Source of the DNA: a virus
Taxonomy: Duplodnaviria; Caudoviricetes
DNA: 54,140 nt
Direction: 5' to 3' (one strand)
Virus record (IMG/VR): IMGVR_UViG_3300031954_000008
Span: 1 to 54,140 of that record
In this document: positions 1 to 54,140 of the stretch, in pieces
How positions within the stretch are numbered: position 1 is the first letter of the stretch
Layout of the letters: each line of letters opens with the position of its first letter
Program-made: the position numbers and the translations under genes
Notes under the pieces: generated by a model
Database searches by the model: none
Told to the model about the DNA's origin: nothing
What the model saw: only the letters and a program-made list of their open reading frames with translations

Positions 1-2
1 TG

Positions 3-2801
3 CTGCCGCAGCTAGGTGCCACCCTTCCGCCAACTCCAGGCGCGCCACCGACGCCCAAGAAGGTAGCAGCGACCACGCCGAGCGGTGTAAAGGTCGTGAG
101 TAAGTTCCTTCAGCCGGGGCAGCTGGAGTGGACGGGCAAGACGCTGGGCGGTGTAAGCGGCGCACGAGTTTACAAGGACCACAACGGAGTTGAGTGGATC
201 GTCAAAGTGCCTGGCGGGTGGAAGGGTACGAGCCACGCCTACAGCAACTCAAAGTTCTTGAGCGACTTGGACGTTGCGACCAGCCGGATACAGAACAAGG
301 CTGGGCTGCCGGTGCCGGCGATGCACAAGGTGATGATCGAAGGTCGTGAGGCGAGCGTACAGAAGATGTACAGCCGCGTACAAGACCCATTCAAGAATCA
401 CGACGTCACCCAGACACCGCTCACCGACAAGGAAACCCTTGAGCTACAACAGAATATGGTGCTCGACTGGCTGCTGTCGAACCACGACGCACACAGCGGT
501 AACTTCCTCAAGACCGACAAGGGCATCATTGGCATCGACAAGGGCCAGAGCTTCAAATACTTTGGCAAGGACAAACTTACGCCAAACTTCGGCCAAGACC
601 TGAACCCGCCGCTCGCGCCGAACAAGCCTGTGTACTCTAAGATGATGTCCGCGTTCGTAAATGGCGACATGAGTATGCAGCCGTTCAACTCGCCAGAACT
701 GGGCAAGACCATATCGCGCATCTCGGCGATACCTGACGACGAGTACAAGGACATGCTGCGGCCGTACGCGGAGCAGGCGGCAAAAGCCGGATTACTCATG
801 AAGTCTGGCAGTCAGCCCAACAACGTGGATGCGTTCCTACAGGCGGCTGTGGACCGAAAGAACAACCTACAGACTGACTTTGATAAGCTGTACGATCAGC
901 TGCTCAAGGACAAAGCAGCCAAGGAGCAGGCCTCAGGCAAGATCAGCCACCTCACAGAGCCGTCAGCGGCGAAGGTTGGCCCGGAAGAATTTGCCGCCAA
1001 CCAAGCAGCAACAGCCGCAAAGACTTTGGAAGGCCAGCCACCTGATTACGTAGCTAACCAATACGGCAAAGGCCTGATCACTTTCGATGAGCTGAAGAAC
1101 TACGTTGAGAATAGCCAAGACGTGAATGTGACTCACATCACGAAGTGGCAGGCGCTTGGTACGATTAGCGCAGAGAACGCTAAAGAACTGAAGGTTGCGA
1201 AGGTTCAAGCAGACCAAGCGATTATCTCTGGAATCCAAAAGCTAGCTCCCGGTTACGAAGTCGTGCCTCATCCAACGGACACAGGCACCTTCGCCATCAA
1301 GAAGCCGGGTGGAGCGTTTAGCCAAAGCTCAAGCGGCGTAACGAAATCCTGGCCAACCAAAGAGGATGCGCTCAACTCATCCACGATGGCGAAGTACAAG
1401 AACCAAGCGGAACAGGCAGCGCAGTATGAGAAGGCTGGCGCTAAGAACTTCGCCAATGCCGCACCAAATTACACCATAGACCAAATCGGTAGCTACCCAC
1501 AGGAAGATTTAGACAAGTACAACGAGCTCAAGGCAAAGATCAGCGCCGGCACCGACACTGGCGACGAGTACGCGCAGTTCAAATCGCTCAAGTCCAAGTT
1601 CGACAACGCTTCCAAAGCAGCAGGAGCGGCCCAGGTGGAGCATGGATTTGAGAATGAGGCTGGCGGGTTTACCCCACCGGCGAAGCCACCCGCGCCAGCC
1701 ATCAGTAGCAAGAAGCTAGGCGGCATGAACTGGAAGGCAAAGGGTGGAGCGCCGCCAAGCTGGGACAAGATAAAGGGCCCAGACGCAAAGGAATTGGGCG
1801 CAGAGCTATGGAAGCGTAAGCAAGCCGGTGAGTTTGCGAACGTGTATGAGATGTATAAGGCTGCCGCCAAACTCAGTGCGGCACAGAAGAAGAAGGCTGA
1901 GCAGGACAACCCAGGCGCATCGTTAGAAGCAGGCGTTCATTACGCCTCAGCCAACCAGTTGCGAAATGCCGCGCTACGTACGGAGTTTGACGAGACTGGC
2001 AACGTGATCTGGGAGACTGCTGAAGAGAAGACATCGCACGAAGTCGGCCAGACCGTCGCGGAGATTAAGCACACGATCAGCCTCCACGACCATGTGCCGG
2101 TAGTCGAAGCATCACCAGGGCAGAATACTGCGACGCACGCAAAAGAGTTTGGTAACAAGGCATTTGATCCCAGCGCGCCAGTCGGATCGTACACCAATCC
2201 ACACGCCTTCAAGACAGGCGACAAGGCGAACCTGGAGAAGTACGGCTACAAGTACACCGATCACAAGAGTTGGCCGCAGGACCAGAAGTCAGCTTGGTAC
2301 AACTTCAGCGGTTCCGGCTCTGGAACGCTCAACACGTTCTTCCGTACAGGTAAGGTTGGCTCTTTTGGTGATCCGATAGCGACCAAGAAGCGTGCGAAAG
2401 CTCTTGTAGACGCATTTAATTCACCAAATGTGAAGCCGTTAGACGACTGGACCATGGTGGTACGCGGTACATCTGGCGGTTGGGAGTTTGGAATCGGCAG
2501 TGACTCAGTCACTTTCGATGAAATCAAGGCTATGGAAGGCAAGGTTGTCCGCAATAAGTGCCCTGTGAGCAGTTCGTTGCGCGATAGGCCGCCATGGGGC
2601 AACATTCGCATCACGTACAAGCTACCTCCTGGCTTCCGTGGGCTCAATATCCTTGGGAAATCAGCACATAGCGGTGAGAACGAAGTCATATTGCCGCCTG
2701 GGATGGCATACCGCATTCTTGAGGTGAAGAAGGGCACTAGCTATAGCTCTGAAGTGCTAGTGGAAGTTGTTGACGTGAAACTACCGGATATTGAGGTGTG
2801 A
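3..2801 (+). CDS. Large fusion protein: N-terminal HipA/PI3-PI4-kinase-like domain plus C-terminal VIP2-like ADP-ribosyltransferase (5'-truncated by the window edge)
   Basis: The frame is open from position 3, upstream of the listed GTG at 96. Kinase motifs: GGVSGA...WIVK, DWLLSNHDAHSGN, IDKG. ART R-S-E triad: VVRG, VSSS, ENEVILPPG. Confidence 0.8.
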   Translation: MPQLGATLPPTPGAPPTPKKVAATTPSGVKVVSKFLQPGQLEWTGKTLGGVSGARVYKDHNGVEWIVKVPGGWKGTSHAYSNSKFLSDLDVATSRIQNKAGLPVPAMHKVMIEGREASVQKMYSRVQDPFKNHDVTQTPLTDKETLELQQNMVLDWLLSNHDAHSGNFLKTDKGIIGIDKGQSFKYFGKDKLTPNFGQDLNPPLAPNKPVYSKMMSAFVNGDMSMQPFNSPELGKTISRISAIPDDEYKDMLRPYAEQAAKAGLLMKSGSQPNNVDAFLQAAVDRKNNLQTDFDKLYDQLLKDKAAKEQASGKISHLTEPSAAKVGPEEFAANQAATAAKTLEGQPPDYVANQYGKGLITFDELKNYVENSQDVNVTHITKWQALGTISAENAKELKVAKVQADQAIISGIQKLAPGYEVVPHPTDTGTFAIKKPGGAFSQSSSGVTKSWPTKEDALNSSTMAKYKNQAEQAAQYEKAGAKNFANAAPNYTIDQIGSYPQEDLDKYNELKAKISAGTDTGDEYAQFKSLKSKFDNASKAAGAAQVEHGFENEAGGFTPPAKPPAPAISSKKLGGMNWKAKGGAPPSWDKIKGPDAKELGAELWKRKQAGEFANVYEMYKAAAKLSAAQKKKAEQDNPGASLEAGVHYASANQLRNAALRTEFDETGNVIWETAEEKTSHEVGQTVAEIKHTISLHDHVPVVEASPGQNTATHAKEFGNKAFDPSAPVGSYTNPHAFKTGDKANLEKYGYKYTDHKSWPQDQKSAWYNFSGSGSGTLNTFFRTGKVGSFGDPIATKKRAKALVDAFNSPNVKPLDDWTMVVRGTSGGWEFGIGSDSVTFDEIKAMEGKVVRNKCPVSSSLRDRPPWGNIRITYKLPPGFRGLNILGKSAHSGENEVILPPGMAYRILEVKKGTSYSSEVLVEVVDVKLPDIEV

Positions 2802-3196
2802 TGACGACATTTCAACCTATTACACCGAATTGGCTGACCGCAGCTTGGGATCAGTTCAGCGAAAGCGACCCAGAACTGGAGCAGGCATACGATTGGCCCG
2901 ACTTCCCAAGCGACAGAACAGGCGAAGGCAACTGGATTGACCTGTATTTGACTGAGACAGATGACTTTCCGATTGGCCGGTTGTGGATTAACCCTGATAC
3001 ACAGAACATTGGGCTCATACCGCTGCCAGATGGCAACATCAGCTACCAGACGAAGATAGCCTTGGAGCTACGCGAGTACAAGCACCATCGCACAGACCCG
3101 CTGACTGCGTATGATCAGATCAAATCGGAATACTTTGGGACACAAGAAGAAACAGGCAACTTGAAGAGCGCAGGAGTGCCCGGTGAGTCTTTCTAA
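2798..3196 (+). CDS. Small acidic hypothetical protein, possible immunity protein for the upstream toxin
   Basis: 132 aa. Start overlaps the upstream stop (GTGA/TGATG). Function inferred from position only. Confidence 0.6.
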   Translation: MMTTFQPITPNWLTAAWDQFSESDPELEQAYDWPDFPSDRTGEGNWIDLYLTETDDFPIGRLWINPDTQNIGLIPLPDGNISYQTKIALELREYKHHRTDPLTAYDQIKSEYFGTQEETGNLKSAGVPGESF

Positions 3197-4850
3197 TGGG
3201 CCGCTGGTCATGGACCACTGGCACATTTACCGCAACCCTCGTGTTGCGTGGGACCCGCATGATGGGCAATGCCAGGTTCTGGAGAGTAAAGCGAGACACC
3301 GCGTTTGGTGCGCAGGACGCCGTACAGGAAAGTCGGAGCTAGGCGGGCACGTCCTGCTGCCCGAAGCGTTCGCAACACGTACGGTCAGCAATGACTGGCT
3401 CAAAAAGGGTAAGCGGCGTGAGTTTTGGATCGTTGGCGACGAATACGTCACTGCAGACAAGGAGTTCCGTGTTATTTGGCATCTCGCTAAGTATCTCCAG
3501 ATTCCGTTCGACAAGGGTAGCCATCATTCCATTGATGGTAAGGATCAAAGCGTGCTTAGCCTCTGGAATGGTGCGTTCCTCATACTCACTCAAAGTGCCA
3601 AGTACCCAGATAATCTCGTCGGTGAGGCACTCTGCGGAGTGCTGATGGTGGAGGCCGCGAAAGCGAAGCCAAGCATCTGGATGAAATACATCCGGCCCAT
3701 GCTCAACGACTACAAGGGCTGGAGCTTACACACATCGACACCAGAAGGGAAGAACCATTTCCACGACAAGTACGAATTTGGCCAGGACCCATACAATTTG
3801 GATTGGGCAAGCTGGCGGATGCCGGCGTGGCGTAACCCGTATGTGTATCCAGAGACAACGAGAGATGACCACGTTAAGTTCTTGCTAGATCAGCTGGAAG
3901 ATCACCCCGGCAGAAGCGCAGCCAGCATCGCGGTTGCTAACGACTTGCTCATAGATTCTGAAATCCTTGCTCTTGCAGACGAATTGACCATTCCTCTGTT
4001 CAAGCAAGAGGTCATGGCCGACTTCACCGAGTTTGTAGGACAGGTGTTTAAGGACTATGACGAAGAATACCATGTTGGAACGCTCAGCTACAATCCAGAT
4101 TGGCTCACTTTTGGTGCAACTGACTACGGCTTTACCAATCCTAACGTTTGGTTGCTTATCCAAGTTGGTCCGTGGGGCGAGATCAACGTGCTTGCTGAAG
4201 TATATCAGCCAAACCTTACAGCCGAACAGTTCGCAGATGAAATCATCAAGCGCCGCACCAGAGATGGTGTCCCTCTCAACCCGCCCGACCTCAGGACTTT
4301 CTATCCTGATCCTGCAGACCCGATGTCCAGTCGAACACTCTCCGACCGTTTGAAAGTCAGTGCGGCTGGCGGGACTGGTGGTGAACTCAACATTCGCATC
4401 AACTTGATTCGCCAAGCGTTGCGTGCTGGCCGAATCGACTACGGTGCAACACCTTTGACTGAGGGCAACTATGACAAGTGGCGCCCGCGACTGATGATAG
4501 ACCGCAGCTGTACGAGCTTGCGCAATGACATGCTTGCCTATCGGTATCCAGAGCGCAAAGAGGATGCTGAGACCAGTCGTGATCGCTTTGAGTTACCGCT
4601 GAAGAAGGATGACCATGGACCGGAAGCGTTGGGACGCTTTATGGTTGGCTATTACGGGCCAAATTCTCTTACCGCTAGCGCTGGTACACGGATACGAAAG
4701 GCTAACCTGGGACGTCATGCTAGCAACAAGCGACGAGACAGGGTTGCAAAGCCAAAGCCATTGAGCGCCATGAGACCTACTGCGAGTGGTTATCCGACTT
4801 GGCGAGAGGGCGGTACGATAACCGACAAGGAGTTTAGAGATGCCGATTGA
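3183..4850 (+). CDS. terL: Terminase large subunit
   Basis: Walker A AGRRTGKS, Walker B-like VLMVEA, STPEG coupling motif, nuclease DYG...DDH motifs; lies just before the portal. Confidence 0.93.
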   Translation: MSLSNGPLVMDHWHIYRNPRVAWDPHDGQCQVLESKARHRVWCAGRRTGKSELGGHVLLPEAFATRTVSNDWLKKGKRREFWIVGDEYVTADKEFRVIWHLAKYLQIPFDKGSHHSIDGKDQSVLSLWNGAFLILTQSAKYPDNLVGEALCGVLMVEAAKAKPSIWMKYIRPMLNDYKGWSLHTSTPEGKNHFHDKYEFGQDPYNLDWASWRMPAWRNPYVYPETTRDDHVKFLLDQLEDHPGRSAASIAVANDLLIDSEILALADELTIPLFKQEVMADFTEFVGQVFKDYDEEYHVGTLSYNPDWLTFGATDYGFTNPNVWLLIQVGPWGEINVLAEVYQPNLTAEQFADEIIKRRTRDGVPLNPPDLRTFYPDPADPMSSRTLSDRLKVSAAGGTGGELNIRINLIRQALRAGRIDYGATPLTEGNYDKWRPRLMIDRSCTSLRNDMLAYRYPERKEDAETSRDRFELPLKKDDHGPEALGRFMVGYYGPNSLTASAGTRIRKANLGRHASNKRRDRVAKPKPLSAMRPTASGYPTWREGGTITDKEFRDAD

Positions 4851-6450
4851 TTCCAGACAGTACGACTCAGTCATCAGCCAAATCCGCGATGACACCGGGT
4901 TCAGCAGACTCGTCGGCAACCTCAGCAACATAGACGACCGCATACGCATCAAAGCGTATGAAATGTTTGAAGACTTCTACTACAACCGGCCAGAACACAT
5001 CAAAGTTGTTCTGCGAGGCGAAGATGACGACTGCATCGAGATTTACATGCCGTCGGCCAAGAAGTGTATCGAAGCTGTAAACCGTTTCCTTGCAGTTGAA
5101 TTCGATTATCAGATTGATCCAGACGCTGACGAGGCAACGTCGCAGGTTATGGACGATGCGCTCCAATCTCTGTTCAAGCGGCAAGAGGTAGTACAGAAGT
5201 TCAACCAGATGAAGCGGTACATGCTCATCAAAGGTGATGCGCTGCTTCATATTCGGGCAATTCCGTGGGAGAAGGCTGGGCGGCGCTTGAGGGTTGATGA
5301 GCTGCGGCCTGAACACTACTTCCCAATTGAGGATTTTGCTACAGGTGAGTGCATAGGCTGCCACATCGTTGACGTTATCCGTAATCCGCGCAACAGTTCT
5401 CAGACCAAAGCCGCCAGCGACGAGTGGATTGTGCGCCGGCAGACGTATAAGCGCGCTTTTGATGACAGCGGAACACCAACGGGCAGAATAACTTCCGAGC
5501 TTTCGCTGTGGAAGGTTGGGATGTGGGATGATCGTGTGGCCACTCCTGACCTAGATCAAATCTCAGTGGTAACTCCTGAGTTTGAGCTTGACCCGTTGAT
5601 CACAGAGATACCCGTTTACCATTGGGCGAACAGACCGCCACCCGGTAGCACTTTCGGCATGAGCGAATTGGCAGGCGTTGAGTCAATCATCAACGCTATC
5701 AACCAATCTGCCACAGATGAAGACCTTACGCTCATCACGCAAGGCTTGGGCGTGTACTGGACCGACGCATCACCGCCCATAGACGAGAACGGAAATGAGG
5801 TGGAGTGGGAAATTGGACCAGGCGCTGTTGTTCAGGTTGGGGTTGGCGCTAATTTCGGTAGGGTTTCTGGAGTCTCCACGCTTACGCCGTTCCACGAGCA
5901 CATCTCCCTTCTGGACGAAAACATGCAACAGGCTCTCGGCGTGCCTGATGTTGCTATTGGTATGGTCGATGTTGCAGCTGTGGAATCTGGTATAGCGCTG
6001 ACGCTTAAGTTTGGCCCGTTGATCGCGGCTAACACAGAGAAGATGCCGACTATCACCAAAGTCGCAGATGAGTTCCTAGACGACTTGCTGGATTGGCTAC
6101 AGGTCTACGAGGGCATAGCACGCAATGGTGTTGATATACAATCAGTTTTCGGCGATCCTATGCCGAAGAACACCACCCAGATGCTGGCGGATTACCTATC
6201 CATCTGGGTTCAGGCTCCGAGCACACTCCCTGTCGAGTGGCTGTATGACCGACTCAACGAGCTATTTGGTTGGGACCTAAGCGATTCCGACTTCAACCAA
6301 GCTCTGGAAGATGCCAAGAAGATAGCCGAATCAGCTGCTCCACCAAACCCAATAGCTGATCAGATGAACCAGTTTGGCGATCAAGGTGGCCAGGTGCCAC
6401 CAGATGCGTTCCAAAACAATGGGCAGACACTAGATTTCAGCACTATGTGA
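4840..6450 (+). CDS. Portal protein
   Basis: 536 aa directly after terL; FGMSEL and ESGIAL motifs typical of SPP1-like/actinophage portals. Confidence 0.88.
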   Translation: MPIDSRQYDSVISQIRDDTGFSRLVGNLSNIDDRIRIKAYEMFEDFYYNRPEHIKVVLRGEDDDCIEIYMPSAKKCIEAVNRFLAVEFDYQIDPDADEATSQVMDDALQSLFKRQEVVQKFNQMKRYMLIKGDALLHIRAIPWEKAGRRLRVDELRPEHYFPIEDFATGECIGCHIVDVIRNPRNSSQTKAASDEWIVRRQTYKRAFDDSGTPTGRITSELSLWKVGMWDDRVATPDLDQISVVTPEFELDPLITEIPVYHWANRPPPGSTFGMSELAGVESIINAINQSATDEDLTLITQGLGVYWTDASPPIDENGNEVEWEIGPGAVVQVGVGANFGRVSGVSTLTPFHEHISLLDENMQQALGVPDVAIGMVDVAAVESGIALTLKFGPLIAANTEKMPTITKVADEFLDDLLDWLQVYEGIARNGVDIQSVFGDPMPKNTTQMLADYLSIWVQAPSTLPVEWLYDRLNELFGWDLSDSDFNQALEDAKKIAESAAPPNPIADQMNQFGDQGGQVPPDAFQNNGQTLDFSTM

Positions 6451-6461
6451 CAGGAGGTACA

Positions 6462-6647
6462 ATGGCCGCAAAAGGCAAGGCGCGCATGAAGCCTGGTGGC
6501 GGTGGGCGTTTCAAGAAGTTAACCAAAGGCGGCATGAGTCCTGCACTAGCTGCCTACGTTGGGCGCAAGAAGTACGGCGCCAAGAAGATGGCCAAGTTCA
6601 GCGCAACAGGCCGCAAGCGAGCAGCACGGGCCAGGAAGCGAGGATAG
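6462..6647 (+). CDS. Small, very basic (K/R/G/A-rich) protein
   Basis: Strong SD (AGGAGG) before ATG 6462; 61 aa with no acidic residues. Confidence 0.75.
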   Translation: MAAKGKARMKPGGGGRFKKLTKGGMSPALAAYVGRKKYGAKKMAKFSATGRKRAARARKRG

Positions 6648-6648
6648 C

Positions 6649-6918
6649 ATGGGGTTACGTCGTAAGGGCAGCGGTGGTCGCCACTATCCACCGGGTACAA
6701 TCCCTGGCCAGCCAGCTGCCGGCCATCATCCGTTCGCATCAAAAGCTCAGCAGCGCTTGTTCTTTGCGAATCCAAAGCTGCGTCGTTGGGCTATAGGTAA
6801 AGCACACGCTACCGGCGAGCACCACGAGCTTGGGCCTGCTAGCAGCGCTGTGTACCGGGCGTTACCAGACCGTAAGGGCGCCAGTTTCCAAAGGGTGCCG
6901 TTACGTCCCAAGCACTAA
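6649..6918 (+). CDS. Small basic protein
   Basis: ATG 2 nt after the previous stop; contains PFASKAQQR, a motif I recall from small phage head-region proteins. Confidence 0.65.
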   Translation: MGLRRKGSGGRHYPPGTIPGQPAAGHHPFASKAQQRLFFANPKLRRWAIGKAHATGEHHELGPASSAVYRALPDRKGASFQRVPLRPKH

Positions 6919-6927
6919 GGACGCAAG

Positions 6928-7308
6928 ATGGAGCTTCGTCTGAATCATGTTCACCCGCCCACTATTTCAGCACAAGCTCAAACCGCGTTGCGGCACATGG
7001 CAATTGCTGCGTACCCATACGAGACTTGCGGCTTGATCCACGAGCACGGCATTATCGTTGAGCATCCCAACACTTTTGCTGGCGATCACAGGCTTGGGTA
7101 CGACATGGAGTTTGATCTTCACGACCCAACGATCAAGGCAATCTGGCACACGCACCCTGGTGGGCTTGAGGTGCCGTCGCGGGATGATCTGCCGTGTATC
7201 CGGTTGCTCGCTGAACGCGGCTTCAATTTCCATCACATCATCGTCACTCCCAAAGGTGTATACGAGTATGAGGCGAAGTTAGTTGACAGCGCCGTTACCG
7301 CAGCCTGA
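6928..7308 (+). CDS. JAB/MPN (Mov34/M67) metallopeptidase
   Basis: Complete JAMM motif: YPYETCG (catalytic E)...WHTHP...PSRDD (H-x-H-x7-S-x2-D). Confidence 0.88.
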   Translation: MELRLNHVHPPTISAQAQTALRHMAIAAYPYETCGLIHEHGIIVEHPNTFAGDHRLGYDMEFDLHDPTIKAIWHTHPGGLEVPSRDDLPCIRLLAERGFNFHHIIVTPKGVYEYEAKLVDSAVTAA

Positions 7309-8191
7309 TGATAGCGGAGCATCCATCTGGTTGCTCAAATACCTGACGGTACAACAACTTTACGACAAGAAGATCGTAAAGGTACTGCAGCAGGCCCAAT
7401 TTGACGCAGGACAGGAGGCCGATAAGTGGCAAAGGACCAACATTGGTGACAGGACCAAGCGATACCAATTCAACCTGGTTAAAGACCAAATCCGCACGAT
7501 CATACAATCAATGTTCAAAGACCTTGTCCCAATCATCGACCAGGGGCAGCAAGACGCAGCCGAAGCAGCTGCGAAGGCTGCTCTGGCTCAGGATGCGAAG
7601 GTGCTAGATGCGCTGTTCCCAGCCGCGAAGGATCGAAAGGCGTGGGAAGCCAGCTTCATTCAATCAGCACAGCACGGCATCCAGGCGATGATTACCCGGC
7701 TTACCAAGTCGAAGATAACCCTCAGCCAGCAGGTGTACCGTACCGGCTCCATGGAGGCTGGGCGGGTTGACCGGAAGATCAACAGCGCTCTCGCACGTGG
7801 TGCTAGCGCCAAGGAATTGGCCAAGCTGGTGCGAAATGATATCAACCCCAACGTAGCTGGGGGAGTCAGCTATGCAGCCATGAGGCTGGGTCGTAGCGAG
7901 ATTAACAACGCTTTCCATGCAATGTCTATCGGCCAAGCTCAGGAGGATCCATGGGTTGAGGAAATGGAATGGCACCTTAGCAAGGTACACAAGCCTGATC
8001 CAGGTGACCTCTGTGAAACATACGCTGAGCAAAAGTATTTCCCGAAAGACGCTGTGCCGTCGAAGCCGCATCCACAATGTATGTGTTACCTGACACGCAA
8101 AGAGATGGCATGGGGTGACTTTACAGATGCACTTGAGTCCGGCCAGTTCGATGACTACTTTGAAAAGAAGTACGGTATGCCCGCCGCATAA
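7283..8191 (+). CDS. MuF-like (SPP1 gp7-like) minor head protein
   Basis: AMRLGRSE...W...C...PxxPHPQCMC motif; lies between portal and scaffold. Confidence 0.8.
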   Translation: MTAPLPQPDDSGASIWLLKYLTVQQLYDKKIVKVLQQAQFDAGQEADKWQRTNIGDRTKRYQFNLVKDQIRTIIQSMFKDLVPIIDQGQQDAAEAAAKAALAQDAKVLDALFPAAKDRKAWEASFIQSAQHGIQAMITRLTKSKITLSQQVYRTGSMEAGRVDRKINSALARGASAKELAKLVRNDINPNVAGGVSYAAMRLGRSEINNAFHAMSIGQAQEDPWVEEMEWHLSKVHKPDPGDLCETYAEQKYFPKDAVPSKPHPQCMCYLTRKEMAWGDFTDALESGQFDDYFEKKYGMPAA

Positions 8192-8258
8192 CTTCAGCGA
8201 AGCTATCCCGCTGCGAGGTACGCTCCACTTGATCTGTCTAATCCGTAAGGAGACCAAG

Positions 8259-8960
8259 ATGTCCCAGAGCCCAGTTGAGGCCGAATACTTCGTGATCTGG
8301 GGTGGTGAAGGCGAACGTGACGGAGAAAACCAAGGCGGCCAAAACCAGGGAGAATCTGGTGATACTGGCAAACCTCCTGAAGGAGATGGTAATTCAGGGG
8401 ATGGCGACGATGATGGTGCGAAGCGTCTCAAAGAGCTTGAAGACAAACTCGACTCCGAGAAGAAGCAACGCATTGCAGAGAAGAAGCGCGCTGATAAAGC
8501 GGAACAGAGCCTGCTGACCAAAAACCAAGAGGGACAAGAGGAAGCAGAGCGCACCGCAACCGAGCGCGATGACTACAAGGCCAAGTACGAGAAATTGCTT
8601 GAGTTCGTTGAGACTTCGTACATCGACACGGCCATCATGAAGAACAAGAAGTACGACTGGCACGACGTGGAAGCGGTTCGCAGCTTCCTGAACAAGGACA
8701 ACATTCGGCTCGACATGGACACGGGTGAGATCGAAGGCCTGGACCTGGAGTTGAAGCGCATCGCCAGTGAAAAGAAGTACCTGTTGGTGCCGCACGAATC
8801 TGAAGGCGGCGCACCACCTTCCGCGCCTCCAGGGACTCCACCGTCAGGCAGTCATCCCGTTGGCGGATCAACACGTCAGCGCGAAACGGATCGTCAAAAG
8901 CTAGGCGCCAAGTACAAGTTGCCCGGTTTTGGTCCAGGCGCTCTCGCTAGTCAGCGGTAA
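8259..8960 (+). CDS. Capsid scaffolding protein
   Basis: SD AAGGAG before ATG 8259; acidic Gly-rich N-terminus, coiled coil and Pro-rich C-terminus; upstream of the capsid genes. Confidence 0.8.
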   Translation: MSQSPVEAEYFVIWGGEGERDGENQGGQNQGESGDTGKPPEGDGNSGDGDDDGAKRLKELEDKLDSEKKQRIAEKKRADKAEQSLLTKNQEGQEEAERTATERDDYKAKYEKLLEFVETSYIDTAIMKNKKYDWHDVEAVRSFLNKDNIRLDMDTGEIEGLDLELKRIASEKKYLLVPHESEGGAPPSAPPGTPPSGSHPVGGSTRQRETDRQKLGAKYKLPGFGPGALASQR

Positions 8961-8983
8961 TCCCAGAAAGGAAAACAGCAAAG

Positions 8984-9400
8984 ATGGCTCGTTACGATAA
9001 GTTTGACCCAATCGCTAACGGTTTCCGTGCCCACGTCGCAGCCGATTATTTGGATGCTGACCTGGGCAAAATTTTTGGCGTTGGCCTCGACACCACGGGC
9101 AAAGTGGTCAAAGGTGGCGGTAACTCTGGGGTTGTCGGCGTACTCGTCGTAACGTCCAAGCCAGGCGTTGTCGGCCCGCAGAAGCAGATTTCATCTGTGG
9201 ATGTCATGCAGCAGGGCTGCGTTACCGACTTCGGCCCTTCTAGTGCCGGCTTGGTTCCGGGTACTGACTTCGGCGTGGCAGGAACTAAGTATTACGCCGA
9301 TCCAGCCACCGGCATCGTCTCAACGACTGCCGCTGGTGGTGTATACGTTGGGACTACGGTTGAACCCGACCGTCTTCAAGTGAACGTCAACACAACCTAA
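8984..9400 (+). CDS. Capsid decoration/cement protein (putative)
   Basis: 138 aa, Gly/Val-rich and beta-like; between scaffold and major capsid; good SD. Confidence 0.65.
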   Translation: MARYDKFDPIANGFRAHVAADYLDADLGKIFGVGLDTTGKVVKGGGNSGVVGVLVVTSKPGVVGPQKQISSVDVMQQGCVTDFGPSSAGLVPGTDFGVAGTKYYADPATGIVSTTAAGGVYVGTTVEPDRLQVNVNTT

Positions 9401-9444
9401 TCGCCTCAAAGCCAATGAGCTTCGCGCAAATTGAAAGGATGACC

Positions 9445-10614
9445 ATGGCAGAGAAGTTCCGCATTTGGGGCGGTGCCGGTAACCGTTCCGGCTACATGAC
9501 TGAGGGTGATATCCTCACTCATACCATCGATGGCGTTGACCTCAACCAACTTTGGGGTGAGTTCATTGACGCCAACACGATCTACAACGAGCACAAACAG
9601 GGCATGGTCGGATTGCTCACTTACCCAGTGGTTTCCGACATCGAACTGGTGCCACAGATCGGCGACTTCAACTTTGAAGAGGCGACTGAATTCGGCATCC
9701 CGCGCAAGGCGAACACCAACATCAGCTACTACCAGCTGGCTTACTCCTACAAGGACTGGGACCTTGGAGTTGGCTACACCTGGAAGTTCTTGCGGGATGC
9801 ACCGGCTCAGCAAGTAGAAGCCATTCATACCAAGGCAATTCAGGCAGACCAGGCCTTGGTGTTCCGCAAGGTGATGGAAGCGCTGTTCGATCAGCGTAGC
9901 CGTACCACCATCATCAACGCCATGACGTACAACGTTTACCCGCTCGCCAACGCAGATGGTTGGGTGCCACCGCCCTATAAGGGTGTCACGTTCGACGGTA
10001 CTCACAACCACTACCTCACTTCTGGTGCGGCAGGCATTGATTCAGACGACTTTGAAACCACTGTTGGTACCCTTACCGAACACGGTTATGGGTGGGACAC
10101 TGGTACGCAAATCGTCTGCTTCGCCAACCGCTCTGAGGTAAACCAGATGCGTAAGTGGCGATTTGGGCAGGCCAACGCCAACGGCAAGACGGCCAACTAC
10201 GACTTCGTGCCGGCTCTTGGCCAGCCCGCGTTGCTCGTGCCGAACGCCGAAGGTCTGTTGGGTGGCCAGGCTCCTGCCGTGTGGAACGGCTTGCGGGTCA
10301 GCGGTTCTTACATGGACGTCATCGTCATTGAAGAGCCATTGATGAATCCTGGTTACTGCATGTTCCTTTCAACTGGCGGCGCCAACGTTGACGAGAACAT
10401 CGTTGGTATCCGCGAACATCCGTCACCGGAGTGGCGGGGTTTGAGGTTGCTGCCGGGTAACCAGCAGCGTTACCCGCTCGTTGACGGCTACTACATCCAC
10501 GGTTTCGGCACTGGTATCCGGCGACGGACTGGTGCTGCTATCCTGCAGATCACAGCCAACGCGAGCTACGCGCCACCGGCTTCGTACACGGCTGACTCAA
10601 CGCAAACCCGCTAG
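9445..10614 (+). CDS. Major capsid protein
   Basis: About 389 aa, SD GAAAGGA before ATG 9445; position, size and FEEATEFGIP / GFGTGIRRR motifs resemble actinophage major capsids. Confidence 0.85.
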   Translation: MAEKFRIWGGAGNRSGYMTEGDILTHTIDGVDLNQLWGEFIDANTIYNEHKQGMVGLLTYPVVSDIELVPQIGDFNFEEATEFGIPRKANTNISYYQLAYSYKDWDLGVGYTWKFLRDAPAQQVEAIHTKAIQADQALVFRKVMEALFDQRSRTTIINAMTYNVYPLANADGWVPPPYKGVTFDGTHNHYLTSGAAGIDSDDFETTVGTLTEHGYGWDTGTQIVCFANRSEVNQMRKWRFGQANANGKTANYDFVPALGQPALLVPNAEGLLGGQAPAVWNGLRVSGSYMDVIVIEEPLMNPGYCMFLSTGGANVDENIVGIREHPSPEWRGLRLLPGNQQRYPLVDGYYIHGFGTGIRRRTGAAILQITANASYAPPASYTADSTQTR

Positions 10615-10622
10615 GAGTCAAC

Positions 10623-11012
10623 ATGAGTCGTGAAATCGACTTTGACAAGCCGCTGTCGGATGAGGATAAGCGGTGGCTCCACGAACGATCGCTTGACTAC
10701 CACATTGAGGAGAATGAGCGAAAGTTTGGTCAGGCCAAGGTACATGCCGAAGGGCTGCCTGTGAAGGTTGAGATACCTGGTCTGGAAGTACCGGAGCCAC
10801 CTGCGCAGCCTACTTTTGCGCCTGGGTGGGTGCCTGAGGTAACCCCAAGCGGCACAACGGAAGTGGCCGAAGAAGAAGTTGAAGAAGTTGCTCCTGAAGA
10901 CCTCACCGTTGAGGAATTGAAGGTGGAGCTTCGTGAACGCAATTTGCCTACGGACGGCAACAAGGCAGAGCTAATCAAGCGGCTCAACAAGGCACTGAAG
11001 GACGAAGGTTGA
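10623..11012 (+). CDS. Head-region protein with a C-terminal SAP/HeH DNA-binding motif
   Basis: LTVEELKVELRERNLPTDGNKAELIKRL matches the SAP motif pattern. Confidence 0.75.
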   Translation: MSREIDFDKPLSDEDKRWLHERSLDYHIEENERKFGQAKVHAEGLPVKVEIPGLEVPEPPAQPTFAPGWVPEVTPSGTTEVAEEEVEEVAPEDLTVEELKVELRERNLPTDGNKAELIKRLNKALKDEG

Positions 11013-11015
11013 TCA

Positions 11016-11579
11016 GTGGCGCAAGTTGAGATGAGGCTTGATACGATTCAGCTACAGGCGAATGTAGCTGAGTTGACGCCTAAGATCAACAAAACGCTCA
11101 CTCTCACAACCGACTTCGCTGCTGGCCGTGGTATGGATGTGATGAAGCGTAAAGCCCCATGGACGGATCGTACGGGCAACGCTCGCACGGGATTGGTTGC
11201 GGTAGCTGAACATTCGGGTGCTGCAACCATGACCGGTGGTGCAACTGGCTTCTCACAACACAAGATTACGATGGCTCACGGTGTTGACTACGGCATTTGG
11301 CTGGAGGTAGCCAATCTAGGCAAGTTCCAAATCATCATGCCTGTACTCGTTGCGACTGCGCAGGAATTGATGAAAGCCCTTCAGGACATGTTCAGCAAAT
11401 TCGATGTGCCGCCTGAGCTTAAGGTTGACGTCGATATGCCGGGTGTGGTTCCGAAGGGTACGTCACAGGGAGCCACGCAATACGCAGGGCGCGAAGCTAG
11501 GGCTGGGAAACGCAACACTAAGCAGACCGCTAGGACGGCCAGAACGCAGACTACGAACACGACGCGGAGAACGCCATGA
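11016..11579 (+). CDS. HK97 gp10-like neck/tail completion protein
   Basis: APWTDRTGNAR...YGIWLE motif; position in the head-tail junction. Confidence 0.7.
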   Translation: MAQVEMRLDTIQLQANVAELTPKINKTLTLTTDFAAGRGMDVMKRKAPWTDRTGNARTGLVAVAEHSGAATMTGGATGFSQHKITMAHGVDYGIWLEVANLGKFQIIMPVLVATAQELMKALQDMFSKFDVPPELKVDVDMPGVVPKGTSQGATQYAGREARAGKRNTKQTARTARTQTTNTTRRTP

Positions 11580-11995
11580 GCCGCGCAGCTGTTATGGATG
11601 CAATCCTTGCCGAACCTCGTTTGCAGGCACTAGGTTTCGACAGTAGCAACGTGCTCGCTAACTACGACGGCAATCAGCGGCCAAGCGATAAGATGTTCAT
11701 GGTGTTGCGATGGGAAGCTCATGACATTGATGTACGACTAGGCCGCGGTCCGCACCACCTTGCCATCTGGACCCACATGTACCGTGACTTCTCAACGGAC
11801 TACAACCATTTGGACAACGTGGTTGATATTCTCGATAGTGTCCTTGGCAGCATAGAAGACACTGCCGGCGCTGATGGCTATACGGTTACGCAGATTGACG
11901 CAGAAGGACGTTCGCGTGATCTCAAGGATGATGGCTACCAAACATTTTGCCGCTCAACCAGTTACCGCGTCATAAGCCATCTAACACCAACATAA
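11576..11995 (+). CDS. Tail terminator (putative)
   Basis: 139 aa; ATGA overlap; position upstream of the major tail gene. Confidence 0.6.
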   Translation: MSRAAVMDAILAEPRLQALGFDSSNVLANYDGNQRPSDKMFMVLRWEAHDIDVRLGRGPHHLAIWTHMYRDFSTDYNHLDNVVDILDSVLGSIEDTAGADGYTVTQIDAEGRSRDLKDDGYQTFCRSTSYRVISHLTPT

Positions 11996-12010
11996 GGAAA
12001 GGTTGCTACA

Positions 12011-12373
12011 ATGGCTGAAGCAAAGCCCGCCACCGAAGTTGAACCGGGCACGAATATGCCGGTCAAGCCGCCTGGTGATGTTCGCAGGCGCGCACCGAAG
12101 GCGTTGCCGCAAGGTCCATTCGTCAAGTACGTTGGCGACGCATCGCATCGAATCATCAGGCCGCCCCAGTGGCGAGCGTTGGGCGTACAGACCAAAAAGG
12201 CTGACGCTACCCATGTTTGGAGTGTCGCCAACAACAAGATGATCCCTGTTGCTGAGTTCAGCGACGAGCAGTTGGATTACCTGTTGATTGACGACACCCA
12301 GCCACGCGGCGGCCACAGCTTCCTGGAAGTCGATTACGACAAGGACGGCAACCTCAGGCAGGTGACGAGCTAG
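12011..12373 (+). CDS. Hypothetical structural-region protein
   Basis: 120 aa with good SD (AAGGAAAGG). Confidence 0.65.
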   Translation: MAEAKPATEVEPGTNMPVKPPGDVRRRAPKALPQGPFVKYVGDASHRIIRPPQWRALGVQTKKADATHVWSVANNKMIPVAEFSDEQLDYLLIDDTQPRGGHSFLEVDYDKDGNLRQVTS

Positions 12374-12591
12374 TGTCGCAGCCGGCAATGCAACCAGACG
12401 CAATCGAATTGCGTTGCCCCGGCACGCTTCACGCAATACTGAAAGATGGCCTGATCGAAATCAAATGCAGGCATTGGAGATGCACCCAAGGCAAGGACGT
12501 CAGCGTGTTTCACCTGTACGATCCAGTGACCGGTGACCTAGTTAGAACCAACTATTACAAGGACCCAGTCAAGAGAGGATCAAAAACATGA
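12373..12591 (+). CDS. Small zinc-ribbon protein (Mu Com-like)
   Basis: ELRCP...LH...IEIKCRHWRC pattern; overlaps neighbours at both ends. Confidence 0.55.
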   Translation: MSQPAMQPDAIELRCPGTLHAILKDGLIEIKCRHWRCTQGKDVSVFHLYDPVTGDLVRTNYYKDPVKRGSKT

Positions 12592-13445
12592 CAGGTCTTG
12601 CTGTTCCTGACGCACTACCGTATGGTATTCGTCAGATCGTATTGACGCCGTATCTGGATGCGCAAGGTACGCAGCTGGCCGACGTCAGTTACCCACTGCC
12701 CGTTGCGATGACGCTTGGCTTCTCTGAAACCGAGCAGTACGACGAGCTACGTGGTGATGACATCCTCGTGGCCGTCCACGGTCGTGGGCCGCAGGTGGAC
12801 TGGAGCCTGGAGTCTGGTGGTCTCCCCATCACTCCGTGGTCAATCATCAGCGGCGCCATGGTGATTGAAGAGGGCACAGCGCCAAACCGTGTGACCCGAC
12901 TCCGCAAGTCCGGCAACGACCTTCGCCCATACTTCCGCATTGATGGGCGGGTTATCTCCGACAGCGGTGGTAACATCGTCGCTCGCATCTATCGCTGCAA
13001 GGCAAACGGTCGCCTTCAGGCAGATCAACGCGGTGGCGCGTTCCAGACGAGTCGTATTGACGGCGTTGGACTTCCGATGCAGGGTGATGAAGGCCGCTGG
13101 CTGTACGAGATCATCCGCAATGAGTCGGACTTCCCGTTGTCAATGTCGCCTGAAGGCAACCCGATTCCCATTCCCATGAATTTGTCGCCGCAGGCTGTTA
13201 CTGCTACGACTGTTGATTTGGCTTGGGACGCTGTCGGTGTCGCCGATAGCTATGAAATCAACCAGAGCATCGACAACGGTGTAACGTGGACGCTAGTCAC
13301 CGTGCCAAACGGCGGTAGCCCAACGACCAACATGACGACAGTTACTGCCTTGACGACAGCTACGAACTACCAGTTTGCGGTTGCCGCTGTTGTTGGTTCT
13401 GTCACAGGCGAATTCAGCACTCCGATCAGCGTTTTGACGAAGTAG
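12588..13445 (+). CDS. Major tail protein with a C-terminal fibronectin type III domain
   Basis: LPYG...ELRGDD tube motif; C-terminal TTVDLAW...Y...L...Y.F.VAAV Fn3 pattern. Confidence 0.85.
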   Translation: MTGLAVPDALPYGIRQIVLTPYLDAQGTQLADVSYPLPVAMTLGFSETEQYDELRGDDILVAVHGRGPQVDWSLESGGLPITPWSIISGAMVIEEGTAPNRVTRLRKSGNDLRPYFRIDGRVISDSGGNIVARIYRCKANGRLQADQRGGAFQTSRIDGVGLPMQGDEGRWLYEIIRNESDFPLSMSPEGNPIPIPMNLSPQAVTATTVDLAWDAVGVADSYEINQSIDNGVTWTLVTVPNGGSPTTNMTTVTALTTATNYQFAVAAVVGSVTGEFSTPISVLTK

Positions 13446-13485
13446 TACATCTCAATAACGGCACAACGAGTCCAAGGAGACCAAT

Positions 13486-14136
13486 ATGACCGACATTAGT
13501 GTGGGTAAAGCACAAGAGTACCAGCCCAGGCCCGAAGATGTGCGACCGCCTGATCTTTCAGGCAAGCCGGTGGCGCCTACGTTGCCAACGCCGCCTAGCT
13601 CTGAGCAGATCACGAAGCCTGTAAACCCATACGCGCCAACAGGTTGGCGCCGTAAGCAACGTGTTGAGTTCGATGTCACGTTGCCTAGCGGGCAGACGGC
13701 TCGCATGATGCGGTTTGAGCGAGATGACTTGCTACGCTTGGGTTTAATGGAGTATCTGGATACATTCACACCCATCTTGTTCGACAACACGATTGACGAC
13801 AATCAGCGTGATGAGAAGATTCGTGAGACGCTGAAGGAACATCCCGAAGCGATCAACGACATGTTCGTCGCAATCGACAAAGTCGTGATGGCTGCTACCA
13901 TCCGTCCCAGGGTCACAGATGACCCAGAGCAGACAAACTATGGGACAGAAGAGGATTGGGAGGACCCAGACTTCACAGCAACAGTTCATGTCGATGATAT
14001 CGGTATGGCTGAGCGTATGTACTTGTTCGGCGCTGCCTTTGGGCGGTCGATGGACGAGTTAAAAAGTGTTTGGCAACAAACGGAAAGCTTGGGAGGCTTG
14101 GCAGATGAGCCAAGCCTACAGCCGACCGCCCAGTGA
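13486..14136 (+). CDS. Tail assembly chaperone (G-like)
   Basis: Position between major tail and tape measure; SD AAGGAG. Confidence 0.75.
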   Translation: MTDISVGKAQEYQPRPEDVRPPDLSGKPVAPTLPTPPSSEQITKPVNPYAPTGWRRKQRVEFDVTLPSGQTARMMRFERDDLLRLGLMEYLDTFTPILFDNTIDDNQRDEKIRETLKEHPEAINDMFVAIDKVVMAATIRPRVTDDPEQTNYGTEEDWEDPDFTATVHVDDIGMAERMYLFGAAFGRSMDELKSVWQQTESLGGLADEPSLQPTAQ

Positions 14137-14416
14137 TCTATATGGAGTAGCAGGTGCAGCATCAATTCTGTTTGATAGAGGGATATTTCGCTTTGGTCGC
14201 TATGTAGAAGGTATGATGGAACAGGCCTCTGAAGGTGCCCAAAATGAGGCATTTGCACGTTCCCACCGGCTCCGTGCCTTCGCTGAATGTATGGGCGACG
14301 ATATGACGAAATCCACTGCAGGATATGCTGATCCATTCGTCAGTGGTGGTGGAGGCGTCATTAGGCGTGGCGAAGACAATCCAGACGATGGTGAAATTCT
14401 GGCTAGTGGGTACTGA
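14063..14416 (+). CDS. Tail assembly chaperone second ORF (T-like), probably reached by frameshift
   Basis: Overlaps the end of the previous ORF in its +1 frame and ends at the tape measure start (TGATG). Confidence 0.6.
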   Translation, partial: KVFGNKRKAWEAWQMSQAYSRPPSDLYGVAGAASILFDRGIFRFGRYVEGMMEQASEGAQNEAFARSHRLRAFAECMGDDMTKSTAGYADPFVSGGGGVIRRGEDNPDDGEILASGY

Positions 14417-17400
14417 TGCCTGATTATGATCTTGGTCGTGCACATGGCGAAATCATCATCACCGCCGATACTCGCGGAGCGGATGAAGCTGCTGCTAGTA
14501 TGGCAGCTGTCGATGCTGAAAGTAAAACTCTCAGCGGGCATCTCAGCGAAGTAACCGAAGCTCTCAACAAAACCGAACAGCAGCACGGTCGTGTAGGACA
14601 AGCTGCCTACAAACACAAGACCGCGATCCAAGACCTCAACAAGCAGTACAACCAATTTCACCAAGAGTATCAGCAAGCGGCTCAGCGTAGCACCAAGATT
14701 CATGAAGAGTGGACCAAAGCGTTCACAGACAAGAAGCCGCTCACTGAACTCATGGAGTTTAAGCGGAAATACGCCTTAGCACAGGAAGAAGAAAACAAGC
14801 TACACGAGCGCGCTGTTCAAAGCTATGCTCGTCTCAATCGTGCCGTCGAAGATGCGCGTGCTCATATCCGAAACTTCACACAGGATACTCAGACAGCTTC
14901 TCAGCACTTGAAGAACTTCGCCAATGACTTGGAGAAGATCAACGGTGTTGTCGAACGGGTTGCGCACACGCTGACTAACGTACTCGGTACGGCGCTCAAA
15001 TCCCTTGCTATGGTTGGCGGAGTGGGTGCCGCTGGCGGGTTACTAGGTCTACTCGGCGGTGGCGGCATTCAGACCATAGCGGGCGTTACGGCGGCCATCG
15101 TACAGCTATCCGGCGCTATCGCCTTACTGCCGGCCGCAGCTGGTGCTGGTGGACTTGCTTTGGGTACGTTGGCCGTTGGCATGCATGGTATTATGGATGC
15201 TCTCAAGTCCATGGATGATCCTGCGAAGTTTGCTGTAGCGATACGCCAATTAGCTCCTGCCGCACAGCAAGTCATGATCACTCTCTCGCACTTCACTGAT
15301 TCGTATCGCGGTGCTATGCGAGAAGTTCAGCAATCCTTGTTTGCCCCAATCGTTGACGATATTCGACCGCTCATTCAAACTTGGCTACCGCTGCTGATGC
15401 ATGCCGGTCAGCAGATTGGCGCGGTATTCGGGCAAGCGATGCACCAAATACTACAGTTCATGACGACTAGCGGCACGCTACAAGCCATGAACACCTTTGT
15501 AACCAACATAACTTCGGCGATGCGAGGGCTGTTGCCCGCCATCCAGCCGGTTATGGAAGCGTTCAGGACGCTCGGAGTTGTTGGCTCCCAATTCCTTCCG
15601 CAGATCAGCGCTTCAATCGTCAAGATAGCCAATGAGTTTAATCAATGGATACAGGCCGCGGCGCAGTCCGGCAAGCTACAGCAATGGATACAGAGCGCCA
15701 TTGATGGCTTTGGCCAACTTTTCAGTGCTATCAAGAACTTTGGCGAAGGCATAGCCAATATCTCCAGTATTGCCAGTCAGTTTGGCGGTGGCTTCTTACA
15801 GACGCTCCAGCAGATAGCTGTTGAGTTCAACAAGTGGACGGCAAGCGCAGAAGGCCAGCAGACGCTTACTGAGTTCTTCAAGGCGGCTCACGCTGCGGCC
15901 GTAGCACTTACGCCAGTACTTCACACAGTCGCTACTGCTCTCGGTCAGCTATTTACGAACCTGATGAACCTTGGCGCCAGCATGGGGCCTGGCATCAATT
16001 CGTTCTTCCAAAGTCTAGGTCAAGCACTAAACGTGTTGGGGCAGGCCTTGATTGCGTCTGGGCCGGCACTCGGTGAGATACTGACAACGCTAGGGCAAGC
16101 GTTAGTTACAATCGTACAATCTGTGGGGCCAGCGCTACCAACTCTGTTCAGAGACTTCGCCCAAATCCTGAAAGACCTTGCGCCGACACTAAAGACAGTC
16201 GCAGAGGCCATTGGTACATTCCTAAGTCATTTGACGCCAACGGAATTGAAGTGGATACTCGGTATTACCGTTGCGTTGGTAGCTCTGGGCAACATACTAG
16301 GCACGCTGGCTAGCGGCATCGGCATAGTTACGACAATTCTAGGTGGCCTAACGGCGGCAGCGGCTGCGCTCGACATTGCTTTAGGCCCGCTGATTTTGAT
16401 CATTCTCGCAGTTGTTGCTGTACTTGTTGTTCTCGGCGTTGTCATCTACGAAGTCGTAACCCATTGGGACACAATCAAACGTGTGATGGGCGAGGTCTGG
16501 GAGACCATGAAGCAGTGGGCTTCGTGGCTTGGCAATGAGTTTGTCCAGATATGGGATACTGTTGTAAACGCAGTCAAAGCAGCATGGGACGCAATCGTCA
16601 GATTCTTCGGCGGTATTGGCGATGCGTTCACAGGCGCATGGAATACGGTGAAAGAAGCCGTATCTCATTGGTGGGATGAGGCTTTCGACTGGGGTAAGCA
16701 TCTCGTCCAGAGCATCATCGACGGCATACGTTCCATGTTCGGCAGTATGCGCGATGCCGTTTATGACTTGTTCGGTATAGCGCGAGATCATGGCAAGACC
16801 AGTTCGCCTGCGAAACTTGGTCCACTGCATGATGATTCACCAGACTCCATGGGTGCGGCGTTCGCTACCAACTACGCCAGAGGCATAACGGAAGGTACGC
16901 CAGCAGTTACAGACGCAGCGTCGGGCATGGCAGGGGCAGCTGCTAGCGGCGCTCAAGGCGGCACAACGACATCTGGTGGAGTATCAAATACCGGAATGGG
17001 TTTCAGCAGCGCTGGTGGTACAGGTACGTCGGGCGGGCAGGTCCAAGGCACTTCCGGCTTCGATCAATGGATCACTTGGCTGACGACCGATATGGAGGCT
17101 TGGAAGAACATCTTCCAGCATGCTTTCAACCTTGCCTTGCATATCGGCAACATCATGATGGATGGCGCGAAAATTGTTGCGTCGCTGTGGAATCGCGGCG
17201 ACAATCCAATGACGCGGCCTGGTGGCTTCTTCGGTAGGCCACTAACTCCGCAAGAGCAAGTCTATGGCGTTCCACAGGTACAAGAGCCAGGTCATGCGCC
17301 ACTTCCATGGGGAGAGAAGCTACCTGGTGGTCCAGGTGCCGGCCCACAAGAGCAAGCAGGCGACGTTCCGCAGGTTGGTCCGCAAGGTCAAAACGTAGCT

Positions 17401-20067
17401 CCAGGTGGCCCTGCCCCGGCTGCTCCAGCTGGCCCTGGCCCAGCAGCGCCTGCACCAGCGGCACCAGCACCAGCTGCCCCAGCGCCGGCAGCGCCTGCTC
17501 CTGCCGCGCCTGCGCCAGCAGCGCCCGCAGCGCCAGCCGCTCCTGCTGCAGGTACGCCAAATTACACGGGCCAAGACTTAGAGTTGGCGAATGCCCTTAA
17601 GGCAGCTGGATTTAACGATAGTCAGATTGTTGGACTTATTGCCCTCAACAAGGTAGAGACTGGCAACTGGGCACACCCAGAATCCATTATGGGCATGACC
17701 GACAATCAAACTGGGCCAGGTATCGCGGCTCACGTCGGTGGCTTCAGGAAGATGTGGAACAATCGCCAAGCCAGTGGATTCAAATCATCTACTGGTGGTG
17801 CAGCGACTCCTGCTGGTGCTCCGGTAGGCGGCACGGATGCTCAAGGCAATGTGACTGACCCTGGGGCATATGCTCGTTGGCTTCTCGACATGGAGGGCTA
17901 TAGCCCAACGACTGACTGGCAGGGTAACAAATATCCTGAAGGCCAGTTCATGTCAACTGACGCTTACGCAAAAGCCGTTCAGGAAGCATACAAGAATTTG
18001 CCGCCTGCTAAACCCGGTGGCCCTGCGCCAGGCGCGGCTGCTCCTGCTCCTGCTCCTCCACCGCCTGGACCCGCGCCATCGCAACCCGGTAGGGCTGGCC
18101 CGGTAGCTACGGGCCAAGAGCCAACTGTAGACTACACGCAGGGCAAGTTCATCCAAACCGCAGACGGCAAAATCGTTTTGATTCCTGATGGCGCCAATGT
18201 TGATGAGATGCTTAAGCGGTTCCCTGGTGGTAAGGTTCTAGATTCAAGTAAGCAACCTATTCCAGGTATCAAGCCTCCACCACCCCCTCCACCGCCTGGT
18301 GGACCTGCTGCTGGACCTGTTGGTGGCCCGCCCACGGGTGGTGGTCCGGTACAGCTGAACTTGGGCGACAAAGTTACGGTGCAAACAAACAGTATTGACT
18401 GTGGACCTGCGTCGGCTCGTATTGTGCTACAAGGAGATGCACAGTTTGGTGGTCAAGGCGCGAAGCAAATTGAGGACATGTTCAGTGCTGCGTATGGTAC
18501 TGGCCAAGGGCCACAGACGTACACGAACTTGCTCAATAAGTATGCGCCTACAGCTAATTACAGATTTACACCATCTGCCGGCAGTACTCCGCAAGCATTG
18601 ATGAGTGCTATCCAAACGTCTGTAAATGCTGGCTTTGCACCAATATTGAACTACAACGCACCAGGTCCAATTCGCGGCGCACAGGGTGGACCTATAGGCA
18701 GTTTTGAGCAAGGTGGCCAGATTGAACACTTCGTTGTTGTTCAAGGCTACGATCCTCAAACCAACAGAGTCATCATCCGTGACCCAGGCGTCACAGACCC
18801 GAAAACTGGTCAGGCAAGTGTATATTCGATAACCACAGAAGAGGCACTTAGGCTATCACAAAACCAAGGGCTAATCGCGGCTCAGCCGGCAGCAGGCGTA
18901 AGGGGAGCAACGCCGTTCTTAGGCCCACAGGTTAATCTGACTAGCTTCGATCAACCAATGCCGCCGCAAGCACCAGCACCGAAAGCGCCAGCGCCAGGTG
19001 GTCCTGCTCCACCACCAGCTAACCCAATGGATGCGGGTAAGTGGATAAGCCAGCCGCCGCAGGGCTGGGACATGAGCCAGCCTATCCCAATGGATGTTCG
19101 TCGCGCACATGGGATTCCAGACGAAGTACCGCCGATCTATTACGCGGCACCTGGTCCCGGTCAGCCCGGTGGACCTCCTGCTGGGCCGCCTGTGGCAGCC
19201 GTACCTGGTTCTGCTGCACCAAGTCTCCAGCCTGGTCAGCCAAATCTGTTGCCGCCCAACCCAACTTACTTCCCCAACTACCAAGCGCCACCTGGTGTTT
19301 CGTTCGTTGGGCCTAGTGGCGAGAACCTGCCGACGCAGACCCAATCGCCAGCTGACCAAGCGACGATGATCATGTCTGCCGCTGGTACAATCGGCGCAGA
19401 CATATTTACGAACATTGAAGACTTCATCAAATCCATTGGGGCAACACAAGATATCACAGACACGCTCGTGCGTGGTATCAAGAACACAGAGGACATCGTC
19501 AAAATCATTGGCGACATTCAGCAATACATCAAAACCGCTGCAGACGTGGCGAAGACAACCGCTGATATCCTTGGAGAGGCCAGTAAGTTCGTCGGAGCGG
19601 GAGCGGCTGGTGATCCGAGTGGTGGCGCGAGTGGCGCTGCGGCCGCGCTAGGTGCAGCGAGCGCGATTGCGGGTCTTGTGAGCGAAGCTCTGGGAGCGGT
19701 CAACGAAGGCATTTCGCTGGGCGTTGAAGTCTACCACGAGATTGGCAAATACGTTGGTGTACTTGAAGGTTTCCTGCTTGGCGGGGCAGCGACTGGCCCG
19801 CTCAGCGGCAACGTACGAATGTTGTTGAATACCAACACAGGCGAGATTTACACGTACAGCGAAGATAACCCGTTGAACAAGAACACAATTCGCACGCCGT
19901 TCAACAGAGCGTACACAGCTGGGCCAGGCCCACAAGTACGCAACACACAGCTGAATATCTATGCTGGTCCGTCACAACAGACTCCGTTAGAGATGATGAG
20001 TAATTCGATGTGGATTGCGAGTACTGGTGCCCCGCAAGTTGCTTCAGTATCGGCAGGGAGTGACTAA
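14416..20067 (+). CDS. Tape measure protein with inserted lysozyme-like and C39-like peptidase domains
   Basis: 1883 aa; Ala/Gly-rich amphipathic repeats, hydrophobic segments, Trp repeats and SSPAK motif; position after the chaperones. Confidence 0.92.
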   Translation: MPDYDLGRAHGEIIITADTRGADEAAASMAAVDAESKTLSGHLSEVTEALNKTEQQHGRVGQAAYKHKTAIQDLNKQYNQFHQEYQQAAQRSTKIHEEWTKAFTDKKPLTELMEFKRKYALAQEEENKLHERAVQSYARLNRAVEDARAHIRNFTQDTQTASQHLKNFANDLEKINGVVERVAHTLTNVLGTALKSLAMVGGVGAAGGLLGLLGGGGIQTIAGVTAAIVQLSGAIALLPAAAGAGGLALGTLAVGMHGIMDALKSMDDPAKFAVAIRQLAPAAQQVMITLSHFTDSYRGAMREVQQSLFAPIVDDIRPLIQTWLPLLMHAGQQIGAVFGQAMHQILQFMTTSGTLQAMNTFVTNITSAMRGLLPAIQPVMEAFRTLGVVGSQFLPQISASIVKIANEFNQWIQAAAQSGKLQQWIQSAIDGFGQLFSAIKNFGEGIANISSIASQFGGGFLQTLQQIAVEFNKWTASAEGQQTLTEFFKAAHAAAVALTPVLHTVATALGQLFTNLMNLGASMGPGINSFFQSLGQALNVLGQALIASGPALGEILTTLGQALVTIVQSVGPALPTLFRDFAQILKDLAPTLKTVAEAIGTFLSHLTPTELKWILGITVALVALGNILGTLASGIGIVTTILGGLTAAAAALDIALGPLILIILAVVAVLVVLGVVIYEVVTHWDTIKRVMGEVWETMKQWASWLGNEFVQIWDTVVNAVKAAWDAIVRFFGGIGDAFTGAWNTVKEAVSHWWDEAFDWGKHLVQSIIDGIRSMFGSMRDAVYDLFGIARDHGKTSSPAKLGPLHDDSPDSMGAAFATNYARGITEGTPAVTDAASGMAGAAASGAQGGTTTSGGVSNTGMGFSSAGGTGTSGGQVQGTSGFDQWITWLTTDMEAWKNIFQHAFNLALHIGNIMMDGAKIVASLWNRGDNPMTRPGGFFGRPLTPQEQVYGVPQVQEPGHAPLPWGEKLPGGPGAGPQEQAGDVPQVGPQGQNVAPGGPAPAAPAGPGPAAPAPAAPAPAAPAPAAPAPAAPAPAAPAAPAAPAAGTPNYTGQDLELANALKAAGFNDSQIVGLIALNKVETGNWAHPESIMGMTDNQTGPGIAAHVGGFRKMWNNRQASGFKSSTGGAATPAGAPVGGTDAQGNVTDPGAYARWLLDMEGYSPTTDWQGNKYPEGQFMSTDAYAKAVQEAYKNLPPAKPGGPAPGAAAPAPAPPPPGPAPSQPGRAGPVATGQEPTVDYTQGKFIQTADGKIVLIPDGANVDEMLKRFPGGKVLDSSKQPIPGIKPPPPPPPPGGPAAGPVGGPPTGGGPVQLNLGDKVTVQTNSIDCGPASARIVLQGDAQFGGQGAKQIEDMFSAAYGTGQGPQTYTNLLNKYAPTANYRFTPSAGSTPQALMSAIQTSVNAGFAPILNYNAPGPIRGAQGGPIGSFEQGGQIEHFVVVQGYDPQTNRVIIRDPGVTDPKTGQASVYSITTEEALRLSQNQGLIAAQPAAGVRGATPFLGPQVNLTSFDQPMPPQAPAPKAPAPGGPAPPPANPMDAGKWISQPPQGWDMSQPIPMDVRRAHGIPDEVPPIYYAAPGPGQPGGPPAGPPVAAVPGSAAPSLQPGQPNLLPPNPTYFPNYQAPPGVSFVGPSGENLPTQTQSPADQATMIMSAAGTIGADIFTNIEDFIKSIGATQDITDTLVRGIKNTEDIVKIIGDIQQYIKTAADVAKTTADILGEASKFVGAGAAGDPSGGASGAAAALGAASAIAGLVSEALGAVNEGISLGVEVYHEIGKYVGVLEGFLLGGAATGPLSGNVRMLLNTNTGEIYTYSEDNPLNKNTIRTPFNRAYTAGPGPQVRNTQLNIYAGPSQQTPLEMMSNSMWIASTGAPQVASVSAGSD
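17400..17550 (+). repeat. Degenerate tandem repeat encoding (PAAPA)n linker within the tape measure
   Basis: About seven 15-nt units such as ccagcagcgcctgca. Confidence 0.85.
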
Positions 20068-21611
20068 TGACTCTGAAAGCGTATCAGTACCAACTGGGTA
20101 ACGTGATCTTTGGCGACTTCACCAATATGCCTGTGTCTAAGTTGGAGATTCAGCCGTGGAACGTTAACAACCAAGACTTCCAGATACTCCACAGCGATGA
20201 AATCCGTTTCGGCATAGACAATCTCGTGCCGGCGCCAATCGTGTTCACGATGGCTGTGCTTAACAACTGGGAGCTTGGGAACTTACCTGCGTCAGCAACA
20301 GATGTCAGCGGTAGCGTACACGAGTCACTTCTGTATAAGTCACGAAGTCTGTTGGGACAGTTGGCGAATGAGTGGAAAGCCAACACCGTCAGGGTTACTT
20401 GGGGCGCAATGAAGGCATTGCTGTTCGCTGACGACGATGGCATTGTGCGCCGAATCTATGGGCGCCCAGGCAAATTCCAGCACGGCCCAGTCGAGCAGCA
20501 GGAGTGGGTGGACGTACAGTGCGAGTTTCGGCGGGCCGACACATACGCTTACGAGGATGTTGAGACGTACACGGAGATTGGCTACAACACTGACCCGAAG
20601 ATCATTTTCAGGGACAGAGGCGATGCCTCAGCTTGGTTCCGTCTTTTGCTCTATGGACCGCTACAGCATCCAATAGTCACGATAGGCAACGTCCAGGTTG
20701 AGCTAGGTATCGACATAGCAGTGAATACTGTTGTAGAAGTGAGTAGTTATCCGTGGATGCGCAGAATCGTTGATACCAACAACATTAACTGGCGCGCTGC
20801 TCTTATCGGCTCGTCGCAGTACCTTGATCAGCTGAAGATACCATCAGGCGTGCCTGTCGTTTGTCGTTGGACCGATACGACTCTCACGACGTGGACAGAG
20901 CTACCAAACACGAGAGTTGTTGATAACCCTGACTTTATGGACACGTTTAACATTGGCGGCAATTGGCACGTCCTAGCCGGAACACCAATGTGGGGCTTCT
21001 CTCTACAGAACGGTGGTTATCTCTTTGCGCCGTTTGGGATTACGACGGTTGTCGATAACAACCACCAGTACACAACGGCAGGCCAATTCGCGCAAGCGAC
21101 AGTAGCCGACATCTGGCGCGGTACGTCGAACATCCTCATCATGTGCGCACCGGATTGCGGCAGTTTCCTTGGGGCACAGATATATAAGTCCATAGGCATT
21201 GAAGAAGAATTTGGCATACCAACGGCTAACGATAGGCTGCGGATCGTCACAAGCACCAATTACATTGCTATGGATACCCAATTCGAGTATGCGGTGCCGT
21301 CGCCTGGCATCGTATCTGGTGATACGGTGGCGATTGCGTACGATCCTGGGCAGAAGACAGCCCATCTAATGTACAACGGTCAGGAGGTTGGCTCGTGGCC
21401 GGATACAACCGGAATCATCAATGAAGCCAACAGGTCTCAAGGATTTATCCTGAATCAGGATGATAGCATTACAGATATCAGCTTCGGCGTCGGGCTGAAC
21501 AACTTGGTTGCGTACGATGCTACGTTCACGACCTTTGGCGGGCCTGGTGACCCAAATGATATGTCCTCCAGGGTGTTCCTGTATTGGCGAGAGGCTTGGA
21601 ACATCGTATGA
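20067..21611 (+). CDS. Minor tail protein (distal tail/Dit-like with an inserted domain)
   Basis: First gene after the tape measure; RRIYGRP...F and C-terminal WREAW motifs. Confidence 0.78.
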   Translation: MTLKAYQYQLGNVIFGDFTNMPVSKLEIQPWNVNNQDFQILHSDEIRFGIDNLVPAPIVFTMAVLNNWELGNLPASATDVSGSVHESLLYKSRSLLGQLANEWKANTVRVTWGAMKALLFADDDGIVRRIYGRPGKFQHGPVEQQEWVDVQCEFRRADTYAYEDVETYTEIGYNTDPKIIFRDRGDASAWFRLLLYGPLQHPIVTIGNVQVELGIDIAVNTVVEVSSYPWMRRIVDTNNINWRAALIGSSQYLDQLKIPSGVPVVCRWTDTTLTTWTELPNTRVVDNPDFMDTFNIGGNWHVLAGTPMWGFSLQNGGYLFAPFGITTVVDNNHQYTTAGQFAQATVADIWRGTSNILIMCAPDCGSFLGAQIYKSIGIEEEFGIPTANDRLRIVTSTNYIAMDTQFEYAVPSPGIVSGDTVAIAYDPGQKTAHLMYNGQEVGSWPDTTGIINEANRSQGFILNQDDSITDISFGVGLNNLVAYDATFTTFGGPGDPNDMSSRVFLYWREAWNIV

Positions 21612-22930
21612 GCATCAATGCTGACTTCTCTGGCGGCGGTACGTTATCGGCGACAGTACAAAAGCTACAGGACACTAATACGCAGCCTGTTGTACCGCTC
21701 AGCGGTGATATGGATCGCTTTCGATTCATCGTTGAGGAAGCACGCACTGGCGCGATTGTGTCTCGTGATTTAGTAGTCACGAAGCCCAAAGTGCTTCGCG
21801 CACTTAATGGTCCGTGCAATATCGAATTTGACGTTGACTACCGCGACACGTCAGTCGCAGGTATCTTCTTCAAGCCGTGGTCCCACTGGATTCACGTTGA
21901 GAAGATGATCTATGGGGAGCGGAAGATATGGGCTAGTGGTATCGTACAGCCATCTCAGGTAGACAAGAAGACAGGCGTAACTCATTTAGTATCACAGGGT
22001 TTCGCTGGTTACCCGAAGAAGATGCCGTGGCTGGAAAACTGGAATCCGTTGGCCTGCGACGTGTTTGAAGTCGTTCACAAGATATGGAACCACCTCCAGA
22101 GCTACCCGAATGGCAACCTTGGCGTCACCGTCACTCCTGCGCTCAGCGGCATAGAGATGTTGCCCGGCTACGCTTTCAACGGCAACATACTGAACCTGGA
22201 CTTCTTCGCTGAATTCATCAGAGCTACAGACAAAGAGGACTGCGGCGACCACATCGACAAGCTAGCGCGTGACATCCCATTCGACTACATCGAATTCAGT
22301 GCGTGGAACGATGATCGCAGCGCCATCAATAAACAGATATACCTTGGCTATCCGTGGGCAGGCGTAGACCAGAAGTGGCTCGTATTCGCCATCAATGAAA
22401 ACGTTCTGGAAGCCGTACCGCATATTGAGACGCAAATCGACTGGGTCAGCGATATCACCATTGACGGCTGGTTCCCTGGTACTGAGTACAGCGCGACGTT
22501 GACCAATGCTGATCCAAATCGCTACCGGCGCAGCATATCTCAGGATGACGCAAGGGTCAACTCAAACGAACGTGCGGCCGCGTGGTCGAAGCGCAAACTC
22601 ACACGCCGGCAGACACCATCGTATTGGGACAGCATCATCGTAGACATGGGACATCCCAACGCGCCGTTCGGAACCTACGATGTTGGTGATCGAATCTATG
22701 TGCGCGGCTACATGCCTTGGGTTGGACTGGTTAACCAGCAGCACAAGATACTCGCCATTGCTGTCGATGAAGAGAAGGGCGCGTGTGAACTAACGCTCAA
22801 GCCAGAGGGCGCATACGACTACGATCCAATCATCTACGCTGGCGATGTTCAAGGCTCCGTCACCATCAAAATTGGTACTACGCCTACGATTCAACTTCAA
22901 GCTGACCCGCCAACGATTGTGACGCAATAA
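21608..22930 (+). CDS. Minor tail protein (baseplate hub/Tal-like)
   Basis: Second gene after the tape measure; ATGA overlap; YDVGDRI motif. Confidence 0.75.
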   Translation: MSINADFSGGGTLSATVQKLQDTNTQPVVPLSGDMDRFRFIVEEARTGAIVSRDLVVTKPKVLRALNGPCNIEFDVDYRDTSVAGIFFKPWSHWIHVEKMIYGERKIWASGIVQPSQVDKKTGVTHLVSQGFAGYPKKMPWLENWNPLACDVFEVVHKIWNHLQSYPNGNLGVTVTPALSGIEMLPGYAFNGNILNLDFFAEFIRATDKEDCGDHIDKLARDIPFDYIEFSAWNDDRSAINKQIYLGYPWAGVDQKWLVFAINENVLEAVPHIETQIDWVSDITIDGWFPGTEYSATLTNADPNRYRRSISQDDARVNSNERAAAWSKRKLTRRQTPSYWDSIIVDMGHPNAPFGTYDVGDRIYVRGYMPWVGLVNQQHKILAIAVDEEKGACELTLKPEGAYDYDPIIYAGDVQGSVTIKIGTTPTIQLQADPPTIVTQ

Positions 22931-23430
22931 TGACTGTTGGAACGCTTTCGACACCACCTGGAACTGTCAACGGTATCTTCTATCCGTACGCCTTGTTCAT
23001 GGAGTCAATGATACAGGGACTAGTGGACTTTGAGGCAGACATCTTCTTCATGATGCTTGTCGATCAGAGCTATACGCCTAACCAGAACACGCACAAGTTC
23101 AAATCCATTGTGGCAGGCGAACTTGACCAGACTTACAGCGGTTACACGCCAGGCGGGCAGCAGATGGCGATCAACCAGATCACCTACACGGGCAGCACTA
23201 AGATACTGTCCATAAGCGCCGGCAACGTTCAATGGCCGCTCGTTACCTTCCCAGCGCCAGGCGCGAGGTATGGTGTTATGTATGATGCTGTAACGCATGA
23301 TAATTCGGGCAGCCCTGGTTCTATGGCGTTAGTTGGCTATGTGGATTTCACAGCAAATCAGGTCGTCACTGACATGGCGTTCCAAATCAATTGGCCGACA
23401 ACAGGAATGCTGAACTTGAAGCTACCATGA
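22930..23430 (+). CDS. Minor tail protein
   Basis: YTPNQNTH...GYTPGG...LVGYVDF motifs seen in actinophage tail proteins. Confidence 0.65.
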   Translation: MTVGTLSTPPGTVNGIFYPYALFMESMIQGLVDFEADIFFMMLVDQSYTPNQNTHKFKSIVAGELDQTYSGYTPGGQQMAINQITYTGSTKILSISAGNVQWPLVTFPAPGARYGVMYDAVTHDNSGSPGSMALVGYVDFTANQVVTDMAFQINWPTTGMLNLKLP

Positions 23431-26400
23431 GTATCGACAGAGCGTTTGGCTACCAATCGCCAGAGACTAGGGCACTCTCTGCGATTGATAGTACAAAGTA
23501 CCCTGACACCAACAAAGACTTTGAGGCAAACATCGTACGCCTCAATCAATTTGTTGATTACATCGCATCGTACATTGGCCAGATGCAGAAGGGTATCGAC
23601 CAGAGCAATCAGGACGCAATCGGTCAACTCCAAGGCACCATAAGCGATATCATCGTGCTGCTTGGCGGCGGTGAACTTCTGTACGGCATAGACCTTGGTG
23701 ACCTCCAGTACTTCCTGCCGGCGATTGGCGCGCTGCTCGGCTTCGACACTACAACTCCGTTCCCGATCAACCTCTTCAACGCGGCTGAGCATTTCTTCTT
23801 GGGTTACGTTGTGCCCCTTGATAGTTTCGGCAGCGTCATCGAAGGCATCATTGATGGCTGGGCGACTGCCCTTGGCATAGACCCTGAGTGGATTCAGTCG
23901 GTCAACGACTTGCTAGACGCTATCAGCGGCTTGGCCATGAGCTTTGAAGATTTGCTGACGGCTGTCGAAGACATGATCCAGATTATGGGTCCCTTTGACC
24001 AAGTGTTCGCTGATATATGGCATTCTGTCACAGTGCTTCTCGGCGGCATGGACATCACAACCCTTGGTAATCTTATTGACCCGGTGTTTAAGACTACGGC
24101 TCCGTGGATCGAAGAACTTGCGCAGATACTTAACGGGTTGACCGCGATCATCGAGTCATTCGCCGGTGGCGTTAACGACATCAACGGCATCTTGAACTTC
24201 GCTTCGTTATTCGGCAATCTAAACTTCGTGCCGTCTGGTACTTTTGACCCAATAGCCACTATAAGCGATTGGTTCACCGGCACTGTCTCTCAGACCAACG
24301 TAGTTGCGTTACTAAGCTCTGACTTGACTGGTGGCTCTGGTATGGGTGTGACTGGTGTCATCCCATTAGAGAATCTAGCCATGGATGTCATCTCTGGCAT
24401 AGTTGGTGGGACACAAGTGGTTTGGGATGCGATTCTAGCATCTGTTGGTGTGCCTGCCGGGAGCGGTACGCAAGCGCAGACCACTACGTACTTTACAAAC
24501 TTGCTCAGCATGTTCTCTAACCCGGCGCTGCTCGCTACGCCGTTTGATCCTGTTACGTACGTTGAGGACTTTATCACAAGCTTGGTTCAGCCAACAAATC
24601 TGTTGGCGCCCATGAACCCTACCACGCAACTGCTATCTCCGGTAAATATACCAGGCCTAGACGCCAGCAAAATCACTAGCGGCCAATTCCTTTCGTCATA
24701 CCTGCCTATCTTCCAGGTGTTCTACAAAGCTGGATACAACTGGGTATTCGACCCTAGCTTTGAGCAGAACCTCAACTGGCCGGGCGCGGTTGGCGTACTT
24801 AGCACAGACGTAGCCCACAGCGGTACCAAGTCATTGAAGGTTACTGCGACTGGCACAACGCAGACTATGCATATGCTGCGTTCAGATATGGGCCCACAAA
24901 CGCTAGTCGTACAGCCTAACTACGTCTTCAAGCAGACGGCTTGGATATACCCCAAAGTCGGCAATGTCGGTGGCGGGCATATCAAGCTCGTCATGCATTG
25001 TACTGACTCCAAAGGCGTTGCTACGCCTACAGATGTAATTGCGCAAGAGCTAGCCATGCCTGCTACTGGTGCGTGGCAGCAGCTTGGCGCAACGGTTACC
25101 GTTCCTACTGGTTTCGACACTGTAGACTTCCTTGCTGTTATTGAGTCTGATATACCCGCCAATGATGTTGTGTACCTTGATGATTTGGAAGTGCTAGACA
25201 CCAACCAATCACAGAGCGTCTACAACCAAATCCTACAGTCTGTAGGCGTACCGCCTGGTGTTGGTACGGGAGCTATTGCCGGCCAATACTTTACAGACTT
25301 AATGAGTATGTTGGGCAACCCCAACGTATCTCAAGGTGGGTTCAGCCCAACAACAGCGGTAACGAATTTCATCAACACGATGATCAACCCGACTTCGTTG
25401 CTTGCGCCAATGAGTCCTGTTACCAAGTTGATTCCGGCGATCAACATCCCTGGTCTAGATGCTAGCAAAATTACATCAGGCCAATTCGCGCAGTCGATGG
25501 TCAACATCACAAGCATTGCGGCGAGCATCATCACCGGAGTCCTTGGCGCGGCACAGATTCCAGGTCTAGACGCCAGCAAGATCACGACTGGGCAATTTGC
25601 GCAGTCAATGGTCAATCTTACCAACATCCCTGCGAGCATCGTAACGGGAGTGCTTGGGGCAACACAGATTCCAGGCTTGGATGCTAGCAAGATTATATCA
25701 GGCCAATTCGCCCAAAGCATGGTCACGAACTTGACCACCGACTTGGCGAATCGTGTATTGACCACGACGTACAACACGCTGCTTAACCAATTGTATGGCG
25801 GCACAACAGTTCTCAGCTCAATTCTGGCCGGTAACGTTCCTGCGCTAGACGCTAGCAAGATCACGACAGGGCAGTTTGCCCAGTCAATGGTCAATATTAC
25901 CAACATACCTGCGAGCATTGTAACTGGTGCTCTCAATGCGGCTCAAATTCCAAGCTTAGACGCTAGCAAGATCATCTCAGGTGTCTTTACAGTACCGCTC
26001 ATCCCGCCGTTAGACGCGAGCCAGATTCAATCCGGCATGTTTGGGCAGTGGGTACTTCCCAACATACCGCTAGGCAGCATTGGGCAAATAACACCAAACT
26101 TGTTGCCTAACCCCAACTATGCCAGCGCAGCCTCTGTCGCAACCAACCCAGACTGGACATGGACCTCTGGCGTTGACCACACGGGTGACGGCTCTGGCTC
26201 TGTAAGCACTTCGTGTACCGGCGCGCTCAAGAACTTGCTCTCTGACCCGCCAACGCCAGTCGCGCCTAACCAAACGCTAGCCCTATCGCACTACCTCCAG
26301 TGGTCTGGCGTTACCGGGAGCGGCAACTGCTTCCAGCTTTCGGTACTCGCCTACAATGGGCCAAACTTGGTTAGTACCAACGTTTTGCAGACAATCTCAA

Positions 26401-28124
26401 ATCCTGCTGCTTCCGGCGCTTGGCAGCAGTTGTCTGGTAACTTCACAATACCCGCGTCGGGTGTGAATAATGTTCGTCTACAGCTATCTGTGCTTGCCGG
26501 TGCGACAGCAGGGACAACGTGGTGGGACGATGGCTCAATTACCAAGACGCAGTTGCTCTTTAAGCAATGGATGCAGGGTACGGGTGGCACATTAGTCAAC
26601 GAGCTAGCGACGATGGTCACAGACACTCAGTCGCGTTCGACTCAAGCTGACATGATGAGCTTGGTCAATAACCTTGGTATAGGCAGCTTTGCGAACGTCG
26701 GAGCAGCATTAACACCAATTACCAACAGGTTACAAGGTCTACCGGCTAACGGCACCGTGTTGGCGGGTTTCATCCCTAGCTTAGATGCTACTAAGATTGC
26801 CACTGGAATCCTTGGTACAGCTAGGATTCCACCAGTTACGCTGGCTATGGCGCCTGACCTTCAGACACTTAACGATAACGCAACCAACGCTCTTGTTGGC
26901 GCACAGACGTTGCTAACAGGAACTACGACTGCTCAAGCTAACCAGTCGATGCAGAGTATCTTCACAAACGTTCTTTACAATACACAAGCTCTCCAACAGC
27001 AGGCAGCTATCAACCAAGGTACTTCGGTATCTGGCGTCAGCATCACGGTTAACTTCGCAGCATATCCAGATGGCGCCATGCCATCGTTCTTCACCGTTAC
27101 CTACAATGGTCCAGGTACTTCACAGATCGGTATTAAGGGTGGGCTAGCTGGTTGGTTCCCGGCTAATAACGATGGTACCAGAACAGCTTTCGTTATCTAC
27201 AACGCTCAAGGCACTCTTACTGACTGGCAGAAGATTTCAGGATCAATGTCTGCGGCACCAGCTGGTGCGAACGCTGGTGGGCAACCGTACTTCTATGCTC
27301 TTGGTCGTGTTGATAGTGCGTCTAATCCGCGCAACTACGTCTTTGGTCGAGCATACTGTACCGGCTTCTTGACCTACAAAGCTGATGTCGGCTACTGCGT
27401 GGCGGGCACAGAGACAGTTTGGGCTACTGGTATAGCATTGACGTGGTCAACTGCCATGATGGTTGTTATTGGCGCTAACGGCAATAACCGTACATTCCAA
27501 GTGTTTTCAGGCACACAACTGGTTTGGTCAGGAACGGAACCTGGAACAAACAGTTTAATTGGTTCAGGCTATAGGCTGTTTGGAGCGAAGAACACTATCT
27601 GTCAAGGTTCGGGTGGATCATCAACAGCTGGTACACTTTCTGGAACATCGGTTGCAGATAACGCTCCGCCAGCTGTTCTTGGCTCAACTTTCCGTGCTCA
27701 TCGTGCATCGACTACAGCATATACTGCACCGTCTGGTGGCCTAACTGCTTTGCCTGCTGGCTTCTTTGACACTCAAGACTGGATATCACCAGACTTAAAT
27801 TGGGATGGCCAAAACTTGAAGTTTACCGTTGAAGGAACTTATCTAGTCAACCTTCGTGCTGCCGTAAATAACATCCCTCGTGGTGTGTGGGCAGATTTAG
27901 GCATAGTGGGCAGTTCGATTCGAGTGGTTGGCGGTTCATTCGCTGATACAGGTACTAGTGCTCAGTCTAACAACGGTGTTTATGGTTCAACATTGATCTA
28001 TGCCCATAATGGCGATTCCATACAGCCAGCAACATATGCTAGTGCCGCTTTCTCAATCGTAGGTGAGCCTGGTGGTTCACAAACCTATATGGAAGTTACT
28101 TTGGTCAACAGGAGTGTCGCATGA
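23427..28124 (+). CDS. Large minor tail protein (fibre/receptor-binding) with repeats and two carbohydrate-binding-like domains
   Basis: About 1565 aa; IPxLDASKIxSGxF repeats; two CBM4/9-like segments (N.x.DPSFE...HSGTKSL...YLDD and NLLPNP...WWDD). Confidence 0.85.
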   Translation: MSIDRAFGYQSPETRALSAIDSTKYPDTNKDFEANIVRLNQFVDYIASYIGQMQKGIDQSNQDAIGQLQGTISDIIVLLGGGELLYGIDLGDLQYFLPAIGALLGFDTTTPFPINLFNAAEHFFLGYVVPLDSFGSVIEGIIDGWATALGIDPEWIQSVNDLLDAISGLAMSFEDLLTAVEDMIQIMGPFDQVFADIWHSVTVLLGGMDITTLGNLIDPVFKTTAPWIEELAQILNGLTAIIESFAGGVNDINGILNFASLFGNLNFVPSGTFDPIATISDWFTGTVSQTNVVALLSSDLTGGSGMGVTGVIPLENLAMDVISGIVGGTQVVWDAILASVGVPAGSGTQAQTTTYFTNLLSMFSNPALLATPFDPVTYVEDFITSLVQPTNLLAPMNPTTQLLSPVNIPGLDASKITSGQFLSSYLPIFQVFYKAGYNWVFDPSFEQNLNWPGAVGVLSTDVAHSGTKSLKVTATGTTQTMHMLRSDMGPQTLVVQPNYVFKQTAWIYPKVGNVGGGHIKLVMHCTDSKGVATPTDVIAQELAMPATGAWQQLGATVTVPTGFDTVDFLAVIESDIPANDVVYLDDLEVLDTNQSQSVYNQILQSVGVPPGVGTGAIAGQYFTDLMSMLGNPNVSQGGFSPTTAVTNFINTMINPTSLLAPMSPVTKLIPAINIPGLDASKITSGQFAQSMVNITSIAASIITGVLGAAQIPGLDASKITTGQFAQSMVNLTNIPASIVTGVLGATQIPGLDASKIISGQFAQSMVTNLTTDLANRVLTTTYNTLLNQLYGGTTVLSSILAGNVPALDASKITTGQFAQSMVNITNIPASIVTGALNAAQIPSLDASKIISGVFTVPLIPPLDASQIQSGMFGQWVLPNIPLGSIGQITPNLLPNPNYASAASVATNPDWTWTSGVDHTGDGSGSVSTSCTGALKNLLSDPPTPVAPNQTLALSHYLQWSGVTGSGNCFQLSVLAYNGPNLVSTNVLQTISNPAASGAWQQLSGNFTIPASGVNNVRLQLSVLAGATAGTTWWDDGSITKTQLLFKQWMQGTGGTLVNELATMVTDTQSRSTQADMMSLVNNLGIGSFANVGAALTPITNRLQGLPANGTVLAGFIPSLDATKIATGILGTARIPPVTLAMAPDLQTLNDNATNALVGAQTLLTGTTTAQANQSMQSIFTNVLYNTQALQQQAAINQGTSVSGVSITVNFAAYPDGAMPSFFTVTYNGPGTSQIGIKGGLAGWFPANNDGTRTAFVIYNAQGTLTDWQKISGSMSAAPAGANAGGQPYFYALGRVDSASNPRNYVFGRAYCTGFLTYKADVGYCVAGTETVWATGIALTWSTAMMVVIGANGNNRTFQVFSGTQLVWSGTEPGTNSLIGSGYRLFGAKNTICQGSGGSSTAGTLSGTSVADNAPPAVLGSTFRAHRASTTAYTAPSGGLTALPAGFFDTQDWISPDLNWDGQNLKFTVEGTYLVNLRAAVNNIPRGVWADLGIVGSSIRVVGGSFADTGTSAQSNNGVYGSTLIYAHNGDSIQPATYASAAFSIVGEPGGSQTYMEVTLVNRSVA
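25446..26045 (+). repeat. Tandem 37-aa (111-nt) protein repeats IPGLDASKITSGQFAQSMVN...
   Basis: Copies near 25446, 25557, 25668, 25836, 25947 and 26001; further copies near 24648 and 26772; third codon positions have diverged. Confidence 0.85.
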
Positions 28125-28411
28125 TCGAAATACCGCAAGAACTAAAGGTACTGGAACGTATAGCACATGTAGCTAGCGAGCCTGATGCTGAAAAGCCATA
28201 TGGCCCTGGCGATGTGGCTGCTATCCTTGCAGCCTATGTCAACGTCATGGAAGGTGACCCAGTCGGTACGCTACTGAAGCGACCAACTGACGGCGCCATA
28301 GCTGTACGTGCTGTCGTTGATGGACTTCATATCTGGCGATGCTCGGCTCCAGATGGCAATCAATGGAACGATTTACAGCCAACGCTTGAAGGCTGGGTAA
28401 AGGTCGAATAG
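28121..28411 (+). CDS. Small tail-region protein
   Basis: 96 aa, ATGA overlap; GDPVGT...AIAVR...W...GW. Confidence 0.7.
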   Translation: MIEIPQELKVLERIAHVASEPDAEKPYGPGDVAAILAAYVNVMEGDPVGTLLKRPTDGAIAVRAVVDGLHIWRCSAPDGNQWNDLQPTLEGWVKVE

Positions 28412-30223
28412 GTGGCATGGGCCGAATCTCCATCAACACCAGGGGCAGTCCCAGTCAAGGGCTGGGCTGTAACCCCATCTGCGCCAACAGTTCCGCCATT
28501 ACAGGGCTGGGTTATACCTCACTTTGCACTGTTCAGCGGCGACGGAACGCTAAGTGCGACAATCAAAGCCATAGCTCCGGTAACAGGGCAATTCTCAGGC
28601 GATGGTCAACTAGCAGCTACGGTAAGTCAAATATGCCCGCTAGCACCAGCATTCAGCAGCAATGGCGCGCTATCGGCTTACATACAGCCAAAGATAGCAG
28701 CGAACTTTGGCAGCGTAGGCACCCTCAGCGCAGACGTAATCAAGAACGCAATCGTGTTGCCTGCCAACTTCTCTGGCGATGGTGCGTTATCGGCAACACT
28801 AGTCCCGCAGTTGCAGGCCGCATTCTCTGGCGCGGGATCGTTAGCGGCTACGATGACTGTGAAGTCGAACGCGGCGATGTCTACGCTGACGGACAACTTC
28901 GCAACCAAAGACACGGTGAAGTGGAACTGGACCTCAGGCTGTTCAGTAGTCAACGGCCAGTACCTGAAGATCATTCCAGGTATCAACGCCAACCAAGCGA
29001 TAACCAGCAACGGTTACTTCAACTTACAGAACAGTTCTGCCGAAGTGTGCTGTATTCAAACCGCCGAGCAGGGCGGTGGTACGCCAGGCAACAACGTCAC
29101 TCAGATGCTTGTCTTGGACCTGGCGGGTTATGGGTATTCGATTTGGGAGTACAACAACGCAACTCTCTACTTACGCAAGACAACTGCTGCCGGTGGGATC
29201 AACGACGTAACTGTAGCATGGAACGCCAATATGAAGTTTTGGCGTATCCGCGAAGCGTCTGGAACGATTTATTGGGAAACATCACCAGACTGCAATACCT
29301 GGACTGTCCAACGATCCGAAGCAACGGACACCACTATTGGGCTTGGAGCTATGCAAGCTCAATTACTTGGCTACAACAGTGGTTCCGGCGCTCCTGGTGT
29401 AATCCTATTCAGCAACTTCAACGTTCCGAAACTAACTGCGTTCCTCACAGCGAACTTCAGCGGTGGTGGTACGCTAGCATCTATCGTCTTTACGCCGTTC
29501 AACGAGACCAACACGGCCCGTTCCAATCAGCCTATCCCGGCAGGTTGTACTGGTTGCTATGTCACCCTAGTTGGGGCCGGTGGTGCCGGTGGTCCCGGTC
29601 CTGGTAGCGGTGGTGGTGGTGGTGCCGGTATAGCACGTACATTCATACCAGTAGCTAACCTTGGCTCTACATATTCAGTGACTGTAGGTGCCGCCAATAG
29701 TGGTGCGTCCGTGTTTAGTTCAGGCTCTATTTCTTGGACAGCAGGCGGTGGTGGCGGGGGAGGTTCCGGTGGCGGTGGTGCCGCCGGTGGTACCCCTTCA
29801 GCCAGCGGGCCTGTTCTTCCGTCAGCGACATACAACGGCGGCGTGGGCGGGACCGTTCCTGGTGGTGTGTCTGTTCCCGGTCAACCTCCTGCGGCGAGTG
29901 GGAATGCTGCTGGTGGTGGTGGCGCTGGTGCAAAGGAAGCGGCATTCCAGCAGACATCAGGTGGTTATGGTGGTAACTCAGCCACGGTAGGCGGTGGCGC
30001 AGGTGGTGGTTCTGGAGGTGGTGCCGGAACGGGCGGTGGCTCCGGTAACCCAGGCGGTGGTGGAGGCGGCGGTGGTGGATCATCGCAGGCACTCGTCTAT
30101 GGTGGTACTGGTGGCGCTGGCGGCCTCTACGGTGGTGGCGGTGGCGGTGGCGGGATGGGACCGACTAACAACGGTTCTGGGAACAATGGTGCGCAGGGTT
30201 ATACGCTGATCGAATGGAATTAG
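28412..30223 (+). CDS. Glycine-rich minor tail protein
   Basis: FSGDGxLSA repeats, a central lectin-like segment and a Gly-rich C-terminus ending IEW, typical of mycobacteriophage tail proteins. Confidence 0.82.
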   Translation: MAWAESPSTPGAVPVKGWAVTPSAPTVPPLQGWVIPHFALFSGDGTLSATIKAIAPVTGQFSGDGQLAATVSQICPLAPAFSSNGALSAYIQPKIAANFGSVGTLSADVIKNAIVLPANFSGDGALSATLVPQLQAAFSGAGSLAATMTVKSNAAMSTLTDNFATKDTVKWNWTSGCSVVNGQYLKIIPGINANQAITSNGYFNLQNSSAEVCCIQTAEQGGGTPGNNVTQMLVLDLAGYGYSIWEYNNATLYLRKTTAAGGINDVTVAWNANMKFWRIREASGTIYWETSPDCNTWTVQRSEATDTTIGLGAMQAQLLGYNSGSGAPGVILFSNFNVPKLTAFLTANFSGGGTLASIVFTPFNETNTARSNQPIPAGCTGCYVTLVGAGGAGGPGPGSGGGGGAGIARTFIPVANLGSTYSVTVGAANSGASVFSSGSISWTAGGGGGGGSGGGGAAGGTPSASGPVLPSATYNGGVGGTVPGGVSVPGQPPAASGNAAGGGGAGAKEAAFQQTSGGYGGNSATVGGGAGGGSGGGAGTGGGSGNPGGGGGGGGGSSQALVYGGTGGAGGLYGGGGGGGGMGPTNNGSGNNGAQGYTLIEWN

Positions 30224-30232
30224 GGAGAGGAA

Positions 30233-30445
30233 ATGGCCGCAGTAGAGACAGTACGATTTGAATTTTCATATAAGGATATTGCTACTGGAAATTATACTGG
30301 ATTTGCATTAGTTGTTGCAGAAGATGTTGCAATGGGTATCCAAGTAGGGCTAGAAGATGTACCTTCAATTACAGAAGTTACTGTTCACCAAGTGGTTGAA
30401 CTCCGCGAAGAAGTAAACTCACCACTAAGAAAGAAAGGCAATTAA
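30233..30445 (+). CDS. Hypothetical protein (AT-rich)
   Basis: 70 aa; SD GGAGAGG. Confidence 0.6.
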   Translation: MAAVETVRFEFSYKDIATGNYTGFALVVAEDVAMGIQVGLEDVPSITEVTVHQVVELREEVNSPLRKKGN

Positions 30446-30790
30446 ATGGCAATTGCAGTAGCTAGTTCGCGACAAACTGTCGCGAATGCCTATGCGGGTC
30501 TTGGGACGTATATTGGTGTAGCAACTGGTGACCCAGGCACAACCAACACTCCAGCAAATGAGACTAGCGGCTCTGGTTATACCAGGGTAGCGACTACCTG
30601 GACGCCCGGAAGCACAGGGACAGAAGCCGGTTCACCATGCACCATTAACGTACCAGCCGGCACGTTCACTTATGTTCTACTAGCGAGTGGCGTTAGCGGA
30701 AACAACATGGTAGACAAGACAGCTGTGTCTTCGACCACGATGTCATCTCCCGGTCAGCTAGTCGTTACGCCTAACTACACGCAGACGTAA
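30446..30790 (+). CDS. Minor tail protein
   Basis: TGDPGT...ANE.SG.GY.R...W motif common in actinophage tail proteins. Confidence 0.72.
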   Translation: MAIAVASSRQTVANAYAGLGTYIGVATGDPGTTNTPANETSGSGYTRVATTWTPGSTGTEAGSPCTINVPAGTFTYVLLASGVSGNNMVDKTAVSSTTMSSPGQLVVTPNYTQT

Positions 30791-30799
30791 AGTAAGGCT

Positions 30800-31150
30800 A
30801 TGACTGAGGTTAACGCCGTTGGCGAGGGAACTTTAGAGGCTATTGTCTGGCCGGCATATGCAGGAGCGGTCTTGGAGAACGGCGATGAGCCGATGTTTGA
30901 CTTCGACTATCAGCGTGGCCAAATCCATTGGGACATAGTCGATGGCAAGATCGTTGGCCATACTGAGATCAAGGTTCCTAAAGGTAGATGGCCACATATC
31001 ATCTACTGCCGCAATCAATTTCGGCCTGGCTTTGTCGTAGCCGCAAAGATGGAACATCCTATAGTCACAGATGGCCCAGACATCATCAAACTATTTGGGA
31101 TTACAGAAGAAGATGTGGTATTCAACCCGCACACAACTTTGAAGGATTAG
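30800..31150 (+). CDS. Tail-region protein
   Basis: 116 aa; GDEP...DYQRGQI.W. Confidence 0.62.
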   Translation: MTEVNAVGEGTLEAIVWPAYAGAVLENGDEPMFDFDYQRGQIHWDIVDGKIVGHTEIKVPKGRWPHIIYCRNQFRPGFVVAAKMEHPIVTDGPDIIKLFGITEEDVVFNPHTTLKD

Positions 31151-31158
31151 GAGATAAA

Positions 31159-31380
31159 ATGGCAGAGACACCGGCCAACTACCTGCCTGGGTCAGTCAAG
31201 CAAGATCCAGACACGCTAGCCGTAGCCGTACGCACAAACGTTCCTGAAGACCCATATGTCGGCCACGCCTGGGCCGTCATGACTATTGACCGTGGTGGGC
31301 ATTACGCTGCGTGGGACGATGTATCAGGATGGACAGACCTCGTTATTCAAACAGTAAGGGAGACAGAGGATGCAACCTAA
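31159..31380 (+). CDS. Small tail-region protein
   Basis: SD AGGAG before ATG 31159; resembles 28121..28411. Confidence 0.65.
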   Translation: MAETPANYLPGSVKQDPDTLAVAVRTNVPEDPYVGHAWAVMTIDRGGHYAAWDDVSGWTDLVIQTVRETEDAT

Positions 31381-31597
31381 CGGGCAAATGGCAGTCATGG
31401 ACGTCGAAAGTCCTGAATACAAATTAGACTGCTGCATATGGCTTTTGGAGGAAGAACGTCAGCGCACGATACGGCTAGCCCAAGTCGTAGCATCATTGCT
31501 CGTACAAACGCAGCAGCCACAACTTACGCAGGAAGTAATGATGCAGTTACTGAACGGCGGTACGGTGATTCAAGGTGCGCCACCTGTACTTCCGTAA
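31370..31597 (+). CDS. Hypothetical protein
   Basis: 75 aa, overlaps the upstream gene, SD present. Confidence 0.6.
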   Translation: MQPNGQMAVMDVESPEYKLDCCIWLLEEERQRTIRLAQVVASLLVQTQQPQLTQEVMMQLLNGGTVIQGAPPVLP

Positions 31598-31620
31598 CCG
31601 ATAAGAGTTAGGATAGGACC

Positions 31621-31875
31621 GTGAACGATCAGCCACCAAAGAAGTGGCAGGCGTTGCTAGCCAAATATTGGGGCGCTATCGTTGCAATCGGTGGCTTCTT
31701 GCTGATCACGCTCAATGTGCTTGTCGGCCTTAACTTCTGGAGCGAGCGAGCAATTGACTGGATCAACACATCCATCGCCGCTCTTGTGGCTCTTGGTGTT
31801 TGGCTGAAGGCTCACCAAGGCAAGCTTGAGAAGCTCACTGGTATCGACGTTGATCAGGACGGTGTAGAAGGCTGA
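31621..31875 (+). CDS. Holin (two transmembrane segments, putative)
   Basis: AKYWGAIVA, two hydrophobic helices and a charged C-terminus; near the lysins. Confidence 0.7.
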   Translation: MNDQPPKKWQALLAKYWGAIVAIGGFLLITLNVLVGLNFWSERAIDWINTSIAALVALGVWLKAHQGKLEKLTGIDVDQDGVEG

Positions 31876-31881
31876 AAATTC

Positions 31882-32478
31882 ATGCAGCGGTATGTAATTG
31901 GCGGCTTGCTCATAGGCATTGCCCTTATGTGTAAGATGCCATGCGCTTACGCTGATCCTGTGCCGGCTCCAATTCCTGGTCCTGGTGGTGGAATTGATCC
32001 AGTAGGAGGGTCAGTTGGTATTGGTGCTCCTGGACTTGGCGGCGGTGGGCCTGGCTTGTCCCCTGCCGCCGCCACCATATTCCTCTGTCCAGGTCGTGGT
32101 GCAGCCGTAAGCGTTGTTGGTGGTGGTGGAGGGTATTGCGACTGGAACTTTCAAGTGGTACCTTTCGGCAACGGCCATTATGGTGTTATGCATGATCATT
32201 GCGAATGGGGTGGCTTCAATCCCCTTGTAGAGATGTGGAATTGCTGGCGGGTTTGGCCGGGCCAGCCTGATCACCCCGCGCTACCCGATCCAGATATCAT
32301 TCCAGATGGTTGGGGTGTGCCGTGGGCGATTCAAGGTCCAACCCCAAGCGACCAATGGCCTCCACCTGGCCTAGCGCCGTTTATTCCAGCACCGCCAGCA
32401 GAGCCAGTGGGTCCACCACCTGGACCACCGACAGCGGAACCGCCGCTTGGTTTGAGAGAACCGGAAGGAACACCATGA
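31882..32478 (+). CDS. Secreted Pro/Gly/Cys-rich protein
   Basis: N-terminal signal peptide with AYA|DP cleavage site; four Cys in the mature core; Pro-rich tail. Confidence 0.65.
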   Translation: MQRYVIGGLLIGIALMCKMPCAYADPVPAPIPGPGGGIDPVGGSVGIGAPGLGGGGPGLSPAAATIFLCPGRGAAVSVVGGGGGYCDWNFQVVPFGNGHYGVMHDHCEWGGFNPLVEMWNCWRVWPGQPDHPALPDPDIIPDGWGVPWAIQGPTPSDQWPPPGLAPFIPAPPAEPVGPPPGPPTAEPPLGLREPEGTP

Positions 32479-33224
32479 CTGAAATCATTCTACCATTTGA
32501 TCACGGTATCATACCGCAGGAAACTGGCTACTGGTGTGGGCCTGCGAGTGCCCAAGTGGCACTGAGTTGTCGGGGTATCTACGTCGAAGAATGGATACTA
32601 GCAGAGGAATGCGGTACCCACCAGGGCGGCACCGATTATGTTGGGCTGATTGAGAATTGCCTTAACGGTAGGCTGCCAGAACGTCCGTATGACTCTGTAT
32701 ATGCGGATAGCTACCCGGATGACCAAAAGAAGCAAAGGTTTTGGGAGCTAGGCATCGTTGGTTCTATCAATGCCGGCTACTCGCTTGTAACTAACTGGCA
32801 AGTTCCGCCCAACAACAATCCAGTAGGGATCAAGGGATCAGACTCACCAAACTACAGCGACTACAGCGACACCTACCACTACACAAGTGTTGTCGGATAT
32901 GACGATCAATATCCAGGTGGCGCCGTTTATGTTGCGGATTCTGGCTTTTGGCCTTGGGAATACTGGATTAGCTTCGATCAACTATGTACTCTCATACCAC
33001 CAAAAGGATTCTGTTACAGCACTATCAAAGGAGAAGCCGAAGTGCCCACACAAGAGGAATGGAACGATCTGGTACGCAAGGTTGATAACATCGAACGCCA
33101 GCTAGGCCCATGGCCGCAGCTTGGCCAGAACGCGGCTGGTGAAGACCTGACGCTGGTCGATGCTACAGCTTCAATCAAGAACACCGTTGAAGGTGGTGAG
33201 CCCCCTTTACAGAGCCGCCAATAA
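32475..33224 (+). CDS. lysA: Lysin A (C39-like cysteine peptidase domain plus conserved C-terminus)
   Basis: QETGYWCGPAS...HY...GYD...ADSG papain-like triad; C-terminal WPQLG...TLVDA motif of mycobacteriophage lysin A proteins. Confidence 0.8.
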   Translation: MTEIILPFDHGIIPQETGYWCGPASAQVALSCRGIYVEEWILAEECGTHQGGTDYVGLIENCLNGRLPERPYDSVYADSYPDDQKKQRFWELGIVGSINAGYSLVTNWQVPPNNNPVGIKGSDSPNYSDYSDTYHYTSVVGYDDQYPGGAVYVADSGFWPWEYWISFDQLCTLIPPKGFCYSTIKGEAEVPTQEEWNDLVRKVDNIERQLGPWPQLGQNAAGEDLTLVDATASIKNTVEGGEPPLQSRQ

Positions 33225-33238
33225 AGCCGACAGGACGG

Positions 33239-34159
33239 GTGGCAATCCTCACGTGCTCCGGTACTTGGGCCGCACCAGGTGTCGGCTACCCGAGCGACGT
33301 TGCCCGTGCCTGCGCTGATGTTGGCGACGAGATACCTGTACAGGCTCCGTGGAGCTTTGGGCCGATACCGCCTGGCGACTTCCGAGCGCCGAGCTATGCG
33401 GAATCTGTTGAGATAGGTGTTGATTGGGCCGTAGAGTGGATCATGGCTCATGAGGATAGGCCTGTGGTGTTGGGCGGGTATAGCCAAGGTGGCGAGTGCG
33501 CTAGCCGGATACGCATGGAATTTGAGCCTGGTGGCCGACTTGCGTATCTGAGGTCAAATTACGTGTGCGGCTACGCTTTTGGTAACCCTAGCCGTCACGA
33601 GCACAGCACCTATTTCGGTGGGCCACCCACGCCAGTTGAAGGCATAGCTGAGTTCCGCTTGCCTCAGATGGATTGGGACTGGTGCGAACTGATCGAACCA
33701 GGCGACTTATACGGCACCAGCGCTCGTGGGCTTACCGGCGAGATTCAACGCGACGTTTACACGCTGTGCACAGAGATGGAAATGCATAGTGGTGCGGTTG
33801 AGTTCGCCCGCACGTTTGCGGGCAATTGTGTTGAGGTAGCTCAGAATTTGGATGGGAATGCTTGGGATGATATTGAATCTCAAGTAGTCGCCAAAACAGG
33901 CAACGATCCTGGTTCAGCAGAGTTGTCAGAGGCAGAGATATTACAAATACAACCATTGACTGATCGACTGATCACGGTGAGAGGTATTTCAGCAGCTATA
34001 GCGGCAGCCGTCGATGCGTTGATATTCTTCTGTTCACCGCCGTTCCCGACAGCGCCGCATTGTGAATACCATGTGCGAGAAGTGTGGCCTGGCATGACTT
34101 ACGTCGGACTAGGAATACAGCACGTCCACGATTGGGTAAGAGCCTACCAAGGAGCATGA
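33239..34159 (+). CDS. lysB: Lysin B (cutinase-like serine esterase)
   Basis: GYSQG nucleophile elbow, FGNP.R, GDLY and a C-terminal His; follows lysin A. Confidence 0.85.
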   Translation: MAILTCSGTWAAPGVGYPSDVARACADVGDEIPVQAPWSFGPIPPGDFRAPSYAESVEIGVDWAVEWIMAHEDRPVVLGGYSQGGECASRIRMEFEPGGRLAYLRSNYVCGYAFGNPSRHEHSTYFGGPPTPVEGIAEFRLPQMDWDWCELIEPGDLYGTSARGLTGEIQRDVYTLCTEMEMHSGAVEFARTFAGNCVEVAQNLDGNAWDDIESQVVAKTGNDPGSAELSEAEILQIQPLTDRLITVRGISAAIAAAVDALIFFCSPPFPTAPHCEYHVREVWPGMTYVGLGIQHVHDWVRAYQGA

Positions 34160-34602
34160 TGGCACCGACCAGACACCCACTGATAGACCTCGTTTATAAC
34201 AACGAGACAGGCCGCTACATAGGCATGCTTGAACGCAAGCTCGTGGTCATGACGCTTGAGAACCTCAAGATGCGGGCGTTGCTTGAACTGCTTACTGGAG
34301 ATATGTGGGACGACAACAAGTTTGAAGCAGAGGACAAAGAGATATTCGACTTGGCTGTTGAAACACTTGAGAAGCGGCTACAGCTATCCCACAACGATGC
34401 AGTGAATTTGGTGAACGAGCGCTGGGAAGCGACCAACCCGCCCACAGACGAAGATGTCAGCACGTGGCTAATCGGTCAGCCGAAGAAGCCACCAAGAGTC
34501 ATCACGCACTCGCGGCCGATCAGCAACCCACCAGGCGTAGACATGAAGAAGCATCTAGCGGGTATCAAGCAGAGCCGCGATCACATGCGCGATCAGCTGT
34601 AG
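34156..34602 (+). CDS. Hypothetical protein
   Basis: SD AAGGAG, ATGA overlap, 148 aa. Confidence 0.65.
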   Translation: MMAPTRHPLIDLVYNNETGRYIGMLERKLVVMTLENLKMRALLELLTGDMWDDNKFEAEDKEIFDLAVETLEKRLQLSHNDAVNLVNERWEATNPPTDEDVSTWLIGQPKKPPRVITHSRPISNPPGVDMKKHLAGIKQSRDHMRDQL

Positions 34603-34835
34603 TCTTTCGGGTCCAGTCCACGTATGCGGTCCAGCTTAAAGCCGGACCACTTCTGGTCACCGGCCACGACGTAGGGCATTTGTGAAATCCCTTGTTCCCG
34701 AAGCTGTTCGGCGAACACAGGGTGCTCAACCACGTCAATCTCGTTGAACGGCAATGATCTTCGCGCCAACCACTTCTTCGTGTACTCGCACTGCACGCAA
34801 TCCGGCTTGGTGTAGACCGTTATTTGCTTAGGCAA
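34593..34835 (-). CDS. nrdH: NrdH-like glutaredoxin
   Basis: ITVYTKPDCVQC...MPYV...WSGF signature; SD GGAG on the minus strand. Confidence 0.9.
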   Translation of the reverse strand: MPKQITVYTKPDCVQCEYTKKWLARRSLPFNEIDVVEHPVFAEQLREQGISQMPYVVAGDQKWSGFKLDRIRGLDPKDYS

Positions 34836-35411
34836 CCTAACTCCGTTCCGGTAGCTCGTCGGACCCTAGCGATACGGTAACCCCGGCGACGAGCTAGGAG
34901 GTAGCCGGATGGCCAGGATTTGGCCAGGGACCAACGAGAACGGCTCCGGTGGGTAGGCGTACCGGCGCACCTAAAACAGCTGGTTACGCGCCACCAGGCC
35001 GGATCAGCCCGAACCGGGCCGATTAGGAGTAGCGTCAGACCTGGTCAGAGGGTATAGTCAGACCTACCGGCGAAGCCGGGACCAACTAAATACCGCGAAG
35101 CTGGTAAGGGAGATAGACCGCGCGTGAGAGGCGCGGAGATGGCTAGCCCGAACCGGAACTGTTACCCGGCGGCCTAAAGCAATGGGGATCGCGTACCTAG
35201 TACGGCGCGGGCGGTAGGTTTAGATGGTCTAGTTAATAAGGCGCGAGAGAGGACTACGGCGACCATGGCCGTAGGGACCCAGACGCGCCGAAATCCTATT
35301 CTATGGTTGTTGTTGGGGCAACGAAAGTTGCTGATTCCGTAGTGGTTTCGCCACTGCGGTTTCAGGGGCAGTTGTTGCTGACTCCAAAACCCAATAACCG
35401 AAAGGGAATTC
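34836..35411. promoter_or_regulatory. Divergent non-coding control region between nrdH and the early operon
   Basis: No credible ORF. Contains TAnnnT -10 candidates (TATAGT 35053-35058, TATTCT 35297-35302), repeated AGCCCGAACCGG boxes and the first leader element. Confidence 0.6.
35318..35411 (+). repeat. Hairpin + leader element, copy 1
   Basis: GC-stem-GG hairpin followed by CCAAAACCCAATAACCGAAAGGGAATTC-ATG. Confidence 0.85.
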
Positions 35412-35741
35412 ATGAGTAAGCTAAAAGATGGTGACCTGGTTCGCGTGGTGTCTGTGACTGACGTCGATGAGGAGATTGGTTCTCCGAAGCGAGTGGTTAC
35501 TGATCCGACGAATAAGGACACCTTCGACTGGACGGACACGGGTCGTAGCTTTATCGGGCAGATCGGGCGCGTGATGAGCGCGACGTTGAACGATTACTAC
35601 GATGTTGAGGTCTGGTTTGAGTGGATGGACGTGTACGAAGCCGCGTGTTTCAAGTATCCCGACGTTGAGTTAGTCGAACGTCCTGATGCGCCACTTGGTG
35701 TTTCGGAAACACGCGAAGCGATTGAGAGGCTGTCGAAATGA
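35412..35741 (+). CDS. Hypothetical early protein (SH3/KOW-like start LKDGDLVRV)
   Basis: 109 aa directly after the leader repeat. Confidence 0.75.
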   Translation: MSKLKDGDLVRVVSVTDVDEEIGSPKRVVTDPTNKDTFDWTDTGRSFIGQIGRVMSATLNDYYDVEVWFEWMDVYEAACFKYPDVELVERPDAPLGVSETREAIERLSK

Positions 35742-36058
35742 TCTATGCGAAGGTAAAGGTGCGCAAAGTTTGGGACCCTACCGAAGCCGGAACGTACCAC
35801 GCTCCGACTAAGAAGCGTTATAGCTTTGAGCACAAAGAGATCGTGGCCGGTGGCGAAGTCCACTGGCCGGCACTAACTTTCGATCGGTTCGACACTCGTA
35901 AGGATGCCCTGAAAGCTGCGGAGCAACGCGGCTGGAAGGTGGTTAAGACTTGGGATGAGGCGATTGCCGACGCTGGGTTGTACTCGCACGATGGGTACTA
36001 CCACAGCGCGACGAACTGCCCTTGCCCGAGTCAGTGGTGTTTGAACCACACCGCGTAA
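35738..36058 (+). CDS. Hypothetical early protein
   Basis: ATGA overlap; His/Cys-rich C-terminus. Confidence 0.7.
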   Translation: MIYAKVKVRKVWDPTEAGTYHAPTKKRYSFEHKEIVAGGEVHWPALTFDRFDTRKDALKAAEQRGWKVVKTWDEAIADAGLYSHDGYYHSATNCPCPSQWCLNHTA

Positions 36059-36146
36059 GTTGCGGCGGGTCAACGGGTTTCCCGTTGGCCCTGCGGAGCG
36101 AAGCGCGAGCTTTTAACCAAAAACCAACAACCGAAAGGGAATTGAG
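36059..36146 (+). repeat. Hairpin + leader element, copy 2
   Basis: GCGGCGGG-stem-CCTGCGG then AAAACCAACAACCGAAAGGG. Confidence 0.9.
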
Positions 36147-36791
36147 ATGACGATGGCGACAAAGGAACAAAAGCTGGCTTCTCCGAAGCAGCTGAAGTGG
36201 CTGAAGAGCCTGATCCAGCGCGAGTGGGTTAACTTCGACCCGAAGCACCATCCGCGTTTGGAGCAGATCAAGGCCGCGTTCGCCGTTTGCGATGAGCAGG
36301 ACTACGAACCGGAAATGGTCAATATCCTTCTCGCGTCGCAGGACCAAAAGCAGATCACGATGGCTGGGTTTGACTTCCTGCTGGAGAGGCTGAAAGACGC
36401 ACCACTGCCGAAAGGCGTTGCGGCTGAAGCTGCCCCGGCTGAGGCGTTGCCCTGGCCCGACGTATCGGTGCTGCCCGAAGGGCGGTACGGAATACCGACT
36501 GAAGAGGGCGCGATCAATGAGACCGCGTTCTACAAAGTGGACCGCCCGACCGAAGGCAAGTGGGCCGGTTACGTTTTCGTGAAGCTGATGGTTAGCGACT
36601 ACGAGAAGCGGTTGGCGATGGGGACGCAGAAAGCGGTCGCAAACAAAATCGCGGAGTACGGCGCAGCTAAGGCAAGTGCGTTGTACGGCAAGGAGTTCAA
36701 GCAGTGCGGCGTTTGCGGACGCGGCCTGACCAACGACTTGAGCCGTGAAATCGGTATCGGTCCTGACTGCCGTGCGAAGTACGGCTGGTGA
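36147..36791 (+). CDS. DUF6011-like zinc-finger protein
   Basis: C-terminal CGVCGRGLT...SREIGIGPDC; N-terminal ASPKQL motif. Confidence 0.75.
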   Translation: MTMATKEQKLASPKQLKWLKSLIQREWVNFDPKHHPRLEQIKAAFAVCDEQDYEPEMVNILLASQDQKQITMAGFDFLLERLKDAPLPKGVAAEAAPAEALPWPDVSVLPEGRYGIPTEEGAINETAFYKVDRPTEGKWAGYVFVKLMVSDYEKRLAMGTQKAVANKIAEYGAAKASALYGKEFKQCGVCGRGLTNDLSREIGIGPDCRAKYGW

Positions 36792-36877
36792 GAACGCGGC
36801 GGGTGCTGGGGCTTAGGCCCCAGCATCCTGCGGGTATCTCTACCAACCCAAAACCCAACAACCGAAAGGGAATTGCG
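36790..36877 (+). repeat. Hairpin + leader element, copy 3
   Basis: GCGGCGGG-stem-CCTGCGG then CCAAAACCCAACAACCGAAAGGG. Confidence 0.9.
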
Positions 36878-37102
36878 ATGTACAAGGTAACTGGGACTGT
36901 TCCTACTCCCCACTTCGATCCTGACAACCCGGTGTTTACCCACCACGAGAGCACGATGCCGAAGGGTAAGCCGTACCGGAATGGCACTGCCGGCCGCAAG
37001 GTTAGCGTTACGACCGAAAGCAAGAAGCGCGCCAACGAGCTGTCGGTGTCCATGGCGTCTAAGGGCTTGTTCCTGGACGTAACGATTGAAGAGACCAAGT
37101 AA
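36878..37102 (+). CDS. Hypothetical early protein (74 aa)
   Basis: ATG directly after the leader repeat. Confidence 0.75.
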   Translation: MYKVTGTVPTPHFDPDNPVFTHHESTMPKGKPYRNGTAGRKVSVTTESKKRANELSVSMASKGLFLDVTIEETK

Positions 37103-37105
37103 ATC

Positions 37106-37189
37106 GACTGAAAGTGCGGCGGGTACACCGGGTTTCCGGTGTGCCCTGCGGACTAGTCAGTCCAAAACCCAACAACCGAAAGGGATATT
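37106..37189 (+). repeat. Hairpin + leader element, copy 4
   Basis: Outer GACTGA/TCAGTC pairing, GCGGCGGG...CCTGCGG, then the leader. Confidence 0.9.
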
Positions 37190-38203
37190 ATGGCAACGAA
37201 AGATCAGGCGATCCAAAGGGTCATGAAGCTCTTGGCGCTGGCTGCCGACGAGAACGCTACCGAAGCGGAGCGCGAATTGGCTGCCCAGAACGCAGAGAAC
37301 CTCATGGCCCAACACATGATCGACCGATTCAATGACCTGAAAGACCTTGGGTCTCAGGCCAAAACGAAGCCAATCAAGGACACCTGGACCGTGACCTTGG
37401 GTAGGGAGAACCGCGAGTTCAATAGCGCGGTACGCTCCCTGATCATTGCGATCTTGAAGCACAACAACATTCGCTTCTACCCAAGGCTGGCGTGGGGTAC
37501 TGATGAGAACGGGCACACCGACTACGACACCGAAGTCTGGACGATAGTCGGTTATCCCGAAGACATCGCCTACGCCGAAGCGATTTGGTTTCGGGTGTTT
37601 CGTGAGTTCGTGATGAGCGTTAACCCAAGCTGGAATGCTTCACAGTCCTTGGGCTACAATCTGTTTCACCTCACACGGGCTGGTCTCAAGTGGAACGAAA
37701 TCTGGAAGATTGCGTACCGTAACGGTGCGGATGTTCCTGACCCGGCCACTAACAGCTACTCCGCTAACTCTCCGTCCATGCTCAAGCGCGAAGTCAAGAA
37801 GTACATGCGCGAAGCTGGGCTGGGGGACTACACGCCACATACTCAGCGGCACAAGGCTTATCGCTCCAGCTTCGCAGAGTCCTTCGCGGGCACCATCTCT
37901 CAGCGGCTCCGTACTATGCGGGCCGCAGCGGAGAAGGTTACCGTGGGCGACTTACTGCCGGCGCTACGGAGCACGGCTAAGTACGTCGATGAGGAGTTTG
38001 AGCGGTTGTTCGGCGACGAGATACGGAAGATGATGGCTGAGGACGCAGCTTACCGAGCGAAGCTGCCCCGACGCCGTTACCGGATCAAGGCAAGCGACAA
38101 CTACGACGAAACGGCGTGGGAGCGCGGTAACGCTGCCGCTCAAAAAGTCAACCTCAGGGCTGACGGCGAAGTTCGCCACCGGAAAGCTGGTGAGCTTCAA
38201 TAA
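37190..38203 (+). CDS. DUF2786-domain protein
   Basis: N-terminal RVMKLLALA...ATEAERELA...AENLMAQH pattern. Confidence 0.75.
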   Translation: MATKDQAIQRVMKLLALAADENATEAERELAAQNAENLMAQHMIDRFNDLKDLGSQAKTKPIKDTWTVTLGRENREFNSAVRSLIIAILKHNNIRFYPRLAWGTDENGHTDYDTEVWTIVGYPEDIAYAEAIWFRVFREFVMSVNPSWNASQSLGYNLFHLTRAGLKWNEIWKIAYRNGADVPDPATNSYSANSPSMLKREVKKYMREAGLGDYTPHTQRHKAYRSSFAESFAGTISQRLRTMRAAAEKVTVGDLLPALRSTAKYVDEEFERLFGDEIRKMMAEDAAYRAKLPRRRYRIKASDNYDETAWERGNAAAQKVNLRADGEVRHRKAGELQ

Positions 38204-38290
38204 CTTCCGAGTGAATATGCTGGGTGCCCTGCGGCTACGGTCGCAGGGTATCCAGGGTATAACACCCAAAACCCAACAACCGAAAGGGAA
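38204..38290 (+). repeat. Hairpin + leader element, copy 5
   Basis: 16-bp stem with TACG loop and GxG base mismatch, then the leader. Confidence 0.88.
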
Positions 38291-38530
38291 ATGATGAAGG
38301 TAACGATGATGTTCCAGGGTAACCTGGGGTATGGTCCTGACCAAGTCAATGGAATGTCGCTTGAAGAGCTCAAAGAAGCTGTCGAGATGGCGATTTGCGA
38401 CTACGGCGAAGATGCCGAAGTCGTACTTGAGCAGACGAACAATGGCCACGGTGCGAACTTTGGCAAGCTGTATTCATTCAGCGAATTGTTCCAAGCGGCT
38501 GATGAGGATGAGGATGAGGTGGACGAATGA
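38291..38530 (+). CDS. Small acidic hypothetical protein
   Basis: 79 aa after the leader; acidic C-terminus. Confidence 0.75.
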   Translation: MMKVTMMFQGNLGYGPDQVNGMSLEELKEAVEMAICDYGEDAEVVLEQTNNGHGANFGKLYSFSELFQAADEDEDEVDE

Positions 38531-39177
38531 AACGATTGCTGTTGGCAGTCGGGATAATGGCGGCGTTCTTGGCCGTCTGTATCGCGTTCTCGCCCAACAA
38601 TAAATCCAGCACGAACGTGCCGCCGTTACAGCCGATACCGTCAACAAAGACGGTAACGGTTACGGCGACAACGAATCTAGATACACCAAGTCCTAACGGG
38701 AATTGCTGGAACGATGCAGCAGGGCCAGGGTGCGGAACCACAACGGCGCCAACGACTACCGTTGCGCCGACTGGGCCGTGCGGTTACACGATAGGTTGTC
38801 AGGAGACAGTTCCTGGCGTACCTATGGTGCCGCCTGGTGGAACGCTACCGACTACATCGTGGGGACCAGATCAGTACCAGCAGTACTTCTGCGACCACAT
38901 GAACCCGAAGCCACCCGGCTGTCCGGCTACTACGGTGCCTGGCGTACCGGGCGCGATACCGGGCCAAGTCGTGAGCTACAAGACCGCTCCGTATTCCTGT
39001 GACGGGCAATATAACCCGCCACCGGGAGCGATTTGCGCCGGTGCTACTCCGTGCTGGCTGCAAGACCCAAACTGCTCGACTACGCCTGGCGTACCGGGTA
39101 CTTGGGGACCAGGTGGGTACACCCCACCTTGCTATGGTCAATCGTGGTGCGGCGGCAGACGTTCACCCGGCTACTGA
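38527..39177 (+). CDS. Membrane-anchored or secreted Cys/Pro/Thr-rich protein
   Basis: N-terminal hydrophobic helix; about 12 Cys; TVPGVP and WGP repeats. Confidence 0.7.
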   Translation: MKRLLLAVGIMAAFLAVCIAFSPNNKSSTNVPPLQPIPSTKTVTVTATTNLDTPSPNGNCWNDAAGPGCGTTTAPTTTVAPTGPCGYTIGCQETVPGVPMVPPGGTLPTTSWGPDQYQQYFCDHMNPKPPGCPATTVPGVPGAIPGQVVSYKTAPYSCDGQYNPPPGAICAGATPCWLQDPNCSTTPGVPGTWGPGGYTPPCYGQSWCGGRRSPGY

Positions 39178-39258
39178 GCGAAAGCGCGGCGGGCGCAAGG
39201 GCTTTGGTCCTTGCGTCCTGCGGGCTAATCGCCCAACCCAACAACCGAAAGGGAAGAT
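39177..39258 (+). repeat. Hairpin + leader element, copy 6
   Basis: GCGGCGGG-stem-CCTGCGG then CCCAACAACCGAAAGGG. Confidence 0.9.
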
Positions 39259-39435
39259 ATGTGGATGAAACACGCCATGCGTGATGAGGCTGGTGGCTTG
39301 GTTGAAACTGAGCCGACAGCGGATTACGTAGGCAGACACCGACTTTGGGAATCGACGCATAACAGCAGCGGTGACCAGGTGTACATGGGCTGCCCAGCCT
39401 GTGTTTCGGAACTACACGAAATGGATGTGAAATGA
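39259..39435 (+). CDS. Small hypothetical protein (58 aa, not in the ORF track)
   Basis: ATG after the leader; MWMKHAMRDE...CPAC...DVK*; ATGA overlap with the next gene. Confidence 0.7.
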   Translation: MWMKHAMRDEAGGLVETEPTADYVGRHRLWESTHNSSGDQVYMGCPACVSELHEMDVK

Positions 39436-39917
39436 CCACGACGATGACAGACGACCGCAAGCGGTTTCTCCTGTACATGTTCACGACCGCTCTGGAGGGC
39501 GGAATTGGATATTGGTCTGTCGCTGAGGAATACCACTGGGCCAACGACAAGGCCGGTGGCGATCCAGCAGGCGACATCAATGGCTTCTTTGCGGTGTTAT
39601 CGGCTAACGATGACGATGGCAACTGGGGCGTCGATAAGGCATACCAGCCGCGGATTGCCGGCGACCCAATCAAACTCGACTGCGGCGCAGGCGAATTGAC
39701 CGTTGACCTGAAAGTTATGGAACGCGGCATGAACCTGTTCGTAGACAAGGTGATTGAAGCTACTAAGTCAGAGGACCCAGACGCACCGTTCAGCCGGAAG
39801 TATCTCCGGCAAGCCGTTACCCAATGGCTATCGAACGGCGAAGATGGAGACTCCGACGCGGATGTCGCAGACCTCGTGGTTCAGCTGGGCCTGTTTGGTG
39901 AGGTGGTGTACTGCTGA
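39432..39917 (+). CDS. Hypothetical protein
   Basis: 161 aa; ALEGGIGYW...DADVADLVVQLGLFGEVVY motif familiar from other phages. Confidence 0.75.
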   Translation: MTTTMTDDRKRFLLYMFTTALEGGIGYWSVAEEYHWANDKAGGDPAGDINGFFAVLSANDDDGNWGVDKAYQPRIAGDPIKLDCGAGELTVDLKVMERGMNLFVDKVIEATKSEDPDAPFSRKYLRQAVTQWLSNGEDGDSDADVADLVVQLGLFGEVVYC

Positions 39918-40105
39918 TGTACGTCGAATTTCCAGGCGGCACAAGACATCCTGATGGCTATATCGCTCCGTGCGAGATAGTCAAGCGGATACCGGGGTGG
40001 GCCAAAGTACGGCTTGCCCCGGCTCCACCGCACAATAACCACTCCTGGTCTCAATGGGTAAGGGAGAGCCAGCTTTTGACAGATTCGGAAGTCGAAGCGG
40101 GCTAG
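39917..40105 (+). CDS. Small hypothetical protein
   Basis: 62 aa; TGATG overlap. Confidence 0.6.
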   Translation: MYVEFPGGTRHPDGYIAPCEIVKRIPGWAKVRLAPAPPHNNHSWSQWVRESQLLTDSEVEAG

Positions 40106-40127
40106 CCCGAACCGGGCTAAGAGAGTA

Positions 40128-40223
40128 AGCTAAGGACCGTGCTAGGTGGCTATCGGGTGGCTCCCGGTAGCTATCTAGGGTGTCGTCTTAGCACCCGAAA
40201 ACACAACAACCGAAAGGGAATTC
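40128..40223 (+). repeat. Hairpin + leader element, copy 7
   Basis: Outer GCTAAGGA/TCTTAGC pairing, 16-bp inner stem, then ACAACAACCGAAAGGG. Confidence 0.85.
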
Positions 40224-40823
40224 ATGATGGAGAGGGTTATTCGTAACCCAAGTGGATACAGGTCTCATGGCTCTACAGCCATGGACAAGGCCGCTCACTT
40301 TGGCGACTACGCGAAAGCGTACGGCTGGAAGGGCGGTTGGACCACTACCGACGGCATGCTCAATCTACAAGCGAGCCGTGGGGACAACGAAACCATGAGC
40401 ATCTCGTGGAATGAGGAGACTGGTAAGTTCATCGAAGCAGTCTACACCCTGGCAGGCGATAGCATCAAGTGCCAGAACGTATCTGCGGCCGCCAACATCG
40501 CGGCTAAACCGCCGAGCGCCGAGCGGCTTAAGACGGCTGTGCGGAAACGTACGCCCGATAAAGTCGAGGCAGCAGCGGAAACCATTGCAGCAGTACAGGG
40601 TACGTTGCCTTTTGATCACGAATCTAGCGATGAAGAGGTCAAGGCAGTACTCAACAACAAGAGCATCGTCTGGGTCAACCGGATTAGCGGAGCGTTGAGC
40701 TCAGCGCTGGTTGGCGGGAAGATGTTCCGCGTTGTCAACAATGGTGCGCCGCGCCAAATTTCGTTTTGCGATAACTACGGCTACCACGCCGTGTATCTGG
40801 ATTCGATTGTGAGCGTTGGCTAA
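40224..40823 (+). CDS. Hypothetical protein
   Basis: 199 aa after the leader repeat. Confidence 0.75.
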   Translation: MMERVIRNPSGYRSHGSTAMDKAAHFGDYAKAYGWKGGWTTTDGMLNLQASRGDNETMSISWNEETGKFIEAVYTLAGDSIKCQNVSAAANIAAKPPSAERLKTAVRKRTPDKVEAAAETIAAVQGTLPFDHESSDEEVKAVLNNKSIVWVNRISGALSSALVGGKMFRVVNNGAPRQISFCDNYGYHAVYLDSIVSVG

Positions 40824-42769
40824 TGGCTAAGAAGCGACTGTGGGCTATCGGCCTAGACGATGACTGCATCTGGATCATGACTGACCGTTACGATCCTGAC
40901 GCGAATGCCGCTCTGAAAGCGTACCTGCCTGGCCCTGCTAGGTGGAACCGCGATAAGGCGCGCTGGCAGTTTCCTATCCACTGGGACTCGTGTACTGGAG
41001 CACGTAAGGTAGCCAACAAGTTTGGCGCTGATCTGAAAATGACAGCGGCGCTAGTCGAGTGGGCTACTCACGAGAAGTCGCACCAGGACACGATACCGGA
41101 TGTACAATCCATGGATCTTGTTGACCTGCCACGTGTTCGAGAGCACGCGCCGGACATCTGGAAGATTATGTCGGAAGGCATTCCTGAATTGGGTTACCCG
41201 CCAAGGCCATACCAAACGGTAGGCGCGGCGTTCGCGGCACGGAACCGTTCGTGCTTGATCGCTGACCAACCGGGCCTGGGTAAGACCATTCAGACCATCG
41301 CGGCGATAGTGGAGGCTGATATTAGTGGCCCCATCCTCGTCGTAGCGCCGAAAGCAGCGGTTCAGTTAACCTGGCCGCAGGAGCTAAAGCGTTGGTTGCC
41401 AACGGATAACGTGATCACTCTTGACTCCAAGCTGAGTCCGAGTGGTCGCGTGGAAGCTGTCAAGGCAGCGCTGGCTACCGTCGAACACGGCGGCAAGCGG
41501 TGCTGGCTGATTACTTCGCCCAACTACGTTCGCATTCGTGCGAAGGTGGATGAGTACGGTAATTACGAGAAGGTCAACGGCGAGAAGGTCATTCACGCCG
41601 TACGTGAAACGGTTCTTGAGCTGTTTGGTGTCGAGTGGTCCGCCATCGTGGTGGACGAGTCACACCAGACGTTAGCGGGAGCCACCGGCAACAAGAAGAA
41701 GCAGAGCGCGCAACGGCTTGGCCTGGGCGCGTTGAACGTCCGTAAGGATGGTCTGCGAATTGCGTTGTCGGGCACGCCTTTCCGTGGCAAGGAATACTAC
41801 CTGTGGGGTCAGCTGAACTGGTTGCGGCCGGATAACTACCGGAGCTACTGGAACTGGATCAAGCGACACTTCAACACGTGGCACGATGGCTACGGGCAGC
41901 AAATCGGAAAGATGATCGACGCCGAAGCGATGTATGATGAGGCTCGCAACGTTATGATCCGTCGCACGAAAGAAGAAGTGGCAAGTGACTTGCCCGCCAA
42001 GCTATACGGCGGTTGGCCGTTGATACCTGGTGGGCCGGTTGCGGTTTGGCTGGACATGGAACCGAAGCAGGCAGCTGCTTACGAGTCTATGGTCAAGAAG
42101 GCTGAAGCTGATCTGGAGGGCGGCACGCTCGTAACGAACGGTATCTTGGCGGAGCTAACCCGGTTGAAGCAATTCGCCGGTAGCTACGGCATGATGGCCG
42201 GTGAGCAGTTCATCCCGACGTTACCCAGTAACAAGTTCGACTGGTTGCTGGAGATGCTGGATGAGCGCGGTATCGACGGTGAGTTGGCGGGTCTACCTTA
42301 CGACGAGCGCGTGGGTGTGCCCAAAGTGGTTGTGTCCTCCCAATTCTCGCAGCTGATCAATGCCTTTGCGAAAGGGCTGGGCGAGAAGGGAATCAAGGCT
42401 CACGTATTCACTGGTGATACGTCGGATAAGAAGCGCGAAGACATCAAGTCGGATTGGCAAGAGAATCTAACGAGTGACACCCGCGTACTGCTTCTTACTA
42501 CGACCGCTGGCGGTGTCTCGCTTACGCTGGACGCTGCCGACGAGCTTGTGCTACTGGATGAAACCTGGAACACGAGCGATCAAGAGCAGGTGGAAGATAG
42601 GCTCCACCGGCTATCCCGTATCCACCAAGTTGTGATCTGGAAGGTGTTCTCTCGCGGAACGATTGAAGAGGGCATCGCAAAGGCCAACTTAGACAAGGAG
42701 GTTAGCATCAAGTCAATCATAGATGGGCAGCGCGGCGTGGGCTTCACTAAGGAGTTGCTTCACCCGTGA
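40823..42769 (+). CDS. SNF2-family DNA helicase
   Basis: DQPGLGKT, VVDESH, LSGTP, MIRRTK, GGVSLTL and QVEDRLHR motifs. Confidence 0.92.
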   Translation: MAKKRLWAIGLDDDCIWIMTDRYDPDANAALKAYLPGPARWNRDKARWQFPIHWDSCTGARKVANKFGADLKMTAALVEWATHEKSHQDTIPDVQSMDLVDLPRVREHAPDIWKIMSEGIPELGYPPRPYQTVGAAFAARNRSCLIADQPGLGKTIQTIAAIVEADISGPILVVAPKAAVQLTWPQELKRWLPTDNVITLDSKLSPSGRVEAVKAALATVEHGGKRCWLITSPNYVRIRAKVDEYGNYEKVNGEKVIHAVRETVLELFGVEWSAIVVDESHQTLAGATGNKKKQSAQRLGLGALNVRKDGLRIALSGTPFRGKEYYLWGQLNWLRPDNYRSYWNWIKRHFNTWHDGYGQQIGKMIDAEAMYDEARNVMIRRTKEEVASDLPAKLYGGWPLIPGGPVAVWLDMEPKQAAAYESMVKKAEADLEGGTLVTNGILAELTRLKQFAGSYGMMAGEQFIPTLPSNKFDWLLEMLDERGIDGELAGLPYDERVGVPKVVVSSQFSQLINAFAKGLGEKGIKAHVFTGDTSDKKREDIKSDWQENLTSDTRVLLLTTTAGGVSLTLDAADELVLLDETWNTSDQEQVEDRLHRLSRIHQVVIWKVFSRGTIEEGIAKANLDKEVSIKSIIDGQRGVGFTKELLHP

Positions 42770-43059
42770 CTGAAATCGCTTATGCGGCAATTGGGGCCGC
42801 GTCCATGCTCAGCTTCGCGCTGGGCCTCTGGGCGCGGCCTTTTTTGTCTCGAAATCTGTTTACGAAAGTTGTTGAGCCGCAAGAGCTTTCGGCACTGATG
42901 GATCGAATTGTCAATCAGGAAGAAGCTGAAGAGCGACGCAACGAGATACGACGGATGCTACACGACTCTGGCCGCCGTACGATGCGGCTAGATGGTGGCG
43001 CCCCGGCTAAGGTACACCGAATGCGGCGTGTCAAACGGGTACGTGGAGACCGCGAATAG
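42766..43059 (+). CDS. Small membrane protein
   Basis: N-terminal transmembrane helix; GTGA overlap; SD AAGGAG. Confidence 0.65.
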   Translation: MTEIAYAAIGAASMLSFALGLWARPFLSRNLFTKVVEPQELSALMDRIVNQEEAEERRNEIRRMLHDSGRRTMRLDGGAPAKVHRMRRVKRVRGDRE

Positions 43060-43185
43060 CACCGCAATTCTTGGCAGAAAGTGGGTAAGAAACCTGTCGA
43101 AACCTGGCTAAACTATAGACACGACCATGGTAAACGGGTAGCGTTGGCTCCGTTATCGACTTCGCCAATACGAAAGGATATGCCA

Positions 43186-43935
43186 ATGAGCGAAGCTACT
43201 ACGGCGGGAGCGACCGTAACTTATACGGACAATCTCGGCAAGCAGGTCACCAAAGAGGTCAAGCCGACAGAGGCGCATGAGTCATTCCAAAGATGGCTCG
43301 CTGCTGGAGGTTTGACCATTCCTGTCGATCACGTCGCGGCCGCAATCGTGTTGCACGGCGAGTGGCAAGGGAGCAAGGGCCGCTCAGCTGAGCGAAAGGC
43401 ATTGCGCGAGCAGCGTTATGCCAACGAGAAGGCTGCACGCGAGCAATCGCGTATCGACGCCGACAAGAAGCGCGCCGAAGCAGACCAGGCCCGCGCCGAC
43501 AAGCAGGCCGAAGCTGACAAGAAGCGTCAGGACCGCGAAGCGGAGCAGGAGAAGAAGCGCCAGGACCGCGAAGCGAAAATTGCTGAGCAGGACCAGAAGC
43601 GCGCTGACGCCGAAGCTGAGCGCGACCGCAAAGCCAAAGAGCGCGACGAGAAGCGCGAGAAGGCAGAGCAGGAGCGTGAAGAGAAGCGCCAGAAGCGCGA
43701 GCAGGAGAAGGCAGACAAGGCCGCCAAGGCCGAAGCCGACAAGGCCGCCAAGGCGGCTGAGAAGGCAGCCAAGGATGCCGAAGCTGCATCTTCCGGTGCC
43801 GACGGTGACGACTCCGGCTCTGCTCCTGTCGATGGCCAGCCTGTTGGTCGTGGTGCGTTGCAAGAGGCGAAGCGCGAAGGACGCAACCTCAAGCGCCGCA
43901 GCCCTGTTGGCCAGAGCGCCGGCAATTTCGGTTAA
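43186..43935 (+). CDS. Highly charged coiled-coil protein
   Basis: SD GAAAGGA; long E/K/R/A-rich repetitive helix. Confidence 0.75.
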   Translation: MSEATTAGATVTYTDNLGKQVTKEVKPTEAHESFQRWLAAGGLTIPVDHVAAAIVLHGEWQGSKGRSAERKALREQRYANEKAAREQSRIDADKKRAEADQARADKQAEADKKRQDREAEQEKKRQDREAKIAEQDQKRADAEAERDRKAKERDEKREKAEQEREEKRQKREQEKADKAAKAEADKAAKAAEKAAKDAEAASSGADGDDSGSAPVDGQPVGRGALQEAKREGRNLKRRSPVGQSAGNFG

Positions 43936-44016
43936 GCGTCCGAAGCCCACACAGGACTAAAACGCGGTGGGCCAGGCCCCAGCCGGAACGTGGCGAGATA
44001 CGCAACTCGCACGGCT

Positions 44017-44129
44017 GGGTGCCCTGGTGGATGTCAGGCTAGTCGTGGCCACGCTAAGCAGCCTTGGCCTGACATCCTCCAGGGTATGGCAACCCTGGTA
44101 AGAGAAGAACAACCGAAAGGGAAACTGAA
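44017..44129 (+). repeat. Hairpin + leader element, copy 8 (divergent)
   Basis: CCCTGG.GGATGTCAGGC / GCCTGACATCC.CCAGGG stem, then AACAACCGAAAGGG. Confidence 0.7.
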
Positions 44130-44372
44130 ATGGCAATTACTGCTGCCGAATTGAAGGTGCTGGGCGGGCCACTCGCGCCTGGCGCTTACGAGGTCTGGGC
44201 ATTCCTCATGAGGAATCAGAATGGAAGTGGCCTCACTGTCGACCACATCGCTCGTAAGCTCAAGCTAAACTATATGACGGTGTATCTCCGTCTAGGCGGG
44301 AGCATGGGCAACGGCTACGTTCAGCGCGATAACGGTAGGCCTGCAAAGTATTACGCGGTGGTGCCCTCGTGA
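44130..44372 (+). CDS. Winged helix-turn-helix DNA-binding protein
   Basis: LTVDHIARKLKL...TVY.RL...GYV...GRPAKY (TrmB-like wHTH). Confidence 0.7.
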   Translation: MAITAAELKVLGGPLAPGAYEVWAFLMRNQNGSGLTVDHIARKLKLNYMTVYLRLGGSMGNGYVQRDNGRPAKYYAVVPS

Positions 44373-44893
44373 GAATTACCATCACGCCGGAAGGCAACAT
44401 TGAGTTCGACGTTGACCTGGCGAACGGCCACATCGCAGAGGCCGCTGCGCTAATGCGGGCGGTCCAACAGGAGTACGCACCGGCGACTACTCCGCAGCCG
44501 GTAGCGCCGACACGAGAAGCCACGACGGTGGCGCGTAGGGAGAACGCCGAAGCGCGCCGTAAGGCTTTAGCTCTCGCGGAGCGGAAAGCCAACAGCCGGT
44601 ACTACCAACTCAAGGCTAGCCAGGGTGCACGTACGTCGCGGATTGTAGCGGAGACATACGATTACATCGCTAGCTACAAGAACGGCCGCACTACGGATCA
44701 GCTATGCGAGCACTTCCACACGGGCAAGGCTACGGTGTGGAGTCGTACCGCATCGCTGCTGAAGGATAAGCTGATTGTTCAACCGGGTGGTAAAGGTTCG
44801 CCATGGGTGGCGACCAACGCACCGTTGGTGCCGCCCATGGGAACTGAGCATCACCCGACTCCATCCGACATGCCCAAAAGGAAGCAATCGTGA
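44369..44893 (+). CDS. Helix-turn-helix DNA-binding protein
   Basis: C-terminal TTDQLCEHF...KATVWSR...L...LI pattern. Confidence 0.6.
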   Translation: MRITITPEGNIEFDVDLANGHIAEAAALMRAVQQEYAPATTPQPVAPTREATTVARRENAEARRKALALAERKANSRYYQLKASQGARTSRIVAETYDYIASYKNGRTTDQLCEHFHTGKATVWSRTASLLKDKLIVQPGGKGSPWVATNAPLVPPMGTEHHPTPSDMPKRKQS

Positions 44894-45213
44894 CTAAAGC
44901 GCCGAGTACCCAAGAGTGTTGCTGGTCCACCAGACCTGGTGAACACAACCCGAATTGCAAGAAAATGCTTGAGCGTGATGAGCGCCGAGCGATGCGTGAA
45001 AGCAAATCGTTGAAACACCAAGTAGCCCATGCGATCTTTGGGAAGCTTTGGACCATCGACAACGAGAAGTGGATTTGGCCATTCGGCGGTAAGCCAGAAG
45101 GCGTGATCCATGTTGACTTCCAACGTGTTTCGCCGTTAGAAGGGCAACTGCGCATCAAGACTAAGCACGACGGCACCCACTACATCAACATCAAGATCAG
45201 CGAGATGCTATGA
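44890..45213 (+). CDS. Hypothetical protein
   Basis: 107 aa with overlapping start/stop codons. Confidence 0.65.
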   Translation: MTKAPSTQECCWSTRPGEHNPNCKKMLERDERRAMRESKSLKHQVAHAIFGKLWTIDNEKWIWPFGGKPEGVIHVDFQRVSPLEGQLRIKTKHDGTHYINIKISEML

Positions 45214-45428
45214 GAGGTCTTGACGACTGGTTGACCCGTGAGCCGGAAGATACCGGCTTACTCCTGAGCGATAGGCGCATCAAAGCTAAACGGGCACATG
45301 TGTGTAACAGCTGCAAGCGTACCATCAACCCAGGCGAGAAGTACCGCCGGCAATTCGCTATCTTCGACGGAGAGCCGGTCACCTACAAGATGTGCTCCGA
45401 TTGCATCGCAAGGGAATACGATGCCTGA
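45210..45428 (+). CDS. Small zinc-finger protein
   Basis: KAKRAHVCNSC..I.PGEKY...C..C. Confidence 0.7.
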   Translation: MRGLDDWLTREPEDTGLLLSDRRIKAKRAHVCNSCKRTINPGEKYRRQFAIFDGEPVTYKMCSDCIAREYDA

Positions 45429-45555
45429 GTGCCCACACTGCCAACAAGAGATTGAGCCCTGTGCCCGTTGCGGCACGGGGTTCATTCACGTTGATACGCA
45501 ATACCATTCATGTGCAGACAAACAAACTTTCGCGCAGGAGACTACGAATGGCTGA
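45421..45555 (+). CDS. Small Cys-rich (zinc-ribbon) protein
   Basis: MPECPHC...CARC...; fills the gap and overlaps both neighbours. Confidence 0.55.
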   Translation: MPECPHCQQEIEPCARCGTGFIHVDTQYHSCADKQTFAQETTNG

Positions 45556-46741
45556 GTTGCCGTTGTTAAGGCAGAGCGAGAGAGCAGCTTTCAAACGCTG
45601 CCAGTGGGCGTGGTACCAGCAGTACGTTCGCGGCCTGGAGCCACTGATGCCAAGAGGCATGGAGCTAGCGGAGTTTGGGACGCTCGTCCACGTAGCTCTG
45701 GCTGGGTACTACCTACCTGGCCTAAAGCGCGGGCCGCATCCTGCCGAGACTTGGGAGCAACTAGCCAAGGACATGATCACCACCGTCAGGACGATGGAGG
45801 TACGCGACGATGAGCTGGTGGCCAAGTGGGAGGACTTCTACACGCTTGGCGCGGAATTGCTTGTCGCATATGTAAATCGGTACCAAGGTGACCCGCACTG
45901 GGACGTGCTAGACGCCGAGCGCCGGTTTGATGTCCTGATACCGGATGTGCGGGTGCCGCGTATGGAGTCGAAGAAGGGCAGGCGGGTTTACACACCAATC
46001 GTGAAATTGGTTGGAACGATTGACCTTTGCTACCGTGACCTCAACCAGGAGGACCCAAAGGGCAGGCCGCTCATCAAGATGGTGGACCACAAGACGATGA
46101 CGAAGATTGAAACCCGCCACCTAACGCTAGACGAGCAGCCGTCCACGTACATCGCCGTGGGCACGCATTCCCTTCAGCGCCAAGGACTTATCGAGAAGGA
46201 TCAAGTCATTGCCGGCATGGAGTGGAACATCATCAAGCGCGCCAAGCTCGACACTCGCCCACGCGACGTCAATAATCAGGCCCGTAACAATCCCCAAAAG
46301 CGCCACTACATAGACGCTCTCGTCACGCACTTGGACAGCGACTACGTGGAGAGCGACCGCGAAGGATTGATGAAGCTGAAAATGACTGACCTAGAAGCGA
46401 TTTGCGCTCAGCAGTGCGTTGGTCCGGTCTACGGCGACATCAGCGCAGACCAGAGCACAGACAACTTCCTGCGCTACTTTGTGCCGCGTACTCCGAAGGA
46501 ACGGCAGCGCCAGATCGTTCGCATCAGCGAAGAAGCGCGAGTGATGGCTGAGGTACGCGGCGGCAGGTTGCCTGTACTGAAGACTCCGACGAAGGACTGC
46601 CCGTGGTGTAAGTTCTTCGACCTGTGTGAGCTTGACGAAAGTGGAGGTGACACAGAGTATTTCATTGAGACTGCGATGAAGACATTCGATCCTTACGCGG
46701 ATCACCGTGAGGGTGCGGACAATAGCAAGAAGGTGAGGTGA
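45548..46741 (+). CDS. Cas4/RecB-like PD-(D/E)xK exonuclease
   Basis: SD AGGAG; S...FKRC, GTLVH, E, GTIDL, DHKT and C-terminal CPWC...C (four-Cys Fe-S type). Confidence 0.85.
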   Translation: MAELPLLRQSERAAFKRCQWAWYQQYVRGLEPLMPRGMELAEFGTLVHVALAGYYLPGLKRGPHPAETWEQLAKDMITTVRTMEVRDDELVAKWEDFYTLGAELLVAYVNRYQGDPHWDVLDAERRFDVLIPDVRVPRMESKKGRRVYTPIVKLVGTIDLCYRDLNQEDPKGRPLIKMVDHKTMTKIETRHLTLDEQPSTYIAVGTHSLQRQGLIEKDQVIAGMEWNIIKRAKLDTRPRDVNNQARNNPQKRHYIDALVTHLDSDYVESDREGLMKLKMTDLEAICAQQCVGPVYGDISADQSTDNFLRYFVPRTPKERQRQIVRISEEARVMAEVRGGRLPVLKTPTKDCPWCKFFDLCELDESGGDTEYFIETAMKTFDPYADHREGADNSKKVR

Positions 46742-46935
46742 TCAAAATTGTTGCCAGAGTTAAGGATCGTGGAATGGTCGAGTTAGACCGTTTCAAGACA
46801 AGGGTTTTGAGGCAGAAAGCATTGAAACGAGTGAAAGGCGTTGATGCAGACTGGATCCTAGCCAAAGTTGAGGAAATCGAAAGGTACGTTGTCCGAATGG
46901 ACGAAGCACCATACAAGGAACAGGAATTCATGTGA
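46738..46935 (+). CDS. Small hypothetical protein
   Basis: 65 aa; GTGA overlaps. Confidence 0.6.
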   Translation: MIKIVARVKDRGMVELDRFKTRVLRQKALKRVKGVDADWILAKVEEIERYVVRMDEAPYKEQEFM

Positions 46936-47867
46936 CAATGAAAGTGCAATTTCCTGACGAGATCATCTCGTTACAGGATGAGGATGAGTACGTCAACCTC
47001 ATGATCTACGCCGACAGCGGCGTGGGCAAGACCGTGTTCGCAGGGTCTGATGATGACGTGCTGTTCATCGCGCCGGAAGACAACGGCACGTTGAGCGCCA
47101 AGCGATTTGGCTCAACGGCGATGAAGTGGAAAATCCACACGTGGGCCGACATTCAAGATGCCTACAACTGGCTGCGCGAGCAAGACCCGATACCGTTCAA
47201 TTGGGTTGTGCTAGACAGCCTTACGGAAATGCAGCAGATGTGTATGCGGCATATCCTTGACCAAGGCGTTGAGCTAAATCCTGGTCGTGATCCTGACGTA
47301 CCGCAGCTTCAGGACTGGGTGCCGTATTACGAGAAGTTCCGGCGACTTGTCAAGAGCTTCAACGCTTTACCGTGTAACGTTCTCTACACCGCGCTCCAGA
47401 TGGAGGATGAGAACGAAGAAGGCGACAAGGTCGTGATCCCAATGCTCCAGGGCAAGGGCACGCAGTACGCCAAGGCGACGGCCAGCTGGATGACGAGCTT
47501 CGGCAACATGCGAGTTGTTCGGCGTAGGACGGGAACTGATGAAGACGGCCACGCGGTTTATGAGGAGTATCGCGTAATCCAGTGGCGCGGAAGCAAAACC
47601 GTCATGGCCAAGGACCGTACGCGGTGCTTGGAGCCGAAAACTGTTATACGAGAAGGCCATATTGGCAATCTCAAAGAGCTACGGGAACTGTTAGAAGCAG
47701 GACCGCAGCAGCCTGCGCCTGGGCGGGTTGTACCCAACAAGCGCAATCGCCGTAGCAACCGCAACGGTGAAAAGGAAAGTAACCCAATGAGTCTGGTGAA
47801 GGCAACGCAAGACTCTGTCGACGAGGCAGCCGACATGGTTGGGATTGAGGAGGAAACAGATGCCTAA
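46932..47867 (+). CDS. AAA ATPase, Sak4-like recombinase
   Basis: YADSGVGKT Walker A, VVLDSLTE Walker B and AKDR motif; lies between the exonuclease and SSB-like genes. Confidence 0.85.
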   Translation: MTMKVQFPDEIISLQDEDEYVNLMIYADSGVGKTVFAGSDDDVLFIAPEDNGTLSAKRFGSTAMKWKIHTWADIQDAYNWLREQDPIPFNWVVLDSLTEMQQMCMRHILDQGVELNPGRDPDVPQLQDWVPYYEKFRRLVKSFNALPCNVLYTALQMEDENEEGDKVVIPMLQGKGTQYAKATASWMTSFGNMRVVRRRTGTDEDGHAVYEEYRVIQWRGSKTVMAKDRTRCLEPKTVIREGHIGNLKELRELLEAGPQQPAPGRVVPNKRNRRSNRNGEKESNPMSLVKATQDSVDEAADMVGIEEETDA

Positions 47868-48606
47868 GATGAAGTGGGACATATCCGGTAAGGGTGTGCC
47901 GCCAAGCAAGGCCGGTGGGCTGGGCTACGATGGACCGGAACTGCCGAAAGGCAGCTGGCCCGCCAAGGTTAAGCGCATGGAGGTCATCAGGATTGCCTCC
48001 AACACCGTGAATAAGGGCAAGCCGCGTATCCGACTGCTCATGGAGGTTCAGACCGCAAACCTCAAGGGCAAAGAGGAATACCACGGTGCGCCGGTTTGGG
48101 ATGGGCTCAACATCATTGAGCAGTCCCAAGGTTTCGTCAACGCATTCCTTCACGCTCTGACGGACGGTTCTGAAAGAGCCAAGCGCGCAATCGAAGCCGT
48201 GTTCTGGGATGAGGACAAAGGCCCAGACTACAAGCGAGTTGAGAACAAGCGCGGTGATAAGGAAACCCACATCACCAAAATCGGTCGCGTTCCGATCAAT
48301 TCGCCCAACGGTGAAGTCATGATCCAAATCGTCACTCGCGCAGGCCAAGACCAGAACGGCAACTACCGTCCTGAAATTGCCGGCTACCTTCCGTATCTCG
48401 GCGAGAAGCCGAAAGCTGTTGAGCCGCAAGACGATGATGAAGATGACGACCTCATTGGTGACGAAGAAGACGATGAGGAGGACTACGAAGAAGATGAGGA
48501 CTACGAAGATGAAGAGGATGAAGGCGACGATGACGAAGACATCTCCGACGAGCAAGACGCCAAGGAGACAGCCAAGTCTGGCAGTCGCAAGCGTCCACCG
48601 TTCTGA
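47860..48606 (+). CDS. Single-stranded DNA-binding-like protein with an acidic tail
   Basis: Follows the Sak4-like gene; long D/E tail ending in PPF. Confidence 0.7.
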   Translation: MPKMKWDISGKGVPPSKAGGLGYDGPELPKGSWPAKVKRMEVIRIASNTVNKGKPRIRLLMEVQTANLKGKEEYHGAPVWDGLNIIEQSQGFVNAFLHALTDGSERAKRAIEAVFWDEDKGPDYKRVENKRGDKETHITKIGRVPINSPNGEVMIQIVTRAGQDQNGNYRPEIAGYLPYLGEKPKAVEPQDDDEDDDLIGDEEDDEEDYEEDEDYEDEEDEGDDDEDISDEQDAKETAKSGSRKRPPF

Positions 48607-48615
48607 TTCGTAATC

Positions 48616-48762
48616 ATGTCCGAGCGAAGCTGCCCGTGCGGTTGTCCTATGGTGTGGACGAAGCACGGGTGGCTTTGCCTCCATTGCGATTTGGGGAGAG
48701 AACTTGCCAAATTACGACAAAGACCTAATCCTGCGCCTGGACATGATTCCGGCGCTAGGTAG
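48616..48762 (+). CDS. Possible small zinc-ribbon protein (48 aa)
   Basis: CPCGC...WLCLHC; overlaps the next ORF by about 59 nt. Confidence 0.35.
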   Translation: MSERSCPCGCPMVWTKHGWLCLHCDLGRELAKLRQRPNPAPGHDSGAR

Positions 48763-48892
48763 TGCTCAGCTGTACATGTGTAACCCGTATATTGGTGGCT
48801 GCGGCTTAACCGACTGGGGCAACGACAGCACACCAAACCACGTTCGGTGGCGGAAGTACCACCGACGCAAATGCCACGGAGCAAAGCAATGA
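48704..48892 (+). CDS. Small hypothetical protein
   Basis: TTG start with GGGGAG SD; C...C...H...H..C; ATGA overlap with the next gene. Confidence 0.5.
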   Translation: MPNYDKDLILRLDMIPALGSAQLYMCNPYIGGCGLTDWGNDSTPNHVRWRKYHRRKCHGAKQ

Positions 48893-49743
48893 TAGCGATA
48901 TTAGGTTGCGGCCCAACAGGATTGCTGGCGGCGCACGCTTGCGCCCTAGCTGACGCTGACTTCCGCATATTCTCCAAGCGACGTAAGAGCCAACTGTACG
49001 GCTCCCAATACCTTCACGAGCCAATCCCAGGTGTGATCAAAGAGGATGAAGGCCGTCACGTTACGTACGTGAATGTTGGTACGCCAGAAGAGTATCGGCG
49101 CAAGACGCACGGCAAGTTCTGGGACGGTATCATTGCGCCAGAGGACTTTGAGACAGAGCACATGGCCTGGGACATCCGCGAAGCCTACCACCGACTGTGG
49201 CTGATGTACGGCGGGTGCGTGGAGGACTTCCAAATCCCAAGCCGCTTAATGGAAAACGGCAAGCCGGATTGGGCCAGAGAGCACCCATACCTCCACCTAC
49301 GGCACGAGCTAGACATTGAGTCTTTCGACTTGGTGATATCGACTGTGCCGCGCAATATGTGGGCGGTAAGCGATGATCAGTTCATCTACTCGCTAGGGTG
49401 GGCTATCGGTGACGCGCCAGAAAACGGAACATTCGTACCCTATGAGATAGACGATATGACGATTGAGTGTAACGGCAGCAAATTCGTTGCATACAACCGG
49501 CTTTCAAATGTGTTCGGGTACAAGACGGTTGAGTGGCCGGCATGGATGCGTGGTGTCGAGATCACAGCCATGACGGGCAAAGAGCCTAGCCGATTAGTTA
49601 AGCCGTTGCGGTACATACCATCTGGGATGAACTGCCCGTGGAATAGCTGGCTACATGTAGGCCGATACGGTCAATGGCAGAAGGGCATACTGACAACTGA
49701 CGCCTTCAAGGACGTCACGAAACGATTGGAGTACATGCGATGA
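48889..49743 (+). CDS. FAD/NAD-dependent oxidoreductase (UDP-galactopyranose mutase/PPO-like fold)
   Basis: IAILGCGPTGLLAA Rossmann motif; C-terminal GRYGQW. Confidence 0.78.
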   Translation: MIAILGCGPTGLLAAHACALADADFRIFSKRRKSQLYGSQYLHEPIPGVIKEDEGRHVTYVNVGTPEEYRRKTHGKFWDGIIAPEDFETEHMAWDIREAYHRLWLMYGGCVEDFQIPSRLMENGKPDWAREHPYLHLRHELDIESFDLVISTVPRNMWAVSDDQFIYSLGWAIGDAPENGTFVPYEIDDMTIECNGSKFVAYNRLSNVFGYKTVEWPAWMRGVEITAMTGKEPSRLVKPLRYIPSGMNCPWNSWLHVGRYGQWQKGILTTDAFKDVTKRLEYMR

Positions 49744-50282
49744 CTGATGATTACATGGCGAAGAAACTTGAAGAGCGCGGTTACCCCGGCTATCCAAGCA
49801 CATCGCAAGCAGACGTAATACGCGATCAAGCTGGGTTACGACCTACCGCTGAAGTCATGAGCGAAGTGATGAATGCCAACCCAGGAGTGCCCATGGAGGT
49901 TGAGCCAAATCCATTGCCATTACACGAGATTCGTGTGCGCGCTTGGGGTGAGCCGGATAACATCAACCATAGCTTGGGCCTGATCACGATTGAAATTGCT
50001 AACCCACCAACGGTACAATCAGAGCGCATTCTACTCTGCGTATTGCCAAAGGTGTTGGAGCTATTCCTCAATAAGAACAAGGATTACGGTGACGACTTCG
50101 ATGAGTTCAAACTAGGTGCTAAAGGTCAATTTGTTGACCTGTGGCGCAAGGTTGGTAAGCTGAAGAAGGCGTTGTGGGATGGCAAACCTCTTGTGGGAGA
50201 GCAGGTTCCAGAGATCATGATGGACTTAATTGGTCACCTTTTATTAGCCCTACTCGATCCTAAACAGGCTAAAAGGGACTAG
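49740..50282 (+). CDS. Nucleotide-modification-associated protein (DUF1599/Nmad1-like, MazG-like helical fold)
   Basis: F..KNKDYG...K..KL...DLIGH.LL motif. Confidence 0.65.
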   Translation: MTDDYMAKKLEERGYPGYPSTSQADVIRDQAGLRPTAEVMSEVMNANPGVPMEVEPNPLPLHEIRVRAWGEPDNINHSLGLITIEIANPPTVQSERILLCVLPKVLELFLNKNKDYGDDFDEFKLGAKGQFVDLWRKVGKLKKALWDGKPLVGEQVPEIMMDLIGHLLLALLDPKQAKRD

Positions 50283-50294
50283 GATTGACCCGTA

Positions 50295-50744
50295 ATGACG
50301 AACGTGAGTAAAGCTCCGATAAACACCGGAATCTATTGCGAGCCAATACTTTCAGATTATGAATCTGCAGTAGACTACCGCACTGGCGATGGGCAAGTAG
50401 TTGCTCATTCAGATAGGGTATGTGTCTATAAGGAGCGTGCTGGGCGAAAGGAACAGCCTGTACTTGATAGGCTTTGGGCTAGAACGGATGTCGTTAAACA
50501 TCCAAATTTTGATACTCCGTGTTGGCTATATGATGGTATAGACAAAATTCATAAGTATCAACAGATTTGGTATCACGGTAAATTTGTGCGAATACACAGG
50601 TTAGCGTTAATCTTAGATGGCGAAACTTTAACGCGAGGCATGACAGTTGATCATATGTGTGAACGTAAAAATTGTTGGAACACAGATCACTTAGAAGAAA
50701 TAACACCAGGCGATAACACCCGCCGTTATCATCGTGGGAGGTGA
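50295..50744 (+). CDS. Free-standing HNH homing endonuclease
   Basis: CWLY...HRLA...VDHMCERKNCWNTDHLE...N motif; AT-rich relative to its flanks. Confidence 0.88.
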   Translation: MTNVSKAPINTGIYCEPILSDYESAVDYRTGDGQVVAHSDRVCVYKERAGRKEQPVLDRLWARTDVVKHPNFDTPCWLYDGIDKIHKYQQIWYHGKFVRIHRLALILDGETLTRGMTVDHMCERKNCWNTDHLEEITPGDNTRRYHRGR

Positions 50745-50749
50745 TATAA

Positions 50750-50878
50750 ATGGATTATGTTTCGTTACACCACCATTCGACTTTTTCATATGGAGATGGT
50801 TATGGTTTGCCTGAAGAACATGTTGAGCGTTGTGCAACGCTTGGTATGAAAGCTATGGCGTTGACGGAACATGGTTGA
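50750..50878 (+). CDS. dnaE: DnaE PHP domain, first 42 residues (ends at an in-frame TGA)
   Basis: MDYVSLHHHSTFSYGDG...AMALTEHG*; strong SD GGAGGTGA; same frame as the ORF at 50885. Confidence 0.85.
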   Translation: MDYVSLHHHSTFSYGDGYGLPEEHVERCATLGMKAMALTEHG

Positions 50879-51691
50879 GGTAACGTGTCGAGCCATGTAC
50901 AGCTTGAGAAGGCGTGTACCAAGTTTGGCATCAAACCGCTGTTCGGCCTTGAGGGTTACGTTGCCCCGCCCAACGAGCGCAGGAAGTGCCATCAGACCAT
51001 CCTAGCCATGACGCAGGCTGGTTATTCAAACCTGAACAAGTTAGTCGTTGAGTCGTGGAAAACCATTGGGAGAACCAGCAAGACACGGTTTCCGACGATT
51101 CACGTTGAGATGCTTGAGGAGTTTAGTGACGGACTCATTGTACTCTCTGGATGTTCTGATTCGGTGCTTGCCTGCACGCTCTTTGGTGGAAAGTCTTACG
51201 GTGCACCAGGATTCAGATTCGACCCAGAGCAATATCGGCGTGCCCTTGGGGTCGTGGAATGGTACCAAGAGGTATTTGGCGACAGGTACTACCTTGAAAC
51301 TCAGCGCTTTCCTGCGCTGCGTCGAACTTGTAAGATCAATCAGGCCTACGAGCGCATTTCCAGAGACACCGGAGCACAACTTGCTGCGACGAGCGACTGT
51401 CATTATGTCTATGCTAGAGACAACGAGATGCAGAAGGTTCTTCATGCGGCTCACCGTGGTTCTAGCGTATCCGCCACAGAAGCGGCTTGGGAGTACAACG
51501 TAACACTAGACATACCAGAGAGCGACGAGCGCGTGTACCAAGACCTTTTGGGCACGGGGTTAACGGAAGATGGTGCGTTACAAGCACTCTCGAACACCGG
51601 GGTGATAGCTGATCGTTGTGACGTGAAGCTCGCAAAGGTAGAACCGCTGCGGTATCCAATTGAGGGGAAGGACTGGCTACCGTGGTCGTAA
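50879..51691 (+). CDS. dnaE: DnaE PHP domain, remainder
   Basis: GNV...GIKPLFGLEGY...H...GYSNL...LSGC...YYLE.Q...ATSDCHY...IADRC. Confidence 0.88.
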   Translation, partial: GNVSSHVQLEKACTKFGIKPLFGLEGYVAPPNERRKCHQTILAMTQAGYSNLNKLVVESWKTIGRTSKTRFPTIHVEMLEEFSDGLIVLSGCSDSVLACTLFGGKSYGAPGFRFDPEQYRRALGVVEWYQEVFGDRYYLETQRFPALRRTCKINQAYERISRDTGAQLAATSDCHYVYARDNEMQKVLHAAHRGSSVSATEAAWEYNVTLDIPESDERVYQDLLGTGLTEDGALQALSNTGVIADRCDVKLAKVEPLRYPIEGKDWLPWS

Positions 51692-53973
51692 AACCTGATC
51701 TCACTACGTACGCGATCAATCTTAAACCGTCTGATGAGGCAGTAAAGCTGTTGCGGCACTGGCTAAATTGTGGATGGGATTATCGCCTTGACATCACGCA
51801 AAACGAAAGTATGCTCAACCGACCCCAGCTATACATCGACAGAGTGGAAGCGGAGTTGGAGCTTATCATTGGCAAAGGTTTCGTTGACTACTTCCTGGTC
51901 ACGAGCGACATTGTCAGGTGGGCTAAGGACCATGGTATTGCGGTTGGACCTGGACGTGGGTCAGCGTCTGCTAGCGTCGTATGCTATCTTCTCCGTATCA
52001 CGGAGATTGATCCCGTGGTATTTGACCGTCTGCTTTTTGAAAGGTTCATCGACCCAAGCCGAAACGATTTGCCCGACATCGACTTGGACTTTGATGATGA
52101 GCGTAGACAAGAAGTCTTCGACTACGCGGCAAGTCGTTACGGCGCAGATAAAACGGGTAAAGTCGCAAACTTCATGAGATACAAGGGAAAGAACAGCATA
52201 GACGATGTCGCACGAGTCTATCACATCCCAAGTTGGGAGGCAGACAAAGTCAAGCGTCTTATCATTGAACGTGGTGGTGGAGACTCGCGGGAGGGCAATT
52301 CTCTTGAGGATACGTTTGCCGTATTCCCAAGAGCCCAAGAGGTTTTGGATGCGTATCCGACAATTGCCAATGCCGTCCGATTGGAAGGTAATTACCGTGG
52401 TATGGGCGTCCACGCGGCTGGTCTCGTCATCTCGAATACGCCCATCACTGACGCTTGCGCTTCGTACACGAAAACAACTGCGGGTGTTGAGACTTCCGTC
52501 ATAGCGTACGACAAGAAGGACTCAAAGTACATGGGCTTCTTGAAGCTCGACATCTTGGGCCTTAGCACCATGAACGTGCTCGGTACTGCGGCCGAAATGG
52601 TCGGTATGTCGTTGGAGGATGTGTACCGTATCCCGCTAGACGACCGCAAGACAATGAAGGCTTTCCATAGGAGTGATGTAATTGGTATCTTCCAATTTGA
52701 AGGCCGCGCAACAAGACTCGTGTGCCGTGACGTGCGGCCTGATACGTTCCAAGAACTGGTTGATATCAACTCGCTGTCGAGACCAGGCCCATTGTTCTCT
52801 GGCACAACTGGCGACTACTGCGACGTCAAGCACGGACGCGCACAGCCAAAACGATTGCACCCCATCGTAACTCAGGAAACCCGCCAGACACGCGGCCAGA
52901 TCATCTTCCAAGAGCAAATCCTCAGGATCATCAAAGAGGTTGGCGGGTTTCCACTTGACCGTGTCCACGAGATACGTTACATCATCTCGCAGAAGCTAGG
53001 TGAGGCGCAGTTCGGCAGTTTCTATGACCGATTTGAGAAGGGTGCGCTGGAGCTTCACGGTATAGACGCCCAGTTAGCCTTGCGCATATGGCGATTCATG
53101 GTTACGAGCGCCACCTACACGTTCGTTACCGCGCACTCCACCGGCTACGCGATCATCGCATGGTGGTGTCAGTGGTTCAAGCAGCACCACCCGGCTGCGT
53201 TCTACGCGGCTCGTCTAAGGAAAGCTGACGATGAGTACAAGCGAACAAAGCTCATCAAAGATGCTATGCGGCACGGGATTAAAGTGGTACCACCTGACAT
53301 TGTGGACTCTCAAGTCAGCTGGACACGAACCGACAAGCGTACTGTGTGCGCGGGTTTCTTACAGATCAAGGGAATTGGGCCCAAATACGCACGAGCTATT
53401 GTGGATTACCTGGAATCGACGCACTGGGAAACCGCGCCTACTTGGGACGACCTCATTAAGGTCAAGGGGATTGGACCCAAGACTATTGAGCGCATTAAGC
53501 TGTTCGCGGCTGACCCAGACCCGTTCGGCATCAACAGGATTCATCGCATTCTTGAGGAGATTCGTGGGGATATAGCAGCCGGCAGTTTCCCTGGTATCCC
53601 TGACCCTACGCACACGAGCGATGACCTGGCCATGGATGGCTCGTTTGATGTTGTGTGGGTTGGTATTCCGGTAGCGAAGGAATACAAGGACATCGTGGAA
53701 GACGAGCGCGCCAGGACCGACAAGACGACAGAAGAGATACTGGCTGAGATAGATGAACCGGAGCTAACGAAACTGTGTGTGGTCAAGTGTATAGACGATG
53801 GTGATGAGGACGTTCACTGCCGCATTAATCGCTTTGACTTCAACAGATTTGCCGATAGATTGGAGACACTACGGACAAACGGCAAAGACGTGCTCATCGT
53901 AAAAGGCCGAAAGCGCGACGGTTTCGGCACCAACATACTAGTGAAGGAAATGTGGGGATTGTGTCTGGACTAG
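51682..53973 (+). CDS. dnaE: DNA polymerase III alpha, polymerase portion
   Basis: GPGRGSA, FERF, PDIDLDF, HAAG, KLDILGL, GIFQFE, RPGP and HhH IKGIG motifs. Confidence 0.95.
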   Translation: MVVKPDLTTYAINLKPSDEAVKLLRHWLNCGWDYRLDITQNESMLNRPQLYIDRVEAELELIIGKGFVDYFLVTSDIVRWAKDHGIAVGPGRGSASASVVCYLLRITEIDPVVFDRLLFERFIDPSRNDLPDIDLDFDDERRQEVFDYAASRYGADKTGKVANFMRYKGKNSIDDVARVYHIPSWEADKVKRLIIERGGGDSREGNSLEDTFAVFPRAQEVLDAYPTIANAVRLEGNYRGMGVHAAGLVISNTPITDACASYTKTTAGVETSVIAYDKKDSKYMGFLKLDILGLSTMNVLGTAAEMVGMSLEDVYRIPLDDRKTMKAFHRSDVIGIFQFEGRATRLVCRDVRPDTFQELVDINSLSRPGPLFSGTTGDYCDVKHGRAQPKRLHPIVTQETRQTRGQIIFQEQILRIIKEVGGFPLDRVHEIRYIISQKLGEAQFGSFYDRFEKGALELHGIDAQLALRIWRFMVTSATYTFVTAHSTGYAIIAWWCQWFKQHHPAAFYAARLRKADDEYKRTKLIKDAMRHGIKVVPPDIVDSQVSWTRTDKRTVCAGFLQIKGIGPKYARAIVDYLESTHWETAPTWDDLIKVKGIGPKTIERIKLFAADPDPFGINRIHRILEEIRGDIAAGSFPGIPDPTHTSDDLAMDGSFDVVWVGIPVAKEYKDIVEDERARTDKTTEEILAEIDEPELTKLCVVKCIDDGDEDVHCRINRFDFNRFADRLETLRTNGKDVLIVKGRKRDGFGTNILVKEMWGLCLD

Positions 53974-53996
53974 ATGGTAACCCAGCCAGCCAGCAT

Positions 53997-54140
53997 GTGA
54001 CGGAACAGCAACGGGCGCAAGCACTTTCAGCGATCCAGAAGCTATCTAATGTGATGGGCCAGCAGCAACAGAAGCCCATCCTAAAGCTGCTGCGAGAGAT
54101 GGGGATTGAACCGAAGTACATGACGGTGGTGGTTGGCGAT
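53997..54140 (+). CDS. Start of a hypothetical gene (3'-truncated; start uncertain)
   Basis: Frame VTEQQRAQ... is open to the window end. Confidence 0.4.
   Translation, partial: MTEQQRAQALSAIQKLSNVMGQQQQKPILKLLREMGIEPKYMTVVVGD

What the first reader, a model, noticed from the sequence alone, without database searches (positions are those of the whole stretch)
3..2801. Kinase-like and ADP-ribosyltransferase domains in one protein just upstream of terminase
Seen: a HipA/PI3-PI4K-like catalytic set (WIVK; DWLLSNHDAHSGN near 465; IDKG) and an R-S-ExE ART (R near 2463, SSS near 2568, ENE 2676-2684) joined by about 450 aa of Ala/Lys-rich linker. The ORF extends beyond the window. Established: ExE-type ARTs modify arginine, and T4 Alt is a virion-delivered ART. 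Inference: a multi-enzyme effector, possibly packaged and injected, that both phosphorylates and ADP-ribosylates host targets for takeover or anti-defence.
Basis: partly seen in the sequence, partly recalled or inferred. Interest (0 to 1): 0.72.

Follow-up and report, generated by a model that had tools for sequence, protein, structure and literature searches.

The report
Phage kinase plus ADP-ribosyltransferase effector with inhibitor
This is the larger part of a big phage protein that joins an unusual kinase to an ADP-ribosylating enzyme, followed by a small gene that probably keeps the second enzyme switched off in the cell that makes it; related phages weld the same enzymes to a head protein, so it is probably carried in the virus particle.

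Summary
Window 3..2801 (+) holds the C-terminal 932 of 1077 codons of one gene; the first 145 codons lie off the contig. Residues 38-310 fold (pLDDT 91) as an atypical kinase, closest to PI4K type II alpha (Z 15.4), then CtkA and HipT/HipA. K68, D162, H164 and D179 are invariant in 57 sequences. Residues about 713-932 are a C3/VIP2/iota-type ART (Z 17.9); R821 is conserved in at least 90% and S856 and E892-x-E894 in all of 40 sequences.

The "linker" is mostly folded. It contains an ~80-aa helical module that is duplicated ahead of each enzyme.

New here:
- The next gene (2798..3196, 132 aa, no known family) follows the ART gene in three unrelated phage backgrounds.
- It is modelled on the ART active site (ipSAE 0.91, best control 0.00).
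- The kinase domain is often fused to the head protein MuF, in 22 of 36 ORFs tested from many phyla.

Best reading: a head-packaged, ejected two-enzyme effector with a cognate ART inhibitor. Packaging, activities and targets are inferred, not shown. It is a new variant of the known MuF-toxin/polyvalent-effector kind.

The parts
3..2801 (+). C-terminal 932 of 1077 codons of the kinase-ART protein. The first 145 codons are off the contig.
   Evidence: It is 59% identical to Mycobacterium phage Onyinye gp16 'ADP-ribosyltransferase'.
114..932 (+). Atypical (PI3/4K-HipA-like) kinase domain, ORF residues about 38-310.
   Evidence: AF2 pLDDT 91.2, pTM 0.90. VIA-align: PI4KII alpha 4pla Z 15.4, rmsd 3.7, 236 aligned; CtkA Z 12.9; HipT Z 11.0; all 50 rows shown are kinases or kinase-fold proteins. 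Foldseek: CtkA, PI4KII alpha and HipT at E about 1e-4 to 1e-5. Pfam hits are all below their cut-offs.
135..206 (+). Gly-rich loop GKTLGGVSG (residues 45-53) and the strand carrying the invariant Lys K68 (WIVK).
   Evidence: K68 is invariant in 57 sequences; positions. The role as an ATP-binding Lys is inferred from the kinase fold.
480..545 (+). Catalytic loop NHDAHSGN (residues 160-167; D162 and H164 invariant) and the metal-binding-type IDKG (178-181; D179 invariant).
   Evidence: The best Pfam stretches are HipA_C 138-168 and PI3_PI4_kinase 114-195.
1020..1652 (+). Middle region, ORF residues about 340-550, predicted to be folded (mostly helices plus a small sheet). No informative fold match.
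   Evidence: pLDDT mostly above 90. Only generic helical matches with Z up to 6.4. No Pfam or PHROG hit.
1752..2003 (+). Second copy of an ~80-aa helical module (ORF residues 584-667). The first copy is in the missing N-terminus (P0004 residues 70-142), so one copy precedes each enzyme domain.
   Evidence: Internal BLASTP: 52% identity, E 6e-21. The same duplication is in Onyinye gp16 at 39%, E 2.4e-7. Helical with pLDDT above 90.
2139..2798 (+). R-S-ExE ADP-ribosyltransferase domain of the C3/VIP2/iota type, ORF residues about 713-932.
   Evidence: VIA-align: CPILE-a Z 17.9 (rmsd 2.3, 192 aligned), Certhrax 17.7, C3bot2 17.3, VIP2 16.1. Foldseek: C3bot1 E 1.4e-9, TMt 0.75. phrog_3895 E 6e-7. 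PF03496 scores 19.5 bits, below its 23.4 cut-off.
2463..2465 (+). ART catalytic-type Arg R821 (VVRGT).
   Evidence: At least 90% conserved in 40 sequences. Lies in the predicted interface with the small protein.
2568..2576 (+). ART S-x-S motif (S856-S857-S858).
   Evidence: S856 is invariant and S858 at least 90% conserved. S856 lies in the predicted interface.
2676..2684 (+). ART ExE motif (E892-N-E894).
   Evidence: Both Glu are invariant in 40 sequences.
2798..3196 (+). 132-aa gene whose start overlaps the ART gene's stop. Candidate ART inhibitor (immunity protein) of no known family.
   Evidence: No Pfam, PHROG or NCBIfam hit. Homologs lie directly downstream of the ART gene in Onyinye (58%, E 1e-56), McProf (33%, E 5e-17) and Sixama (25%, E 7e-9). 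Complex model ipSAE 0.91 against best control 0.00.
3183..4850 (+). Large terminase subunit (context).
   Evidence: phrog_2, E 2.7e-27.
4840..6450 (+). Portal protein (context).
   Evidence: Weak SPP1_portal hit. Aligns by DNA to the Onyinye portal gene.
7283..8191 (+). Separate MuF-like minor head protein (context). In this phage MuF is not fused to the effector.
   Evidence: phrog_1657 E 8.7e-27 and phrog_115 E 3.7e-25. PF04233 E 0.002.

Best explanation
The ORF is a late, morphogenesis-module gene of an Onyinye-like actinophage. It encodes a 1077-aa two-enzyme effector. I propose the following course. The protein is made with the head proteins and loaded into the capsid. It leaves the particle with the DNA. 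In the newly infected cell it acts through an atypical PI3/4K-HipA-type kinase, which most likely phosphorylates host proteins, and through an arginine-directed C3/VIP2-type ADP-ribosyltransferase. In the producing cell, the 132-aa product of the next gene sits on the NAD-binding cleft of the ART and keeps it inactive. The inhibitor is lost when the effector is packaged or threaded out unfolded. Shown here: the folds, the conserved catalytic residues, the gene linkage, the MuF fusions in relatives and a confident complex model. Inferred: packaging in this phage, ejection, both activities, arginine specificity, the protein nature of the kinase substrate and the fate of the inhibitor.
For: Kinase fold: AF2 pLDDT 91.2. 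All 50 rows shown by VIA-align are kinases or kinase-fold proteins, led by PI4KII alpha at Z 15.4, with CtkA 12.9, HipT 11.0 and HipA 10.5. K68, D162, H164 and D179 are invariant in 57 sequences. ART: Z 16-18 to CPILE-a, Certhrax, C3 and VIP2, Foldseek E 1.4e-9, R-S-ExE conserved. Head association in relatives: McProf gp54 is VG15/MuF + kinase + ART directly after the portal gene. PF04233 is recorded for 22 of 76 homologs. MuF was found in 22 of 36 kinase-bearing ORFs tested from genome contigs, for example a Desulfosarcina prophage with terminase, portal, then MuF::kinase. The gene sits in the terminase-portal-MuF-scaffold-capsid block. Inhibitor: its homologs follow the ART gene in three different genome contexts. 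These include Sixama, whose ART protein has no detectable kinase domain. All 9 of 9 phage records with a tblastn hit carry it right after the kinase+ART gene, and none of the 3 kinase-only records appears among the 9. The complex model gives ipSAE 0.92, 0.88 and 0.91 against a best control of 0.00, a mark reached by 58 of 80 solved complexes and 2 of 110 mismatched pairs. Partner pLDDT was at least 90 and the runs agreed in at least 95% of contacts. The interface includes R821 and S856. Precedent: the prophage MuF-ART Bxa is an Arg-ADP-ribosylating toxin neutralised by an adjacent active-site-blocking protein, Bsi (PMC11699363, abstract and passages).
Against: This protein has no MuF domain; the full-length P0004 gives no PF04233 hit at E up to 0.01. 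No signal that would load it into the capsid was identified. No virion proteomics for Onyinye-type phages was found in the library. All kinase family hits are below the curated cut-offs. The best structural match is a lipid kinase, not a protein kinase. The window's own ART scores below the Pfam cut-off (19.5 against 23.4 bits). The complex score is the model's own confidence, used my own alignments, and does not show binding. Some solved ART-immunity complexes exist, so memory of them cannot be fully excluded.
Confidence: 0.6

Rival explanations
1. The protein is not packaged. It is a late-expressed intracellular enzyme pair that modifies host or phage proteins in the producing cell, and the small protein acts as a timing regulator rather than an immunity protein.
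For: There is no MuF domain in this protein. MuF is a separate gene at 7283..8191. Benler et al. argued that a HipA-family kinase encoded between the portal and capsid genes of Gratiaviridae is late and not an early takeover factor (PMC8008677, passages).
Against: The same domain pair is covalently fused to MuF/VG15 in relatives, and the kinase domain is a recurrent MuF cargo across phyla. An inhibitor that covers the active site fits an enzyme meant to act elsewhere.
Confidence: 0.2
2. It is a prophage-type polymorphic toxin released at lysis and used against competing bacteria, or acting outside the cell, as proposed for strongly toxic MuF toxins and for Bxa.
For: The toxin-plus-adjacent-immunity arrangement matches it. 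The MuF toxin literature supports the idea (PMC5576092 passages; PMC11699363). The McProf-type relatives are prophages.
Against: No export or receptor-binding part was detected. No integrase turned up among the window ORFs scanned against Pfam, although the contig is incomplete. Onyinye-type relatives were isolated as plaque-forming phages on M. smegmatis.
Confidence: 0.1
3. The kinase domain does not phosphorylate proteins. It is a lipid kinase (for example of phosphatidylinositol) or a small-molecule or nucleotide kinase. This concerns one step only and is compatible with packaging.
For: The best fold match is PI4K type II alpha, Z 15.4 against 10.5-12.9 for HipA, HipT and CtkA. Weak PI3_PI4_kinase and LepB_N Pfam hits point the same way. 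That actinobacteria contain phosphatidylinositol is recalled knowledge. The domain co-occurs with NAD-related domains: C3-type ART, Scabin-like ART and NUDIX.
Against: The family is spread over genomes titled Armatimonadota, Chloroflexota, Acidobacteriota, Verrucomicrobiota, Gammaproteobacteria and Desulfo- lineages, most of which are not known for inositol lipids (recalled). Fam20, CtkA, HipT, HipA and actin-fragmin kinase are protein kinases and also score Z above 10.
Confidence: 0.25
4. The kinase-like domain is an inactive scaffold (pseudokinase).
For: No curated kinase family is reached.
Against: The Lys, the D-x-H of the catalytic loop and the Asp of IDKG are invariant across 57 sequences down to 27% identity.
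Confidence: 0.05

Closest known systems
Mycobacterium phage Onyinye gp16 (also Aikoy and Leopard gp15), annotated 'ADP-ribosyltransferase'
   Same: 59% identity over 85% of the query. The gene order is the same: effector, 132-aa gene, large terminase, portal. It has the same kinase and ART domains and the same duplicated helical module.
   Different: Onyinye gp16 has 1340 aa, with an insertion of about 340 aa in the middle region. The record names only the ART; the kinase domain and the small gene are unannotated.
McProf-type (cluster MabR) prophage gp54, 'minor capsid and ADP-ribosyltransferase domain fusion protein'
   Same: Kinase domain 37% identical (E 1e-48) and ART 28% identical (E 8e-22), in the same order. 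A homolog of the small gene lies directly downstream.
   Different: It has an N-terminal VG15/MuF-type head domain (PF25310, E 5.7e-37) and lies after the portal gene, not before the terminase. The MabR paper does not mention this gene; 'MuF', 'minor capsid', 'kinase' and 'gp54' each have 0 occurrences.
Bxa-Bsi-BAH of a Bacteroides stercoris prophage, and MuF polymorphic toxins in general
   Same: A phage head-module ART with an adjacent small protein that blocks the active site. Bxa modifies arginines (PMC11699363). MuF toxins were proposed to be delivered with the DNA (PMC5576092).
   Different: Here there is no MuF in the polypeptide, a second enzyme (the kinase) is present, and no ADP-ribosylhydrolase gene was found among the window ORFs scanned. 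Similarity of the 132-aa protein to Bsi could not be tested because the Bsi sequence was not at hand.
Phage T4 Alt
   Same: An R-S-E ART of the Alt/VIP2 clade. Alt is packaged in the head and injected (as described in PMC5512222 and PMC9503650).
   Different: Alt is a single-enzyme protein with no kinase and no known separate inhibitor gene (recalled). No sequence comparison with Alt was run here.
Polyvalent proteins (Iyer et al. 2017)
   Same: A large phage protein joining several effector enzymes, encoded beside the head genes. Kinases and ARTs are both listed as typical domains.
   Different: [quoted passage not shown] 'HipA' and 'PI3K' each have 0 occurrences there.
HipA/HipT/CtkA and PI4K type II alpha kinases
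   Same: The same fold, a D-x-H-x-x-N catalytic loop, a following Asp and a beta-strand Lys.
   Different: Identity is 13-17%. There is no HipA N-terminal domain and no HipB or HipS partner. Pfam scores are below the cut-offs.
HipA-family kinase of 'Gratiaviridae' gut phages (Benler et al. 2021)
   Same: A HipA-like kinase encoded in the head gene block between the portal and capsid genes.
   Different: It comes from a different phage group (Bacteroides hosts), with no ART, and was interpreted as superinfection immunity. Its relatedness to this domain was not tested.

Membership tests
ADPrib_exo_Tox / C3-VIP2-iota (Alt/VIP2, R-S-E) ADP-ribosyltransferases | Sequence match to PF03496 at the curated cut-off. 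| tested here: inconclusive
   The window protein scores 19.5 bits against a cut-off of 23.4 (E 6.6e-4). Its homologs pass: Onyinye gp16 32.6 bits, McProf gp54 59.2 bits. phrog_3895 E 6e-7.
ADPrib_exo_Tox / C3-VIP2-iota (Alt/VIP2, R-S-E) ADP-ribosyltransferases | The ART fold of the C3/VIP2 type. | tested here: met
   Z 17.9 (CPILE-a, rmsd 2.3, 192 aligned), 17.7 (Certhrax), 17.3 (C3bot2), 16.1 (VIP2). Foldseek E 1.4e-9 with TMt 0.72-0.80.
ADPrib_exo_Tox / C3-VIP2-iota (Alt/VIP2, R-S-E) ADP-ribosyltransferases | The catalytic triad of motifs: Arg, S-x-S and E-x-E. | tested here: met
   R821 at least 90% conserved; S856, E892 and E894 invariant in 40 sequences.
ADPrib_exo_Tox / C3-VIP2-iota (Alt/VIP2, R-S-E) ADP-ribosyltransferases | NAD-dependent ADP-ribosyl transfer to arginine. 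| not testable with these tools
   Needs an enzyme assay. Arginine specificity of ExE enzymes is established knowledge, not a result here.
HipA family kinases (PF07804) | Match to HipA_C at the curated cut-off. | tested here: not met
   18.0 bits against a cut-off of 30.5, and only residues 138-168 match. Among 76 homologs, 13 carry a precomputed PF07804 hit.
HipA family kinases (PF07804) | Kinase fold with a D-x-H-x-x-N loop and a metal-binding Asp. | tested here: met
   HipT Z 11.0, HipA Z 10.5 and 9.8. D162, H164 and D179 invariant.
HipA family kinases (PF07804) | A HipB or HipS antitoxin partner and a toxin-antitoxin operon. | tested here: not met
   The neighbours are phage head genes. 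The only adjacent small gene tracks the ART, not the kinase.
PI3/PI4 kinases (PF00454) | Match to PI3_PI4_kinase at the curated cut-off. | tested here: not met
   13.2 bits against a cut-off of 27.1.
PI3/PI4 kinases (PF00454) | Fold of the PI4K type II catalytic domain. | tested here: met
   4pla Z 15.4 (rmsd 3.7, 236 aligned, 16% identity) and 4hnd Z 15.0, the top two of 48,161 chains.
PI3/PI4 kinases (PF00454) | Phosphorylation of phosphatidylinositol. | not testable with these tools
   Needs a lipid kinase assay.
MuF polymorphic toxins (Jamet et al. 2017) | An N-terminal MuF domain in the same polypeptide. | tested here: not met
   The full-length P0004 has no PF04233 or PF25310 hit at E up to 0.01. 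MuF is a separate gene at 7283..8191. Relatives do carry the fusion.
MuF polymorphic toxins (Jamet et al. 2017) | A C-terminal toxin domain with an adjacent immunity gene. | tested here: met
   A C-terminal ART, a conserved downstream gene and a complex model with ipSAE 0.91 against best control 0.00. Binding is modelled, not shown.
Polyvalent proteins (Iyer et al. 2017) | Two or more effector domains in one phage polypeptide encoded by the virion gene block. | tested here: met
   Kinase and ART in one ORF beside the terminase, portal and MuF genes.
Polyvalent proteins (Iyer et al. 2017) | Presence in the virion and delivery into the host. | not testable with these tools
   Needs virion proteomics and infection assays.

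The most novel reading that the evidence does not exclude
The kinase domain would define an undescribed, cross-phylum family of phage kinases that ride into cells as capsid cargo. They would be fused to MuF, or set behind a duplicated ~80-aa helical module that acts as a loading or processing unit for each enzyme. In this actinophage lineage the kinase is teamed with an arginine ART that is held in check by a new family of active-site-capping immunity proteins. If the PI4K-II likeness reflects function, the kinase would be a virus-delivered enzyme that rewrites the host's inositol lipids.
Probability: 0.3. Interest if true: 0.75.

Novelty: new variant of a known kind. Interest (0 to 1): 0.55.

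Why it matters
Head-packaged ARTs and MuF-fused toxins are already a recognised class. Only a few have been studied at the bench: T4 Alt, Apk2 and Bxa, as reported in the papers I read. Three things here go beyond that class.

- **An unannotated kinase domain.** It is confidently folded and catalytically conserved. No Pfam, PHROG or NCBIfam model reaches its cut-off, and it is unnamed in the GenBank records of its closest relatives. It nevertheless recurs as MuF cargo in prophages of many phyla.
- **Two protein-modifying chemistries in one deliverable protein.**
- **A rare small-protein family with a specific, testable role as an ART inhibitor.** It has 32 clusters among 1.84 billion representatives.

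Cultured relatives (Onyinye, Aikoy, Leopard) grow on Mycobacterium smegmatis mc2 155. Packaging, targets and the inhibitor can therefore be tested directly.

Tried and rejected
- **Circular join.** The window is the whole held genome and has no terminal repeat. The frames do not join across its ends, and the 538 nt upstream in L085 do not match the window's 3' end. The contig is therefore incomplete, not circularly closed.
- **Sequence search of solved structures.** The whole ORF gave only chance-level hits (E at least 0.95).
- **Actinobacteria-specific PI kinase.** This idea was weakened because the genome scan found relatives in many phyla. It is kept only as a minor rival.
- **Middle region.** No informative fold match (Z up to 6.4, generic helices) and no Pfam or PHROG hit. 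It was not folded on its own, so a known fold is not excluded.
- **Small protein.**
  - ESM Atlas gave scores of only 0.76-0.78, uninformative. Pfam, PHROG and NCBIfam gave nothing.
  - A viral-contig scan with the wide alignment A4 was not possible. With A2 it found only 7 close, short contigs that add no independent context.
- **Kinase domain in the Atlas.** The nearest clusters are unnamed (0.96-0.97). One cluster at 0.94 carries PF00454 on 38% of its members. This is a lead only.
- **NCBIfam.** Only chance-level hits: SCO1664 family E 0.023 and XopAI E 0.042.
- **Literature.** Four searches found no paper describing a HipA- or PI4K-like kinase joined to MuF or to an Alt/VIP2 ART, and no virion proteomics of Onyinye-type phages. 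Jamet 2017 has 0 occurrences of 'kinase' in its main text. Supplementary tables of Jamet 2017 and the FTP files of Iyer 2017 were not visible and might list such domains.
- **A mistyped frame** gave stop codons and was not needed again, because one search already gives the ART match to Sixama.
Full report
**The ORF and its full length**

Window 3..2801 (+) is an ORF open at its 5' end that gives 932 aa. The held genome is this single 54,140-bp contig. It has no terminal repeat, and no frame continues across its ends. A database protein of 1077 aa (P0004) ends with exactly these 932 residues. The viral contig L085 overlaps the window's first 4322 nt without a mismatch and extends 538 nt upstream. 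It shows the ATG 435 nt before window nt 3, preceded by the end of a homolog of Onyinye gp15. The window therefore lacks the first 145 codons.

**Genome context**

The window is an actinophage-like genome with nearly all genes on the + strand.
- After the ORF come a 132-aa gene (2798..3196), the large terminase (3183..4850, phrog_2 E 2.7e-27) and the portal (4840..6450).
- Then follow a JAB-domain protein, a separate MuF-like head protein (7283..8191), the scaffold and the major capsid protein (9415..10614, phrog_3990 E 6e-142).
- Tail genes and a replication block ending in DNA polymerase III alpha complete the window.

The nearest records are Mycobacterium phages Onyinye, Aikoy and Leopard. 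They are about 78% identical in DNA over the portal-to-capsid genes. Their gp15/gp16 'ADP-ribosyltransferase' is 59% identical over 85% of the query and lies in the same gene order.

**Kinase domain**

Pfam gives only sub-threshold hits, all to one fold class: HipA_C E 0.0024, LepB_N E 0.075 and PI3_PI4_kinase E 0.085. PHROGs and NCBIfam give nothing usable.

A word-indexed search with residues 30-310 found 76 proteins at E up to 0.001 among 2023 candidates. In an alignment of the window domain with 56 of them, K68, D162, H164, D179, Q182, Y211 and R285 are invariant, in ORF numbering.

AlphaFold2 on that alignment gave mean pLDDT 91.2 and pTM 0.90.
- Foldseek matched CtkA, PI4KII alpha (TMq 0.51), HipT and VPS34 at E about 1e-4 to 1e-5.
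- VIA-align against 48,161 chains ranked PI4KII alpha first (4pla Z 15.4, rmsd 3.7, 236 aligned, 16% identity).
- Next came Fam20 (13.0), CtkA (12.9), a bacterial Ser/Thr kinase 7wcf (11.5), HipT (11.0), HipA (10.5), CotH and MavQ. All 50 rows shown are kinases or kinase-fold proteins.

A kinase fold with an intact Lys / D-x-H-x-x-N / Asp set is therefore well supported. Membership of the HipA or PI3/4K Pfam families is not. Substrate class is open.

**ART domain and the 'linker'**

A second model covering ORF residues 300-932 (40-sequence alignment) gave mean pLDDT 86.1.
- The C-terminal part matches C3bot1 (Foldseek E 1.4e-9, TMt about 0.75).
- By VIA-align it matches CPILE-a (Z 17.9), Certhrax (17.7), C3bot2 (17.3), a Listeria ART of an ART-ARH pair (8za7_B, 16.5) and VIP2 (16.1).
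- S856, E892 and E894 are invariant and R821 at least 90% conserved.
- The window's PF03496 score is below the cut-off (19.5 against 23.4 bits), but homologs pass and phrog_3895 matches at E 6e-7.

The ExE form implies arginine as the acceptor by established knowledge of this clade. That was not tested here.

The region between the enzymes is not a plain linker.
- ORF residues about 340-550 and 589-669 are predicted folded with pLDDT above 90. Only about 552-581 and 677-686 are of low confidence.
- Composition is only mildly Ala-rich.
- Residues 584-667 repeat residues 70-142 of the full protein (52% identity, E 6e-21). The same duplication is present in Onyinye gp16. One copy of an ~80-aa helical module therefore precedes each enzyme. 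Its role is unknown; a loading or processing unit is my speculation.

**Evidence bearing on packaging**

In McProf-type prophages of M. chelonae and M. abscessus, gp54 (1185 aa) lies directly after the portal gene. It consists of a VG15/MuF-type head domain (PF25310, E 5.7e-37), the same kinase domain (37% identity, E 1e-48) and the same ART (28%, E 8e-22).

Of the 76 homologs, precomputed Pfam lists:

| Pfam family | Homologs (of 76) |
|---|---|
| PF03496 (ART) | 31 |
| PF04233 (MuF) | 22 |
| PF01464 (SLT lytic transglycosylase) | 6 |
| PF07804 (HipA_C) | 13 |

A pattern scan of one genome per prokaryotic species found 136 relatives, of which 80 were kept. Their record titles name Actinomycetota, Armatimonadota, Chloroflexota, Acidobacteriota, Verrucomicrobiota, Gammaproteobacteria and several Desulfo- lineages, among others.

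I extracted the ORF around each match and scanned 36 of the 80 against Pfam. I dropped two ORFs longer than 3,700 aa for size. The other 42 not scanned were mostly further ~1,530-aa ORFs of the same length class and fragments cut by contig ends.
- 22 of 36 carry an N-terminal MuF.
- 2 of 36 carry a Scabin-like ART, one of them also a NUDIX domain.
- 12 of 36 had no hit, 3 of these being 5'-truncated.
- In Desulfosarcina alkanivorans the order is terminase, portal, then MuF::kinase (1529 aa).

The kinase domain is thus a recurrent cargo of the head protein MuF. Against packaging in this phage: the full-length protein has no MuF domain, MuF is a separate gene, and I found no virion proteomics.

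**The small downstream gene**

Its start overlaps the ART gene's stop. It has no Pfam, PHROG or NCBIfam family.

Homologs lie directly downstream of the ART-bearing gene in three settings:
- Onyinye gp17 (58% identity, E 1e-56).
- McProf gp55 (33%, E 5e-17), where the effector sits after the portal gene.
- Gordonia phage Sixama gp76 (25%, E 7e-9 pairwise). Sixama's 1285-aa gp75 has the ART but no detectable kinase domain (best BLASTP E 1.0).

In the phage collection, 9 of 9 records with a tblastn hit have it right after the kinase+ART gene. The 3 records with a kinase-only protein (Phrappuccino twice, Settecandela) are not among the 9. The gene therefore tracks the ART. The family is rare: 32 clusters at E up to 0.001 among 1.84 billion representatives.

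A complex model of the ART (residues 689-932) with the small protein used my own alignments.
- It scored ipSAE 0.92, 0.88 and 0.91 (median 0.91) against a best control of 0.00.
- That mark was reached by 58 of 80 solved complexes and 2 of 110 mismatched pairs.
- Partner pLDDT was at least 90 and the runs agreed in at least 95% of contacts.
- The interface on the ART includes ORF residues 768-782, 821-828 (with R821), 853-856 (with S856), 864-867, 888-889 and 896.

This supports, but does not show, an inhibitor that caps the active site. No like complex of this small family is known to me, but ART-immunity complexes have been solved, so some memory effect cannot be excluded.

**Comparison with what is known**

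- ARTs of the Alt/VIP2 family fused to MuF, or encoded beside terminase and portal genes, have been described and predicted to be head-packaged (PMC9503650 passages).
- MuF polymorphic toxins with adjacent immunity genes were defined by Jamet et al., and 14% of their 191 toxins are ARTs (PMC5576092 passages).
- The prophage MuF-ART Bxa modifies arginines and is neutralised by an active-site blocker (Bsi) and a hydrolase (BAH) (PMC11699363 abstract and passages).
- Iyer et al. list kinases and ARTs in polyvalent proteins, but of other clades. [quoted passage not shown]
- A HipA-family kinase between the portal and capsid genes was noted in Gratiaviridae (PMC8008677 passages).

I found no description of this kinase family as MuF cargo or joined to an Alt/VIP2 ART. 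Supplements were not visible.

**Verdict**

The idea of a packaged effector is plausible and now rests on comparative evidence, but it is unproven. The ART part is an ordinary member of a known class. The kinase cargo domain, the duplicated module and the new inhibitor family make it a new variant worth bench work in the cultured Onyinye-type phages.

Noticed in passing
window 53961..54140: A 60-aa ORF open at its 3' end starts right after the DNA polymerase III alpha gene and runs off the contig. The contig ends do not join and there is no terminal repeat, so part of the phage genome is missing. Onyinye has 71.4 kb against 54.1 kb here.
   Followed up: partly
window 50295..53973: The DNA polymerase III alpha gene appears split into a PHP-domain ORF (50885..51691, matching the profile only from position 44) and the core (51682..53973). 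The two overlap by 10 nt, and an HNH endonuclease-like ORF (50295..50744) lies just upstream.
   Followed up: no
window 6928..7308: A JAB/MPN-domain protein (PF14464, E 1.6e-9) is encoded between the portal and the MuF head protein. PHROGs calls its family 'tail protein'.
   Followed up: no
window 6447..6647: A very basic, Gly/Lys/Arg-rich 66-aa ORF lies directly after the portal gene.
   Followed up: no
window 14416..20067 and 32310..33224: The 1883-aa putative tape measure protein carries a Peptidase_C39_2-like domain (E 1.4e-7). A 304-aa protein has the same domain (E 5.4e-13) and may be a lysin.
   Followed up: no
P0021, P0024 (homologs): Some relatives carry two tandem copies of the kinase domain. 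They are joined to an SLT lytic transglycosylase (P0021) or to a ParB_N-like domain (P0024) instead of an ART.
   Followed up: partly
L012:4657-11514 and L007:2-2812: In an Actinomycetota MAG, a 2286-aa ORF joins a Scabin-like ART, the kinase domain and a NUDIX domain. In Mycolicibacterium vaccae the kinase domain is followed by a Scabin-like ART. The kinase therefore pairs with two unrelated ART families.
   Followed up: no
L003 (Mycobacterium phage Phrappuccino gp195): The kinase domain sits near the N-terminus of a protein of about 2030 aa annotated 'hypothetical', next to a gene annotated 'virion structural protein'.
   Followed up: no
McProf-type (MabR) prophages, PMC9434293: The paper states that all MabR prophages encode an ADP-ribosyl glycohydrolase in the region thought to be expressed in lysogeny. 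That enzyme could reverse the ART's modification. No such gene was found among the window ORFs scanned.
   Followed up: partly

Follow-up and report, generated by a model that had tools for sequence, protein, structure and literature searches.

To our knowledge, the known prohead protease families of phages (S78, S77, S49 and ClpP-like) all consist of serine enzymes, and the sole case of a host enzyme is Prp. Outside phage heads, JAMM enzymes cut after the C-terminal Gly-Gly of ubiquitin-like proteins; in their known substrates the Gly-Gly follows a folded beta-grasp domain, and a residue other than Gly at P1 is unusual for them. Mec+/CysO and HvJAMM1 are further stand-alone prokaryotic peptidases of this JAMM/MPN+ type, and lambda K is a fusion protein from the tail module. 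Double-glycine leaders are likewise N-terminal, end in Gly-Gly, Gly-Ala or Gly-Ser after hydrophobic residues, and are cut by C39 peptidase domains. In phage 80alpha, 13-14 residues are reported to be removed from both scaffold and capsid by the host protease Prp (PMC5744158).

The window analyzed here is the whole stretch of 54,140 nucleotides, a 54-kb actinophage record (76% complete according to CheckV). Among cultured relatives, the Mycobacterium phages Onyinye, Aikoy and Leopard come closest to it. Its head genes follow the order portal, JAB, MuF, scaffold, minor capsid and capsid (Table 1), and the order from JAB to capsid is also found in most relatives. The major capsid protein shares 83% identity with the annotated capsid of Onyinye and matches PDB entries 8SAJ (E 6e-134) and 8GIU (E 3e-116). 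The MuF-like protein scores below the cut-off with PF04233 (E 0.002) and is matched by a MuF HMM built from relatives. The comparative and structural evidence assembled below suggests that the phage's own JAB probably removes N-terminal propeptides of scaffold and capsid after the second glycine.

Table 1. Features of the head module and other features discussed in the text (positions counted from the first nucleotide of the window)
Feature	Position	Strand	Basis
Portal	4840..6450		
JAB/MPN+ (JAMM) metallopeptidase, 126 aa; candidate tag-removing protease	6928..7308	+	PF14464, AF2, Foldseek, PDB profile
Codon of catalytic Glu32 (E-x-C-G)	7021..7023	+	Invariant in 39/39 aligned JABs; in predicted interface
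JAMM zinc motif H74-T-H76-x7-S84-x-x-D87	7147..7188	+	Read from sequence; conserved in JABs
MuF-like minor head protein, overlapping JAB stop codon	7283..8191	+	PF04233, relatives' MuF HMM, synteny
Scaffolding protein, 233 aa	8259..8960	+	PF06810, 48.9 bits against 35-bit cut-off
Predicted scaffold propeptide Met1-Gly16 (..AEYFVIWGG), cut Gly16/Glu17	8259..8306	+	Shared motif, complex model, Patience gp21
Minor capsid protein, 138 aa, without tag	8984..9400	+	Start MARYDKF, as in relatives
Major capsid protein, 389 aa	9445..10614	+	Onyinye capsid, PDB 8SAJ, 8GIU
Predicted capsid propeptide Met1-Gly10 (MAEKFRIWGG), cut Gly10/Ala11	9445..9474	+	Aligned with Patience F14-G19; L041 start
C39_2 peptidase domain	32310..33224		

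The scaffold ORF starts with ATG at 8259, with AAGGAG six bases upstream, and reads MSQSPVEAEYFVIWGG-EGERDG, and the capsid ORF starts with ATG at 9445, with GAAAGGA upstream, and reads MAEKFRIWGG-AGNRSG. The motif A-E-x-F-x-I-W-G-G-x-G, which an earlier note on this DNA had described as common to both N-termini, was thus read in both ORFs, with 14 residues before the Gly-Gly in the scaffold and 8 in the capsid. The best ungapped BLOSUM62 segment between the two tags scores 53, a value that was never reached when the scaffold's N-terminal 40 residues were shuffled 5000 times (mean 21, maximum 46). When all stop-to-stop ORFs on both strands were compared with the first 16 residues of the capsid, the scaffold ORF was the best match and a minus-strand ORF of 68 aa the runner-up (score 40); IWGG was found in no other plus-strand ORF of the record. 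In-frame ATG codons of the capsid gene at 9415 or 9439 would give a longer N-terminus containing the same motif.

The claim of an intact JAB/MPN metallopeptidase in the head module also holds. The protein matches the Pfam family Prok-JAB, PF14464 (E 1.6e-9; score 38.1 bits, family cut-off 25 bits), and Glu32, His74, His76, Ser84 and Asp87 are all present. Among 39 aligned JAB homologues, E32, H74, H76 and D87 never vary and S84 hardly does, and the pattern H-x-H-x(5-9)-[ST]-x-x-D is retained in 60/60 JAB ORFs examined. The AF2 model (pLDDT 95.9, pTM 0.88) adopts the MPN fold, with PfJAMM1, Cap3, Rpn11 and CSN5 as the top Foldseek matches (TM 0.5-0.6), and a profile search of the PDB returned 2kks (5e-13) and 5lda (3e-12). 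In both fold and profile, JAB is nearest to enzymes whose cleavage site follows a C-terminal Gly-Gly (PfJAMM1 with SAMP2, Cap3 and Rpn11).

A complex of JAB, scaffold residues 1-40 and Zn was also modeled, giving a median ipSAE of 0.91, with the best of three controls at 0.00. Of 80 solved complexes, 58 reach the mark used for this score, as do 2 of 110 mismatched pairs; this calibration holds only roughly here, the run having used a custom alignment and a zinc ion. At least 70% of the contacts agree among the runs, and the pLDDT of the partner is at least 54. In the model, the JAB groove accommodates scaffold residues 7-20, JAB residues 58-62 pair with F11-G15, Asp87 contacts both G15 and G16, His76 contacts E17, and Glu32 belongs to the interface; the Gly16-Glu17 bond is predicted to sit at the JAB zinc ligands. 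The high score may have arisen through likeness to solved complexes of JAMM enzymes with ubiquitin tails.

As to other enzymes, the lack of a recognizable HK97/ClpP-type prohead protease, stated in the earlier note, was borne out across the 54-kb record, in which PF04586, PF03420, PF01343 and PF00574 had no match at E <= 1. The same applies to the absence of an E1 or Ubl partner: ThiF-type PF00899 and ThiS-type PF02597 gave no match at this threshold, in a search that covered E1 and Ubl. JAB shows no homology to the S78, S77, S49 or ClpP families and would be a functional analogue at most. The 'maturation proteases' annotated in relatives turned out to be MuF or Lys/Arg-rich proteins without HExxH. 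The sole other peptidase domain in the record, C39_2, was rejected as the tag protease; it is part of the endolysin (lysin A) and recurs in 571 phage records whose capsids belong to many other types. A ubiquitin-like conjugation system was also set aside, with neither E1 nor Ubl genes found in a record that is 76% complete and no beta-grasp domain before the Gly-Gly.

A comparison of the record and 14 phages, out of 161 records with a matching capsid, demonstrated that scaffold and capsid of each phage share their own lineage-specific N-terminal motif. Identical or similar scaffold/capsid pairs include IYGAE/IYGAE, LSGHD/LSGHD, PIFGGT/PIFGGT, KFFAFGGDGG/KFFAFGGDGG and KLLVRGGE/KLRLRFGD, and the general form is hydrophobic-x-hydrophobic-G-[G/A/S], followed by D/E/T. 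At P1, G, A and S predominate, and H, Q, R, C, N and F occur as well. The AExFxIWGG tag is present in the record as originally described, but its wording is specific to the lineage, and only the Gly at P2 is constant across the family. Co-variation of the two tags was evaluated in 22 representatives, one per cluster of 70% capsid identity. Own scaffold/capsid pairs had a mean score of 33.2, compared with 24.2 for 462 cross pairs, and none of 20000 permutations reached the own-pair mean; the own scaffold ranked first of 22 in 8 cases.

The distribution of JAB was then set against that of the tag in loci whose sequence extends 5 kb or more upstream of the capsid gene, tag presence being called by eye with the JAB column in view, not blind. 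A JAB match was found in 50 of 52 tag-bearing loci and in none of 5 tag-less ones; two more tag-less loci also have no JAB, giving 0/7 for tag-less close relatives. Huwbert, one of the two exceptions, has a JAB elsewhere in its genome, and PF14464 had no match at E <= 1 in the whole records of five tag-less contigs. In the tree, the capsid tag was lost twice, separately, and the well-documented joint loss of JAB and tag represents one clade and one event, with all contigs being fragments (20-45% complete). Three loci (L036, L045 and L047) have JAB and tag and no MuF match, which indicates that the tag follows JAB rather than MuF. On the other side stand a 10.6-kb fragment (L085) that has a tag but no JAB in the 6.1 kb upstream, with a DUF6527 ORF in the JAB place, and capsid homologues in actinobacterial genomes, of which none of 24 has a JAB within 10 kb and about 9, judged by eye, keep the tag (e.g., PIFGG/T and LFAFGG/D). 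These lone capsid genes adjoin integrase and primase genes and thus may depend on the JAB of a helper phage. The co-occurrence that had been proposed as a check was therefore recovered in the phage loci, but not in this fragment or near the lone bacterial genes.

Such tags with no JAB nearby would be expected if a host protease (a cellular JAMM, e.g., of the Mec+ type, or another enzyme) removed the tag, with the phage JAB doing something else. A precedent exists in 80alpha, whose shared scaffold/capsid motif is reported to be cut by host Prp (PMC5744158), and phages of different host genera have similar tag cores (hydrophobic, Gly, small and acidic residue), which is what a conserved host enzyme would call for. 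We nevertheless consider a host protease unlikely. Phages growing on one host strain, M. smegmatis mc2 155, differ strongly in their tags (PIFGGT, LSGHD, PFGGE and VRGGE), yet the tags match within each phage, and a host enzyme would leave the joint loss of tag and JAB in close relatives unexplained. The retention of the JAB active site and the modeled docking of the tag in the JAB groove also argue against it, and the lone capsid genes could be served by a helper, as noted above.

Evidence for the cleavage itself comes from relatives. The MS peptides reported for Patience gp21, the scaffold homologue, begin at Thr35, directly after PIFGG (PMC4324244). The 2.4 A cryo-EM model of the Patience capsid begins at an ordered Thr20, again directly after PIFGG, and the Adjutor capsid model begins at Asn28, as given in the structural report (PMC11965321); these starts lie 0 and 2-3 residues, respectively, after the motif Gly. 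The same report describes the minor capsid protein of both phages with its N-terminal Met retained in the capsid model (PMC11965321). G10/A11 of the present capsid aligns with G19/T20 of Patience. A later Patience capsid model includes residues 20-82, against an earlier published statement, and residues 25-98 contain no Lys or Arg, a stretch that is consequently invisible to tryptic MS. Moreover, natural tag-less capsids that are 79-84% identical to the present one start at most 3 residues from the predicted mature end, and that of one relative (L041) starts M-AGQRSGY, exactly at this end, which implies that the mature shell lacks the tag. The Patience data fit cleavage exactly after the tag, in agreement with the cleavage signal claimed in the earlier note, and for the present phage we infer the same processing from the alignment.

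It appears quite improbable, then, that the tag serves chiefly in assembly or targeting, by binding a common partner, and that it is not removed here, or is removed without JAB. The 80alpha scaffold N-terminal peptide is reported to be needed for assembly while its cleavage is dispensable (PMC5744158), and the cleavage data come from Patience and Adjutor, outside the Onyinye group to which the present phage belongs. However, the exact cut in gp21 (PMC4324244), the capsid models starting at the tag end (PMC11965321) and the tag-less capsids beginning at the same point all speak against such a role.

In 18 of 23 capsid clusters, JAB is a head-module gene, in most cases directly next to MuF; in Microbacterium phages it is remote from the head genes, located amid small genes at the left genome end, and two of these phages have a JAB that scores below the Pfam cut-off (16.2 and 20.7 bits). 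A counter-defense deconjugating enzyme (ubiquitin-like or CBASS Cap2-type) or a lambda K-like tail-assembly peptidase, unrelated to the tag, would suit this Microbacterium location, the 'tail protein' label of several homologues in RefSeq and the Cap3-CD-NTase complex at Foldseek rank 4, but is very hard to reconcile with the head-module position, the loss of JAB together with the tags and the lack of an NlpC/P60 fusion or tail context for the present JAB, and would in any case be compatible with tag cleavage as well.

In the preferred reading, cleavage by the phage's own JAB, scaffold and capsid would be made with propeptides of 16 and 10 residues, respectively, ending in a ubiquitin-tail-like hydrophobic-x-I-W-G-G. 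The 126-residue JAMM/MPN+ zinc peptidase, encoded between portal and MuF, would bind the tag as an extended strand in its groove and hydrolyze the bond after the second glycine, releasing a capsid beginning AGNRSG and a scaffold beginning EGERDG. Before its removal, the tag may have a role in folding or assembly (as in 80alpha) or in recruiting the peptidase, and cutting may occur before assembly or inside the procapsid. The earlier note had cast JAB as the prohead protease: co-occurrence, docking and the lack of a rival protease support the enzyme, whose link to the tag we infer from comparative evidence and one model, but cleavage may take place before assembly rather than inside the prohead. 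In the literature, no paper linking JAB to tag cleavage was found. More generally, we lean slightly towards the view that actinophages use an unrecognized class of capsid-maturation protease, a minimal JAMM/MPN+ enzyme reading a ubiquitin-tail-like linear tag on scaffold and capsid, in which tag and enzyme co-evolve phage by phage. This class would span Mycobacterium, Gordonia, Microbacterium and Nocardia phages, and small integrative elements with a lone tagged capsid may borrow a helper JAB.

If true, an unrelated enzyme class, the zinc JAMM, would be added to phage assembly, and the odd N-terminus of Patience gp21, left open in print, as well as the first 19 (Patience) and 27 (Adjutor) residues missing from the capsid maps, would be explained. 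The labels 'tail protein', 'metalloprotease' and 'hypothetical' would be corrected in many of the 161 phage records with a matching capsid, as would MuF and basic proteins mislabeled as maturation proteases. It would also provide a natural case of tail-only recognition by a JAMM, in which recognition of a Gly-Gly tail needs no ubiquitin fold. The idea is testable at once, as relatives grow on M. smegmatis mc2 155 and capsid structures exist.

Among known systems, 80alpha resembles the proposed one in that an unrelated scaffold and capsid bear a short shared N-terminal motif, with predicted removal of 10 and 16 residues here. In 80alpha, however, a host cysteine protease cuts at Phe/Ala, and the motif copies the host ribosomal protein L27, whereas here the predicted site is G-G/A or G-G/E, there is no Phe-Ala motif, scaffold and capsid tags co-vary phage by phage, and a zinc JAMM encoded by the phage itself is the candidate enzyme. 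Classical prohead proteases (HK97 gp4/S78, T4 gp21/S77, lambda C/S49 and ClpP-like) share the gene position portal-protease-scaffold-capsid and the proposed task of trimming the N-termini of scaffold and capsid; unlike JAB, an MPN-fold zinc metallopeptidase without sequence relation to them, they are serine proteases, and here, on present data, the scaffold would lose no more than its tip. Double-glycine leaders differ in being processed by an ABC exporter with a fused cysteine peptidase. Lambda K (MPN plus NlpC/P60) and CBASS Cap3 are also MPN/JAB domains encoded by a phage or a defense system, but Cap3 reverses cyclase conjugation, and neither is tied to head genes or N-terminal tags. The prokaryotic stand-alone JAMMs, such as Pyrococcus JAMM1 with SAMP2 (PDB 5LDA/5LD9), share the fold, catalytic motif and size (~130 aa) with JAB and, with a tail bound, cleave behind its C-terminal Gly-Gly. 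They act on folded beta-grasp proteins, in which cleavage releases a C-terminus either for conjugation or from it, whereas the predicted substrate here is an N-terminal peptide of 9-16 residues without a Ubl fold, in which P1 is not always Gly.

The scaffold and the major capsid protein of this phage share a short N-terminal motif (the tag), and a cut is predicted directly after it; a JAMM/MPN+ zinc metallopeptidase encoded in the same head module (JAB) is probably the enzyme that removes it. The two N-termini are MSQSPVEAEYFVIWGG-EG in the scaffold and MAEKFRIWGG-AG in the capsid. Their common segment scores 53 against a maximum of 46 in 5000 shuffles, and among the plus-strand ORFs of the window IWGG is unique to these two. 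JAB itself has the residues Glu32 and His74-x-His76-x7-Ser84-x-x-Asp87; the observation of the earlier note, a shared motif beside an intact JAB, was confirmed. The same note had seen no recognisable HK97/ClpP-type prohead protease and no E1 or ubiquitin-like partner in the window, which agrees with the searches: S78, ClpP, S49 and S77 had no match in the 54-kb record, and no match was found for ThiF and ThiS.

The window record, whose left third is a plus-strand siphophage head module, is classed as linear, with a completeness of 76% (CheckV). The closest cultured phages are the Mycobacterium phages Onyinye, Aikoy and Leopard (capsid identity 83%), and the window capsid has solved counterparts in Adjutor (8SAJ, E 6e-134) and in Patience (8GIU, E 3e-116). 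A 901-aa product encoded 5' of the terminase gene has a weak C-terminal match to an ADP-ribosyltransferase exoenzyme (PF03496, E 6e-4, below cut-off) and a faint HipA_C kinase-like match in its N-terminal part; its Onyinye homologue is annotated as an ADP-ribosyltransferase. The two small ORFs between portal and JAB are Lys/Arg-rich with no Pfam match, and larger basic proteins lie at the same place in relatives (Patience gp18, Konstantine gp15, Terapin gp7). The ORF directly 3' of the capsid gene encodes 129 aa, with a SAP domain at the C-terminus. Close to the record end, a DnaE-like polymerase is found in two overlapping ORFs, representing a split gene or a frameshift.

Features of the window and of the compared loci, with coordinates in the respective record
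Record	Feature	Coordinates	Strand	Basis or remark
Window	Large ADP-ribosyltransferase-like protein	96-2801	+	Pfam
Window	Terminase	3183-4850	+	Same position annotated terminase in relatives
Window	Portal	4840-6450	+	Weak SPP1_portal match
Window	Two small basic proteins	6447-6647 and about 6649-6918	+	ORF reading
Window	JAB/MPN+ peptidase	6928-7308	+	PF14464, 38.1 bits vs 25
Window	MuF-like protein	7283-8191	+	Overlaps JAB stop codon
Window	Scaffold	8259-8960	+	PF06810, 48.9 bits
Window	Minor capsid protein	8984-9400	+	Comparison with relatives
Window	Major capsid protein	9445-10614	+	Capsid homology
Window	SAP-domain protein	10623-11012		PF02037, E 3e-14
Window	Lysin A domain, Peptidase_C39_2	32310-33224		E 5e-13
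Window	DnaE-like polymerase, PHP domain	50885-51691		
Window	DnaE-like polymerase, Pol III alpha core	51682-53973		
L006 (Patience)	Major capsid protein gp23	8962-10164		
L085 (IMG/VR)	DUF6527 ORF	3775-4113		PF20137, E 4e-9
L122 (bacterial contig)	Lone capsid	9959-11137		
L109 (bacterial contig)	Lone capsid	9911-11131		
L114, L116 (bacterial contig)	Lone capsids			Both in one Tsukamurella contig

A tblastn search with the window capsid yielded 161 phage records (72 Mycobacterium, 46 Gordonia, 38 Microbacterium and 5 others), 14 of which were fetched, picked across the identity range. In all 14 phages, the capsid and the scaffold homologue start alike within a phage and unlike between phages. 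The pair of Onyinye resembles the ubiquitin tail LRLRGG.

N-terminal tags of capsid and scaffold in cultured relatives
Phage	Capsid	Scaffold
Alyssamiracle	APIYGA-E	LSIYGA-E
Adjutor	VVGLSGHD	LTLSGHD
Send513	LPFGG-E	PPFGG-E
Konstantine, Patience	PIFGG-T	PIFGG-T/E
Terapin	KFFAFGGDGG	KFFAFGGDGG
RikSengupta	SIHGHDG	ALHGRDG
Onyinye	KLLVRGG-E	KLRLRFG-D

A scan of IMG/VR with the capsid alignment gave 300 stretches, including 235 relatives, the best 80 of which served as loci. HMMs built from 15 phages were run on 95 sources; all 95 had a capsid match, and the numbers for the other proteins were 93 (minor capsid protein), 86 (scaffold), 69 (MuF) and 64 (JAB). In most loci, the best local match between the N-terminal regions of each capsid and its own scaffold fell on a similar site, consisting of two to three hydrophobic residues, an invariant Gly, a residue that is usually G/A/S, and then D/E/T. 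This site lies 8-13 residues N-terminal of a conserved GD[IL] block, residue counts being rough and the register of the heuristic site finder sometimes one residue off, including in the window. Co-variation was assessed on single representatives of the 23 clusters formed at 70% capsid identity, less one whose scaffold is cut by the contig end. Among the remaining 22 loci, the mean own-pair score was 33.2 compared with 24.2 for 462 cross pairs, and the observed mean was reached in none of 20,000 permutations; thus, scaffold and capsid tags co-vary. The own scaffold ranked best of 22 in 8 cases and within the top two in 11. This is the pattern that one shared reader per phage would give.

Co-occurrence of tag and JAB across related phages, a check proposed in the earlier note, was borne out. 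Where at least 5 kb of sequence precedes the capsid gene, and with tags scored by eye while the JAB column was visible, a JAB match was present in 50 of 52 tag-bearing and none of 5 tag-less loci; two further tag-less loci found later are likewise without JAB (0/7). With at least 3 kb upstream, the corresponding counts were 56/59 and 0/6. Counted by cluster, JAB is in the locus in 18 of 23 and elsewhere in the genome in one, the L085 cluster has none in its fragment, and 3 have upstream sequence too short for scoring. Of the two exceptions, Huwbert encodes JAB in another part of its genome (33.9 bits), and L085 is a 10.6-kb IMG/VR fragment that keeps the tag and has a DUF6527 ORF, and no JAB, in the JAB place. 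This ORF lies between portal and MuF, and the L085 tags are WPILGA-S (scaffold) and LPMVGG-A (capsid). In the Microbacterium phages Krampus and RikSengupta, JAB is divergent (H-x-H-x6-S-x-x-D), is encoded close to the left genome end and matches below cut-off (16.2 and 20.7 bits). A tblastn search with JAB returned 23 records, too few for a census.

The tag-less loci are close relatives of the window (capsid identity 79-84%). Their capsids start MTSPVYHSGTLVEGDIL.., at most three residues from the predicted mature end, their scaffolds start straight at the Gln/Asp-rich region, and neither JAB nor MuF is located between portal and scaffold. PF14464 had no match at E <= 1 in five whole records of this clade, which are fragments (20-45% complete), and a further IMG/VR scan, aimed at complete genomes in this clade, gave only fragments of up to 31 kb. 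Replacement of the whole module can be dismissed, since the portal shares 55% identity with that of the window and the scaffold 38-44% with the scaffolds of the window and of L036 (a tag-bearing IMG/VR locus with JAB), indicating a homologous module. In the capsid tree, the tag-less clade groups with L036 (support 97/99). Another tag-less capsid, that of L041, starts M-AGQRSGY, exactly at the predicted mature end; it belongs to a separate supported group (99/99), and the capsid tag has therefore been lost twice. L041 includes only 1 kb upstream, which does not cover the JAB position. Co-loss of tag and JAB with confirmed JAB absence concerns one clade. MuF is rejected as the partner of the tag: L036, L045 and L047 have tag and JAB, with JAB directly 5' of the scaffold, and no MuF match, so the tag tracks JAB and not MuF.

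The zinc motif is kept in all 60 JAB ORFs to which a start codon could be assigned, out of 64 matches; among the four others (L004, L028, L074 and L075), the L004 protein also keeps it. Across 39 aligned homologues, no change is seen at E32, H74, H76 or D87. The best solved relatives by profile are 2kks (5e-13), Pyrococcus JAMM1 (5lda/5ld9, 3e-12) and 2kcq. The AF2 model of JAB (pLDDT 95.9) has its top fold matches in JAMM1 (including the SAMP2 complex), Cap3 with CD-NTase, Rpn11 and CSN5, all known to cleave behind a glycine tail at a C-terminus.

A complex of JAB (with its own alignment), scaffold residues 1-40 and zinc was predicted with a median score of 0.91, the best of three controls reaching 0.00; it passed a mark that 58 of 80 solved complexes reach, as do 2 of 110 mismatched pairs. 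The runs have at least 70% of contacts in common, with a partner pLDDT of at least 54. The modelled interface includes JAB residues 32, 49-65, 72, 74-80, 84-87, 89-90 and 94 and scaffold residues 7-20 and 22. JAB 58-62 lies against F11-G15, Asp87 contacts G15 and G16, and His76 contacts E17, which would place the Gly16-Glu17 bond at the metal site. The prediction supports binding of the scaffold tag by JAB. JAMM complexes with ubiquitin tails have already been solved, so the pass may stem partly from likeness to them; the result shows that, to the model, the tag looks like a ubiquitin tail. In the proposed mechanism, JAB would bind P6-P1 as a strand alongside its own residues 57-63, and the bond between P1 and P1' (Gly16 and Glu17 in the window scaffold) would be hydrolysed at the Glu32/His74/His76/Asp87 zinc site. 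The suggested link between JAB and tag is drawn from comparison and one model.

Data on tag removal are available for cultured relatives. According to PMC11965321, the capsid models were trimmed for want of density to Thr20 in Patience and Asn28 in Adjutor, and Patience Thr20 forms an ordered terminus with hydrogen bonding in the map, which is at 2.4 A. Thr20 directly follows PIFGG, and Asn28 comes after GLSG-HD; in the phmmer alignment, FRIWGG-AG of the window falls on FPIFGG-TA of Patience. In PMC4324244, peptides of the Patience scaffold homologue gp21 begin at Thr35, which follows PIFGG; gp21 appears in particles with 3 spectra only, as a scaffold would show, and is listed among N-terminally acetylated proteins, the acetylated residue not being specified. 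If this residue is Thr35, the cut would occur where a cytoplasmic acetyltransferase has access. The 2014 proteomics also reported Patience gp23 to be cut at the bond joining residues 82 and 83 (PMC4324244), which conflicts with the 2025 cryo-EM model containing residues 20-82. Residues 25-98 of gp23 are invisible as tryptic peptides because they contain no Lys/Arg.

The main rival explanation, that a host protease cuts the tag as in the staphylococcal phage 80alpha, appears unlikely. Counting against cleavage by JAB are the presence of the tag without JAB in the L085 fragment, a P1 residue that is not glycine in every tag, a confirmed co-loss limited to one clade, and a group of lone capsid genes. 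A scan of bacterial genome contigs identified 24 capsid homologues in Actinobacteria and, for one (L106), in a Saccharibacteria MAG contig, the actinobacterial genera being Amycolatopsis, Demequina, Mycobacterium, Rhodococcus, Nocardia, Micromonospora, Nocardioides, Tsukamurella and Lolliginicoccus. Their identity is 33-42%, save one partial match of 76%, and scaffold, minor capsid, MuF and JAB were found within 10 kb of none of the 24, which makes the set unusable for an independent co-occurrence analysis. By eye, about 9 of 24 keep a tag (such as PIFGG-T, LFAFGG-D and PIFGA-D), and about 10 are tag-less, starting M-[AP]-R-G-[YFI]. Neighbouring genes encode a tyrosine integrase, Prim-Pol and DUF3987, D5_N and DUF5906, or DUF3631, and in the inspected loci a small basic protein with an RDxxGRF-like start comes next. 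These loci look like small integrative elements or phage satellites; as a guess, they may use a helper phage, which would reconcile them with cleavage by JAB.

Pfam scans of 31 window ORFs detected one peptidase besides JAB, a C39_2 domain. C39 enzymes cut double-glycine leaders; this one is rejected, being a lysin A domain present in 571 phage records with many capsid types and clusters, with homologues in Mycobacterium, Gordonia, Corynebacterium and Rhodococcus phages. The 'maturation proteases' Send513 gp12, Fowlmouth gp7, RikSengupta gp14 and Krampus gp14 are MuF proteins instead, and the Met-zincin match of RikSengupta gp14 (20.3 bits) is below cut-off and has no HExxH. Two 'capsid maturation proteases', one from P3.1 and the other DrLupo gp18, belong to the larger basic proteins found between portal and JAB in relatives; they are rich in Lys/Arg and have neither a Pfam match nor HExxH. 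With regard to annotation, the RefSeq name 'head maturation protease' for the MuF-domain proteins Send513 gp12 and Fowlmouth gp7 looks wrong, as does 'tail protein' or 'minor tail protein' for JAB homologues; the entries concerned are at L004 (4164-4556, 4537-7107), L008 (3802-4200, 4184-5143), L009 (5498-5872) and H81.

The Patience gene table labels the JAB protein gp19 'Protease' and nothing more (PMC4324244, available part), and the available parts of PMC4324244 and PMC11965321 do not link scaffold and capsid, the motif or JAB. In the accessible portion of the literature searched, maturation of these capsids by a JAMM/JAB enzyme is nowhere stated, nor is a tag common to scaffold and capsid. 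The gene has already been called 'metalloprotease' or 'protease' by annotators, and the idea is implicit there, neither argued nor tested. If the present reading is true, processing of capsid proteins at a shared N-terminal motif is the part already known, and its performance by an unrelated enzyme family is the part that would be new.

Follow-up and report, generated by a model that had tools for sequence, protein, structure and literature searches.

The stretch of DNA analysed here, which we call the window and which spans 54,140 nucleotides, belongs to a soil relative of Mycobacterium phage Onyinye, an Onyinye-like lytic actinophage that presumably makes a long early transcript. In its right arm, past the lysis genes, in a region whose location and gene content suggest that the genes are early ones, a module composed of an irregular hairpin and a C/A-rich leader recurs wherever one block of translationally coupled genes gives way to the next (Table 1). 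The eight copies, all of them in right-arm gaps of at least 81 nt, fill eight of the nine larger gaps of that arm, and the remaining junctions overlap or span at most 21 nt. In copies 2–6 the upstream stop codon coincides with the hairpin start or precedes it by no more than 8 nt, and every copy is followed by an open reading frame of at least 58 codons, among them those for a DUF2786 protein (copy 4), the first gene of the helicase block (copy 7) and a TrmB-like winged-helix protein recognized by a Pfam match (copy 8).

Table 1. Positions of the anti-leader and of the eight hairpin–leader modules in the window (R1, covariance model described in the text).
Feature	Position	Strand	Hairpin	Leader motif site	Start codon	z	Remarks
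Anti-leader ATGGTTGTTGTTGGGG	35303..35318	+					immediately before the first hairpin; complement of the leader core CCCAACAAC
Copy 1	35318..35411	+	35318-35378	35392	ATG 35412	-7.3	leader with CAATAACCGAAAGGG; R1 E 3e-6
Copy 2, type A	36052..36146	+	36052-36107	36125	ATG 36147	-4.8	hairpin overlaps upstream stop codon 36056-36058
Copy 3, type A	36786..36877	+	36786-36845	36856	ATG 36878	-6.7	hairpin overlaps upstream stop codon 36789-36791
Copy 4, type A	37106..37189	+	37106-37162	37170	ATG 37190	-6.5	
Copy 5, type B	38211..38290	+	38211-38265	38274	ATG 38291	-7.9	top R1 score, 55.7 bits
Copy 6, type A	39175..39258	+	39175-39235	39239	ATG 39259	-5.5	hairpin starts on upstream stop codon 39175-39177
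Copy 7, type B	40129..40223	+	40129-40192	40204	ATG 40224	-5.2	
Copy 8, variant	44014..44129	+	44014-44099 (core 44022-44084)	44107	ATG 44130	-5.7	leader GAACAACCGAAAGGG; longer hairpin, U-U mismatch, without G-G mismatch; missed by R1

The leader is a G-poor, C/A-rich stretch of about 15–25 nt that ends in CAACAACC and is fused to a purine-rich Shine–Dalgarno sequence. The first-pass annotation had placed eight such leaders, each with a hairpin, in front of start codons, and all eight stand: CAACAACC-GAAAGGG with at most one mismatch occurs eight times on the + strand and not once on the − strand, between 35.4 and 44.1 kb, and each occurrence is accompanied by a stable hairpin. The pattern CAACAACCGAAAGGG, allowing up to three mismatches, yielded nine matches against 1.47 expected, a count that none of 100 shuffles reached, and a reversed control pattern with up to one mismatch had no match in the window. 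The ninth match, at 8519 with three mismatches, is unrelated. The leaders do adjoin their start codons as had been described, but not at the 4–9 nt given then; the GGG lies 2–8 nt from the start codon in the eight window copies, with the start region of copy 5 reading GGGAA-ATG-ATG. Counting all 30 copies now at hand, CAACAACC is exact in 26 and precedes the start codon (ATG in 28, GTG in 2) by 7–21 nt, with a median of 14, and the 900 bases of the 30-nt leaders comprise 322 C, 310 A, 142 T and 126 G. The earlier description of the leader as unstructured agrees with folding predictions, first copies excepted: the 26 non-first leaders have a predicted unpaired probability of 0.66, compared with 0.46 ± 0.10 for 31 other starts in the window, which supports the view that they are more open than the ordinary start regions of the same phage.

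The hairpin, about 55–65 nt long, keeps its shape and not its sequence, the mean pairwise identity of the 5′ arm being 0.50. Predicted stabilities in the window range from -35 to -42 kcal/mol (z -4.8 to -7.9 against dinucleotide shuffles); z spans -2.8 to -9.4 over 15 hairpins and -3.7 to -5.7 for five whole elements, which none of 200 shuffles equalled in stability. In the 24 of 30 folds that take the full hairpin form there are 20–34 pairs per hairpin, with a weak zone lying 7–14 bp, mostly 9–12 bp, below the loop. Common to copies 1–7 is a variable upper stem, 9–12 bp in most, followed by this weak zone, which consists of an internal loop (2x2 or 3x3) or of successive G-U/U-A/G-U pairs, then by a few pairs and a 1x1 purine–purine mismatch, under which come a stem of 3–4 bp, an asymmetric loop rich in A and, at the bottom, a lower stem. 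Both the G-G mismatch in its 5′ GC...GG 3′ context and, below it, a stem with an A-rich loop had been noticed from the sequence alone and are found in copies 1–7, the stem being short and the loop asymmetric; the uniform upper stem of 15–16 bp claimed alongside them is unbroken only in copies 5 and 7, an internal loop interrupting it past 11–12 bp in copies 2, 3, 4 and 6 (2x2, GC/UG) and past 10 bp in copy 1 (UU/UU). The mismatch lies 14–18 nt from the loop, with a mode of 16, in the 23 of 30 folds in which its depth is readable, four others being folded otherwise and three having no such mismatch at that depth. Of 28 aligned hairpins, 26 have G-G at this position and 2 have A-A, with no mixed combination, and the mismatch is flanked by an invariant C-G pair (column 13, C in 28/28; column 54, G in 26/28). 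Copies 2, 3, 4 and 6 do share, as had been pointed out, GCGGCGGG..CCTGCGG, which defines type A, and the type B box of copies 5 and 7 is GCTGGGTG..TATCCAGGG, with G-U/U-A/G-U pairs. GGUG/UAUC and other type-specific boxes are unchanged in sequence even in copies that pair them in another register. Departures from this architecture are copy 8 and copy b4 of genome G002.

The proposal that the hairpins differ in sequence at constant geometry is borne out by covariation of the pairing. The five genomes with the module form a single clade (terminase 69–71% identical) in which descent and duplication link the copies, and the shuffle controls in what follows should therefore not be read as probabilities: an alignment of 14 hairpins contains 14 pairs, 12 of them with compensatory changes, and 93.3% of its cells are paired, compared with 59.4% in shuffled alignments (the observed value being reached by none of 500) and 31–47% in slid ones; 28 hairpins from the five genomes give 16 pairs, 14 of them compensatory, with 90.2% of cells paired against 62.9% shuffled and 34–49% slid, and 112 double-change cells against 36; and when the structure was derived from the window and Onyinye only and scored independently on 14 hairpins of the other three genomes, 90.1% of 192 cells paired, compared with 65.1 ± 2.3% in shuffles (the highest of 1000 reaching 73.4%) and 31–48% in slid alignments. 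The hairpin structure is under selection, and the covariation extends to 14 hairpins outside its derivation. In each of 15 copies the + strand folds more stably than its reverse complement does, and G-U pairs account for 51 of 346; because of these G-U pairs and this strand asymmetry, the structure is placed, as it was at the outset, in + strand RNA.

A covariance model, R1, was built from 14 seeds, a check that the first-pass annotation had suggested. R1 found 11 non-seed copies in three IMG/VR relatives (E 3e-9 to 0.02); it had no further matches elsewhere in the window, anywhere in Onyinye, or in the searched regions of four other phages, Hawkeye, PLot, L022 and L023. Besides the copies in the window there are seven in Onyinye and eight, five and two in the three relatives, and each complete element-bearing genome has the leader octamer 5–8 times. 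At the slot of copy 4, Onyinye (gene 57) has a hairpin of different sequence; the stems differ in the slots orthologous to copy 7 in Onyinye (gene 64) and in G003; and at the copy 8 slot G003 retains the flanks around a different inner stem. A search of both strands of 34000–45000 with 4227 Rfam families, likewise suggested as a check for an already described family, gave no match at E up to 1. The family is now known from 30 copies in five genomes and matched no Rfam, promoter or terminator signature. Neither this family-wide spread nor the anti-leader was part of the first-pass annotation.

The anti-leader has its sole exact match in the window at the position given in Table 1, is kept at the same place in all four genomes that hold the region, and falls, in comparison with Onyinye, within the best-conserved block of a 575-nt intergenic region. 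Folding predictions pair it with the copy 1 leader, and the four first-copy leaders have predicted unpaired probabilities of 0.25–0.40, that of the window being 0.25. Since this conserved G/U-rich sequence pairs with the leader across the hairpin, the first cistron is predicted to be closed until the paired structure is opened or cut.

How might the two parts work together? The analysis shows the copies, their structure, covariation, strand, position and family distribution, together with predicted accessibility. We give an even chance to the following reading: the module would be an intercistronic element of + strand RNA that combines a processing or stability hairpin, a C/A-rich standby enhancer and a strong Shine–Dalgarno sequence. 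It looks like a built-in system that processes and translates one long early message, where we infer the single message, its cleavage, its stabilisation and the enhancement alike. A double-strand-specific endonuclease, with host RNase III as the candidate, would nick the weak zone; alternatively, the hairpin may act as a plain block to 3′ exonucleases. With either role a protective stem would be left at the end of the upstream message, and terminating ribosomes and upstream sequence would be kept away from the start region that follows. The leader would serve as a ribosome standby site and translation enhancer, through which every block would obtain an identical, strong, context-independent start. 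According to PMC3867540, the idealised E. coli RNase III substrate measures 22 bp, and loops, bulges or mismatches in a target lead to single-strand cleavage that leaves RNA-stabilising 3′ hairpins. RNase III cleavage is plausible here in that the geometry alone fits, with some 20–26 bp of helix and, in most copies, a weak zone around 9–12 bp below the loop, by rules that come from E. coli and not from an actinobacterial enzyme. As for the leader, single-stranded CA-repeat tails of 16–18 nt are described as raising translation strongly via ribosome standby, an effect abolished by an antisense oligo (PMC5934652), and ACA motifs just 5′ of the Shine–Dalgarno sequence are described as enhancing translation and as being silenced by a G/U-rich small RNA (PMC3879156). 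As a whole, the interpretation first offered, of processing, stabilising or regulator-binding hairpins coupled to an unstructured enhancer, is partly supported.

Simple stability or insulation leaves the invariant, destabilising mismatch unexplained, a feature that points to a specific reader, and binding of a regulator to the hairpin is plausible, as the invariant purine–purine mismatch argues. In its fullest form this would be a regulon of RNA operators, in which a phage or host RNA-binding protein (a translational repressor, activator or antiterminator) switches the seven or eight early blocks together and processing is secondary or absent. We consider it unlikely. It would account for a mismatch both of whose sides change together, for the fixed depth of that mismatch despite its cost in stability, for the flanking C-G pair and for boxes that hold their sequence through register shifts, and a lysine/glutamate/arginine-rich protein (43081–43935) has a tblastn match in all three other complete element-bearing genomes and not in Hawkeye, a co-occurrence with one negative genome. 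However, a Pfam scan of 19 proteins of the region and its flanks gave no candidate RNA-binding domain, and at least four box types coexist, even in one genome, which is awkward for a single sequence-specific protein. Stable, G+C-rich hairpins right after stop codons could also be factor-independent attenuators or terminators without a U-tract that step down transcription of the early region, and since all genes are on one strand, graded read-through would then set expression levels. This is very unlikely: as first reported, a U-tract is absent, with A/C-rich tails and no T-run 3′ of the hairpin at eight of eight copies and none of them among the 16 terminator-like sites of our scan (a number not above expectation, 11.3 ± 3.7), eight serial terminators ahead of the helicase and polymerase genes would starve the replication genes, and termination needs neither an invariant mismatch nor a conserved leader.

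A further reading moves the signal from RNA to DNA. The module could be a stoperator-like operator (the leader and its inverted form, the anti-leader) or a promoter with an inverted-repeat operator, given sites that are asymmetric, conserved and in one orientation to transcription, apart from a single inverted copy where the region starts, and given the winged-helix protein encoded just after copy 8 and the ESAS of Cluster K phages, which PMC11373665 reads as SigA promoters with an inverted repeat. We hold it to be highly improbable: sigma-70-like promoter matches in 34000–46000 number zero against 4.8 expected; stem sequences and lengths vary too much between copies for any hexamers to be conserved in the stems; the pairing is held by G-U pairs, which would count as mismatches both in duplex DNA and on the opposite strand; leader and Shine–Dalgarno sequence are fused, and the start codon follows at a set distance; and Onyinye is entered as not temperate in a table of PMC8263002. 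That the repeats are mainly homology patches for exchanging cassettes among related phages is exceedingly improbable, although part of the earlier suggestion of cassette swapping survives. Gene content between repeats, compared with Onyinye as had been suggested, is homologous in four of seven syntenic slots and unrelated in three, G003 lacks the 58-codon gene with the edge exactly at the leader border, and a soil contig has the same junction (38291 joined to 39443, its short side only 24 letters). Mosaic phage genomes show such slot swaps in any case. Leader identity, however, extends over about 24 nt between copies within the window and 8–9 nt between genomes, the hairpins are not conserved in sequence and so offer little homology for recombination, direct repeats would favour deletions too, and exchange leaves unexplained both the selection on base pairing and a leader linked to the start codon.

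Beyond the standby-and-processing reading lies a distinctly unlikely extension, a self-contained post-transcriptional circuit in which the anti-leader, in cis and in trans, and the hairpins as docking sites would set the timing of translation for the whole early set and later switch it off. Located where the early message begins, at its 5′ end, the anti-leader would act in cis to lock the first cistron's C/A-rich enhancer; freed by cleavage of the first hairpin, it might then act in trans as an anti-enhancer RNA on seven or eight identical leaders, and the mismatch-marked hairpins would be docking sites for a putative reader, either a nuclease or an RNA-binding protein. If true, this would be a phage-encoded counterpart, in an actinophage, of the GcvB/ACA-enhancer logic.

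The closest analogues are the SAS/ESAS of Cluster K phages and the RNase III sites of T7. SAS, as presented in PMC3203893, are short, asymmetric conserved sequences that hold the ribosome binding site a few nucleotides before mostly ATG starts, confined to the non-structural right arm and to genes with long gaps, in a single orientation; roughly half are preceded by an inverted repeat whose spacer varies. The module resembles them in that eight of eight copies are on the + strand, in right-arm gaps as wide as noted above and before starts that are predominantly ATG. Unlike theirs, every module leader has a hairpin, and its sequence is CAACAACC plus GAAAGGG and not the SAS consensus; by the SAS criterion (GGGATAGGAGCCC with at most two departures, 3–8 nt before a start codon), this 13-bp consensus has no match in the window at up to two mismatches. 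The arms of ESAS are a pair of conserved, imperfect 17-bp inverted repeats that hold a SigA-like -35/-10 and whose departures, as described, do not support RNA pairing, and the current interpretation of ESAS is that of SigA promoters combined with an operator (PMC11373665). Module arms, by contrast, vary and have no promoter-like site, and since they differ in sequence yet pair, G-U included, they point to RNA structure, unlike ESAS.

In T7, RNase III processing signals are irregular hairpins that separate the early genes within one polycistronic message, and they resemble each other in sequence. The module shares with them some two helical turns, an internal loop or mismatch and the lack of a terminator tail, as well as a place between coupled gene blocks, where the fit is one of position only. 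Its stems, however, differ in sequence and the host enzyme would be actinobacterial, and we know of no invariant purine–purine mismatch or fused conserved leader in T7 sites. Stoperators, the DNA sites of the immunity repressors of temperate phages, are not known to have a fixed link to a start codon or a hairpin. Like those of Cluster A mycobacteriophages, which PMC3203893 mentions, the module consists of many short, asymmetric sites in short intergenic gaps and in one orientation, but it is fused to a Shine–Dalgarno sequence, in a phage group tabulated as not temperate.

The leader, finally, is like C/A-rich standby sites in offering a G-poor, predicted single strand of about 16–20 nt 5′ of the Shine–Dalgarno sequence, with an ACA/CAA motif. 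The predicted ability of a complementary G/U-rich sequence, the anti-leader, to close it is reminiscent of silencing by GcvB, a G/U-rich small RNA that silences C/A-rich enhancers (PMC5934652, PMC3879156). Those cases are enterobacterial and concern single genes or chromosomal regulons, whereas the module repeats a near-invariant octamer 5–8 times per complete genome and has its complement in cis at the head of the operon.

The 15-nt leader motif recurs eight times in the window at no more than one mismatch, each time on the + strand and between 35392 and 44107, and neither the − strand of the window nor a reversed control pattern yields a single copy. The GGG lies 2–8 nt from the start codon in all eight copies and the open reading frame (ORF) behind each runs to at least 58 codons, which upholds the claim of the first-pass annotation that eight copies stand in front of start codons. 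Every leader is preceded by a hairpin of 55–86 nt with a folding z score of −4.8 to −7.9 against dinucleotide shuffles, and for each of five whole elements all 200 shuffles fold less well. In copies 2–6 the hairpin begins on the upstream stop codon or at most 8 nt after it. With gene starts set by the ORFs behind the leaders, eight of the nine larger gaps of the right arm hold a copy, the other right-arm junctions being overlaps or spacers of up to 21 nt. The ninth larger gap holds none; it is richer in A+T than the DNA around it (G+C 48.5% in the 50–52 kb bin), and the split DnaE-like polymerase genes follow immediately.

The window record is a linear fragment, estimated to be 76% complete, whose genes lie nearly all on the + strand in siphovirus order, from structural genes through lysis to a right arm with a helicase, an exonuclease and a DnaE-type polymerase. 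No close DNA relative was found among 50,697 phage records, and a megablast of 35000–41000 against phage records gave no match; the nearest phages by protein are the Mycobacterium phages Onyinye, Aikoy and Leopard (terminase 69% identical), with Cluster D phages next at about 50%. Onyinye, an isolated phage of the laboratory strain M. smegmatis mc2 155, is tabulated as a singleton that is not temperate (PMC8263002). At the head of its right arm, the same module precedes genes 54, 55, 56, 57, 59, 60 and 64; the copies in Aikoy and Leopard match those of Onyinye apart from 1 nt and were left out as not independent. A covariance model built from the 14 window and Onyinye hairpins recovered nothing beyond its own seeds from 199,613 bases, a set made up of the window, the complete Onyinye sequence and regions of Hawkeye, PLot and two other phages. 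A scan of IMG/VR with the leader pattern returned 81 loci, and the model, run over 80 of them, picked three records (E 2e-8 to 0.15): G001 (73.8 kb, complete) with eight copies, G002 (71.3 kb, complete) with five, one of them degenerate, and G003, an 8.9-kb fragment about 73–81% identical to the window, with two canonical copies and a copy-8-type hairpin. The terminases of G001 and G002 are 71% identical to that of the window, and many structural and replication genes are held in common; all three records are relatives of the window phage. This brings the total to 30 copies in five independent genomes, spanning G+C contents of 48% (G001), 52% (G002), 54% (window) and 59% (Onyinye), always clustered in one stretch of 5–9 kb at the head of the right arm. 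In soil, each of 24 listed metagenome runs (20 study codes) contains no less than 88% of the words sampled from 35200–44200, and six of these runs may be the source of the record; contigs from four soil runs contain contig-level variants and diverged relatives, including a G003-like form.

Further searches left the membership of the family as it stood. A second IMG/VR scan, with type A hairpins (the types are described below), added no genome: its pattern met 55 loci, two of which are G001 and G002, while the 53 new ones gave four weak model matches (E 0.11–0.93), all rejected. The exact 17-nt leader has nine single matches in IMG/VR, taken as chance; locus L079 (E 0.05), which is without a leader, was likewise rejected as chance. 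The type B box followed by a leader has no match in IMG/VR and one in metagenome contigs, which lacks both a hairpin family and any 20-mer in common with the window. A DUF2786 protein query of IMG/VR gave no locus, and a helicase query gave one identical fragment and two 44% relatives that lack the elements. With one whole element as query, blastn returned only a chance match of 24 nt; BLAST cannot detect this family. The Cluster D phages Hawkeye and PLot share the GAAGGGAA-type ribosome binding sites, but in a 17-kb region of each the model found no hairpin and inspection by eye found no CAACAACC leader at gene starts.

Several further features lie around the copies or elsewhere in the window (see table). 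The TAGCCCGAACCGG(GC) sites are candidate promoters or operators; two lie in the long gap upstream of the first element, within blocks conserved with Onyinye, the third sits on the stop codon immediately ahead of copy 7, and all resemble the TAGCGCGAATCGGG repeats before Cluster D right-arm genes. Part of one of the two additional hairpins upstream of copy 8 recurs inside the copy-8-type hairpin of G003. The 284-aa protein, K/E/R/A-rich and of low complexity in its central and C-terminal part, has no Pfam match and by tblastn is present in Onyinye, G001 and G002 and not found in Hawkeye; the repeat region of its gene shows many variants and loose ends in soil contigs. The TrmB-like protein is a candidate transcription regulator of the long gene block that follows it. 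Onyinye gene 16, annotated as an ADP-ribosyltransferase, is the counterpart of the large ORF at the window start.

Positions of the repeated hairpins and of other features in the window
Feature	Position (nt)	Description
Large ORF	3-2801	open at window start; weak C-terminal ADP-ribosyltransferase domain match, E 6.6e-4, below Pfam cutoff
TAGCCCGAACCGG(GC) site 1	35005-35019
TAGCCCGAACCGG(GC) site 2	35144-35158
Anti-leader	35303-35318	directly 5' of first hairpin
Hairpin, copy 1	35318-35378	weak zone UU/UU, as in type D
Hairpin, copy 2	36052-36107	type A
Hairpin, copy 3	36786-36845	type A
Hairpin, copy 4	37106-37162	type A
Hairpin, copy 5	38211-38265	type B
Hairpin, copy 6	39175-39235	type A
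TAGCCCGAACCGG(GC) site 3	40103-40117
Hairpin, copy 7	40129-40192	type B
284-aa protein	43081-43935
Two more stable hairpins	43936-44013	between stop codon (43935) and copy-8 hairpin
Hairpin, copy 8	44014-44099	longer, one U-U mismatch; does not fit the covariance model
TrmB-like protein	44130-44372	gene behind copy 8; 80 aa, winged helix (Pfam E 2e-6)
Ninth larger right-arm gap	50745-50884

The hairpins combine variable sequence with a nearly constant plan. A loop of 3–5 nt in most copies (up to 10) caps an upper stem of mostly 9–12 bp whose sequence varies from copy to copy; below it come a weak zone, 2–4 pairs, a 1x1 purine–purine mismatch in the context 5′ G-C ... G-G 3′, a stem of 3–4 bp and, at the foot, an asymmetric purine-rich loop followed by a lower stem of 4–9 bp. 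The weak zone defines the types: a 2x2 loop GC/UG (type A), a paired run G-U, U-A, G-U (GGUG/UAUC; type B), a 3x3 loop (type C, Onyinye genes 54–56) and UU/UU (type D, G003). In an alignment of 28 hairpins the mismatch is G-G in 26 and A-A in two, both from G002, and is never mixed. On the 5′ arm its distance from the loop is 14–18 nt (mode 16) in the 23 of 30 unconstrained folds in which its depth can be read; among the other seven, four took another form in their 100-nt context, window copy 8 and one G002 copy (b4) depart from the architecture, and the copy before Onyinye gene 56 has a 2x2 loop at this place. Because a destabilizing mismatch is so strictly kept, it implies a specific reader.

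The structure of the hairpin is under selection. In a MAFFT alignment of 14 hairpins, RNAalifold places 14 pairs, 12 of them with compensatory changes, and 93.3% of cells pair as compared to 59.4% in column shuffles and 31–47% with slid partners; none of 500 shuffles reaches the observed value. This and the other shuffle counts are not probabilities, since duplication gave rise to the copies and the genomes share ancestry. With 28 hairpins, 14 of 16 pairs are compensatory, 90.2% of cells pair versus 62.9% shuffled and 34–49% slid, and double-change cells number 112 versus 36. Because these structures were derived from the same sequences, a separate test applied the structure obtained from the window and Onyinye only to the 14 hairpins of G001–G003: 90.1% of 192 cells pair, against 65.1 ± 2.3% in shuffles (maximum of 1000, 73.4%) and 31–48% slid. 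When MAFFT aligned these 14 new hairpins by themselves (A7), types A and B lost register in the 3′ half, and the rows of alignment A6 were used instead. Orthologous positions tell the same story: at the DUF2786 gene, window copy 4 and the hairpin of Onyinye gene 57 have unrelated stem sequences and the same shape, and so have window copy 7, the hairpin of Onyinye gene 64 and copy c2 of G003 at the helicase block.

The leader that follows is far more constant. CAACAACC is exact in 26 of the 30 copies across genomes, while the Shine-Dalgarno part varies between them (GAAAGGGAA, AAGAGGGAA, AGAGGGAG and others); the octamer stands 7–21 nt (median 14) before the start codon, which is ATG in 28 copies and GTG in two, and the 30 nt ending with it contain 126 G among 900 bases. 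Partition-function folds of each element in its context predict a mean unpaired probability for leader plus Shine-Dalgarno of 0.66 in the 26 non-first copies, as compared to 0.46 ± 0.10 for 31 other start regions of the window. Such a leader would match, by analogy, the ribosome standby tails described in one cited account, single-stranded CA repeats that work best at 16–18 nt and are blocked by an antisense oligo (PMC5934652), and the ACA translation enhancers that another describes as adjoining the Shine-Dalgarno (PMC3879156).

The first copy differs. Directly 5′ of its hairpin, (A/T)TGGTTGTTGTTGGG, which contains the reverse complement of the leader core, is present in all four genomes that include that region; it belongs to the block that is best conserved in the 575-nt intergenic region, which has otherwise diverged. 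The four first leaders have predicted unpaired probabilities of 0.25, 0.27, 0.39 and 0.40, the lowest four of the 30, so that the first leader is predicted to be paired when the anti-leader is present. The anti-leader may lock the first cistron in cis or protect the 5′ end, and it might also act in trans on the other leaders. No conserved peptide is encoded there, since the upstream ORF (MVVVG...) varies in length, being 7 codons in G001 and G002, 38 in the window and fused with gene 54 in Onyinye. Gene 54 of Aikoy (L025 6031–6609) is annotated from a TTG inside the anti-leader, with a coding sequence that runs through the first hairpin and leader, and the annotations of Onyinye (L001 6145–6609) and Leopard place its start at the ATG that follows the leader; the longer Aikoy version has probably been extended too far.

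On which molecule, then, does the element act? Each of the 15 hairpins compared folds more stably as + strand than as its reverse complement, with a margin of 1 to 24 kcal/mol, and G-U pairs, which would turn into A-C mismatches on the opposite strand, make up 51 of 346; no sigma-70-like promoter occurs in 34000–46000 of the window (4.8 expected), no hairpin has a T-run, and no Rfam family matches at E ≤1. Together these observations place the element in + strand RNA, presumably co-transcribed with the genes. With the compensatory changes, they bear out what had been proposed from a first look at the sequence, namely covarying hairpins that fold as + strand RNA rather than as a DNA cruciform and have no U-tract, and the Rfam search suggested at that time gave no known family. 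A DNA-level operator or promoter, against which the strand bias and the G-U pairs stand, is quite improbable; attenuation, which would have to proceed through U-less hairpins, is improbable. That the repeats serve mainly as recombination patches is highly improbable, given stems that diverge in sequence and keep their pairing. An RNA operator for an RNA-binding protein, a possible form of the reader that the mismatch implies, is rather unlikely.

Ranked first, at about even chances, is a processing or stability hairpin joined to a standby enhancer. The hairpin lies between blocks of coupled genes, starting from the upstream stop codon, and its geometry amounts to about two helical turns with the weak zone some 9–12 bp below the loop in most copies and no terminator tail. 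The layout of the T7 early region fits this position and geometry. What places this processing and standby reading first is that position, geometry and the missing terminator tail fit the rules for bacterial RNase III, by which, in the cited account, single-strand cleavage at loops or mismatches leaves a stabilizing 3′ hairpin (PMC3867540). The model is concrete and testable: a lytic actinophage might split one long early message into separately stabilized, uniformly translated units, and mycobacterial genetics could use leader and hairpin as insulated parts for expression.

Mycobacteriophages were shown in 2011 to carry start-associated repeats (PMC3203893), for which no mechanism is known, and our literature search found no description of hairpin–leader repeats in Onyinye-type phages. 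What emerges here is a second start-associated system, unrelated to the known one, with clear selection at the RNA level, as seen in covarying stems, G-U pairs, a fixed purine–purine mismatch, an open C/A-rich leader and a conserved complementary sequence that would close the first copy. The nearest described system is SAS/ESAS of Cluster K (PMC3203893; PMC11373665; PMC12699233), which likewise has a conserved sequence tied to the start codons of right-arm genes that follow long gaps. However, the leader sequences are unrelated, and the SAS/ESAS upstream repeats are conserved in sequence, show no covariation and are now read as DNA promoters (PMC3203893; PMC11373665; PMC12699233), whereas the hairpin–leader family is a distinct, RNA-structured variant of this kind.
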